DNA of 42,729 nt. It comes from Candidatus Thalassarchaeum sp. Its GTDB lineage: Archaea > Thermoplasmatota > Poseidoniia > Poseidoniales > Thalassarchaeaceae. The position numbers and the translations under genes were made by a program. The notes below the pieces were generated by a model. It made no database searches. It was given only the letters and a program-made list of their open reading frames with translations, and was not told where the DNA came from. Location of the stretch: positions 1-42,729 of the forward strand of contig JAKUOE010000002.1 in the NCBI GenBank assembly GCA_022449845.1, read 5' to 3'. Positions 1 through 42,729 of the stretch are shown here, piece by piece; the first letter of the stretch is position 1, and every line of letters begins with the position of its first letter.

Positions 1-496
1 GTGCGAATTCTCCAGATCCACCCAGTGGACTAGCCAGTGCCGCCTCAATCCAATTTCCCACATTGTCGAGTGGTAAGTCGGATTCGCGTACACGGGCACC
101 CAATCCCCCCAAACGCGCCCCCAATTCCGTTTCAATGGAATGGAAACGGGACATGCGGATCTCAAGATGGTCGGCAGGGACCCATGCGTGGCCAATCATC
201 TCGAGAATGAATTCGACATTAGAATCAAGATATTCAAGGGCAATATTGCGAGCGTGAGGCACGTATTTGAAGGGATTATTGATGATTGTAATGCTCGGGC
301 CACCTGAGGCTCGACTCTCGTCAGCCAATCGTTCGACAATCTCAGGTGTTCCATCTGTCGAGCCTCCATCAAGGACGAGGATTTGATGCAGATGGGCTGG
401 ATATGTCTGTTCCATGAAACTGCGAAGGCAACGCTCGATATGGGCGGCCTCCTGCCATGTTGGGATGACTGTGGCGACCACTGAGGTGGGCTCCAT
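1..496 (-). CDS. Family 2 glycosyltransferase (GT2), N-terminal ~165 aa only; the 3' end lies beyond the window start
   Basis: Absent from the ORF track because no stop falls inside the window. My translation of the reverse strand from the ATG at 496..494 gives MEPTSVVATVIPTWQEAAHIERCLRSFMEQTYPAHLHQILVLDGGSTDGTPEIVERLADES... This is the canonical GT2 opening (V-x-IP-x-x-x-E, 'QTYP', 'hhhhDGGSTDGT'). The frame stays open to position 1. Confidence 0.75.
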   Translation of the reverse strand, partial: MEPTSVVATVIPTWQEAAHIERCLRSFMEQTYPAHLHQILVLDGGSTDGTPEIVERLADESRASGGPSITIINNPFKYVPHARNIALEYLDSNVEFILEMIGHAWVPADHLEIRMSRFHSIETELGARLGGLGARVRESDLPLDNVGNWIEAALASPLGGSGEFA

Positions 497-559
497 GAAT
501 CCCCACAGTATCCGGGTGGTGTCAAGGTTCCGTGCCCGAAAGCGAAAAAAAGTGGCTTT

Positions 560-1105
560 GTGCAAGATGGATTGTTCACCATGACGCTCGCGCCGCTCGT
601 CACCGTTTCTACGCGTGTGATGCCACATGAAATTGGAGACAAGTGTGTTGAAGCAGTGCAGATGATTTTTCCGGACTTCGTCGTTGAACAGGTGCCGACG
701 CAAAGTCCGTTCCCAGTCAAGCGGGAAGAGGTGGACCTCACGTGTGAAGGTGTAGCACCCGATCGTTTGCTTGAACTACTGGGTGAACAGCGTATCCTCG
801 ACACCGCGTTGGATGCAATGTCAGTGAATCTACAAGCGAATGCAACAAACTTCCTGATCTCTCGTCAGGCAGCCCTGTCCGGGAAGGTTGCATTCGTTCT
901 CGAGGCCGAGCGGACGATTGGAGGGGTCATCGAAGTGATGCTGGAATCTGAAGACCTGTCCGATTGGTTGCAAGAAGCCACATGGCATGCTGGAAGAATG
1001 GATGTCCCACGCTCAGTGGGAGATGAAGTGAGTATGAGAGCAGATGGAAGTGTGACAGAGTGGTTCGATAGCAAAGGTCGAGCGACCATCAACAAAGAGG
1101 ACTAG
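560..1105 (+). CDS. Conserved archaeal protein, UPF0201/COG1931-like (putative RNA-binding); family assignment tentative
   Basis: 181-aa ORF with a GTG start at 560; an ATG at 581 would give MTLAPLVTVSTRV... 'VSTRVMPHEIGDKCVEAVQMIFPDF' and 'FLISRQAALSGKVAFV' resemble the N-terminal 'pTEd..kV' and C-terminal 'KQAA..G' blocks I recall for the UPF0201/PF01877 family. Composition looks like real protein. Confidence 0.5.
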   Translation: MQDGLFTMTLAPLVTVSTRVMPHEIGDKCVEAVQMIFPDFVVEQVPTQSPFPVKREEVDLTCEGVAPDRLLELLGEQRILDTALDAMSVNLQANATNFLISRQAALSGKVAFVLEAERTIGGVIEVMLESEDLSDWLQEATWHAGRMDVPRSVGDEVSMRADGSVTEWFDSKGRATINKED

Positions 1106-1725
1106 ATTCGCTGAACAATTTGCGCGCAGAGTTCGATGAGAATCTCAGATTGATCCTCCATCGACACATACTCAAATGAGGGGATGTGAACGAAAATTGC
1201 AGGGATCTCTTTCTTCTCGGAATCCAAAGATTGTTGTCGAATTGCATGTAAAGTTCGATAATAGGTCTCATTGCAGACGAAATGGCCACAATCCTCACTG
1301 ATTTCAACGAATTGATTCCCCAAAAATGCCGCGGCAAGAGCAGCCCGAGGAGTGGTGGTCTGCAACAGATTAGGGCCGGAGGAAGAGATGAGGACATCCT
1401 GGAGTTGTCGCCCACTGTTGTCAGGGATCCGGAAATCACAAAGATTGGCTGCACACATTTCCAACCGTACTTTTTCAGCACGCTCGTTCAGACCGACATG
1501 AATGATGGCATCCACACCATCTAGATGCGTAAGGCTCAGACAGCTTCCAGCCTCATCAACCGAGAGAATACGACCTAAGAATGTCATTTCAACAGGTCCA
1601 GATTCCACACCGCGAGGAGAATGAATACACGTCGAATTCAGGTATTGTTCAACCAATTCTTGTGAGGGGTTGGTCTTGTGCTCGCCGAACGGTTCGAATC
1701 CCGTCAACCAGATTCGCGCGTTCAT
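1102..1725 (-). CDS. pcp: Pyroglutamyl-peptidase I (pyrrolidone-carboxylate peptidase, MEROPS C15)
   Basis: Has 'IWLTGFEPFGEHKTNPS' at the N-terminus, the Glu block 'VRLEMCAAN', the nucleophile block 'SEDCGHFVCNETYY' and the His block 'IFVHIPS', all in canonical order. I prefer the internal ATG at 1725 (MNARIWLTGFEPFG) to the track start at 1758. Confidence 0.85.
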   Translation of the reverse strand: MNARIWLTGFEPFGEHKTNPSQELVEQYLNSTCIHSPRGVESGPVEMTFLGRILSVDEAGSCLSLTHLDGVDAIIHVGLNERAEKVRLEMCAANLCDFRIPDNSGRQLQDVLISSSGPNLLQTTTPRAALAAAFLGNQFVEISEDCGHFVCNETYYRTLHAIRQQSLDSEKKEIPAIFVHIPSFEYVSMEDQSEILIELCAQIVQRI

Positions 1726-1787
1726 TGCTGCCGGACACCCGTTCTGTGGACATAGCAATTATGGATGGGGCGTGAGCCAACAAGGCC

Positions 1788-2339
1788 ATGGACGAGGATG
1801 AGTTAGAGCTTCAGGCCCAACGAGATAGTCTCGGACGTTTTGAAGATCAAACGGGACGTGATGGAGCGGATGGGAGTCTCATCCTCGCCGATGCACTCAC
1901 CTATGCAGCCGGTGCGACCGCATTCATCACAGCCGTTCTAGATGCGATGGACGAAGGGGGACTCTCACAGAGAACTGGGATTCTAATCGGGGCAGGGATT
2001 GGTCTGTGGCTTTGTTCACAATCTCTCAACAATTTCCGTCGACTGCTCCCTGTCTGGCTTCGTATTGTTTTGGGAATGCGCATTTTACCCGAGACCTTTG
2101 AGGAACAGAGTATGTTTGCAAGAAAGCGCAGAATGTGGACCATTGTCATCGCTGCAATCCTCACGGCTGTCATCGCCATTCAGTTCACGGCAGATGATAC
2201 GAGTGTCATCACTCGATCTGGGATTCCATTTCACTTTGTGTTATGGGGCATCGTGATGATGGATATTCTCGTAGCGATTCAATGGTATCGAGTGATTGGG
2301 CGATCGGACCAGATTTCTGAACGACCTGGTGGATGGTAA
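1788..2339 (+). CDS. Hypothetical integral membrane protein (about 4 TM segments)
   Basis: 183-aa ORF. An acidic N-terminus is followed by hydrophobic helices (ALTYAAGATAFITAVL, GILIGAGIGLWLC, WTIVIAAILTAVIAIQF, FHFVLWGIVMMDILVAIQW). No family recognised. Confidence 0.55.
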   Translation: MDEDELELQAQRDSLGRFEDQTGRDGADGSLILADALTYAAGATAFITAVLDAMDEGGLSQRTGILIGAGIGLWLCSQSLNNFRRLLPVWLRIVLGMRILPETFEEQSMFARKRRMWTIVIAAILTAVIAIQFTADDTSVITRSGIPFHFVLWGIVMMDILVAIQWYRVIGRSDQISERPGGW

Positions 2340-2393
2340 ACCAGGGGATGCAGGAAAAGCATAGGATTGAACAGGATGGACAAGTAGCGAGGG

Positions 2394-2786
2394 GTGAGCA
2401 AGATGGCGACGGATGACGGGGATGACTTGGTAGTCTCGCTTCCCACCAACAGTTCCAAATCGACTGGTTTGGGTCGTATTCGTGACACTCTGGGCGCCAT
2501 CCGACTGATTTGGACCGAATTAACGGCAGGTGTCGGGGCATGGGGGTCACTGAAACCGCTGATTGCTGGAGCGTTGGCCGCGGTCCCATTCTTGTTTCTC
2601 GGACAACACTTCAATCGCCAGCATCAGAAAGGGTTCGATTGGATGTTGTTGCAACTCCCCTTGGTACTGACGCTCATTCTATGGCCGGTCCTATGGCTGT
2701 GGTCGATTATCGATGCATATCGCGTCGCCATGATGGCAGTCTCTGATGCAGAGAATCATCGCCGAGTATTGGAACTGGTGAATTGA
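2394..2786 (+). CDS. Hypothetical small membrane protein (2-3 TM segments)
   Basis: 130-aa ORF with TM-like stretches (LIAGALAAVPFLFLG, LLQLPLVLTLILWPVLWLWSIIDAY). It lies 54 nt downstream of the preceding membrane-protein gene on the same strand. Confidence 0.55.
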   Translation: MSKMATDDGDDLVVSLPTNSSKSTGLGRIRDTLGAIRLIWTELTAGVGAWGSLKPLIAGALAAVPFLFLGQHFNRQHQKGFDWMLLQLPLVLTLILWPVLWLWSIIDAYRVAMMAVSDAENHRRVLELVN

Positions 2787-3266
2787 TTACCAATCATCTG
2801 GAATCTCCAATGGGGAGAACAGTTGTCCTGCCCCCTTCGAATCAGCCAATTGATTCCGTGCGAGATGTTCCCATTGGCGAAGTTGCATCAGGGCATCGGC
2901 CAGTGGCATTTCAGTGGCTGTAATCGCAGAGCGGAGAATGGTATCGAGGATATCCATTCTGTCATCGTCAAGGTTGTCGAGAACAGTGTTCAATGCAGGA
3001 CCTGTCTCTGTAGATGGAGTATTTTCTCCAAGTAGAGGCCATGGCTCAGTGAGAATCGCAGGCAATGTCTCTCCTTGCTCATCAGCCTGTGAAACAAGTG
3101 CTTCAGTCAGTTGTCGTGTATATTTTGAGAAGACCAAAGAGACTTCAATCAAAGGCATCGAATACTGACGCAGAAAATTGACGATCTGTTCTTGGAGAAA
3201 CACCATCTTCTCAGTGGAATCCGAATCTGAATCTGGAATGGGGATTCGGGGCAGGTCCTCGGACAT
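2787..3266 (-). CDS. Hypothetical acidic soluble protein (~159 aa), last gene of the giant-adhesin operon
   Basis: I use the internal ATG at 3266 (MSEDLPRIPIPDSDSDS...). It removes the overlap with the upstream gene and discards the Cys/Arg-rich track extension. It sits 17 nt downstream of the stop of the 1838-aa gene on the same strand. D/E-rich, with no TM segment. Confidence 0.55.
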   Translation of the reverse strand: MSEDLPRIPIPDSDSDSTEKMVFLQEQIVNFLRQYSMPLIEVSLVFSKYTRQLTEALVSQADEQGETLPAILTEPWPLLGENTPSTETGPALNTVLDNLDDDRMDILDTILRSAITATEMPLADALMQLRQWEHLARNQLADSKGAGQLFSPLEIPDDW

Positions 3267-3283
3267 GAGACACACATCCAAGG

Positions 3284-6200
3284 TCAGAGTTGACCACTGG
3301 CACGAGCGGCATCGATTTGCTCCTGAGTCCAACCACCCGCAAGCAGTTGCTCATCGGAAAATTTGTTCGAAATTACTGGATGATTGTGTCCACCTGTGGT
3401 ATATTCTTTGGCGGCGTGTTCCAACTCACTTTGACGAAGATATCCATTACCATCTGCATCATAATTGGTTGCAAAGGAAAGGAAGGTCGGCGGGTCGTGT
3501 ATCTCGTGCGCATTGACAATTCGAGAGAATACACTATCATTGAAGTCGAGTGGAACATTGACTTCAGTTGGAGATATTGCGGCTTCGGTCCCAAATGGGG
3601 GTGGTTGGGTATTGGGTCCAGGGGCATCCTCAAATCCAGGCGGTGGTGCAATGTTTGTCGGAGGTGGTGCATTTTCAAAACCGAGGGGTGGCGGAACAGA
3701 GCCCGATGCAATGTCGATGATTTCTGATTGCTCATGGAAATCGACCTCTTCATCGATTTGTGCTTGCTTTTCACGTCGATAAAGAACCAACATCGCTACA
3801 CCGAAACACAGAGAGGCGACGGCGATGATGTACAGAACAAACAGGCCCTTCGATTCATCGATTTGTTGGGATAGAGCCTCTCCATCTCGTGCGGTGTGTG
3901 GTTTGACCTCAAGCGGTTCGATTGTGATCCAATCGACATCGATATGACGATCTCGGGCGACCAGTTGGTATCTGTGTATCTGACTCTCCTCAACAACCTC
4001 GGTCGGCAACTCAAGAACGGTAGACCAGTTGGCCATCGAATCAACAGCAATCACGGATTCAACATCAGAAACCTCAATCCATTGATTATTGGGTAATTCT
4101 TCCATGAGTATGAATGTAATTTCACCGGCTTGGGTATTTTCATTCACACCCTGAATCGACAGTTGAGCAACTTCACCACCGACTGGAGAGGGGTTGAGCC
4201 AGGAGATGTCGGTATGTTCGGCTCGCAGATTGATGTCTGGTCCAACTCGAATCAATCGCCACTGGACAAGTGGTGTATGCTCAGTGTTATTCTCAGCCAG
4301 ATATGGATTAACCGCCTCATCAGAGCCTGTAATCCAGACATCGACAATGTAACCGGGTAGCAATTCAATCGAACCGGAATCAGTCAAATCCATGAGGCCA
4401 TCCCAACTCCAGTCTGATCCAATTGGAGTGCCGAATTGGAAGGGTTGGTTGCCTCGAGAAATCTCGCTGGTTCCCGCCCGAATTTTCCAATGAATTTCAG
4501 CAGGTCGATCGGGATTAAATCCGTGTTCGTCAGAGACGTGTAGGCTGACCGGCAAATCATCGGTATCGCTCAATCGAACATCGCCATCCGGTCCAATGGA
4601 GCGAATCTCGGGGGGCGTACCATCCACAACCAATTGAATTCGAGGTTGCTGTTCCGTTGTATCGTCAGCCAAACCGGGTAAATTCTCTAGTCCAGCATAC
4701 ATATCGAGTCCACCACTGCGTACGTTGGGGACGAGAATATCAAGCGTGAAATCGCCGCCTTCTCGAGGGACGGCGGACCAAGAGCGTTCCAAATCGCCAA
4801 CGACGATGTCGAAGGCACCTTCTGGGGCCGGAGTAGAATCCTCACTGAACAGGCTTCGACCTGCCACACGAACAACCTGACCGGCAGCGATCAATTCGGG
4901 GTTCTCTCCGGGACGATACAGGTTGCGACCTGTGGCTAAGTCGGTGGCCGTGAAGTGCCCGGTTACCATATCGAATCGCAAATCATTGTCGAGGCTCCAC
5001 TCATCATAACCTAGGCCACCCGAGTCCTCGTGACAAGGGACATCTGTGTTGAGGTCACAAGGCCAATCGATGACCTTGATGATTGGAACAAATGTAGTTA
5101 CACCGTTGGTGTCAAACTCCTCGGGGAACCACCAAGTTAGTTGGAAGCGGATGTCTAGATAGAGGATGCTATTATTGGTCGGTTCTGTAGAAGATGAACT
5201 GTAGAGATTGGATACAGCTACTGCAGTACTTCCAGATTCCAAATGCATCGTGTGTCCGTCCTCTGGCCGAGTGAAATTCGCCCATATCGAGGCGCGTTCA
5301 TCATCAAAATCCTCAATCAAGGAAATATGGACGGACTGAATGTCCTGCCAGCCATTCCCATCACCAATCAACAACCGAGCGATATACTCGGTGCCGGGAT
5401 GTAGGGGGGATTCGCCATCATGACCCAGTAGGGTAGAATTCACAGTTTCAATGACGGGTGCGAACTCTTCACGGATTGAATATGTCACAAGATCAGCGTC
5501 CCAATCGGGTGTGATTAATTGGCCAATACCACACGGCGTAGGGACGTCGGGGCAAACTGGACCACCGCCCCTAGCCAGAATGTTCTGTTGCTGATCCTCA
5601 CCACTGACATAGAATGAAACCTGCTCCCCATGTTCATTGGAACTGTCATCGATGATGCCACTGAACACATTGATGCCACCGGGGAGATGCTCGGGTGAGC
5701 GCAGAATCGAGGTGCGATATTCGTTGGCGTCGGGAACGAGATTGTAATTCAAATCATCTTGAGCCTCAACCCAGAAATGCAAGGTGATCTCAGTGGGTGG
5801 GTCGACGGAGTCCTCGATGATGATGCTGATTGGCTGTGTGCCTGCATGGACTTCGATTCCATCATCTGGTGTTGCATCCATCACCAAAGGACTGTTGCCA
5901 TCCAGAACGATGCGCATCGTGTTGAAATTGGGATTCACATAGTTGGAACCGTTCGGTAAAGAAACGGCTGACAATTGGAATAACATGCCTCCTTGACTGG
6001 ACTGGACTGGCGTTTGGAAGGTCATGTAATACTGCCCATACGCAGGATTCGCCTCAACGATGAAAGTCTCAGTTCCATCGCCCAACGGGAAGCCATCTTG
6101 AGTCAGATTTTGACCTGTTAATTTTAGATCGAATTGGCCCGCTTCAGGCGATAATGTCGTTCCTTCGAAGGCGATAGTGCCGCTAAATGTCAGATTGGTG

Positions 6201-8800
6201 CCGCCTCGCATCCAATCATAGGCTAAGAGTTCCCGACCCGATTCATCAACAGCCATCATGTCTAACAATTGAATGTCATTCTCAACGCGGAGATTCAAAT
6301 CCTCAGTCTCGTAATTGTTGACTGCAAGACCGAGGTCGTCTGTGACGCTGATGTATGCCTCTGTCGAGGATTCGTCATCCCATGCCCATTCAGATTGGAG
6401 GGGCATTCGGACACTGACAACATCGAGAGAATTGGTGACTGAAGTACAGTTTCCTGTGTCGAACCGCACGAAGTTGGAGGCATCAGCCATCTCTGTACAG
6501 GAGTCACCCACCTGCCAGCGTAGAACGGGATTTTCGCCGTGACTGGACTGAAGCGTGACATCGACTTGATGCAGGAGTGAAGCATCGTCACCGATGGCAA
6601 TTTGGGTCACGAGGACTCGATTGGTTCCATCGGGTACGAGCATGCCGCCATCCAAGGATGAATCAATCACACGTGTGAGATACCGGTAGGTGATGTCCAA
6701 ATCAGAGAGTTTGACACGACCTGGGCTGGCTGCACGAATCGTGAAGGTGATGTTGACAGAACCTTCTCCATTCTGCGGGATTTCATCGTTGAGGGCATCC
6801 ACGAGAGATTGGCCGGTGACAACAATGGGATCCTGTAGACCACCTGTTCCGGAATATTCGTCGGATCCGTCGTCACCGATATCAATGCGGACACCACTGG
6901 GATAACCTTCCTCAAAGTGCAAGGTCAGTTCGTCCATCGAAGGTGTAACAGAAGAGTCATTGGTATTCAGCGCAATCTTGTAAACCAGTTTGTTCCCAAC
7001 ACTCGTCCCCCAATCGATTTCCACATCGTTCTCAGCCAAGACCCAATTCTGTCCTTCATCATTGGAAACCCAAACTGCGGCGGTTGTTCCTGTTGGTTCG
7101 GTGGCTGTCCAAGCCGCTCGCATTTTCCCAACCTGAGTTCCCGTTAATAGGACAGGGGATTCCCATTCTCCCGCCGACTCATATTCGGAGGCATAGTCAA
7201 TGGAAACCCACCATGATATCGCGGTCGTACCAACCAACTGCACCTTCCATTTCAATTCGGTCCCAGGGTAATCGAAATGTACTGTTTCATTGTTGGTCAC
7301 TGAGACCCAATGTGTGCCTCCATCCGCACTAATCCAGTATTCGACACGGTCACCAGCAGCGCTGGTCGTCCATGAGACTTCCATATTGGCTGCAACGACT
7401 TCGTCGTCGACCCCCATGGTGTCACTCACCCATGTTGAAGTCCCCGGTTGAGCTGTGATCAGATAGGAAATTCCACTGCCGTACTCACGATAGCGCTGAC
7501 CTTGGGTCCACGAATAATGATCCAAAGTATTCAATCGCTGACCATCGTAATCGAGGCCATAGCCGTTGGCAGGAATCGAAGTGGAGCCCGTCTGTTTGGT
7601 GAGAACTGAACCTGCAGAACCAGTGATTGCGAAGCATTCCAAATTATCTGAGTTCCAAGTCTGATAGGTTCGGAACCAGAACAAATCGCCATGAACTGAC
7701 ATTCCACGGACTTGCCCACTCGACATGAAATAGGTGTAGAAATCTGTGCTGTTCCGTTCAAACCCACCTGCACCATCGAACTCATACTGAATAACAGATT
7801 TTCGAACACCGTGATTGACCCAGACGCTGTCACGGGTGCGGTCGTAAGAAATCGCCGTGTAGTCGCCGTATCCGCCACTGCTCACATCGTACGAAGAAAT
7901 GCACTTCCAAGCGAATGGATGACGGATGTCCCACTCGACAATACGATGGTACTGTACAGCATTCTGTCCCCGGTAGGCAGACAGGATACCAAAGGCACGT
8001 TCATCATCCGTGATGGCCCAATCTCGCCAGCCGTAGGCCTGCCATGTACTGGCCAATGATGGGACGGAGCAAGTGCCGATGTCGAGATCCGGGCGCAAAG
8101 GCTGATTGTTCGGACCCGTGGTCATCTGCGTTCCATTGTTCGAAAACAGGACCTTGATGGAGTTCTTCAGGACATTTGAATCCCAGGTGGATGCGAAAAT
8201 CATGTCCCTGTACACAAATGCAGCACTGTTGTATGTCGCCATGGGCCCTGAGGCCAGGTTGAGTTGGGAACTGAACCGAGTTTCACTGACATTGGTCGTG
8301 TGCGGCTGGCGAATGGAATAGGAGGTGTTGTCGTACCAAGCGTTGGTACTCGCTGGAGCAGAGTCAGAATCATGAGGCTGGAACCAATTTTGGCTATCCT
8401 TGAACGACAATGTCACAGATTCTCCACGTGTATCCATCGAAATGGGTGTTCCTTCAGTCCAATCTGCTCGACTGGTGTCGGTGAGGCTGTTCCACCCAGT
8501 CGCTGACGCACCGGAGATTGTCAATTCCGCACCCGTGACTTCCGCACCCCGAGGCATAGAAACCTGAATGTTACGAGCAGGTGTTCCTGATTGATACAGG
8601 GCGATGGCCTCGGATGAACCGTCTGAAAACGTGTACAGGTGGCGAGATCCACCGCTGGTTGATTCGACCACCTCGATGTCCAAATTCGGTTCTGTCGGTG
8701 ATTGAATAGCCGCCGCAAAGAGCGAAGAGAGGAAGATGGTGAGGAGTAAGAGACTCTTCAAAATGGGTGCTCGCGCAGTCATCACAAACCCGTCCCGCAT
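3284..8800 (-). CDS. Giant type-I membrane-anchored surface protein (1838 aa) with a cytoplasmic EF-hand tail
   Basis: Uninterrupted 5.5-kb ORF. Signal-peptide-like N-terminus (MTARAPILKSLLLLTIFLSSLFAAAIQ; the alternative start is the ATG at 8782). Two Asp-box/BNR-like motifs, SADGGTHW (7307..7330) and SNDEGQNW (7043..7066). Single TM LFVLYIIAVASLCFGVAMLVLY at 3779..3844, then a 164-aa tail with PPPxGFE repeats and an EF-hand loop. Confidence 0.85.
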   Translation of the reverse strand: MRDGFVMTARAPILKSLLLLTIFLSSLFAAAIQSPTEPNLDIEVVESTSGGSRHLYTFSDGSSEAIALYQSGTPARNIQVSMPRGAEVTGAELTISGASATGWNSLTDTSRADWTEGTPISMDTRGESVTLSFKDSQNWFQPHDSDSAPASTNAWYDNTSYSIRQPHTTNVSETRFSSQLNLASGPMATYNSAAFVYRDMIFASTWDSNVLKNSIKVLFSNNGTQMTTGPNNQPLRPDLDIGTCSVPSLASTWQAYGWRDWAITDDERAFGILSAYRGQNAVQYHRIVEWDIRHPFAWKCISSYDVSSGGYGDYTAISYDRTRDSVWVNHGVRKSVIQYEFDGAGGFERNSTDFYTYFMSSGQVRGMSVHGDLFWFRTYQTWNSDNLECFAITGSAGSVLTKQTGSTSIPANGYGLDYDGQRLNTLDHYSWTQGQRYREYGSGISYLITAQPGTSTWVSDTMGVDDEVVAANMEVSWTTSAAGDRVEYWISADGGTHWVSVTNNETVHFDYPGTELKWKVQLVGTTAISWWVSIDYASEYESAGEWESPVLLTGTQVGKMRAAWTATEPTGTTAAVWVSNDEGQNWVLAENDVEIDWGTSVGNKLVYKIALNTNDSSVTPSMDELTLHFEEGYPSGVRIDIGDDGSDEYSGTGGLQDPIVVTGQSLVDALNDEIPQNGEGSVNITFTIRAASPGRVKLSDLDITYRYLTRVIDSSLDGGMLVPDGTNRVLVTQIAIGDDASLLHQVDVTLQSSHGENPVLRWQVGDSCTEMADASNFVRFDTGNCTSVTNSLDVVSVRMPLQSEWAWDDESSTEAYISVTDDLGLAVNNYETEDLNLRVENDIQLLDMMAVDESGRELLAYDWMRGGTNLTFSGTIAFEGTTLSPEAGQFDLKLTGQNLTQDGFPLGDGTETFIVEANPAYGQYYMTFQTPVQSSQGGMLFQLSAVSLPNGSNYVNPNFNTMRIVLDGNSPLVMDATPDDGIEVHAGTQPISIIIEDSVDPPTEITLHFWVEAQDDLNYNLVPDANEYRTSILRSPEHLPGGINVFSGIIDDSSNEHGEQVSFYVSGEDQQQNILARGGGPVCPDVPTPCGIGQLITPDWDADLVTYSIREEFAPVIETVNSTLLGHDGESPLHPGTEYIARLLIGDGNGWQDIQSVHISLIEDFDDERASIWANFTRPEDGHTMHLESGSTAVAVSNLYSSSSTEPTNNSILYLDIRFQLTWWFPEEFDTNGVTTFVPIIKVIDWPCDLNTDVPCHEDSGGLGYDEWSLDNDLRFDMVTGHFTATDLATGRNLYRPGENPELIAAGQVVRVAGRSLFSEDSTPAPEGAFDIVVGDLERSWSAVPREGGDFTLDILVPNVRSGGLDMYAGLENLPGLADDTTEQQPRIQLVVDGTPPEIRSIGPDGDVRLSDTDDLPVSLHVSDEHGFNPDRPAEIHWKIRAGTSEISRGNQPFQFGTPIGSDWSWDGLMDLTDSGSIELLPGYIVDVWITGSDEAVNPYLAENNTEHTPLVQWRLIRVGPDINLRAEHTDISWLNPSPVGGEVAQLSIQGVNENTQAGEITFILMEELPNNQWIEVSDVESVIAVDSMANWSTVLELPTEVVEESQIHRYQLVARDRHIDVDWITIEPLEVKPHTARDGEALSQQIDESKGLFVLYIIAVASLCFGVAMLVLYRREKQAQIDEEVDFHEQSEIIDIASGSVPPPLGFENAPPPTNIAPPPGFEDAPGPNTQPPPFGTEAAISPTEVNVPLDFNDSVFSRIVNAHEIHDPPTFLSFATNYDADGNGYLRQSELEHAAKEYTTGGHNHPVISNKFSDEQLLAGGWTQEQIDAARASGQL
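3425..3460 (-). other. Canonical 12-residue EF-hand Ca-binding loop (DADGNGYLRQSE) in the cytoplasmic tail of the 1838-aa protein
   Basis: Reverse complement of 3425..3460 is gat gca gat ggt aat gga tat ctt cgt caa agt gag. D1, D3, N5, G6, hydrophobic 8 and E12 all match the EF-hand loop consensus. Confidence 0.7.
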
Positions 8801-8839
8801 CGTCAGGACGCTCGGTCTAACCTATCAAACTCTTCCCCT

Positions 8840-8869
8840 CGGGTCACGGCCCCTAAGGGGCCTGACCCG
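8840..8869 (-). promoter_or_regulatory. GC-rich intergenic stem-loop with core GCCCC-UUA-GGGGC, between the two giant adhesin genes
   Basis: On the plus strand, cgggtca-c-ggcccc-taa-ggggcc-tgacccg. That is a 6-bp GC stem with a 3-nt loop, extended by 7 more pairs across a 1-nt bulge. It lies 10 nt after the TGA of the 8879..14575 gene and about 40 nt before the ATG at 8800. Confidence 0.6.
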
Positions 8870-8878
8870 GGAGTGGTT

Positions 8879-11800
8879 TCATGTCGTTGTTCGGTCGTCG
8901 TATCGAATCGGTGAGCCACCGTTTCCACGAACGCCATCCACCATGTCATCATCGATTTCGAACCAATCGTTGAGCCAATCGCCATCCGTGTCATAGTTGG
9001 TAGGGTCGGTGCCATCAGCGATGTTGTCACCATCGATATCAAGGTGCCACCAACCCCAGACAAACTCACCCTGACCGATGTTTGGATATCGGTCGAAGGT
9101 CCCCCAGCGTCGGTCCCAATCATCCGTCCAATCCCCTCGGCAGATGGGGACGTCGTCGGTAGAATCGAGAATCATGTAATCGACATCATTGTCGAAGACA
9201 ACATGTGCGTACAAATCGTCGGTTGTATTGATTCGATACATACGGAAATAATTGGCATAGATATCATTGGGTGTCCCAATCTGCAATAGATAACCGCGAA
9301 GTTGCCACCATTCTGTAATCTGTTGACCTTCATACAACAATGGTGAACCACGAACCTGGGTGGCACTGGCAAGTGTGGTGTTTCCGTAGAATTCCTGGAA
9401 GTTGTTGTACGGGATGTAAATACAGGTCGGCCCTGAGCAATCCCAGCCACCATCGTTATCCGGATCATCGGTCGAATCCGTGGGGTCACGGGGGTCGAAT
9501 GTAGCCCAAGTCCATTCCATGTTGGGTCTAGCCAAATCTACTCCAGATACATTCAGAGGTTTCTTGGTGGCGCCAAAATCCTCCCAAACAACCTGTATGT
9601 GTAGGAAAGAGGACCAGTTGTCGTTGGATTCGTTCCAACCCTTGTCGTGTTCCCACCAGTCTGGAAGCATGTCGCCATCGGTATCATCATCAATGGGATT
9701 GGTGCCAAACTTGTAGACTTCACGACCATCGCTGAGTGACCAAGAATAGTCATAGGCGGTTGTGACGCCATTCGATTCATCGCGAACCTTCTGAATCGCA
9801 TCACCATCTGTGTCATTGGAGATTGGATGGGTTCCCAGTTCCCATTCCTGGAGGTTGGTAAAGAACAGTGGGCTGTTACCCGGTGAAATCTGTTGACTGG
9901 AATCGTAAGGTGTGAATGTTCGAGAGTCCCAAGAGCCCTGCTGAGCTGGGACATCACCAGATGTCCGATCGAACCAACCATCCGCATCAGGGTCGTAGGA
10001 TACATCGAGAGGATTGACCGGATTGAGGCTCCAACGCCAACTGTTCATGGGAAGGGTCTCCACATAGGTCGAATAGCAGAATTCCCAGCCATCTGGCATC
10101 GTATCGCCGTCTGAATCGGGGTGCGTCGGATCCGAGATACCCCAAAGGCTGAGGTTCCAGTTTTCTGAATAGGCGGCATTGATTCTGAGCATGCGCTCAC
10201 TACTCATCACATCCTTGACGACGAAGAGATCGTACAGGGCCCCACGGGCTTGAGATTCCGTCATCCCATTCTCCTCCTGATGGGCGTTGATCGTGTCGCG
10301 TCCAAAACTCACCAATCCAAACTCCGGAGGGACGGTGAAGCGTTGGTCGTAATTCCCGTAAATACGAGCCTGATATTCGGCGAGATTGTCGTAAGATTCG
10401 TTTTCATCAATTACGCCATCTCCATTACAATCCCATGAATCATTATCGGAGTCGAAATCGACATCAGCAGCGCTGAGTGGGTTCATTTCCCACTGGTTAC
10501 CATCTAGGTCCCATTCGGTGAACCAATACTCGTATCCATCAATCATTTGATCGCTGTCCGAATCATTGTTCGTCGGATCTGTGATTCCAATAATCGTTGA
10601 GAGGAGAGGCGGGGGTGGGAGGTCAGGATCACTTCGCCATTCGAGATATTGATCGGCAGCGATCATCGCGCGGTTGCCTTTGGCGAACAGCATTGAATTG
10701 ATTCGCTGTAGGAATGCATTCTCGTTCTGTTCAATGGCTTCTTCCCACATTTTCGGTGCATCGGGTGGAGATAGACCACCATTGATTGGGTTCTGTTGAG
10801 TCAGATTCAATTCTTGAAGGTCGGTCAATGCGTCACGATCAGCATCATAGTGACCATCCCCGGAGACAAGTGGGTTCAGGGTCCAAACCAAATCGGTCTG
10901 GTTCCATTGGGTAAAGAGCAATTCGATTCCATCATACATCCCATCTCCATCGGTATCGGGATTATTCGGGTCACACGTTCGTCCGCTGATTGCAATCTGT
11001 TCGGGGCTGATGAAGGCGCCAAAGGAGGTCATCGAACCGGCTTCATTCCAAACTTGGATGGCAGCGATTCCCGCGACTCCAAAGACGTAATACTGCGGGC
11101 TTGATTGTTCAGGATTGGCCTCGGTGTAGTTTGAATCAATTGAATTGTATTCTTCCCAATTGGTCATGCCATCACCATCGGGGTCACCCAGTGAATCCAA
11201 CTCCATGACCGGATTGAGGGTCCATCCGTCATTGTAAACATCCCAACGAGCGAAGTAAACCTCCCATCCATCGGGCATCCCGTCTTGATCCGTGTCGGCA
11301 CTCAAGGGATCACTTGTCCCCTGATCTGATTGAGGCGCGAGGGGTTGGTCGTCGATGACTTCCTGAGTGACATAGAATCCGAAAGCTTCGTTCGCTGAAC
11401 CGTTCCAAGAATCGTTGTACAGCGAGGTAGTCATCGGCAGAGGATTTCCATTTTGATCCACATCGCCGAGCATAATGAGTGACGAGACATAGTACTCCAT
11501 CCAGTTGGTGTACATCTCATCTGGTTGGAGAATACCATCATGATTGACATCATATCCATCTCCATCCGGATTGTTGCCTCCATCAGAGCCATTCAGTGGG
11601 TTCAAGCCCTCCTGAGCAGAGGACCAGGAACAAGTGTATCTTGCCTCCCAACCATCCGGTATACCATCTCCATCTGAATCGACGAGGTTGGGGTCGGTAT
11701 CGACCCAGTGGGCCGCGCCCTCGGCAGTTTCATTGTGCGTGACTAGACCTTGATCTTGGACGAAAAGCCGAATCTGCTGCCATTGATATTCACAGAGATT

Positions 11801-14575
11801 CGTCAGGCCGTCCCCATCTGCATCTTCATTTGCGTCAGAGGGATCGGTGGGGTCCAATGACCAATCGTTCCCACCGTGGAAGGTCTGACCAATCCAACGA
11901 CGATACTGAATCTCCCATCCATCGGGCATTCCATCCTGATCGGTGTCGATGTTGGTCGGATCAATGCTTTGATCGGTTCCACCCCCAGCACCAGAATCGG
12001 ACCATCCCGCGATGTAGGTCGTTCTCGCTGCCTGACCGGTCTGGTCATCGCACAGATACTCGCCATTCAGGTAATGACAAGTGAAATTTGTTCGTTCTAG
12101 GAAGAAACCCCAATATTCCTCGCCGTCGAATAGACCATCGCCATCTGTATCAGCCAATTGTGGATCTGTGCTGTTCCAACCCTGTTCTGTGGTTGCAATG
12201 TAGCGGAACTCGTCGAGATTGGACCAGCTTCGGTCGAAAAACTCATCTTCATCGGGGTTGAAATTTACACCATCAGCATCGGGATCATCATTCCGATCGT
12301 AGGGGTTGGTCGGGTCCAATCCAAAGATAAATTCCCAGCCGTCTGGCATTCCATCAGAATCTGAATCATTGGACAATGGGTCGATGAGAAGCATGTTTGC
12401 ATAGGTCCCGGGGTCCAATGCTGCGAACAACATGGATTGGCCATCGAGATCCAATACAGTCATGGCAACGCTGAGACCGGGAATTCGCGTGTGGTCCGGT
12501 TCGACACCTGAGGAGCGACTGTGGTCCGCATCCAGAGCCCATGAGCCCCACTGTGAGCCGATGATGACTTCATCGCCCAACGGTAGAATCGAATGGATGT
12601 CGTTGGCAGTGAATTCCGCATCGTAATTCATGCGGTCATAGGAGAATGCACCAATGGGGTTGGAAGGTCCGACCACCAAAGCGAGCTGATGTACTCCACC
12701 ACGTGTACCCACCCACAGTGTCTGTGGGCTGGTAATCTCCCCACCTGCATCGCGAGGACCATCGACGAACAGTGCCTGAACACGAGCAGCGAGTGCACTA
12801 TCGATGGCGTCGGCGGGTTTCACGTAATCCTCGGCGTTTGTAACATCAAAAATCCAAGTATGGTCGAATCCGCCAGAAAAATCGGAACTATTGGCCATTA
12901 GTAAGCCACGGTCGGTCCCAACGAACAGACGCGGGCCTTCGTTCGGAAGAACGACATGGATGGCCGTCTCGACAGTGGTATTCTCCTGCTCTTGAAGGGC
13001 CGCTGTGAGCGGGGCGACAGTTGCAGGAGTACCAAGCAGCCCCTGAGAGTCAATGGTCAAGCGCCAGACATTCTGCGCTTCGCCAAAGCCAAGAATCAGA
13101 ATCTGACCGCCACTGCCTGTCTCCACTGGAGTCAGGAGATGTATGGCTTCGGTTTCAATCTCATCGACGATGGAGGACATCTGACCGTCAGCATCCAGTG
13201 CTAGGGTCTGAAGTCCCGAGGTAGTAGACAAGAGAAGTACACCATCATCTCCTCCATCTGGCCATAGATATAGGTCCAAGAGATGGATGCCCGAAGGCAA
13301 TGCATAGTGACTCGAAGAATTTGATGCAGGATGTATAATCGTTGTACCGCGCATGGTTCCTGCGTAGATTAAACCGTGATTATCATCGGAGAAAATCGAA
13401 TGGGCATTGTGATGCAAAAGGCCAGGTGTTGTACCCTGATCGAAGGTATTGACAACTTGATTGGCATTCCCTAGAGCAGCACTCTTCACGCCTGCAGTCA
13501 CCCAATTTCCATCATCTTGGTAAACCGAATATTCCTCAAGATTGCTGAAGACCTCGCCAAGGTCGAGGGTTGAACTAGAGGTGTCCGGAGAGATGGCCCC
13601 GTCTCGATTAATATCCCAGCCATCCAAATCACTGTCAATCAATGCATCACTGCTGTTCAGTGGATCCAGTTGGAAGTAAATTTCCCAGCCATCGATGATT
13701 CCATCACCTTTCTGAGTTTGACCCAATGCCTGGCCTGGATTGCCCACCCATCGATAATAATCAGTGTCATTGTCAAGAGGGTCAGTTCCGAGCCATCCAG
13801 AGTCACCGGTCGGGCGCGTCTCATCTGTCCTGCATGGATTGACCAACGGTGAAATTTCCCCCGAACAACGCAGTCCATCGAATTCCGTGACCCAGCCCTC
13901 AGGGGCACCATACAGGTACTCCTCGGCATTTGTGTAGTACTCATGCGGTTCAACCGTACCATCCCGATCGACATCGAATCCATCACCACAGCCCAACGTG
14001 AGGTCTCTACAGCGATCGCTGTCTATCAGACCATCACTGCTGTTCAACGGGTCAAAGGCAGGGCAATTCCAGACGTGAGAAGCGTTCTCATATCCAGTTC
14101 TAGACATGCACATGGCAACCTCGAATCCATCGGGAAGGCCATCGCCATCGGTATCACCGGAGCGAGGGTCGAGATACCAGCGAACACCGGTTTCAGAAAT
14201 GTCGGCAGACTTGCCGGGCAGCCCTGTACGATTGTTGGTGAAACATGAATCTAGACTGTAGGGCCAACAGTATTCCATCAGTGCGGTGAGGCCGTCGTAA
14301 TCGTGGTCACTCTGATTGTCAGTGCCGTTGTCTGCATCCAGACCAGGGATGGTTCGTGACCTGTCGCCCAAATCGAGGAAGATGGGTTCACTGAAAGCTT
14401 CCTCATGAAGGTCAGGCATCCCATCCTTGTCTCGGTCGGTGATTGGGGGACCTTCGCCGGTTGTATCGCCCGGGTGGACCGATTGTACAGGACTGTTGGG
14501 GCGAATCTGGCTGACGAAAACCATCGAGCCGAGGATTAAGAGCGTAATCAGAAGAGCTGTTTGCTTGCGACGCAC
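8879..14575 (-). CDS. Giant secreted Ca-binding protein (1898 aa) with thrombospondin type-3-like repeats and a central beta-propeller-like region
   Basis: Uninterrupted 5.7-kb ORF. GTG start at 14575 preceded by AGGTGA (14580..14585). N-terminal signal/anchor MRRKQTALLITLLILGSMVFVSQ. At least 20 DxDxDGxxDxxE units by eye (DTDGDGLPDGFE, DSDSDGMPDGWE, DTDQDGMPDGWE twice, DSDGDGIPDGWE, DTDGDGMYDGIE and others). aa ~380-700 carry 'hhhGTxxGh' blades (IYAGTMRGTTII, LFVGTDRGLLMA, LWVGTRGGVHQL). No C-terminal TM segment. Confidence 0.9.
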   Translation of the reverse strand: MRRKQTALLITLLILGSMVFVSQIRPNSPVQSVHPGDTTGEGPPITDRDKDGMPDLHEEAFSEPIFLDLGDRSRTIPGLDADNGTDNQSDHDYDGLTALMEYCWPYSLDSCFTNNRTGLPGKSADISETGVRWYLDPRSGDTDGDGLPDGFEVAMCMSRTGYENASHVWNCPAFDPLNSSDGLIDSDRCRDLTLGCGDGFDVDRDGTVEPHEYYTNAEEYLYGAPEGWVTEFDGLRCSGEISPLVNPCRTDETRPTGDSGWLGTDPLDNDTDYYRWVGNPGQALGQTQKGDGIIDGWEIYFQLDPLNSSDALIDSDLDGWDINRDGAISPDTSSSTLDLGEVFSNLEEYSVYQDDGNWVTAGVKSAALGNANQVVNTFDQGTTPGLLHHNAHSIFSDDNHGLIYAGTMRGTTIIHPASNSSSHYALPSGIHLLDLYLWPDGGDDGVLLLSTTSGLQTLALDADGQMSSIVDEIETEAIHLLTPVETGSGGQILILGFGEAQNVWRLTIDSQGLLGTPATVAPLTAALQEQENTTVETAIHVVLPNEGPRLFVGTDRGLLMANSSDFSGGFDHTWIFDVTNAEDYVKPADAIDSALAARVQALFVDGPRDAGGEITSPQTLWVGTRGGVHQLALVVGPSNPIGAFSYDRMNYDAEFTANDIHSILPLGDEVIIGSQWGSWALDADHSRSSGVEPDHTRIPGLSVAMTVLDLDGQSMLFAALDPGTYANMLLIDPLSNDSDSDGMPDGWEFIFGLDPTNPYDRNDDPDADGVNFNPDEDEFFDRSWSNLDEFRYIATTEQGWNSTDPQLADTDGDGLFDGEEYWGFFLERTNFTCHYLNGEYLCDDQTGQAARTTYIAGWSDSGAGGGTDQSIDPTNIDTDQDGMPDGWEIQYRRWIGQTFHGGNDWSLDPTDPSDANEDADGDGLTNLCEYQWQQIRLFVQDQGLVTHNETAEGAAHWVDTDPNLVDSDGDGIPDGWEARYTCSWSSAQEGLNPLNGSDGGNNPDGDGYDVNHDGILQPDEMYTNWMEYYVSSLIMLGDVDQNGNPLPMTTSLYNDSWNGSANEAFGFYVTQEVIDDQPLAPQSDQGTSDPLSADTDQDGMPDGWEVYFARWDVYNDGWTLNPVMELDSLGDPDGDGMTNWEEYNSIDSNYTEANPEQSSPQYYVFGVAGIAAIQVWNEAGSMTSFGAFISPEQIAISGRTCDPNNPDTDGDGMYDGIELLFTQWNQTDLVWTLNPLVSGDGHYDADRDALTDLQELNLTQQNPINGGLSPPDAPKMWEEAIEQNENAFLQRINSMLFAKGNRAMIAADQYLEWRSDPDLPPPPLLSTIIGITDPTNNDSDSDQMIDGYEYWFTEWDLDGNQWEMNPLSAADVDFDSDNDSWDCNGDGVIDENESYDNLAEYQARIYGNYDQRFTVPPEFGLVSFGRDTINAHQEENGMTESQARGALYDLFVVKDVMSSERMLRINAAYSENWNLSLWGISDPTHPDSDGDTMPDGWEFCYSTYVETLPMNSWRWSLNPVNPLDVSYDPDADGWFDRTSGDVPAQQGSWDSRTFTPYDSSQQISPGNSPLFFTNLQEWELGTHPISNDTDGDAIQKVRDESNGVTTAYDYSWSLSDGREVYKFGTNPIDDDTDGDMLPDWWEHDKGWNESNDNWSSFLHIQVVWEDFGATKKPLNVSGVDLARPNMEWTWATFDPRDPTDSTDDPDNDGGWDCSGPTCIYIPYNNFQEFYGNTTLASATQVRGSPLLYEGQQITEWWQLRGYLLQIGTPNDIYANYFRMYRINTTDDLYAHVVFDNDVDYMILDSTDDVPICRGDWTDDWDRRWGTFDRYPNIGQGEFVWGWWHLDIDGDNIADGTDPTNYDTDGDWLNDWFEIDDDMVDGVRGNGGSPIRYDDRTTT

Positions 14576-14583
14576 GGACTCAC

Positions 14584-14602
14584 CTGTGGGTTATACCCAC
14601 AG
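14584..14602 (-). promoter_or_regulatory. 7-bp stem-loop in the leader of the 1898-aa gene, adjoining its SD-like element
   Basis: Plus strand ctgtggg-ttata-cccacag. On the mRNA strand, CUGUGGG-UAUAA-CCCACAG is followed directly by GUGAGUCC-GUG(start). The SD-like AGGUGA therefore shares 2 nt with the 3' arm. Confidence 0.45.
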
Positions 14603-14823
14603 CCGCATCCCCGCTCTCACGCTTATGATGCTGATGGAGCGCCGTTCGGACGGGACTTCAGACATTTCTGACAACAAATGGATGAATTTGGATTGAGAAA
14701 GAAATTATTTTGTTTTCAAATATTACCTTTCGGCGGTTTTTTGAAGGTGCAAAATACGGCTTCTGATTCTCTCTCCAAGCGCTTCATTCAAGGGGTGTAC
14801 AGTCGGCCGCCTCTAAGGTTGGG

Positions 14824-15624
14824 ATGGGACTCGAGATTACACACCTTGGTTCGGGTAGCGGCGGCAATGCGACGCTGTTACAAACCGAGGAGGCGAAAGT
14901 GCTCATTGACTGCGGGTTCAGCGGCCGTCTAATTGTGCGGCGGGTGGCGCGTTGCGGGGTCGAGCCAGGTGCGATTCATGCCATCCTTCTCAGCCACCAT
15001 CATTCCGACCATGTGAAATGTGCGGAAATCTTCCATAAGCGCCATGGGGCCAAATTGTTCGCCAACTTCACGACATGTGAGAAACTCGGATTCGATCCCG
15101 TCAACCAATGTCGCATTTTTGAGGCGCTTGAGAGGGTGCAGATTGCACCGGATTTGTCCGTTCTCCCCGTGCCGGTCCCACACGATGGTGCAGAGAACGT
15201 GGGATTCATCATCAATTCACGTTCAAATGGTCGAGCTGCGGTCGTCACAGACTTGGGTGAACCAACCGATGAGTTGATTGATCATCTCAAGGGTTGCGCA
15301 CACATCTCAATCGAATCAAATTATGATGCGAAACGGCTGGCACTTGGCCCTTATCCAGCACAGTTAAAATCGCGAATATCCGGACGGGGTGGTCACCTTT
15401 CCAATCGACAAACTGCGGACATATTGGAAGAGGTGATTGGACCCCATACAAGGAGTGTTGTCCTATGTCACCTCTCAGAGAAAAACAATGCTCCACATCT
15501 CGCTGAGAGTGAGACATTATTCAGGGTTGAAAACTGGAGTGGAGATTTGCGAGTTTCAACCCAAGATGGACCCGAATTTAGTCACTGGCTTGGTCAGACC
15601 GAAGCAGAAATTTTGTCACGCTGA
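14824..15624 (+). CDS. MBL-fold metallo-hydrolase (beta-lactamase superfamily)
   Basis: 266-aa ORF. 'THLGSGSGGNATLL', 'VLIDCGFS' and the HxHxDH zinc motif 'LLSHHHSDHV', with later conserved His/Asp positions (VPHDG, LCHLS). Confidence 0.85.
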   Translation: MGLEITHLGSGSGGNATLLQTEEAKVLIDCGFSGRLIVRRVARCGVEPGAIHAILLSHHHSDHVKCAEIFHKRHGAKLFANFTTCEKLGFDPVNQCRIFEALERVQIAPDLSVLPVPVPHDGAENVGFIINSRSNGRAAVVTDLGEPTDELIDHLKGCAHISIESNYDAKRLALGPYPAQLKSRISGRGGHLSNRQTADILEEVIGPHTRSVVLCHLSEKNNAPHLAESETLFRVENWSGDLRVSTQDGPEFSHWLGQTEAEILSR

Positions 15625-15687
15625 AAATCTCACCTCAGTATGAGGTGAAATGCGAATTGCTAAGAACAGACGGGGGTATCTCAGTCC

Positions 15688-16722
15688 ATGCGCCCCCCCT
15701 CGGCTAGGTCTCAATCGGCCGATGAGCGCGCCGTCTCAGAAATCATGGGTGTGACGATGCTGTTGGCCATGGTCATCTCAACCATGGCTGGTGTAGTCGT
15801 CGTCATGCAGCCATTCATGGAGGATTTGACAGACAATCGAGATTGGGCCGCAGGTAGTGTCGCTGCAACACAATTCAATGACCGTTTATTGGTTGTCGCT
15901 GAATCCCCGGCTGGAACCGGTATCGTTGTGAACAGTCAGCATATTTCGGATACGATTCAACCGCTGCGAAATGCTGAGATTTGGCAGGTTAGTGCCGATC
16001 TCAGTGGTGAGGACCGGGTCTCGGTTTCTCTGGTCAATGGCATATTCAGCGTAACTTCGTTGAATGATACAGCAACATCGGTTGTGATCCAAACCGACCT
16101 AGGAATTGAACAGTGGGCTTTGGCCGATGGACAAGGCGAAATCACCACCAATCTGAGTATGCAAGAATGGATGCGGATCGATGTCCTAGACAGTATGAAC
16201 CAAACCATACATCGCTGGATTCAGATACCATTGGACGGGGTTCAACTCAGAACGCCTCTAACCGAGGGGACGTTTCAGATCAATCTCATCAATGGGGCTA
16301 GAATCGAGCAACTCCCGAATCAACCCATCGACGTTCGCAGTTTCCCACGTCTGCACCAAGACGAGACATTGGATGGTGGTCTCCGCGTTAGTCTCGTTCT
16401 AATCGATGTCGATATCGATGGAATCGAACGAAGCATAGGTCGGTCATTGGATCTCGAAAGTCGTGGCATTGTCTCGTTCTTCGACGATCAAGCCCGAAAT
16501 CTCAAACTTCTACCCGAATTCACGGGCCTAGACAATCCAGAATCAAGATATCTCCGTCAATGGACAGATGCATACGATTTGCATCGAGCGACTGGAGACG
16601 ACAGTGAGTACATTGGATTCGGACCCAATGGACGATTGTCGGGAGCGGATGGCGTGACACTGCATCCAACGACAAGTGACTTCCATCTGGATGTAGTCTT
16701 ACAGCAGGTTGTGGTCCAATGA
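15688..16722 (+). CDS. Archaeal type IV pilin-like protein with class III signal peptide (Pilin_N/DUF1628-type N-terminus), 344 aa
   Basis: The N-terminus MRPPSARSQSADERAVSEIMGVTMLLAMVISTMAGVVVVM has a charged leader, an R-A|V-S-E cleavage-type motif and a ~25-aa hydrophobic helix. It shares ATGA with the next gene. Confidence 0.75.
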   Translation: MRPPSARSQSADERAVSEIMGVTMLLAMVISTMAGVVVVMQPFMEDLTDNRDWAAGSVAATQFNDRLLVVAESPAGTGIVVNSQHISDTIQPLRNAEIWQVSADLSGEDRVSVSLVNGIFSVTSLNDTATSVVIQTDLGIEQWALADGQGEITTNLSMQEWMRIDVLDSMNQTIHRWIQIPLDGVQLRTPLTEGTFQINLINGARIEQLPNQPIDVRSFPRLHQDETLDGGLRVSLVLIDVDIDGIERSIGRSLDLESRGIVSFFDDQARNLKLLPEFTGLDNPESRYLRQWTDAYDLHRATGDDSEYIGFGPNGRLSGADGVTLHPTTSDFHLDVVLQQVVVQ

Positions 16723-19022
16723 TACGTAGAGAGCGAGATGAAGAAGCCGTTTCTGCGGCCATCGCAACCGTTCTCCTATTCGCTGGAGTCATTTCGATTA
16801 TCTCGGGAATGATGGTGACGGTGATTCCCGTCATTGATGAGTTACATGGTGCTGTCGAACGAGAGAACATGGTCGGACAGATGGAGGATCTCGCCTCCGA
16901 GACGGAACGCTTGAGCGAATCGGGAACCCCTGGAGATGCAGCGCGAATGACAATTCGCCCACATACTGGGAATTTGGGTTGGCAATTGTTGGAAGGAGGG
17001 ACGTGGTACAGCGCCACCCATCAACCAGACAGTGCATTCCGACTAGAGGGAGTTTTAGATCTCGATGATACGATGAGGATGAGGCACGCAGAACACACCA
17101 TAGAGAGTCTCTGCGCAACCGATTTGCATGCTTCTTCTGAATCGTTGAATCATTACCGGCTTCCAATTCTAGATGCGACCGTTTCAGCAACGCCACTCAA
17201 TGCGCTAACGACATTGCTGGGGGCAAATGAGATCAGTTTGGAAAATTCAGAAGGTGTCAATACACAAACGATGGCCACCGATGAAGTGTGGTCATCAGCA
17301 ATCCAATCGGACGATGGAGAGGCATGGATTCACAGTGAAATGCCACTCAGAGTCGTGATGTGGAGAGGGGAGGGGGGCGCTTTCATCGCAACCCCTGACC
17401 AACCTGAACCTGGTTCTGATGAAGGACGAAGTTGGACGATTCCACTGATTGCGAACTCTCACTCAATCCATCTTGAATCCGATGCACCATTCACAGTTGA
17501 ATGGGAAGCAGGGTCGTTGGAAGGCAGTGGAAGTTCATCACCGATTTCCATCGTGCAATCCCCTTCTGACGAAGGTGATATCGTACACATTTTGCAAACA
17601 GAAATCACGGTTTCAGAGACCGAACAACTGGTCGTCAGAGCATCGGCAAATGCCCGTCTTGTCCTTCACTGGGGCGATGGTGTGGATCTGGATGGTGAGG
17701 GTCCAGGTTCGTTCGCATGGCCTGATCGAAGTGGTTCATCAACAGGGATTCACTTCAGGCCTCCAGCAATGGACGGGTCGCTTCTAATCCACAATCCCAA
17801 CAGCGCCCCAACAACTGCAAAGATTGGAGAATTATTCCATTCAATCAGTGGTTACGCGAGCATGCGAGGCCCGTGGGATGTAAGTGAACTCTCGTGGGTT
17901 GAAGGGGGCCATCCAATCCAAGTCGAATGGGTCCTTGACACACAGACTGTTGGAAGTTCAGCGACGCATGCTGCAAGTTGGAGGCCGGGAAGTTTGTCAA
18001 TTTCCACAGCTGCAGATACAGGCAGGATATCGGGGGCTGACTGGAAGTTTGAACCAGCGAAGAGTGGTGGAGCTGCCCAATCACCCGCAGTGGGGGAAAC
18101 ACAATTCATCATGCAACCTGCTGGACCCACAGCAATTTGGTCGACCAATCTGAATCAGAATGGGGTACTCAACCACAGTGATTCAGCGATTTCGTTGTCT
18201 CTGAATACAGACCACATCGGAACAGTTTCCATTGAGACGACTGTAGGGTCGCTTCGCACGTATATATCCACAGGAGACGATGGAGGAACCGAAATCCCAG
18301 AAGATGGAGCGGAGAGATGTGTGAACATTGACCTCCGTGCATCTGGCTGGATTGAAGTCAGTCTACCCTGGTCGGAAGTGGCTCATCTAAAGACCAGTGA
18401 GATTCGGAACGCATGGCAAGATGGGTCTCATTTCTTCGGAGTTCAACTGTCCATTCGAGGGCCGGTAGGGGATGATCCACATGCAACACTAGGATCTGCA
18501 TGGGCACTACATTTGCCAAGACTCACCTACACATTCGACTCGAGTGTGAGCAATCTTCAGATTCTGACCAGAGGTGGATTCGTGGGGACCAATCATCCAG
18601 AATACAAAGCAGATGTACTGGTTCCACCACCGTCTAGAGAAGGCCCGGGGCCGAGACTGGCAGCGACTGTGCCTGTGGCGATGCCGTCCATGGATTCGGT
18701 CGGTGGATCGACTGAACTTGAAATGACATTGACACTAGACGTTCGAGAACAGGTCGCGACCATGACCGCACATGAGGTTCGCCGCGGTTGGGATGGACCA
18801 TACGCGATTGCAATCGCCGCAGAGAGTTCCGCAGAAGTCGAATTCTCTTCAGATTGGTTGGCATTCCCAGGACAAGTGGACAGGTTGACCGATTACGTTG
18901 GGTGGGTGCAAACCTCTCCCACAATGCCTGAAGTTGTCTATCATGCAGGGGGAGAATCGGTGCTTTTCAATCTTCAAGTCGCAAGTCTAACCAGTCAGAC
19001 GACTGTTGGAGGTAGTTCATGA
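16719..19022 (+). CDS. Large (767 aa) pilin-like/secreted protein with class III signal-peptide-like N-terminus
   Basis: The N-terminus MIRRERDEEAVSAAIATVLLFAGVISIISGMMVTVIPVI shows the same charged-leader/AVS/hydrophobic-helix pattern. The start overlaps the upstream stop (ATGA at 16719..16722) and the stop overlaps the next start (ATGA at 19019..19022). Confidence 0.7.
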   Translation: MIRRERDEEAVSAAIATVLLFAGVISIISGMMVTVIPVIDELHGAVERENMVGQMEDLASETERLSESGTPGDAARMTIRPHTGNLGWQLLEGGTWYSATHQPDSAFRLEGVLDLDDTMRMRHAEHTIESLCATDLHASSESLNHYRLPILDATVSATPLNALTTLLGANEISLENSEGVNTQTMATDEVWSSAIQSDDGEAWIHSEMPLRVVMWRGEGGAFIATPDQPEPGSDEGRSWTIPLIANSHSIHLESDAPFTVEWEAGSLEGSGSSSPISIVQSPSDEGDIVHILQTEITVSETEQLVVRASANARLVLHWGDGVDLDGEGPGSFAWPDRSGSSTGIHFRPPAMDGSLLIHNPNSAPTTAKIGELFHSISGYASMRGPWDVSELSWVEGGHPIQVEWVLDTQTVGSSATHAASWRPGSLSISTAADTGRISGADWKFEPAKSGGAAQSPAVGETQFIMQPAGPTAIWSTNLNQNGVLNHSDSAISLSLNTDHIGTVSIETTVGSLRTYISTGDDGGTEIPEDGAERCVNIDLRASGWIEVSLPWSEVAHLKTSEIRNAWQDGSHFFGVQLSIRGPVGDDPHATLGSAWALHLPRLTYTFDSSVSNLQILTRGGFVGTNHPEYKADVLVPPPSREGPGPRLAATVPVAMPSMDSVGGSTELEMTLTLDVREQVATMTAHEVRRGWDGPYAIAIAAESSAEVEFSSDWLAFPGQVDRLTDYVGWVQTSPTMPEVVYHAGGESVLFNLQVASLTSQTTVGGSS

Positions 19023-19492
19023 TGGGGCGGCGTTTGGTTGACGATGATTCCGCTGCGGCGACAGAGATTGGATATGTGTTCACTTTCCTGCTCGGATTGA
19101 TGTTCCTATCCGCATTCTCGATTTGGGTTTGGGATCTTGAGGTTTCGACTCAGAATCGATGGACAGAAGAGGCCTTGGAAGAGAATCTGCTGTCTGTTGG
19201 AGCCGCGGGAGAGCGGGCAGATGAAGCCGCCCGATTGGATATCGATGCCCGTTACGCGGAACCTGTTGATTTGCACCTTTCCACAGCAGTGGGTCTAAAC
19301 CTCGAGATGTGGTTAACCGACGAGGCACTGCATCTTTCCGATGGAGAGCAAGTCCACCGCACAAGTCAACCCATCTCCGGTGCCGCAGCAACAACCCATT
19401 CAGGTGTGATTAACCTCGCGGGTGTTGAAACAATCTGGGTCGTACTCGATGCCGGGCAAGTCACCATTCAGGTCGAGCAGCCTGGATTCTAA
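19019..19492 (+). CDS. Small (157 aa) pilin-like protein, third gene of the coupled trio
   Basis: The N-terminus MMGRRLVDDDSAAATEIGYVFTFLLGLMFLSAFSIWVW has a charged leader followed by a hydrophobic helix, a looser match to the class III pattern. It is translationally coupled to the upstream gene. Confidence 0.55.
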   Translation: MMGRRLVDDDSAAATEIGYVFTFLLGLMFLSAFSIWVWDLEVSTQNRWTEEALEENLLSVGAAGERADEAARLDIDARYAEPVDLHLSTAVGLNLEMWLTDEALHLSDGEQVHRTSQPISGAAATTHSGVINLAGVETIWVVLDAGQVTIQVEQPGF

Positions 19493-22026
19493 TGCCCACC
19501 CATAATCGCACGGTGCATCTGACCCTGGACCTCGCGCATACGCGCGCCAGCACCGAGTTCACGGAAGCCTGTCAATGCTCTTTGCAAGTAATTCATTCGT
19601 TCAGATTTCTCAGGAGCAGCCTCGCCCAAGCGGGCCAACAATTCACCGATGAGTGGGCGGAAATCATTGGCTTCAGCCATAGCCAATCCATCCAGATAGT
19701 GTTCAACTGCCTCTTCAGCGCGCCCGGCATCAGACAAGGCCTCACCCAACAGGATTGTAATCTCGACAGCACTGCGTTGGTCGGTCTCTTCAGCCATTTG
19801 ATCCAGCGCTTCAGAATAGTGGTGGAGTGCGAGGTCCGCATCCCCCGTTCGAGCGTAAAAGCGGCCTAGAACAGCCCGTGAACGTGCGTGGAGTCCCACG
19901 TTCTCAGATTGTTCGGTTTCTTCATACGCAGATAATGCGTGCTCACGGGCTCGATCAATCTCTCCCATTTCGAGTAGAGCTGAGGCCAATTTGATGCGAA
20001 CTTCCAGCAGTTCCGGGTCGTCCTCTGCTTCAAGGAGTTCCTCAACGTTGCCATAAACCTCCAAAGCACGCTTGGTGTCCTTGCGATGGCGGAAAATGTA
20101 ACCCATGTTGGTATAGGTTCGGGCAGCACCCTTTGCATCTCCTGTGTCGATGAATAATTCAAGGGCTTGACGGTGCAACTCTAGTGCAGAATCCGATTCG
20201 CCGCGTTGAACTGCAAGGTCAGCCTTGCTCGATAGGAGGCGCCCCTCCATCTCTCGCCTCTTTTCTTTCTTCACCAGTGGAAGCGCCGCTTCGTATTCGG
20301 ATTGAGCATCATCCCATCGGCCTTGGAGAGACAAAATGTCTCCACGCATCTCAAGAATGGGCGCCCATGTACCGGGTTGAAATTGCGTTTCGTCCAGATC
20401 CTGGAGAAGGGGGAGTAACTCCATGTGGCCGCTGCGAACAAGAGTGCGGCCGTTTTCATCCAAGACTTCTCCCAACGAATCCGTATCGCCTGAATTGACG
20501 AGATGGTAGATGTACTCCAATTGCTGTTCAGGGGAATCACGGCGGGTTCGATACCAGGCGCAGGCCGCTCCGTGTAATGCAGTTGCGATTGCGGTATCGA
20601 ACGTTCTGAGAAGGAATTCTCGAACAAGGTCGTGAACGTCGTAGTGTTCACTATCCGCTTGTCGAGCCAAACCCTTCTCAACGAGGTCATCGAGTAAGTC
20701 GGTCTCGATTTCATGATTCGATAACGCGTCGAGTGGCATCGGCTCTCGATAGATGGCGATGGCCCCGAGTACACGTTTCTCAGCACCGGAAAGCCGGCTG
20801 AAGATTTCCTCTTCAACAAATGTTTCCAGCGTATCGTGGAACGTTGAACCGACAGAACCACGATTAATCAGTTGTAGAATCAATGGATGACCTCTAGAGA
20901 GTGTGTAAATGTGTAGGAAAGCAGACATGTCGATGTCAGGCATAGAGGTTAGAAGATGACGACTCGCAGATTGATCCAATCCCTCCAATGGTAGAACAAG
21001 GGCAGAGATGTTGCCTTCAGGATCCTTCAGAGGAACGACGGCGCGGAATGAGCGACTAAACATCACCAATCCACATTCCTGAACATCGCTCATTCGCTGA
21101 GAGAGAGCACGAATAATCGCAAAAAGAGCATCGTCGTTGACCTTGTGTAAATCGTCGATGACGATGAGTGAGGGGATTTCTTCAAGTGCACCAATGATTA
21201 GATTGACGGCGACGGATGATTGGGGTACGGCGGTAGCGTGGATGTAGTCAGACAGGTCGTCATCGCCGATGGTCGATAACCACTCAGCACAGGCCTCCAA
21301 GAAAGCCCGACTACCCTCCCAATCCTGACAGCGATGGTACAGTAGATTGCGTCGATGTGTGTATTGCTCGATGACCTTGCCAGCGAGTGCTGTTTTCCCG
21401 ATTCCAGCAATGCCGGGAACCAGAAGACAGGATGAGCGTGCATCCAGAAGGGCACAGATGTTCTCCAGTTCGGTTTCACGACCGAAGAAGGAGCGGGTAC
21501 GCGGAAGATCACCTAGCGATGTGACGAGTTGTTTCTCAACGTGTTTGTCGAGGTCGCGCTGAATTAATTCCTCATTGAGAGTCCGAAGGTCGAGCATACC
21601 ATTGTCGTCCATGTAACGAAGAACATCAACGGCCCGGAGAGGGAATGTAGCAATGTCGATTGAACCAGCCAATGTGGTGGTATGCGTGACGCCATCCTTA
21701 TCCACCAATCGAACAGGGTGTTCGGAAAGACGCTTCCACGTTTCTTCGGCTTGAACCACGCCTGAATCGGTCAGGAAATACGCCTTGCGCTTTCGGCTGA
21801 CTCCGGCGACATGGGCCTGACGTTCAATCAGATGATTAGCATCTTTCAAACCGGCAATGGCGCGCGGGACATTGCTTCGCGCGATCGCCACAGCATTCGC
21901 GATACCCATCTGTGAAAGTGCAAAGGGAACTTCGACGGATTCGGTGTAATCAGTATAGTCTCGGAGATGGAGCATGATTCGTTCCTGAACACCGGGACGT
22001 GGATGACTCATTTTCACCAACTCCAT
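19489..22026 (-). CDS. STAND-type NTPase: N-terminal winged-HTH, P-loop ATPase (AAA_16/NB-ARC-like) and C-terminal TPR array, 845 aa
   Basis: wHTH-like aa ~15-100 (FALSQMGIANAVAIARSNVPRAIAGLKDANHLIERQ...KAYFLTDSG). 'FFGRETELENICALLD' is followed by Walker A PGIAGIGKT (21391..21417) and Walker B LIVIDDLH. aa ~560-830 have TPR-like repeats (A..Y..AL......D....A....LG..Y). The alternative start is the ATG at 22011. Confidence 0.85.
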   Translation of the reverse strand: MELVKMSHPRPGVQERIMLHLRDYTDYTESVEVPFALSQMGIANAVAIARSNVPRAIAGLKDANHLIERQAHVAGVSRKRKAYFLTDSGVVQAEETWKRLSEHPVRLVDKDGVTHTTTLAGSIDIATFPLRAVDVLRYMDDNGMLDLRTLNEELIQRDLDKHVEKQLVTSLGDLPRTRSFFGRETELENICALLDARSSCLLVPGIAGIGKTALAGKVIEQYTHRRNLLYHRCQDWEGSRAFLEACAEWLSTIGDDDLSDYIHATAVPQSSVAVNLIIGALEEIPSLIVIDDLHKVNDDALFAIIRALSQRMSDVQECGLVMFSRSFRAVVPLKDPEGNISALVLPLEGLDQSASRHLLTSMPDIDMSAFLHIYTLSRGHPLILQLINRGSVGSTFHDTLETFVEEEIFSRLSGAEKRVLGAIAIYREPMPLDALSNHEIETDLLDDLVEKGLARQADSEHYDVHDLVREFLLRTFDTAIATALHGAACAWYRTRRDSPEQQLEYIYHLVNSGDTDSLGEVLDENGRTLVRSGHMELLPLLQDLDETQFQPGTWAPILEMRGDILSLQGRWDDAQSEYEAALPLVKKEKRREMEGRLLSSKADLAVQRGESDSALELHRQALELFIDTGDAKGAARTYTNMGYIFRHRKDTKRALEVYGNVEELLEAEDDPELLEVRIKLASALLEMGEIDRAREHALSAYEETEQSENVGLHARSRAVLGRFYARTGDADLALHHYSEALDQMAEETDQRSAVEITILLGEALSDAGRAEEAVEHYLDGLAMAEANDFRPLIGELLARLGEAAPEKSERMNYLQRALTGFRELGAGARMREVQGQMHRAIMGGH

Positions 22027-22065
22027 ACTGATTGTGACTCATCCCTTATTGATACTGATGTGAGT

Positions 22066-22099
22066 ACGCCCGACCTGACCCAATGACCAAGTCGGGCGT
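22066..22099 (-). terminator. 9-bp stem-loop 9 nt after the stop of the beta-helix adhesin gene (terminator-like, no U-tract on the sense strand)
   Basis: Plus strand acgcccgac-(16 nt loop ctgacccaatgaccaa)-gtcgggcgt. On the mRNA strand it follows UGA-GGUAAA. The T-run (22099..22102) is on the opposite strand. Confidence 0.35.
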
Positions 22100-22108
22100 T
22101 TTACCTCA

Positions 22109-25100
22109 TCATTCGTTGTCTGGAACCCACTTGTTCTGCTCCGCATCCCACTTCCAGCCGGGATATCCGGATACGGCAGGGGCAGCGGCCTCTTGAACGG
22201 CGGGCTGGGCAACCTGTGTGGCTGCAGCTTCCTGTTCCTGACGCTCCTTCGCCCATGCATAGGGATCGACTTCTTCGGCAGCGGCCTCTTCAAGATCATC
22301 CTCATATTCGTCCTCAAATTCAACGAAGAAGAAGACGAAAACGCCACCGAGAAGGGCGAGTACAATCAAACCGAGAACGGTGAGGCCAATCCACTTCAAG
22401 AGACCTGAGCCTTCATCGAGGCCTCCTTCGACAACAATCTCTGAATCTTCATTCATTGGCTGTCCGATGCTACCATATTCGAAGACAATGGTGTTGGAAC
22501 CCTTGTCGAGTCGATTTCCGGGGATCTCCAAGGTCCATGTTCCATCTTCCCCGACCACTGTACTACCGAGGCGGAGTCCAGAACCAGTCTCACCGATGAC
22601 ACTGACTGTTGGACGTCCCTTTCCACTGTAGACAAGAATGTCGGATGCACTGATTTGTCCGGGGCAGCCCGCGACAAAGGCACCATCCTCCATGATGCCG
22701 GCACATTGTGATTCAAACGAGACACCGACGACATCGAAATCAAGAGGGTCGGATGAGATGGTGCTCCCAGCACTGTCTCGAACCTGGAAGATGACATCCT
22801 GTAAGTCCCAATCTTCCATGGATCCAGAGTAAAAGGACATCGAGAGGGGGTTGTAGTTGGCCACACCATTGCTGCCGACTGTGATAACCTCGGCGTACAA
22901 ATCATCCTCAAACATATCCGGCTGATCTAGGACATAGTAGGACAGGCTGTCACCCGCATCAACATCCGAGAAGAATTCGGTGAGGTCGATGTAATAGCCA
23001 TCGCCGCACCGGTTCTGAGATGCACCCTCTTCTTCACAGAAAATGGTCACAGAGTCGGGCCAGTTGGTCGAATTGAAGGCAGGGCGAGTATTGTCCTGAT
23101 TGGGTGGGTTATCGATGATAACCTCAATCGAAGCAGCGTCACTGTACTGGAATCCGTCGAACGAACGGACTTCAACGATGTAGTGGTAATTGTGGACCAA
23201 ATTGGTCGTATCCCACGTGGTCGCCCAGCCTCCATTTGCCGCAATATCCTGGACCAACGAATGTGGACCTTCGGGCATCTCAAGGAAGCCAGCTTGTGGA
23301 TCCTTGATGACAATCTCCACCTTTGTGACGGTGCCATCTGTATCGCGGGCGACCCCACTCAGTAGGGTGTCCTCACTGGCAGTAATCGTCTGTAGGTCGA
23401 ACGGAGTCAGTAACTGGACAACAGGGATTGCATTGTCGTTGTCGACTTCAAGCGACAATACAACTGGAGTGCACTCATCGGATGAGGTGGTACAGAACGC
23501 GGAATCACTGGCCCAAACTGTGACCGTGTAGGTTCCAGAAGGCAGGTGACCGACCGTCCAATCAGCAGACCAAGCGGTACCACCTTGTTTGTCGAACAAA
23601 TTGTAGTAATTGTTCGGGCCATCGACTTCAAACCAAATTCGCTGGATATCGCTACCGAAAATGCCGCTGTAGGCATCCGAAGCACGTCCAGTAAAGTGAA
23701 CCACGCCATCATCGACGACGGTGCCAGATGCGGGGCCATCAACCCAAATGGCTGGAGGTTCAGTGTTGAGTTTGATTGTTCGAGTAACGATTTGAGATTC
23801 TGTCACACCATCATATGAACGGAACTCAAAGGTGTAGTCACCCTCGGGTTGATCGCTCATGTCGAATTCGAAATACCAATGACTGAACGGGTGATTGTTG
23901 TAAGTCACTTCGCCATCCGAATTACTGTCATCGACCGCGAGACGCATGTCGACCCAATCGCTGGTAAAGGGATCTTTGACCTGAACCTCATCAACTGCAC
24001 CCTGTTGGTCCCAGCGCGCCAATTCATCGGAAGCATAGATTCCAGCCCATTGACCATCGTGAGCCGTACCAGTGAAGTTCACCGAACGCTTGAACGAATG
24101 TCCATCATTCTGGTTCACTGTGATACTGGGTTCGAGATTTTCCAATGAGACAATCTCGGTTAGTACACCGGTTTGGCTGGTCATTGTCAGACTGTATTTC
24201 TTGTAGACCTTGCCGAACTTGTACGCGGACACGTAGTACAGAGACAATTCTCTGCTGTTAGGTCCAGCTTGACAATCGGGGTCGTCCGAATCGTAAATGA
24301 GGTCGCCATCATTGTCGATTCCATCACTGCATGAATTCTCACCTTCATCATCGGCATAGCGATCTGGGTTGATTCCACCAGGGCCACCACCCGTCATATC
24401 GAGATGGAAATCACTGGCTAGAGATACCTCTGGGGTCCAACCTTGACTGTCCGTCGTTAGACTGTACAAGTCATCACCATGACTGTCTTCAATCAAGACG
24501 GTGGAACCACCGACGCGAATACCTTCAACGATGGTTCGGAACTTGACAATCTCAGCCTTACGAATCTGTACGGCCCACTTGATTGGAGAGGTGTCGATGT
24601 AAATGTTGGACGTATCCAAACCGGTCAGGTTCGAATAGGTGAACACAGTGGAATTGTTGGTCATCTCCATGGCCAATGGGAAATTCTGAGGTGGCCAAAC
24701 ACTGCATGGTGGAATCAAGACTTGACCATCCCAATTGGTCCACTCTGCTGCTTCAACATCTGGCCATGATAGAGTGACGGGGTTGGTCGTGTTCACTTGC
24801 TGATTGGGGATAGGGATGTTCTCTGACTGGACTGTCACACTGCTCTTGGTGACATTGTAAGTCTGACCAACACCCATCCACGTATTCATGGAGAAAAAGG
24901 CGAGAGAACCATACTGTGGATCATTCGCATAATTGGTATCGTGATGCTTGATCATCGCACCGGTAGCCGTCGAATTGATGACATTGTTTCGAACATCCAA
25001 CAAGGCACCAATGGCTCGGATGCCATCACCCTCGCCACCAATCGTAATGTCATTGTTCAGGAGTGTCAGCGATGAACGGAAAGCGTGCACTGCGGGCCAA

Positions 25101-26473
25101 GGGAAGTCTCCACCCCCTGCTTTCATGCTCGTACATTCTCCACCATTGCTAGTGATGATTGAGTTTGCTACATACATTCGGTTCTCGGAAGGAGAAGGTA
25201 CAGACCAGGCATTGTCCCCGAAGTGATATTCACCAGCGATGAGGGGCTCCTTTGCAATGTCCTGAATCGATACGTTTTCGATTCGAACGTCACTTTCTCC
25301 GATTGACCAAACACCGTTCCAGCCACCGATTGGACCAATGGAACCACCGCTGATATTCACCTTGCTCTTGGAAATCTGGACACCTGAACCCTCACCGGCT
25401 CCATCGATGACGTTGTTGTTGAAATCGACCCAAGCCAAGTTGAATGCTGTGAGAGGGCTACGATCGGCAGTCGTGACCTTATTGTTGGCAACGGTCAGCT
25501 TGTATGCCACATTGTTGCCGGCAGTCTTCTTGTTGTTGACGTCGATACCGTTGCATGTGGTCGAAATCGTGGATGATGTGACGGTTCCTGCCGAATCATC
25601 CAGTCGAATCCCATAATCTCCGCTGGCGATGACGGAATTTCGGATGTCGACAAAGGATTCCTCAACCCACAGTACGTGGCGGCCGTCATCGTTCTGACCA
25701 CAGCCGTTGTCTGTACCCGTGAAAACTGCAGAGTCAATGATTAGAGGTTGAATCGAACTTCCAGCACCATAGGCTTGGATTGCGGAACCAATCAGAGATG
25801 TTGCGTCATCACCAACGGTGAACTCTCCACCGAGGATGTCCGGGCGAGCGAGGTCTAGAATCAACAGACTGGTGGTGTTGACGCCTTCAAATTTCAAGCC
25901 AACCATGGTTGGGCTGGCACCCTCTGCGACGATGGCGCCGTAGCGAACCTCTGAGATTTCAGAGACCCAGCGGGGCATTCCATAGGCATTGGTAATGGAA
26001 ACATGATTGAGTTTGGTGGCTCCAATGTCGACTGTGCTACGGAGTAGAATGCCTTCATTGCACGATGGATCGCGATTGTAGTGATTCCCGCTGAAAATCC
26101 CGTAACAACTGCCGGTTGCCGAAGCATTCGAAGGATCTTGCCAATTGAACGTAATGCGAGAACTGTTACTCGCCATTCCGTTCGCTCCACACGCGATGTC
26201 ACCAGCACATAGCCCACCCCGAACGTCGAGGTATGTTCCGTTGGGCATGGTGACGGTGGTTCCAGGTTGCACAATCAGATTTGCTCCGGTCGCCACGATG
26301 ACAGTGTCAGTCAGTGTATGCGATCCAGTCCAAACCTCTGTTCCTGAGATGGTTCCGCTCGTTGTTTCATTGGTAGCCATTGCTGTCGGCATCAATCCGA
26401 CCAGTCCAATCATGACGCTTGTCAGCATCAAGAAAGACAAAAACAGGCTCTTTTTTCGATGGGTCTCTTCCAT
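22109..26473 (-). CDS. Giant membrane-anchored surface protein (~1454 aa): right-handed beta-helix region, Ig-like domains, C-terminal TM and acidic tail
   Basis: Start chosen at the ATG at 26473 (MEETHRKKSLFLSFLMLTSVMIGLVGLMPTAMA, signal-like). It is preceded by GGAGTGAT at 26478..26485. Beta-helix-type repeats occupy aa ~90-560 (IRNSVIASGDYGIRLDDSAGTVTSSTIS, LLNNDITIGGEGDGIRAIGALLDVRNNVI). Ig-like modules follow (PPAIWVDGPASGTVVDDGVVHFTGRASD; PVVQLLTPFDLQTITASEDTLLSGVARDTDGTVTKVEIV). TM at about 22316..22402, then a 68-aa tail. Confidence 0.85.
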   Translation of the reverse strand: MEETHRKKSLFLSFLMLTSVMIGLVGLMPTAMATNETTSGTISGTEVWTGSHTLTDTVIVATGANLIVQPGTTVTMPNGTYLDVRGGLCAGDIACGANGMASNSSRITFNWQDPSNASATGSCYGIFSGNHYNRDPSCNEGILLRSTVDIGATKLNHVSITNAYGMPRWVSEISEVRYGAIVAEGASPTMVGLKFEGVNTTSLLILDLARPDILGGEFTVGDDATSLIGSAIQAYGAGSSIQPLIIDSAVFTGTDNGCGQNDDGRHVLWVEESFVDIRNSVIASGDYGIRLDDSAGTVTSSTISTTCNGIDVNNKKTAGNNVAYKLTVANNKVTTADRSPLTAFNLAWVDFNNNVIDGAGEGSGVQISKSKVNISGGSIGPIGGWNGVWSIGESDVRIENVSIQDIAKEPLIAGEYHFGDNAWSVPSPSENRMYVANSIITSNGGECTSMKAGGGDFPWPAVHAFRSSLTLLNNDITIGGEGDGIRAIGALLDVRNNVINSTATGAMIKHHDTNYANDPQYGSLAFFSMNTWMGVGQTYNVTKSSVTVQSENIPIPNQQVNTTNPVTLSWPDVEAAEWTNWDGQVLIPPCSVWPPQNFPLAMEMTNNSTVFTYSNLTGLDTSNIYIDTSPIKWAVQIRKAEIVKFRTIVEGIRVGGSTVLIEDSHGDDLYSLTTDSQGWTPEVSLASDFHLDMTGGGPGGINPDRYADDEGENSCSDGIDNDGDLIYDSDDPDCQAGPNSRELSLYYVSAYKFGKVYKKYSLTMTSQTGVLTEIVSLENLEPSITVNQNDGHSFKRSVNFTGTAHDGQWAGIYASDELARWDQQGAVDEVQVKDPFTSDWVDMRLAVDDSNSDGEVTYNNHPFSHWYFEFDMSDQPEGDYTFEFRSYDGVTESQIVTRTIKLNTEPPAIWVDGPASGTVVDDGVVHFTGRASDAYSGIFGSDIQRIWFEVDGPNNYYNLFDKQGGTAWSADWTVGHLPSGTYTVTVWASDSAFCTTSSDECTPVVLSLEVDNDNAIPVVQLLTPFDLQTITASEDTLLSGVARDTDGTVTKVEIVIKDPQAGFLEMPEGPHSLVQDIAANGGWATTWDTTNLVHNYHYIVEVRSFDGFQYSDAASIEVIIDNPPNQDNTRPAFNSTNWPDSVTIFCEEEGASQNRCGDGYYIDLTEFFSDVDAGDSLSYYVLDQPDMFEDDLYAEVITVGSNGVANYNPLSMSFYSGSMEDWDLQDVIFQVRDSAGSTISSDPLDFDVVGVSFESQCAGIMEDGAFVAGCPGQISASDILVYSGKGRPTVSVIGETGSGLRLGSTVVGEDGTWTLEIPGNRLDKGSNTIVFEYGSIGQPMNEDSEIVVEGGLDEGSGLLKWIGLTVLGLIVLALLGGVFVFFFVEFEDEYEDDLEEAAAEEVDPYAWAKERQEQEAAATQVAQPAVQEAAAPAVSGYPGWKWDAEQNKWVPDNE

Positions 26474-26477
26474 GGGT

Positions 26478-26485
26478 ATCACTCC
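26478..26485 (-). promoter_or_regulatory. Shine-Dalgarno-like GGAGTGAT, 4 nt upstream of the ATG at 26473
   Basis: The reverse complement of atcactcc matches 7 of 8 positions of the GGAGGTGA consensus complementary to the archaeal 16S rRNA 3' end. A TTATAG TATA-like element lies at 26515..26520 within the only strongly AT-rich tract nearby. Confidence 0.55.
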
Positions 26486-26606
26486 AAGTTGCAGGTGTGG
26501 GACAGTTGCAAGGGCTATAACAGCCACGACGCCGCGGCAGTCCGTTTTCGCCTCTATTAGGATCAAAAAAATACTAAAATATCATACTTGAGTATCATAT
26601 ATTTGT

Positions 26607-27866
26607 TTAAGTATCACTATTTTCTGCGATTGCATCGGCAACTGCGCGCTCCCAAGCGACTGCATCGAGCATTCCATAGCCCCATCGAGGGTGATGTTCA
26701 CCACCCTGCAGGTCATGCGGTTCGCAAGAATCAGCGAGGGCCTGTTTGACCAGCATAATCCCCGCCCGTGTCGAATTGCTGTCTGGGAGCGCGTCTCCGT
26801 GTCGCTCTAGAATCAGGGCTAGCGCGCCTGTGACGAAAACTGTGGAATCGCTGGTCCCAGTACTGGCTGAATACGGAATTGATAGACTCGGATCTGATGT
26901 TGAAATGATGTTTACCCCTGGTGCTGAGACCTCCGGTTTTTGATTGGGTTCGATTCGAATTTCCCCATTGGCGCCTTCAGTTCCAGAACCGGTGGCTGTT
27001 CGCTCCCACAAGTCTCCGTTCTTGTCCACCGCACCGACTGCAATGACGCCGTCCACGTTGGCTGGAACAGAGACGTCGGTGACCCCAGTCCCAGCTCCTC
27101 CCGAGTTGCCGGCAGCCGCAACGACGAAGACGCCGTGGTCAAGGGCATCGCGTACGGCATCGGCCGTCTGTGACCCCAAGGGGTTCTCAGGGTCTGGATC
27201 CCCGCCCAATGAAAGAGAAATGATGTCGACACCCATGTCATTCCAACACCACTCAATGGCTGCGGAAACCGTGGATTCAGATTGTGTCGTCCCTTCAGAA
27301 TTCAGTGCTGCCGCGACGACCAAACCGACGTTTGGAGCAGCGCCACGATAATTGCCATCCGCAATCAGAATCCCAGCCATCATTGTTCCATGTCGATCAG
27401 TACCCCTATCTTGGATGATATGGTCATCCCCATCGATAAAATCACGATATTGGACAAGGTTCGCATCGGCAAGATCAGGGTGTGTCATCTCGATGCCTGT
27501 GTCCACAATGCAGACCAAGATACCGTTGCCCGTCAAGCCAAGTTCATCGTGGAGTGTGTAGATGTTGGTATTTTCATACGCCCATTCAGAATTCGGTGTG
27601 AGTGCACCGGCGAACAATGAGGTAATCTGTGGATAGGTCAACAATAGTGCCGAAATGAGGCACATCGCCATGAGTATGCCCCACGGCCGTTCAATTTCTC
27701 GACGTGATGAGGTGTTGGCTGCATCACGCCATGCCGCTGCCTGCTCGGGTGTAGCTCCATACGCCTCCGGTGGATAACCCGGGGCATCAGGGTCGATGGC
27801 AGTCAGCATTCGAGGGTCCTCTGGTTCAGGGAGGAACTCGAGGTCCCGGTAGGGGTCTGGAGGCAT
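26607..27866 (-). CDS. Subtilisin-like serine protease (peptidase S8), N-terminally membrane-anchored
   Basis: Catalytic blocks in order: Asp 'LVCIVDTGIEMTHPDL' (D122), His 'DRHGTMMAGIL' (H159), oxyanion Asn 'VVAAAGNSGG' (N253), Ser 'STGTSDSTVFVTGALALI' (S339). The Pro-rich N-terminus is followed by one TM segment (PWGILMAMCLISALLLTYPQI). Confidence 0.9.
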   Translation of the reverse strand: MPPDPYRDLEFLPEPEDPRMLTAIDPDAPGYPPEAYGATPEQAAAWRDAANTSSRREIERPWGILMAMCLISALLLTYPQITSLFAGALTPNSEWAYENTNIYTLHDELGLTGNGILVCIVDTGIEMTHPDLADANLVQYRDFIDGDDHIIQDRGTDRHGTMMAGILIADGNYRGAAPNVGLVVAAALNSEGTTQSESTVSAAIEWCWNDMGVDIISLSLGGDPDPENPLGSQTADAVRDALDHGVFVVAAAGNSGGAGTGVTDVSVPANVDGVIAVGAVDKNGDLWERTATGSGTEGANGEIRIEPNQKPEVSAPGVNIISTSDPSLSIPYSASTGTSDSTVFVTGALALILERHGDALPDSNSTRAGIMLVKQALADSCEPHDLQGGEHHPRWGYGMLDAVAWERAVADAIAENSDT

Positions 27867-27893
27867 CTGAGTCGCCCCTAAGGGGCGACTGAG
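27867..27893 (-). promoter_or_regulatory. Stem-loop with core GCCCC-UUA-GGGGC directly abutting the subtilase start codon
   Basis: Plus strand ct-g-agtcgcccc-taa-ggggcgact-g-ag has 9 perfect pairs with a 3-nt loop, plus 2 further pairs across a mismatch. On the mRNA, CUCAGUCGCCCCUUAGGGGCGACUCAG is followed immediately by AUG (27866). The only G-rich SD-like run (AGGGG) lies in the 3' arm. Confidence 0.6.
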
Positions 27894-27943
27894 GGTTCAT
27901 GGCCCCTTCGCCCACTGGAGCATGGCTATCGCTGATTCCAAAG

Positions 27944-27960
27944 CGAACGCGTAGCGTTCG
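27944..27960 (-). terminator. 7-bp stem / 3-nt loop hairpin 12 nt after the AglB stop, followed by CUUUGG on the sense strand
   Basis: Plus strand cgaacgc-gta-gcgttcg. On the mRNA, UGA-UCUCCAUCGGUU-CGAACGC-UAC-GCGUUCG-CUUUGG. Confidence 0.4.
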
Positions 27961-27972
27961 AACCGATGGAGA

Positions 27973-30900
27973 TCAGAAGGCTTGACCACGTCGACCGCTG
28001 AACTTCCAGAACAAGCCAATGATGCCGGCAATGATGATGGCGACAATAATCCCCAGCCAGTTATTTGCTTCAGTAGAGACTTCTGGTTGGTAGTTCATCT
28101 TCATCATCTGCTCTTCAGGAGTATTCGCTAAATCAAGACCTGTCGTATTGATTCGGAAGGTGTAATCCACAGTTCCAATTTCATCGACTGGGTCCACGTC
28201 CATTGTGTACGAAACAGTCTCAAGCATCGGGACATCCTGAGTCAATGAGCCAACAACGAGGCCGGCCTCATCAAGAATTTCGACTTTGACGTCGCGTGCG
28301 TCCACTTGTCCGGAATTCACTACACTGATGAAGAACTGATTGGTTTGACCCAGAGTACCGAATCCTGCTTGCACAAGTCCGATTGCACCAGGGTCGTCAT
28401 CTGTGAACTCCAAGTTCGGTAGTGCCGTCTTGATTGTCAATGTCAGCGTTTCTGATGTAGTGTTGTCTTCGCTCAGAATCGTGATTGTAACTGGGAATTC
28501 AACATCACCGACCCAAGCTTCTGACGAATGGATTGAGACCGAATAGGCCTGGGAGTTGCGTGGACCCACAGTAACCATACTGGCTCCAGTCACAGTCCAC
28601 AGTGGTGTGACCGCATCAGGCAAGTCAGAGATTTGGATGGTGAATGTGTCCTCACCGTTCCCTGTATTCTCAAAGAAGAACGAATAGGTATCATCAAACC
28701 CAATCTGTACACCAACTTCGGTATTATCGATTTCATCCTTGTCGGTGATTTCCACACCGTGTTCTTGCGGAACGAAGAGTTTGAGTTCATACTCATCGTG
28801 TGATCCGGTTCCTTGGTGCGTCATCTTGACCAGCATCGAATGGCCCTCATCGTAGGACTCAGCCACAGTCTTGTTGGCTGGAATCACACGGAGGCGGAGG
28901 TCAGCAGTGGTATTTTCATCGATACCCATGGTGTATGGCCGGTGGGTGTCCCAAATGTCCTCACCCGTTGTCTCATGAGTGCCATTCCAAACTTCTACAG
29001 TCCAGAATTCAGCGTCTCCACCATTCATCTCAACTGTGAGCATGTAACTGTCCGTAGGTTGATTTCCATTGTAGATGAGGTCGAGGTTAATCTCTCCAAC
29101 CGCGTACTCGAGTTCATCTCCATTGTCGACGATATTGAAGTGATCGTCATCCTCGTCCGACTGTTCAATCGACGTGTGATTCTCATCCACGGTGAAAGAG
29201 ATGGAATGATCCATGGCGACACTGAACAGAACCAGTTGTTCTGGCGATTCAACCCCTCCACCGACAACTTCAGCGCTCTTGCCGCCGTTGTATGTCATTT
29301 CCATGCCTTGTTCTGTGGTCGTGAACGTCCCACTGATGCTGTAATCTCCAGCAGGCAGTAGCAAGGACACTGCGCCATCGGCATCGACGGATTCGTTCCA
29401 ACTGTAGGTGAGTCCGCTGTCGAATACGAGGTTGTCGCCACTGTCAATCAAGGCACTGTCTCCCAGTGTGTGTTCAACACCATCATAGTCGAACCAGCGA
29501 GTGGTGACATGGAGCATGCTGGCTGTTGAAAGCATGGCATCGGCCTCGCCTCCTTCAGCAACTGCCGCTTCTACCAATGAAATGGCTGCGAATTGTCCTT
29601 CATCACCATCATAGGTCGCGTACAGAATCCAGTTACCTGGGTCAACGTCTGCCGACCAAGTCCCATTCCAAGTTCCGTTATCCAACAACTTGGTCGGTGT
29701 CTGTGAACTGAAGGAAAGGCCGGATTCCGGAATGAGAATCAAATTGATATCATCGGCGATATCCTCCCATTCTGAAGGCAGAACGTGTGTGATCTGACCG
29801 CCTGCTGTAACAATCCCTGCTGTTAATTCAATATCAGACGAATTGGCGGTGTAACCCACCTCAAGTGTGGTCGAACCATTGCTGAATCCTTCCTTACTCG
29901 CGAATACGTCGTATGTATCATTCACTGGGACGAAGATTCGCCAAGTACCCAGAACGTCGGTTGTCAGGTTGAATGGGCCGAAGGTTGTGCTGTTGACAAC
30001 AACATTGGCGTCAACAATACCCTCAGCATAACTCCATGCATCATCTTCGTTGACGTCACGGAATAGGTTGCCTGCAATCTCAACCCATTTGTTGAGTGAA
30101 AGATTGGTGTCTGCATTCGCTGAGCCTTCAGCCAAATTCAGTGTCACATTGTCTAGTATCCAACGCATATTGTTGTCCGTGCGATTGAGACTCAAGGTCC
30201 AATTTCCGGGCATGAGAGATTCATCAATCACACCATTTTCATCACTCGGACCGAGGCTGAATTCACCCAGGCCATCTTCACTGACTGCGTCGACTTGGAA
30301 ACCGCTGAGCAACTCCCCACTCCCAGCTTCAATCAATGTGATGTTGAAGTGGGCCGCTTCGACGGTATACCAATCAATGGTTGAACTCGGTGTTGCCGAA
30401 TCAACCGTCAGAGTGGTGCGGAATGTCTGCAATGGGTCGTCGTTGGTTTCGTCTCCATCGTCATCGATGAAATCGAGGATATGGGCGATCCATTCTCCTT
30501 CTGGTAGATATTCGACGATGGTACCGTTTGCATCTGTGTCGTGGGTGAATGATTGACCCCCATCGGCCGCGTTGAAGTACACGGTCCAGTTGGCCATCGG
30601 GCCAGCAGACTGATTGCGCAATGTGATAGCAGTACGCCATTCAGGTAGGAAGCCAAGTTCTACATCCTGTGTCTCAGCACCGATTGCGATATCGATGAGT
30701 CCGCTGGAGTTCGACAAGAGGGTGTTGAACTCAGTCATATTCTCATCACGCGCATCCTTGGCATCAGTTTCGAAAACCCATCTGCCGACCTTCAGCTCGA
30801 GTACAATCGTTCCATTGTCCCAGCGAGCATCGTCGGCTGAGATGTTGATATTGCCCGAATCATCCAATGCACTGTAGGGTATCAATCGGAAATCGATGGG

Positions 30901-33900
30901 GACTGCAGTACCATTCGACTGGTTGCCGTCCATTGAATGGTCGATAAACGGCATGAGGATTGTATCAACGTAATCGGGTTCCGCAATTAGAACCAGAGTT
31001 GCATTGTCACCCTGTGGAGAGTATGTGTATGGTGTGACGTTGAGAGCGTCGTTATTGATGCTCAACGTCCAGTTCCGAGTCTGATTTTCGCCCTCTGGTT
31101 CCAATACATACGATGTGAATCGACCCTGGGCGATATCGACCGGCCATTGCCAAGTGACGCCAGTGGAATGATCGTATGATTCCATCATGAATGGGAAATC
31201 CTCGAATCCGGGGAGCGCGTGAGTATACGGAGTCCCAACTTCATACAGGAAGATGCTGCCCGAAGCACCGACACTGGCCCTAGGATACAGGGTGTGCTGA
31301 GAACCTGTGCTGGGCACGACGAAATGCTCACCTGCGAGTAGGTTTCCAATCACCACGTGAACCGTGAGGTTGACCTCTGCACCGACGGGAATCTGGAATC
31401 CAAACGTTCCATTCTCGTCCGTCATCGTGGATTCTGTGATACTGCCGCCCCACTGAATCGTGACCATCTGATTGTTGTATCCTTCAGGGTCCTGATCGGG
31501 TTTGTCTGTATTGTCGTACATGACGGTTCCATTGACCCATGCGGATGCGACATACTGTAGCACCATTCCGGTCATGTTCTCTTGGAGATCAATTTCCTCG
31601 TAGAGGATGTATTCATCGTCCAGCATACTCTCGACAACCCAAGTATCACGAGGTAACTCGATGTTATACGAGCCGTTGCCATTGTCACGAGCATCAATCG
31701 TGATGGGTGTGAACTGGTTTGAGAACGTCAGGTTCTGACCTTCGACTGGCTGATCCTGATGGTCCAGCAAGAGGAACTCAATGTCGTACATAGGTGGTAT
31801 CTTATCGATATCAGCAGGTGTGACATTCCCAGCGTTATCTGGAGTTACAGTGATTGTTTCAGAACGATATTCATCGAACCCGTCTTGATCACCGTCCATG
31901 ATGACGACATATTCGCCCTCCAATACCGGACCGATACCAAATGTACCATTCTCATCGGTTTCAAACCAACAAGGAGACCAAGCGACCTCACCACAGGGTT
32001 CAGTGACATTGGCATACATGTCTTCGAAATCAACAAGTTCCAATCGTCCGGTGATGATATCCCCCGGACCTTCGTCCATCGAAAGCGTTCTCGGTGTACC
32101 CTGAATCCATGTCCCTGGCAACGACAGTGCGATGTTGTTCGCTTCAGGGCTCTCTCGCGAAAGAGGGACCTCAAGCGGCATCGGGAGAACGGATTCCTCA
32201 CCGTTTTCAAACAGTACAGCAACGTGATAGGTTCCCGGAATTGCATCAACGAGGTGGAAAGAACCGGGTTTGACCATGTCGCCACTGAAATGTCCAGTGC
32301 CTTGGAATGTACCGGTTCCATTCATTGTTCCATACGATGACAGATTGGTGTCTGTTGCATCGACCACGAATGTACCGGCTCCGATGATGGTTTCTCGATA
32401 CATCGGTGTCGTGAAGAACGATGTTCCATTCGAAGTGAATCGACCATTGACACCGAACACTTCACCATCGACGAGGAAGGTGTCGGTGACATTCGCATCT
32501 TCAAGACAGTATGTCGCTGCATCAGGCATCGAACCGTTCAAACATTCCTGTGCGGATGAATCGACGATTGTACCGACGAATGTTCCTCGGCCAATGATGT
32601 CGCCGATTCCATCGTAGGAATGGTTGTGGAGGATGCTGCGCGTGTAATTTCCAGTGAAATCAGTCGCAGTCATCACACCTGATTCTGAGATGACTGAGCC
32701 TGGGCCAGTGAAGGTGACTTCACCGGTGGCTCCTGGTCCAAACTGACGCTCACCTTCGACATCACCGTCAGATGTGGTAATGAAGTAAGCATCCTGTTGG
32801 GAGTCATCCCAAATATTCGAGATTCGAAGATCCATGTTCGCGAGAGGTTCGCCACCGAAATCGGCATCGCCTTGCCAAGCAATCGTTCCGGTCGCACCGG
32901 ATGCATCAACCTGAATTTCCATGTTCAACACGGCTTCACCATTCGAATGACCTTGGTCTCCTGTGACGTTGACCGTTGCCTCACCCAACCAAGTTGAGCC
33001 AGAAACGTTGCCCAAAATTCCAGTGATTGGATTGATTGTTCGATCCTCATTATCGTCGGTCACCAAATCGATGGCCCAGTTCTGAGATTCCTGAGATTCT
33101 GCAGTGACCAGACCGTCGCGAGCCGCGGTCAAATCGGATTCACCCATGAATGCAGAGACGCGGATGCGCCCACTGGGTACACGGAGGCTGAAGTGACCTT
33201 CATCATCGGCCTGTGCAGTTCCGATTGGAATCCAATAGGTTCGAGCATCGGTATCTGAAGGGTCCTCTCCGCTGAATGCGTCTCTTTCAATCAGTAATTT
33301 TGCATTGGGGACTGCCCCAATCTCACCGAGAATAACATCGCCCTCTAGCGTAGCACCCGAGTAGTACTTGAGCACCTTGACACCTGTGTTCGCTGTCGAA
33401 ATTGCCTGTGGGTTGTCTTCGTTTGCGTCATACCAATTTGCAAGCACGAAGTGATTCATCATCGCACCCGGCAATGGATAGGCGTAAGTCAGTGGTGTGT
33501 CGGGTGTACCATATCCACTGAAATGTTGCTTGGGTTGACCGATTCTACTGAGAGTATCGAGTCCCAGTTGAGGACTGCCATAACCGATGTAGGTACGAGC
33601 AATCATCGTGTCAAAGAATTCTGGCTGCTGATCAACACGGACGTCAACAAGTTGGATGACATCTTCACCACTCCCACCACTGGTTTGGACAGCGAGAATG
33701 TCCGCCAGATAGGCTTCCTCGAACTCGGCGCTAGTCATCTCTTGTTCGGGTCGATCACCACGCTGAGTGATGTAGACTGACTGGATGTAATCGTCGGGAT
33801 CCAGACCACTGAGTGTGGTTGGTGCGTAAAAGATACCCGTGGGGTTGCCGTAGTGCATTCCACTCTCGGAATACTGGTAACCACCGATTGGGTACAATCG

Positions 33901-36900
33901 ATTGTCCACAGCAAAGTACCGGATGTCGTTGTTGCGCATCACCGTCTCACCAGGACCACCATCATAGGTGGCGACTTCGTACTCGATTGAAGTCAAATCG
34001 TGATACAAATCGACCAACTCATCCAAACTGAAGACATGGGTCAGTAGGTCGCGAGCGATGGCGTAGCGAGCATTCTGGCGGTGCAGAGATGTCGATACGT
34101 CGTTGAAATCATCGTACAGGTCACTGGTGTACCAATAATCGCCGATGATGTAATGGGTTGATTCGCATGAAAAGGCGTCCGAAGCGTCGAAGTTCTCATC
34201 ACCGGGCGAACGTCCATTGTCATCGATGACAGATTCACCGCCGCTGGGACAGGCCTCCAACCAATCGACCTTACCGTTCTGATCAAACTCATAGATGGCC
34301 GTACCGATGTCTGGATATTCGCCAATCAACTCACGGTCTTCGTAAAGGCGGTAAAGCGTCGATTCTGAACGTGTACCATCATCATCCATAACGTGGCCCT
34401 CAGCGATGATGACATCATCCGCAGAACCAATCACAGTGAAGGCGCGATCGCGTACACCCTGACTTTCAGACATCGAATTCACGGAGACCCATTCATCCCA
34501 TGTCGCCCCAGTTTGGGTTGCAGAATTGAAGTGGGATTGCATCACTTGTGCGAAGGCTCGAGTGAAATGGTCGTCATCTTCATCCCCTTCATCATCATTG
34601 AATTCCTGACGCATGTCACCCTCTGCGAGCGTGACGATGAACAGGGCAATCGTATCTTCTTCACCGGCGGCAAGCAACATGTTTCCAGCTGCGGGGATTC
34701 CCGACTGGAAGTTGTCTGCAACGGTTGGATGCTGGCCCTGAGCCAAGGCTTGGAATCCATAATCCCACCATGAGACGAAGGCGGGTCGTTCCGAGAACGA
34801 CACGTCCGTATCTTGACTTTCCAGCCAATCATAGGCTTGATTCCAAGAACGGCCATTGAAACCGGGGCCGAAGGTTCCCATGTACCAACATTCACCTTGA
34901 CAGGTGGCCTGTTCTTCCCTCGTCTGATTGACTCCGTAATCAGAGTAGGGGGAACTGTCGAGAATCGACCAACCAAAGAGTTCGGCGCGCAAGGCATCCG
35001 GCATCAAATCGTGAATGACGTCATCGATTTGCTTCTCAGCAACCTCGCCACGAGGGATGCCAGAGTCGAGGCCATACACAGCGTGTTGGCTGAACAATAG
35101 GAGCAAGACGAGGCCAATCGCAGGCACACCGGGGTGCTTTCGACCTGCACGTAGCGTCGAACGGAAGCGCGCTTGAGAACCTGTGACACCTAGGCGTCTC
35201 CAGGTCTTCGCATATTCCTTGACACCGCTGAAACGCCAAAGGCCAACGATTGCCGCAGAACCCATGATGGCCATCACAGGAGTTGCGTTGAACATGAATC
35301 GTCCCGCGGACCAAGCCATGTACGAGGCCAACAGAATCCACACAGACAAGACCATGTGAGTCTGGTTACGTGTTCGGAAACCACGCCACATCGCAATGAA
35401 ACCCATACCCAGTGCGAACATGAACACGAGAGGTCCGAAATTCGCGAACAGTTGTCCCCGGCTCGGGGCCTGTGCTTCAGCAATCGTACCGAATACCTTG
35501 TTCTTTGAGAAATAGAACCCACCCGTAGTGAGGACGTCCCAACCATTCGAAATGTCCAGTACCTGAAGGATGTACAATGAACCCAACAGCAGAGTCGTGA
35601 TTGCAGAACCCATGATTATGACCATCAACCAAGGCTTGTCACGGAATGCAGTGACAATCCATCCATTGATGACGGTTAAGCCGATGATGTAGAACAACGG
35701 CTGGAAACCGCTTGCGTCCCAAATCAGGTTCAACTGCATATTGCCGTAGAACGGCAACGGAAGCAAGAAGGTGACCGACATCATCACGATGATGGCTGAT
35801 GTCAGAGGCATGCTGTCTCTTCGACGGACTAGGTTGATGGCTGTCTGTAGGAAGAAGGCCACCCAAATGATCGCCAGACCATAGACGAATCCTTTCCATC
35901 CCAAAGCGACAGTCGCAAACGAGACACCAGCAAGGATTGCTTGTGCCATCGCAGCAGGATGTTGTTTGAATGAAGCCTGAATACCCTTGATCATGTGCAA
36001 TGGGTTCCAATCGGAATCCTCGAGCAATTTGTCACTGCCGATTGTATCAACAGCACAGAGCCAGAAATAGAATCCGAGAGACATGAACAGAATGACGAAG
36101 GCATCGTGGTCAGCCAGAGCGAATGTGCTGTGACTGACGTGACCAGGCATGAGTGCCATGAGCCAAGCACCAATTGCACCAGCTCCGGTCCCGAAGAATC
36201 TGCGGCATGTTGCAGCAATCGGCAGAACAGTCAATGCGCCGTAAACGGCAGGTAGACCTGCAATCGACCACCAGGCCGCATCGTGGACATCGCCTTCTAG
36301 GAAGGGATTCAATGCAGCCCCACCGAGCGCCAATGTCCAACTGAACAACGGCGGTCGCGGGTTGATGGAGCCGACCGGGTAGGCACGGTCCATGTCGATG
36401 ACGAAGTGGCTATTCTGAGCGAGGATGTAATCGATGGCGCGCTTCATGTACCAAGGGTCAGAACCCCCGGTCATGTCCCACTCGCCCGTTCCAGCGGCGT
36501 TCATAGCAGGGATAACGTTCCACATCACACGAACGGCTAGAGCCGTCAGAAGAGCACCGAATACTGTGATTGAATACCAATGCTGACCCCACCAGAGGCG
36601 AGCCTTGCCTTGGCCACGTCGCTCAGGACCCTTCAACAGACGGCCCGAGAAGCCGAAGTACAGGATTCCGGCGTTGAGCCAGAAGAATATGGCGAACCAT
36701 GACAATCCACCAAGACTGCCATTCAAGAATCCAATCTGATCGATGCCGAATAGACCTGCGTCCTGCCAACTTCCGATACTGTAGAGAATCCAGTTGAGTC
36801 CCATGAAGAGACCCAAAGTGCGCCACTGCTCAGCCCAACAGAATGCGACGAACATGGCGATTAGACCCGTAAACAGGGCCCAGAAGAAACCGACGTTCTC

Positions 36901-37650
36901 TGCCAGGAAGATTGAATCCGGGTTGTCAAGCGTGGTCAGATGCCACAGACTGAAGGCGTGTGCAGCAATCCATGCGACCAAACCAGCATACAGAGGAATG
37001 TGTTCCTTTTCAACAATCTCTGGGAGATCCTTGAACCATGAACTAGTGCCTCCGTCCTGCAAACGACCGCGGAGGGCTAGAGCAAGTACAACACTGGATA
37101 GAATCGAAATCATCCACCAAGTGAAGAACAGATAGCCGGTTACGGCACGATCGACATCCAGAATGTTGTAGTATCCCTGGGAGCCGAATTCTCCCTCGAC
37201 ACCCCATGTGTGACCGGCTGCGGCCACTTGGATTGCATAGATGAATCCAGCAACGACACCGACCACAATCAGTTCTTCTTCGTGACGACGTGAGCGGTCG
37301 AATAGATGAACGCCAATCGCCATCATGACGAAACCGAGGCCCAGCAGAGCGGCGCCATCGTAGTAATGCAATAGGCCGACGGCACCGATAATCACCGCAA
37401 AACCGAGGGAACCGAGAGAGGGACGGGTTCCAACGGGTTCGAAGATGATGCGAGGTGCCTTGCCGAGTAGACCACCAGCCAACAGTACGGTGGTGATCAT
37501 CAGCAGTGTGTTCCAATTGCTGTCATCATAGTCGACGGTGTTCCAGGTGACTGCAACCATCATGGCCAGCATGATAGCGATTGTCACCGGGATGGCGAGT
37601 AGACCGAACAATGGTGCTCGCGTCGACGCAATTCCGTTTTCGTTTTCCAT
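27973..37650 (-). CDS. aglB: Giant (~3225 aa) dolichyl-phosphooligosaccharide-protein glycotransferase (AglB/STT3 family) with polytopic N-terminal extension, very long C-terminal ectodomain and terminal TM anchor
   Basis: Uninterrupted 9.7-kb ORF. Start chosen at the ATG at 37650 (MENENGIASTRAPLFGLL), preceded by GAGAGGGG. STT3/AglB motifs occur in canonical order: EL1 'GGSDPWYMKR' (DPWY = 36448..36459), 'ALADHD', EL5 'GTIAEAQAP' (TIxE), 'WWDYG' (34756..34770; tgg tgg gat tat gg verified), 'IRYFAVDNRLYPIGG', and the AglB-terminal beta-sandwich 'VKVLKYYSGATLEGDV'. Final TM LGIIVAIIIAGIIGLFW at about 27976..28065. Confidence 0.9.
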   Translation of the reverse strand: MENENGIASTRAPLFGLLAIPVTIAIMLAMMVAVTWNTVDYDDSNWNTLLMITTVLLAGGLLGKAPRIIFEPVGTRPSLGSLGFAVIIGAVGLLHYYDGAALLGLGFVMMAIGVHLFDRSRRHEEELIVVGVVAGFIYAIQVAAAGHTWGVEGEFGSQGYYNILDVDRAVTGYLFFTWWMISILSSVVLALALRGRLQDGGTSSWFKDLPEIVEKEHIPLYAGLVAWIAAHAFSLWHLTTLDNPDSIFLAENVGFFWALFTGLIAMFVAFCWAEQWRTLGLFMGLNWILYSIGSWQDAGLFGIDQIGFLNGSLGGLSWFAIFFWLNAGILYFGFSGRLLKGPERRGQGKARLWWGQHWYSITVFGALLTALAVRVMWNVIPAMNAAGTGEWDMTGGSDPWYMKRAIDYILAQNSHFVIDMDRAYPVGSINPRPPLFSWTLALGGAALNPFLEGDVHDAAWWSIAGLPAVYGALTVLPIAATCRRFFGTGAGAIGAWLMALMPGHVSHSTFALADHDAFVILFMSLGFYFWLCAVDTIGSDKLLEDSDWNPLHMIKGIQASFKQHPAAMAQAILAGVSFATVALGWKGFVYGLAIIWVAFFLQTAINLVRRRDSMPLTSAIIVMMSVTFLLPLPFYGNMQLNLIWDASGFQPLFYIIGLTVINGWIVTAFRDKPWLMVIIMGSAITTLLLGSLYILQVLDISNGWDVLTTGGFYFSKNKVFGTIAEAQAPSRGQLFANFGPLVFMFALGMGFIAMWRGFRTRNQTHMVLSVWILLASYMAWSAGRFMFNATPVMAIMGSAAIVGLWRFSGVKEYAKTWRRLGVTGSQARFRSTLRAGRKHPGVPAIGLVLLLLFSQHAVYGLDSGIPRGEVAEKQIDDVIHDLMPDALRAELFGWSILDSSPYSDYGVNQTREEQATCQGECWYMGTFGPGFNGRSWNQAYDWLESQDTDVSFSERPAFVSWWDYGFQALAQGQHPTVADNFQSGIPAAGNMLLAAGEEDTIALFIVTLAEGDMRQEFNDDEGDEDDDHFTRAFAQVMQSHFNSATQTGATWDEWVSVNSMSESQGVRDRAFTVIGSADDVIIAEGHVMDDDGTRSESTLYRLYEDRELIGEYPDIGTAIYEFDQNGKVDWLEACPSGGESVIDDNGRSPGDENFDASDAFSCESTHYIIGDYWYTSDLYDDFNDVSTSLHRQNARYAIARDLLTHVFSLDELVDLYHDLTSIEYEVATYDGGPGETVMRNNDIRYFAVDNRLYPIGGYQYSESGMHYGNPTGIFYAPTTLSGLDPDDYIQSVYITQRGDRPEQEMTSAEFEEAYLADILAVQTSGGSGEDVIQLVDVRVDQQPEFFDTMIARTYIGYGSPQLGLDTLSRIGQPKQHFSGYGTPDTPLTYAYPLPGAMMNHFVLANWYDANEDNPQAISTANTGVKVLKYYSGATLEGDVILGEIGAVPNAKLLIERDAFSGEDPSDTDARTYWIPIGTAQADDEGHFSLRVPSGRIRVSAFMGESDLTAARDGLVTAESQESQNWAIDLVTDDNEDRTINPITGILGNVSGSTWLGEATVNVTGDQGHSNGEAVLNMEIQVDASGATGTIAWQGDADFGGEPLANMDLRISNIWDDSQQDAYFITTSDGDVEGERQFGPGATGEVTFTGPGSVISESGVMTATDFTGNYTRSILHNHSYDGIGDIIGRGTFVGTIVDSSAQECLNGSMPDAATYCLEDANVTDTFLVDGEVFGVNGRFTSNGTSFFTTPMYRETIIGAGTFVVDATDTNLSSYGTMNGTGTFQGTGHFSGDMVKPGSFHLVDAIPGTYHVAVLFENGEESVLPMPLEVPLSRESPEANNIALSLPGTWIQGTPRTLSMDEGPGDIITGRLELVDFEDMYANVTEPCGEVAWSPCWFETDENGTFGIGPVLEGEYVVIMDGDQDGFDEYRSETITVTPDNAGNVTPADIDKIPPMYDIEFLLLDHQDQPVEGQNLTFSNQFTPITIDARDNGNGSYNIELPRDTWVVESMLDDEYILYEEIDLQENMTGMVLQYVASAWVNGTVMYDNTDKPDQDPEGYNNQMVTIQWGGSITESTMTDENGTFGFQIPVGAEVNLTVHVVIGNLLAGEHFVVPSTGSQHTLYPRASVGASGSIFLYEVGTPYTHALPGFEDFPFMMESYDHSTGVTWQWPVDIAQGRFTSYVLEPEGENQTRNWTLSINNDALNVTPYTYSPQGDNATLVLIAEPDYVDTILMPFIDHSMDGNQSNGTAVPIDFRLIPYSALDDSGNINISADDARWDNGTIVLELKVGRWVFETDAKDARDENMTEFNTLLSNSSGLIDIAIGAETQDVELGFLPEWRTAITLRNQSAGPMANWTVYFNAADGGQSFTHDTDANGTIVEYLPEGEWIAHILDFIDDDGDETNDDPLQTFRTTLTVDSATPSSTIDWYTVEAAHFNITLIEAGSGELLSGFQVDAVSEDGLGEFSLGPSDENGVIDESLMPGNWTLSLNRTDNNMRWILDNVTLNLAEGSANADTNLSLNKWVEIAGNLFRDVNEDDAWSYAEGIVDANVVVNSTTFGPFNLTTDVLGTWRIFVPVNDTYDVFASKEGFSNGSTTLEVGYTANSSDIELTAGIVTAGGQITHVLPSEWEDIADDINLILIPESGLSFSSQTPTKLLDNGTWNGTWSADVDPGNWILYATYDGDEGQFAAISLVEAAVAEGGEADAMLSTASMLHVTTRWFDYDGVEHTLGDSALIDSGDNLVFDSGLTYSWNESVDADGAVSLLLPAGDYSISGTFTTTEQGMEMTYNGGKSAEVVGGGVESPEQLVLFSVAMDHSISFTVDENHTSIEQSDEDDDHFNIVDNGDELEYAVGEINLDLIYNGNQPTDSYMLTVEMNGGDAEFWTVEVWNGTHETTGEDIWDTHRPYTMGIDENTTADLRLRVIPANKTVAESYDEGHSMLVKMTHQGTGSHDEYELKLFVPQEHGVEITDKDEIDNTEVGVQIGFDDTYSFFFENTGNGEDTFTIQISDLPDAVTPLWTVTGASMVTVGPRNSQAYSVSIHSSEAWVGDVEFPVTITILSEDNTTSETLTLTIKTALPNLEFTDDDPGAIGLVQAGFGTLGQTNQFFISVVNSGQVDARDVKVEILDEAGLVVGSLTQDVPMLETVSYTMDVDPVDEIGTVDYTFRINTTGLDLANTPEEQMMKMNYQPEVSTEANNWLGIIVAIIIAGIIGLFWKFSGRRGQAF

Positions 37651-37734
37651 TTTGATTTCCCCTCTCTGGGTTACTAACAGCACATACGCTACGCCATCAG
37701 CGACGCCGCGACTTGAGGTCTCGTTATAACCTCT

Positions 37735-37761
37735 CCTCACGCGCTCGCGCGAAGGGTGAGG
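37735..37761 (-). terminator. Imperfect GC-rich hairpin 27 nt downstream of the purD stop
   Basis: Plus strand cctca-cgcg-ctcg-cgcg-aaggg-tgagg has an outer 5-bp and an inner 4-bp stem with an internal loop. It lies in the 137-nt purD-aglB spacer. A TTATAA element (37724..37729) follows on the sense strand and could serve aglB. Confidence 0.3.
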
Positions 37762-37787
37762 CTCAGTACAACGAATAGACCTCTCGT

Positions 37788-39050
37788 CTAAAGTGCTCTA
37801 TGACCGATATCACGGCGGAAATGTGCGCCTTCAAGTTCCACTTCTGACAACTTCTGATAGGCTAAATCGCGGGCTTCGGCAAGAGATGCGGCAATCCCAG
37901 TCGAAGCTAGAACCCGGCCCCCAGTCGAGATTAGATTCCCATCGGATGAACCCGTTCCAGCATGATGGATGAAGGCACGTCCTGCCGAATCAATGTAATC
38001 GGAGAGATTGCCTGAGATTGAACGGCCCTTGACGGGTGGGCCTGGATAGCCTTCAGCAGCGAGGACCACAGTCATCGCATGTTCATCAGAAAATGTCGGC
38101 ATCGATTCAGACAGGCGTCCCTCGGCGACAGCGAGCAGGAGGTCGCAGAGATCGCTGGCGATGAGTGGGACCGTGACCTGAGTCTCAGGGTCGCCAAATC
38201 GGACATTGTATTCGACGACGGAGGGGGCACCCTCATCATCAATCATCAGACCGACGTATAGGCAGCCTCGATACGGCGTTGACTGGGAGGAGAGGTGAGC
38301 GTGCATCGGCTCTACAATCTCTGAAATGGCTCTGGCCCGAACCGCCTCCGTAGCGACCGGCGCGGGCGCATACGCACCCATTCCACCAGTATTCAGGCCA
38401 ACATCTCCCTCACCCACACGCTTGTGATCTTGACTACACGGTAGGGCGACATATCCGGATTCATCCATCATGACGAGCATACTGGCTTCCTCACCAGCGA
38501 GGAATTCCTCCATCAACACCATGCCATCAGACTCGATGGATGTGCGGATGAAATCTAGGGCTTCATCTCGATCCTCGGTCACGACCACGCCCTTACCACC
38601 GGCCAGCACATCACGCTTGACAACCCAAGGCGCACCCCACAGGTCGACTGCGGCATCCAAATCGGTTTCAGGTGTAAGGTGTTGAACACCAGCGGTTGGA
38701 ATATTGAGATCGAGCATGACCTGCTTGGCGAAATCCTTGCGTCCTTCTAGCATCGCACCTGCTGCATGAGGGCCAAAACTTGGAATCCCTACAGCGCGCA
38801 GTGAATCGGATAGCCCATCGACCAAAGGCGCTTCTGGACCGACGACGAAGAGGTCGGCGCCAATCGATTTGGCCAAGGCGACTTGAGCATCGATATCGCT
38901 CGCACTGACATCGTGATTGGTAGCGATTCCAGCCGTCCCAGCATTGCCGGGAGCAACGTGGACGGTGGAGACTGAGGGACTATCCAGCAGGCCGATTGTC
39001 AGAGCATGTTCACGGCCACCACCGCCGACAACCAGAACGGTTCGCCCCAT
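37788..39050 (-). CDS. purD: Phosphoribosylamine--glycine ligase (GAR synthetase)
   Basis: 420 aa. 'VLVVGGGGREHAL' at the N-terminus, ATP-grasp blocks (VVKRDVLAGGKGVVV, EEFLAGEEAS) and 'VEYNVRFGDPETQ'. The start is preceded by GGTAATCC. Confidence 0.95.
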   Translation of the reverse strand: MGRTVLVVGGGGREHALTIGLLDSPSVSTVHVAPGNAGTAGIATNHDVSASDIDAQVALAKSIGADLFVVGPEAPLVDGLSDSLRAVGIPSFGPHAAGAMLEGRKDFAKQVMLDLNIPTAGVQHLTPETDLDAAVDLWGAPWVVKRDVLAGGKGVVVTEDRDEALDFIRTSIESDGMVLMEEFLAGEEASMLVMMDESGYVALPCSQDHKRVGEGDVGLNTGGMGAYAPAPVATEAVRARAISEIVEPMHAHLSSQSTPYRGCLYVGLMIDDEGAPSVVEYNVRFGDPETQVTVPLIASDLCDLLLAVAEGRLSESMPTFSDEHAMTVVLAAEGYPGPPVKGRSISGNLSDYIDSAGRAFIHHAGTGSSDGNLISTGGRVLASTGIAASLAEARDLAYQKLSEVELEGAHFRRDIGHRAL

Positions 39051-39088
39051 GGATTACCGCGGTGCGTTTCAGCACATGAACAGTCCCA

Positions 39089-39745
39089 TCAGTACGGGAC
39101 TTCCTTGAGGCCGACCCAGTAACCGAACACATTGGTCAATCTGTGTATGACTGGAGTCAACAAAAGCAAGATGACCATGGGGGCCAGCAAATCTGAATTT
39201 CCGACTAGGATATCCGGGAATAACAGTAAACCCACTGCAAAGGTGCAGTTTGCGAAGGGAAGAGTGTCGAGTAGAGGTGCTTCGGAACTCTCGGAACCTT
39301 CCCGTTTCTTGCCCATTCTTCGCTTGATGAAGGACCCGGTGCAATCGCCTATCATGCAACCAAGTCCCAAGCAGACGCCGACGATGAAAGCGGCACCCCA
39401 TTCGCCTCCAATCCAAAACCAATCAGATTCACTCGCCCAGATTAGAGGATCGAGGAAAATACCGTCTTCGACGACGGATTTCGCACCAACCCAGTGTGTG
39501 AACATACACAGAAACCCGCCACCCATGAGGGCCCCTGTCAAGCCGTTCCACGTCTTGCCATCTCCGAGAATTCGATGGCCATCAGAGAGATTGCGGCCGC
39601 CGTCGATTGGGCGGGGCTGAATTCCCAGAGCATCGGGGATCCACTTCCCACCAAGCATTGCCGCAGTATTGGCGAGATATCCAGGGAGATAGAGCCAGAG
39701 CACGAGAAGGGGGCCACTCCAGAAACTCATGCCCAACTCAGTCAT
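39089..39745 (-). CDS. carS: CDP-archaeol synthase (CDP-2,3-bis-O-geranylgeranyl-sn-glycerol synthase, DUF46 family)
   Basis: 'YLPGYLANTAAMLGG', 'PIDGGRNLSDGHRILGDGKTWNG' and 'GSFIKRRMG' match the CarS signature blocks, and the protein is multi-TM. Start taken at the ATG at 39745 (MTELGMSFW); the alternatives are 39730 and the track GTG at 39784. Confidence 0.85.
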   Translation of the reverse strand: MTELGMSFWSGPLLVLWLYLPGYLANTAAMLGGKWIPDALGIQPRPIDGGRNLSDGHRILGDGKTWNGLTGALMGGGFLCMFTHWVGAKSVVEDGIFLDPLIWASESDWFWIGGEWGAAFIVGVCLGLGCMIGDCTGSFIKRRMGKKREGSESSEAPLLDTLPFANCTFAVGLLLFPDILVGNSDLLAPMVILLLLTPVIHRLTNVFGYWVGLKEVPY

Positions 39746-39799
39746 AACACGAGACAGGTGGGGTCGGCTTAGAATTGTGCGCACGATTGCGCATCCTTC

Positions 39800-41635
39800 A
39801 TGACCTCAATGCGATACCAAGCAATCATGAGAACCGGACGCGCACTCGCTCTCCTGCTGGCAACATCGATGCTAATCTGCATGATTCCCATGTCGAATGC
39901 AGGTTCTGCACCCACCAATGGTGGAATTTACAATGTTTCCACAGATGAAACGTGGAACATGGGGTCTGAACTGGATGCAATCGTCACAGTCGAGGCGGGG
40001 GCGACGCTGACCATAGCCACCGATTACACGTTGCCCGCGGGCGCGAGCATTACGGTTGAACAAGGCGGAACACTGCGAGTGGAGGAAGGATCCTTGACCG
40101 GCGCAGATTTTGCACAGGCAGTTCGAATGATTCCGAACGAACCGACGAGCCTGCTGGCTCATTCAAGCGTTGCATCGGGTGCCTTTTCACTTCGAATTGT
40201 CGCCCCATCTGGGAACAATATGTCGGGTTGGTCCGTGTCTTGGGATGACATTCCTGCTCAAGATATGACAGGCGATGAACATGTGATTAATTTCTCTTCA
40301 CCCAAGGCCGATTTCCGCCTTGATTTTGCCCTAAATCCAGGCAGTTTCACCGACCTTGTCATCGACCATCTTGAAATTGATGATGGAGGAAGTGTGACCT
40401 CAACACCCGCTTATCTTGCCGATCCATTCAATTGTTTCATCGCGGCAGAACAAGGTTCTTCATTCCCACTCACCATTGATGGTAGTGCTCATTTTGAGAA
40501 CAGTGCAATTACCGGAGCAGATGTGATGATTACAGGTGCGGTCACAACCACGAATGCAGATTTCATGGCCAGTGGACCCTTGAATGTGCGTGGTGAAGGG
40601 AGCAGTTTGATGATGACAGGTGGTACTGTCAAGATGTCAGCGGCGGATCACGACGTCAATGGTGATGGATTGGCCAGCCTAGGTCTTGGGAACGCGTTTG
40701 GAGTTGAAGGCACAGGTGGACTGATTGATTTGTGGGAGAGGAATATCGAGCAACAAGAAATTCACATCCCAATCGGCTCGACCTGTACGGGTGGATATTG
40801 CGTAGAGTATGCCATCCACAACATTGGACCCGGCGAAGGAACAATCGAGAGGTTCAACGTAGAGGGGGTCGCTCTCGTGCCCGCGAGAACTGTTGAAATC
40901 GGCACATGTGATGGCGCAAATTGTACAGTTTGGAGTGAAGGTGCGACCATCGAGGTCACGAATTTCCGCACGGCATGGAATCTCGACTCGAACATGAATT
41001 CTTGGAGCCGGGCGACGTTCGTACCCCTGCCTTGGGATGTATCGACATTTGAGATTCTTCCATATCTCGACCATCCGGTCATCTCGGTCGATTCAGTCAA
41101 CATTCCTGATGAGACTGGGAGTGCCGGTAGTTCCATCCCAGTCGAAGTCACAGTCACCAACTCAGGGACTGAGGGGGCAGCGATTTTCATGCGTTGCAAT
41201 ATTGCAGGCACCGACTCGTATGCTGACATGACGCCGGTGTATTCGGCCATGTTGTTGGACGCAGGAGAGACCGAAACCCTCGATGCAAACTGGACGTACC
41301 ACACCGAGGGAGAAGTTGGACTGGACTGTTACGTCGAAGAGCCCTTCCAATTCATGGACGCAACCCCGTTCATCAGCAAGGGAGCTGCGAACAGCACGCG
41401 CGGAGGCAGTGAGATTGTGACGGTCGCCTGGGAGTCAACCAACGAAGAGTCGGGCTCGATTATCATCATGCTCGTAGCCCTAGGCCTGAGCGTCATCATC
41501 GGATTGGGTGTCGCCATTCGATTCGCGGCCGTTGATACTCAATCCGATGGCAGAGAGATTCAGCACGAAGTCGATGAAGAAGATGGACGAGGGGATCGCT
41601 TCGCAGAGATGTTAGACGAAGATGGCGAGTCCTAA
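39800..41635 (+). CDS. Membrane-anchored surface protein (611 aa): signal peptide, beta-helix-like N-terminal region, CARDB-like module, C-terminal TM and acidic tail
   Basis: Signal-like MRTGRALALLLATSMLICMIPMSNAGS (alternative ATG at 39827). 'VTVEAGATLTIATDYTLPAGASITVEQGGTLRV' parallels the N-terminus of the 22109..26473 protein. 'SSIPVEVTVTNSGTEGAAIFMRCNI...ETETLDANW' is CARDB-like. TM SIIIMLVALGLSVIIGLGVAIRF is followed by a D/E-rich tail. Confidence 0.7.
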   Translation: MTSMRYQAIMRTGRALALLLATSMLICMIPMSNAGSAPTNGGIYNVSTDETWNMGSELDAIVTVEAGATLTIATDYTLPAGASITVEQGGTLRVEEGSLTGADFAQAVRMIPNEPTSLLAHSSVASGAFSLRIVAPSGNNMSGWSVSWDDIPAQDMTGDEHVINFSSPKADFRLDFALNPGSFTDLVIDHLEIDDGGSVTSTPAYLADPFNCFIAAEQGSSFPLTIDGSAHFENSAITGADVMITGAVTTTNADFMASGPLNVRGEGSSLMMTGGTVKMSAADHDVNGDGLASLGLGNAFGVEGTGGLIDLWERNIEQQEIHIPIGSTCTGGYCVEYAIHNIGPGEGTIERFNVEGVALVPARTVEIGTCDGANCTVWSEGATIEVTNFRTAWNLDSNMNSWSRATFVPLPWDVSTFEILPYLDHPVISVDSVNIPDETGSAGSSIPVEVTVTNSGTEGAAIFMRCNIAGTDSYADMTPVYSAMLLDAGETETLDANWTYHTEGEVGLDCYVEEPFQFMDATPFISKGAANSTRGGSEIVTVAWESTNEESGSIIIMLVALGLSVIIGLGVAIRFAAVDTQSDGREIQHEVDEEDGRGDRFAEMLDEDGES

Positions 41636-41719
41636 TCAGCACGAGGCAACGGCTTCGAAGGTCTCCCAATCTGTATCCTCATCAAGACCCTCACCATCCT
41701 GATGATGGTCTTCGTAAAG

Positions 41720-42729
41720 CTAGAATGCAGGGGGCATGGTGTATCCTGTTCCGCCTGCCGCATCTGGTCCAGATTGGATGACGTTGAAATCGAGGCGATA
41801 GCAACCGTAGTCATCCAGTGCGGTATCTCTGTCAAAATACCATCTACCAACGTTGTCTTGTTCTTCGCCTTCGATACTAAACGCGGTCGTTCTCTCACCG
41901 ATTGTAGAGATGCCTGTGCCAAAATTACCAGAATCCCATGTTGCGTGTGTTCCAACGACTGAGATGGTTGGATAATCAACCATCAGGGAGTCACCATCAA
42001 CGTATGTGAAATCAATGTCAATACTGTAATCGCCTCGGACTGCACCTGGGACTGAGTTTGAATCTTGAGACTCTGAAGAGATACCCACCCAGCCAGTCAT
42101 ATACAGACGTTGGACGCAACTATCATGGCCACCTGGACAGTTTTCACCGTCCTCCCATGGATCGATGAAGACGTCGACGTCATTGACAGTGCGTGTCATG
42201 TTGAGCGAGGGCAGGAACGCGGAAATCGAGTCCGAGCCTGCAATACTGGCCACAACTTCGTACTTATGTTCAGACAATTGTGGTGTGTTGTCTGTACTAC
42301 CAGTGACATAGTTTGCATTTCCTGAATAAAAATCGTCGACATCGAGAGTGAAAGAACCAATTTCTCCACCTTGGCTACTCTCAGACATGGTGACACTGAT
42401 GGTTCCACTCCATACTGATGTACCATCATACAGAACTTCGACATCGACATCACCGGATCCGAAACTACCACTAAACAGACCAGGGGTGTATCGCATCTCC
42501 AAAAGCACTGAATCTGATGCTTCATCGTATGTGACTTCGGTGAGCGTTGTTTGTCCACCAAAATCCATTGCTCCAACGTATGGCGCCCCGCCCAGTAGGA
42601 GGGATTCCACCACCAAGGCCGTTATCTGGAGAGGGTTGGGTTTGATGCCCCCATTGCGTTCGTTTTTGACGTGCATCCATGCAGCGCCAAACGATGCAAA
42701 GAAAATAACCAAGACAACGAAGCCAGAGA
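41720..42729 (-). CDS. Hypothetical N-terminally anchored extracellular protein; the 5' end probably lies beyond the window end
   Basis: The track start at 42712 is a TTG inside a hydrophobic helix. The frame stays open to 42729 (..SGFVVLVIFFASFGAAWM..), so the gene is likely truncated by the window. The rest is Ser/Thr/Gly/Asp-rich and beta-strand-like. No family recognised. Confidence 0.5.
   Translation of the reverse strand, partial: SGFVVLVIFFASFGAAWMHVKNERNGGIKPNPLQITALVVESLLLGGAPYVGAMDFGGQTTLTEVTYDEASDSVLLEMRYTPGLFSGSFGSGDVDVEVLYDGTSVWSGTISVTMSESSQGGEIGSFTLDVDDFYSGNANYVTGSTDNTPQLSEHKYEVVASIAGSDSISAFLPSLNMTRTVNDVDVFIDPWEDGENCPGGHDSCVQRLYMTGWVGISSESQDSNSVPGAVRGDYSIDIDFTYVDGDSLMVDYPTISVVGTHATWDSGNFGTGISTIGERTTAFSIEGEEQDNVGRWYFDRDTALDDYGCYRLDFNVIQSGPDAAGGTGYTMPPAF

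Follow-up and report, generated by a model that had tools for sequence, protein, structure and literature searches.

The longest gene in the Candidatus Thalassarchaeum window (here the whole stretch of 42,729 nucleotides that was analysed) encodes a giant STT3/AglB protein of 3225 aa. AglB/STT3 is the signature enzyme of N-glycosylation. The giant protein, of about 350 kDa before glycans, is probably the catalytically competent AglB-type oligosaccharyltransferase (OST) of its lineage, made as one chain that is anchored at both ends and carries a glycosylated stalk. The observations behind this reading are the open reading frame (ORF) itself, the identities of its domains, a set of invariant residues, the topology pattern, an enrichment in sequons, and the conservation of architecture and synteny.

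One giant gene conserved throughout Poseidoniales

The ORF list, counting from the first GTG, contains a single ORF at 27973..37740 on the minus strand (3255 aa). The ATG at 37650 opens the sequence MENENGIAST... and gives a product that equals the database protein P0001 in length and sequence; its M1 hardly varies across the aligned family. The earlier note had described one uninterrupted ORF encoding the largest surface protein of the locus. The ORF is indeed uninterrupted and the longest of the window, the next longest measuring 1898, 1838 and 1485 aa. The positions of all features are given in Table 1.

Table 1. Features of the giant STT3/AglB gene and its downstream neighbours (positions in the window)
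Feature	Residues	Position	Strand	Remarks
Giant STT3/AglB CDS	3225 aa	27973..37650	(-)	ORF list, translation, 100% identical to P0001
Stop codon of giant STT3/AglB		27973-27975	(-)	ATG at 37650
N-terminal extension	aa 1-349	36604..37650	(-)	10 predicted TM helices
STT3 GT-C transmembrane core	aa 350-870	35041..36603	(-)	canonical TM1-TM13
EL1 catalytic motif GGSDPWY	aa 395-401 (D398)	36448..36468	(-)	
Second metal-binding motif	D514-H515-D516	36103..36111	(-)	invariant (27, 62 sequences)
EL5 TIXE motif	T722-I723-A724-E725	35476..35487	(-)	
External catalytic/peripheral region	aa 871-1505	33136..35040	(-)	conservation profile, AF2 model 2
WWDYG motif	aa 961-965	34756..34770	(-)	invariant
C-terminal ectodomain stalk	aa 1506-3198 (~1690 aa)	28057..33135	(-)	
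C-terminal TM anchor (LGIIVAIIIAGIIGLFWKF)	aa 3199-3217	28000..28056	(-)	hydropathy 2.45
Short basic cytoplasmic tail	SGRRGQAF	27976..27999	(-)	terminal F3225 invariant
S8 subtilase, membrane-anchored	419 aa, TM 58-76	26607..27866	(-)	PF00082, E=5e-40
Surface protein	~1450-1485 aa	22109..26566	(-)	Big_7, signal peptide, C-terminal TM

The unusual length alone could suggest an artefact, in which two or three neighbouring genes were fused in the window by misassembly or a frameshift error. However, the same unbroken architecture recurs in independent ENA, JGI, NCBI and TARA assemblies, and also in the single-cell genome AG-404-A19, the long-read MAG LRMED-021 and a 1.68-Mb contig. Among 61 analysed loci of GTDB representatives, 41 hold the whole gene, and these have complete ORFs of 3124-3272 aa with a sole outlier (L039, 2749 aa). 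With the architecture kept in dozens of independent assemblies, the chimerism or hidden frameshift that the earlier note wanted excluded can be dismissed; the comparative data have refuted it already, and its remaining probability is negligible.

In the list of the 120 best homologues, 117 proteins are 2944-3298 aa long and the other three 2744-2755 aa, one of them named 'partial'. Query coverage is 86-100%, with one exception whose best local alignment reaches 50%. Together with the Pfam STT3 match (see below), these homologues place the sequence far beyond what would be expected of a chance ORF. Throughout Poseidoniales (Marine Group II, MGII), in both families, there are homologues that are full-length and collinear, 3124-3298 aa long and 35-100% identical. 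Relatives are encoded in 593 stretches of GTDB species-representative genomes. The best 80 of these, which include one single-cell genome and one long-read MAG, belong to both families of Poseidoniales where a lineage is given in the record; the one exception, L068, is probably mislabelled. The family alignment is collinear, and gaps in it are few. The fraction of residues identical to the window protein is ~0.5-0.76 across most of the core, which is the best-conserved part, ~0.33-0.40 in a core insertion (aa 1051-1200) and 0.28-0.57 in the extensions. The giant architecture is thus conserved across the whole lineage, and the survey of AglB lengths finds STT3 proteins of more than 3000 aa with this architecture to be universal in Poseidoniales.

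The gene has not escaped annotation. Its homologues have been named automatically, for instance 'STT3 domain-containing protein' or 'dolichyl-phosphooligosaccharide-protein glycotransferase', and in papers on MGII it figures, under STT3 or aglB, as a gene that is core and transcribed. Of the MGIIa genomes 0.95, and of the MGIIb genomes 0.96, have the STT3 KO (Tully 2019 supplement), MGII STT3 is divided among 15 gene clusters (Tully 2019), and aglB is among the genes that are higher with genus O1 active (Damashek 2021). The supplements of Rinke 2019 do not mention STT3. A literature search combining AglB with 'Marine Group II' found nothing, broader searches led to generic OST or MGII papers, and nothing was found on the MGII cell envelope in the papers searched. 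The caveat of the earlier note, that giants already common and annotated in the lineage would take away the novelty, applies here. For the architecture of this real enzyme of a known kind we found no published description. Annotators and comparative studies are warned against taking 'STT3' of the MGII lineage for a conventional AglB; part of the difficulty is that on short contigs the gene is broken into fragments. MGII archaea are uncultured, and passages in MGII genome papers place them among the most abundant planktonic archaea of surface waters.

The STT3/AglB core and its peripheral region

Several lines of evidence agree on the identity of the core. PF02516 matches aa 398-797 (E=2.4e-15, 57.4 bits against a cut-off of 24.5), and the best PDB sequence match of the protein is Archaeoglobus fulgidus AglB-L (875 aa), with residues 4-443 of 3WAJ aligning to aa 350-801; identity to it over the aligned core is only ~17-19%. 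An AF2 model of aa 1-975 (pTM 0.74, confidence low around the active-site loops) places the core helices between residues 349 and 862. All 17 significant Foldseek matches of this model are AglB, STT3 or PglB; 3WAK, 7E9S and 5GMY come first, followed by STT3A/B, yeast Stt3 and PglB. The structure predictions used alignments of 22 and 24 sequences, and invariance of residues was judged in alignments of 27, 62 and 22 sequences; for the core features it covers sequences at 37-80% identity. Profile HMMs, the PDB sequence match, a predicted fold that finds AglB-L first and invariant catalytic residues all support the earlier call of an STT3/AglB OST.

That note had also counted every diagnostic motif as present and in the right order. 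All the strings do occur in order (in the 3225-aa numbering DPWY 398-401, ADHD 513-516, TIAE 722-725, WWDYG 961-965, YFAVDN 1245-1250 and VKVLKYYSGATLEG 1424-1437), but YFAVDN and VKVLKYYSGATLEG are blocks conserved within the family and do not count among the established motifs of STT3, and for DK/DM/MI, which does, there is no canonical match. GGSDPWY aligns with GGNDPWY of A. fulgidus AglB (AfAglB), and every sequence in the 27-, 62- and 22-sequence alignments has D398. The catalytic Asp of EL1 is D47 in AfAglB and yeast Stt3 and D56 in PglB (PMC7226087), and by this equivalence D398 would correspond to D47 of AfAglB. D514-H515-D516 lies in the same aligned block as the AfAglB DHH, three columns downstream. 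A TIXE/SVSE motif in EL5 is a feature of AglB and PglB structures; here T722, I723 and E725 are invariant in the 27-sequence alignment. The WWDYG motif matches the C-terminal domain structures 3VU0 and 3VGP of AglB-S. In PglB (R375) and Stt3 (R404) a conserved Arg makes the contact with the lipid carrier at its pyrophosphate or phosphate. In the giant protein R784, within AGRF, is invariant and aligns with the Arg of 'nRF' in AfAglB, so that it is a putative functional equivalent by alignment alone. Judged from its sequence, the giant STT3 would be catalytically active.

The peripheral region contains an insertion of ~230 aa after WWDYG (about aa 1010-1240) and the conserved blocks RYFAVDNRLYP (1244-1254) and FFDTMIARTYIGYG (1345-1358); a beta-sandwich begins at VKVLKYYSGATLEG (1424). 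PF22627 and PF13620 match weakly. In the Foldseek list, which tandem beta-sandwich matches filled, aa 961-1505 had no structural match to the CC/IS/P1 domains of AglB. The motifs known for the pocket that holds the +2 Ser/Thr are DK (DxxKxxxM/I), DM (DxxMx4-14K) and MI (MxxIxxxI/V/W) (PMC5131992, PMC7226087). A regex search for them in the 600 aa past WWDYG of the window protein returned no canonical match, while among 120 relatives a loose DM pattern occurs in 33 and MI in 2. As a canonical motif is lacking, the +2 pocket is unconfirmed from sequence. RYFAVDNRLYP and FFDTMIARTYIGYG are candidate pocket blocks in a part where AF2 confidence is low (in model 2 at aa 1240-1290).

The AglBs of A. 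fulgidus (3WAJ, 3WAK, 5GMY, 7E9S), methanogens, Haloferax and Sulfolobus share with the giant the 13-TM GT-C core and the WWDYG domain, together with the Asp of EL1, D-x-H/D and TIXE; they also have the conserved Arg, to which R784 is the candidate counterpart. Those compared in PMC5131992 (754-1054 aa) are single-domain-pair enzymes, whereas the giant adds 10 N-terminal TM helices, the insertion after WWDYG and a ~1690-aa stalk with its TM helix, and has no canonical DK/DM/MI motif. Its size, about three times that of a usual AglB, is due to the extra 10-helix membrane module and the long sequon-rich stalk. The best-scoring curated subfamily model is TIGR04154, archaeo_STT3 (E=3.4e-51). At 174.6 bits against a cut-off of 450, and with model positions 3-575 of 831 aligned to aa 367-1000 and the C-terminal third unmatched, the protein is not assigned to this archaeosortase A-associated OST subfamily. 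Unlike TIGR04154 proteins it ends in a plain TM helix and basic tail, with no PGF-type tripeptide.

A subfamily score under the cut-off and the missing DK/DM/MI motif could both be expected if the core were an inactive, STT3-derived membrane anchor that does nothing but hold the surface stalk. This is very improbable. Even among sequences at 37% identity there is no variation in WWDYG, in the candidate pyrophosphate Arg or in any of the metal-binding and catalytic residues, no other part of the protein is as well conserved as the core, and STT3 is a near-universal core function of MGII (Tully 2019 supplement).

The N-terminal module and the C-terminal stalk

In the earlier note the catalytic core was sandwiched between a polytopic region and an ectodomain of ~1700 aa with its own terminal anchor. 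We find both in the one ORF. The polytopic region, which had been put at ~390 aa, is 349 aa long, since residue 4 of AfAglB-L aligns to residue 350. Its AF2 helices run from 13-34 to 311-334, with pLDDT mostly 70-94. K and R are absent from all five loops predicted to face outward and number 1-5 in the loops facing inward, and the N-terminus is predicted to be cytoplasmic. A profile search of 1.84 billion (1.84e9) representative proteins gave 63 matches, all of them giants or fragments; the module therefore supplies a 10-TM domain family without a homologue outside the giant family in this set. It has no Pfam match. In hhalign the probability stayed below 1% both against the STT3 TM core and for one half of the module against the other (no internal duplication), and the Foldseek search with the AF2 model of aa 1-975 yielded no significant match for it beyond the STT3 core. 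The ends of its helices carry conserved polar or charged residues (E124, E125, D165, R168, R194, E274, N286). Any role of the module is conjectural.

The stalk begins with a linker that is helical in the AF2 model (model residues 567-606, aa 1507-1546) and continues with tandem beta-sandwich domains (CarboxypepD_reg-like and Ig/CARDB-like), about 15 domains in the stalk by estimate. Model 2 is all-beta from about aa 1553. Pfam finds PF13620 in several stretches as well as Ig-like matches. Foldseek gave 107 matches at E<=0.001, and the best 50 of these include surface proteins with tandem domains, namely pilins and adhesins of Gram-positive bacteria (Cna B repeats, SdrD), the Bacillus anthracis TIE protein and SlaB. 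BLAST revealed neither paralogy with the other giant ORFs of the window nor internal sequence repeats. The beads-on-a-string fold is shared with CnaB/SdrD B repeats, Gram-positive pilins, the TIE protein, Sulfolobus SlaB and PF13620. NOMO2, a translocon-associated rod, is of the same repeat type. Tandem beta-sandwich surface stalks are modular and variable, whereas the order and length of the giant's stalk are conserved across the order; unlike them it also forms one covalent chain with an enzyme, with an anchor at either end. By these comparisons the ectodomain is a stalk that is collinear, conserved in length and dense in sequons, and not the variable adhesin that its size may suggest.

The stalk is acidic, and 49 N-X-S/T sequons lie within aa 1561-3190 of the window protein, compared with a mean of 16.0 +/- 3.5 and a maximum of 28 in 2000 shuffles and with 17 in a reverse-motif control. 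Across the family, the mean is 44.6 sequons observed versus 16.3 expected. Asn residues are more conserved within sequons (0.50) than elsewhere (0.30, p=1.7e-4), 11 sequon columns are retained in at least 80% of the sequences, and the linker contains an invariant sequon, N1548-V-S. Other conserved sequons are those at N1561, N1705, N1777, N2243 and N2246. The catalytic ectodomain is poor in sequons (1.7 observed versus 3.8 expected). Since the enrichment is strong and conserved, the stalk is most likely heavily N-glycosylated, and the enzyme's own tail is probably a dense substrate for N-glycosylation. Being about threefold, it would also speak indirectly for the transfer of a lipid-linked glycan to the Asn of N-X-S/T. 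Archaeal S-layer glycoproteins are likewise acidic and rich in sequons, and on these sequence features the stalk resembles S-layer and envelope glycoproteins in its exported location, acidity and sequon richness. It may thus have a role in the envelope or as a scaffold, and the coupling of glycan transfer to a specific envelope structure, which the earlier note had suggested, is an inference. The giant STT3 is a concrete candidate for a major MGII envelope glycoprotein.

A proposed organisation and its alternatives

We propose that one polypeptide with ~24 predicted TM helices forms an AglB-type OST. The 13-TM core and the external WWDYG domain (aa 350 to about 1505) would pass a lipid-linked glycan to the Asn of N-X-S/T sequons on the outer side of the cytoplasmic membrane. 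The 10-TM N-terminal bundle and the ~1690-aa stalk are lineage-specific modules fused to this core. The stalk would return to the membrane by its C-terminal TM helix, and therefore both ends would be anchored and a long surface loop formed. It is most likely heavily N-glycosylated; the catalytic domain of the same chain or that of neighbouring copies could plausibly do this, and the enzyme would thereby be a glycoprotein component of the cell envelope.

A more far-reaching version is tentative, and we consider it unlikely. It takes the protein as a single-chain 'holo-OST' of Poseidoniales that is at once the N-glycosylation enzyme and a principal component of the glycoprotein coat. The ~45-50 sequons of its own stalk would be glycosylated by the catalytic domain, in cis or between neighbours. 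The 10-TM module and the returning TM helix would bring order to the enzyme and its lipid-linked donor, and possibly to the translocon as well, in functional analogy to the multi-subunit eukaryotic OST. If true, this would be a previously undescribed coupling of glycan transfer to envelope construction in archaea that are among the most abundant of the surface ocean.

The eukaryotic OST assembles STT3 with ribophorin I/II, OST48/Wbp1, Ost3/6, DAD1 and Ost4/5, in contrast to the one chain of the giant. Both have extra TM helices and beta-rich domains on the lumenal or outer side that are held by single TM anchors, a likeness that is one of analogy only. As a natural OST fused to accessory modules, the giant bears on the question why eukaryotic OSTs gained subunits. 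The extensions might indeed act in cis like the non-catalytic subunits, and not as envelope material, by capturing or holding nascent substrates, docking to the Sec translocon or recruiting the lipid-linked glycan. The topological analogy (beta-sandwiches with one TM helix on the lumenal side, additional helices around STT3; PMC7226087) fits this idea, as do the conserved polar or charged residues where helices of the N-terminal module end, a weak match to NOMO2 at the domain level (E=0.0014) and the tightly conserved length and order of the stalk domains, which would be expected for a machine part but not for an adhesin. However, the PDB profile matches of the extensions include no ribophorin, OST48/Wbp1, Swp1 or Ost3/6, and no OST accessory subunit is found among the listed Foldseek matches of either model (for the stalk the best 50 of 107), although the PDB library includes the yeast and human OST complexes. 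As the N-terminal module is without a significant structural match and the similarity is one of analogy, we think a purely accessory function rather improbable.

The gene neighbourhood offers another explanation. The order purD, giant STT3, S8 subtilase, 1485-aa surface protein is fixed in Poseidoniales. The subtilase gene begins 106 bp downstream of the giant STT3 gene, and in all 50 testable loci across the order the two adjoin each other on one strand; the subtilase has an N-terminal signal anchor and a catalytic domain predicted to lie outside. The giant could therefore be a polyprotein that is cut around aa 1505-1555, for example by this subtilase, into an AglB of conventional size and an anchored glycoprotein of ~1700 aa. 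The helical linker between the last beta-sandwich of the core and the stalk would be a suitable site, and the stalk with its C-terminal TM helix looks like the other type-I surface proteins of the window. However, no cleavage motif was identified, and the linker is strongly conserved, including its invariant sequon, and is not a variable spacer. Gene adjacency alone is no proof of a substrate relationship. Moreover, a fission of the gene would be expected somewhere in ~600 species, and none occurs among the complete ORFs. Cleavage thus seems quite unlikely, and we favour the intact chain with both ends in the membrane. The Big_7 surface protein, the second downstream neighbour, is present in all 41 testable loci, again on the strand of the giant gene.

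The STT3 core of a 3225-aa protein

The longest ORF in the window is a real feature, which the earlier note had identified correctly. As claimed there it is uninterrupted; it lies on the minus strand, which the note had left unstated. The ORF listing gives 3255 aa from the first GTG (27973..37740). The ATG of MENENGIAST... at 37650, where the note had placed its upper end, yields a 3225-aa product identical to a database protein (P0001), and this Met is nearly invariant in the alignment of homologues.

Profile searches and structure prediction both upheld the STT3 assignment. Pfam STT3 (PF02516) covers aa 398–797 (E=2.4e-15) and the NCBIfam archaeal STT3 model TIGR04154 covers aa 367–1000 (E=3.4e-51), the latter at 174.6 bits, far under its 450-bit subfamily cut-off. 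The best sequence relative among solved structures is A. fulgidus AglB-L, whose residues 4–443 correspond to aa 350–801; in the alignment, GGSDPWY pairs with the catalytic GGNDPWY of AfAglB, and WWDYG with WWDYG. An AlphaFold2 (AF2) model of aa 1–975 (22-row alignment, mean pLDDT 71.9, pTM 0.74), compared with the PDB by Foldseek, gave 17 significant matches, all to AfAglB, human STT3A/B, yeast Stt3 and PglB; other GT-C enzymes ranked after them.

In alignments at 37–80% identity, D398, D514-H515-D516, T722/I723/E725, R784 (aligned with the 'nRF' Arg of AfAglB) and W961-W962-D963-Y964-G965 are invariant. Relative to the window protein, most of the core has an identity of about 0.5–0.76, an insertion at aa 1051–1200 about 0.33–0.40 and the extensions 0.28–0.57, so that the core is the best-conserved part. 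Read from sequence, these invariant residues and the conservation of the core bear the hallmark of a transferase of the STT3 type that is active.

Every string cited in the note was found in the claimed order, but its statement that all diagnostic motifs are present holds for the catalytic strings and WWDYG only: a motif search revealed no canonical DK, DM or MI motif (as defined in PMC5131992 and PMC7226087) within 600 aa downstream of WWDYG. Conserved candidate blocks for this element are RYFAVDNRLYP and FFDTMIARTYIGYG, both in regions of low AF2 confidence; the latter is a candidate non-canonical substitute for the +2 Ser/Thr pocket element. The conservation profile and AF2 place a variable insertion ~230 aa long in the external domain, past WWDYG, and the domain ends with a beta-sandwich starting at VKVLKYYSGATLEG.

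Features of the giant STT3 and of the window
Feature	Residues (aa)	Window position	Strand
Giant STT3	1-3225	27973-37650	-
DPWY	398-401		
ADHD	513-516		
TIAE	722-725		
WWDYG	961-965		
YFAVDN	1245-1250		
FFDTMIARTYIGYG, invariant, in external domain	1345-1358	33577-33618	-
VKVLKYYSGATLEG	1424-1437		
Stalk segment with Cys pairs and Asp motif	1703-1960	31771-32544	-
C-terminal end with invariant Phe		27976-27999	-
Membrane-anchored S8 subtilase		26607-27866	-
1485-aa Big_7 / acidic-disulfide-repeat surface protein, C-terminal TM		22109-26566	-
845-aa STAND AAA + TPR protein		19489-22026	-
Conserved downstream block (subtilase, Big_7, STAND)		19489-27866	-
344-, 767- and 157-aa ORFs, consecutive		15688-19492	+
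1898-aa secreted protein		8879-14575	-
330-aa ORF at window edge		41720-42712	-

The N-terminal module and the C-terminal stalk

Ahead of the canonical TM1, the AF2 model has ten confident TM helices in aa 1–349. The five predicted external loops are all free of Lys and Arg, which occur in every predicted cytoplasmic loop, a pattern that fits an N-in topology and places STT3 TM1 in its usual orientation. This module had no match in Pfam, in Foldseek or in an hhalign comparison with the STT3 core. A profile search of 1.84 billion representative proteins returned only 63 matches, each 3146–3228 aa long or a short fragment; the module is lineage-restricted.

From about aa 1506 onward, AF2 models a helical linker and then an all-beta region, the stalk, in which Pfam detects several CarboxypepD_reg-like and Ig/CARDB-like domains. 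Its Foldseek matches (best 50 of 107) are tandem-domain surface proteins, with resemblance to Gram-positive pilins and adhesins (Cna B repeats, SdrD), the B. anthracis TIE protein and Sulfolobus SlaB. The stalk ends in a single TM helix (3199–3217) and a basic tail, SGRRGQAF, whose terminal Phe is invariant. An external C-terminal domain in STT3 means that both ends of the chain must be anchored. Invariant Cys pairs (C1703/C1715, C1886/C1894) and an invariant D1919-x-D1921-x-D1923-G-x-x-E1927, resembling a Ca-binding loop, suggest that the stalk is structured and metal-stabilised. The terminal Phe of the family follows A or P (...QAF or ...APF), and the 330-aa ORF at the window edge terminates in ...MPPAF; this could be a common C-terminal signal or a coincidence.

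Between aa 1561 and 3190 there are 49 N-X-S/T sequons, compared with 16.0 ± 3.5 on shuffling (maximum 28 in 2000 shuffles) and 17 occurrences of the reversed motif. Over the 47 parsable sequences among 120 relatives, the stalk averages 44.6 sequons where 16.3 are expected (ratio 1.9–3.8), and the catalytic ectodomain is depleted (1.7 versus 3.8). Eleven sequon columns are retained in at least 80% of sequences, and conservation of stalk Asn is 0.50 in sequons versus 0.30 elsewhere (Mann-Whitney p=1.7e-4). Near-expected numbers were seen in three further large surface proteins encoded in the window (15 vs 13.9, 17 vs 14.9, 6 vs 4.9). Sequon content thus makes the stalk a probable N-glycosylation substrate. 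About twofold enrichment (30 vs 15.4), unlike in its 1838-aa and 1485-aa neighbours, was also seen in the 1898-aa protein, which is secreted and very acidic (18% D+E), carries TSP3 repeats of the bacterial type and lacks a C-terminal TM.

Occurrence in Poseidoniales and gene order

Among the best 120 database relatives, 117 measure 2944–3298 aa and the other three 2744–2755 aa (one named 'partial'). Query coverage is 86–100% at 36–100% identity, with the single exception of a local alignment covering 50%. The N-terminal 975 residues have their best identity (82–89%) with Poseidoniales/Thalassarchaeaceae MAGs, which points to a Thalassarchaeaceae-like genome as the source of the window. A scan covering one genome for each GTDB species recovered 593 relative-encoding stretches, and the best 80 belong, where a lineage is named and with one exception, to both Poseidoniales families (Thalassarchaeaceae/MGIIb and Poseidoniaceae/MGIIa). 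The exception (L068, JAOMAZ010000025.1, match 8456–15697) belongs to a publicly available single-cell assembly filed under the name 'Deltaproteobacteria bacterium AH-558-G13'; its giant STT3 is of Poseidoniales type (39% identical), and the record is probably contaminated or mislabelled. The ORF is complete in 41 of 61 reconstructable loci. One copy (L039; UBA126, DAMG01000079.1, ORF from 10001) stops after 2749 aa, owing perhaps to a frameshift, to faulty assembly or to a genuine stalk truncation.

purD lies upstream in 57/57 testable loci. In testable Poseidoniales loci the subtilase follows downstream on the same strand (50/50), and next a Big_7 protein of ~1485 aa, again on the same strand (41/41). 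The STAND protein of this block is present in 50 loci, irrespective of place. The giant architecture is universal in Poseidoniales, not rare.

The earlier note had held that such giants, if common and annotated in the lineage, would not be novel. They are common, and databases already name them 'STT3 domain-containing protein' or 'dolichyl-phosphooligosaccharide-protein glycotransferase', so novelty is lost at the level of automatic annotation, but the architecture as such seems not to have been described. PMC5131992 compares characterised AglBs of 754–1054 aa, as against 3225 aa here. The supplement of Tully 2019 lists the STT3 KO in 95–96% of MGII genomes, spread over 15 gene clusters, and in Damashek 2021 'oligosaccharyltransferase (aglB)' is one of the genes whose transcripts were higher while genus O1 was active. 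The literature searched contained no mention of the size or architecture of MGII STT3 and no publication joining AglB with Marine Group II.

Interpretation and minor features of the window

We consider it likely that the giant STT3 is an active AglB-type oligosaccharyltransferase whose chain also bears the lineage-specific 10-TM module, for which a role may be supposed, and a beta-sandwich stalk, heavily glycosylated and anchored at both ends, that would contribute to the cell surface as an envelope or scaffold component. Such a protein occurs universally in an archaeal order of ecological dominance, and what it implies for the construction of the Poseidoniales envelope can be tested. That it is a pseudo-enzyme seems very improbable. 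An assembly artefact is next to inconceivable, given near-full-length relatives in ENA, JGI, NCBI, TARA and Logan assemblies, others in a single-cell genome and a long-read MAG (both within the best 80 of 593), a length of 3124–3272 aa in 40 of 41 complete ORFs, and a fixed gene order.

Two further explanations are compatible with the active, stalk-bearing enzyme that we favour. The extensions might do in cis what accessory subunits do in the eukaryotic OST, which we regard as unlikely; since no homology appeared in the PDB profile matches or the Foldseek matches listed (for the stalk, the best 50 of 107), this would be an analogy only. It is also possible, though distinctly unlikely, that the adjacent subtilase separates the enzyme from the stalk by proteolysis.

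Beyond the conserved block, the 344-aa and 767-aa ORFs begin with a short charged stretch and then a hydrophobic helix, resembling archaeal class-III signal peptide or pilin-like proteins; the 344-aa ORF matches DUF7289. In 26 related loci the 767-aa and 157-aa ORFs have relatives; for the 344-aa ORF none was found. AT skew reaches 0.12–0.17 at 34001–40000 (5' third of the giant gene, purD and CarS) and stays within about ±0.07 elsewhere.
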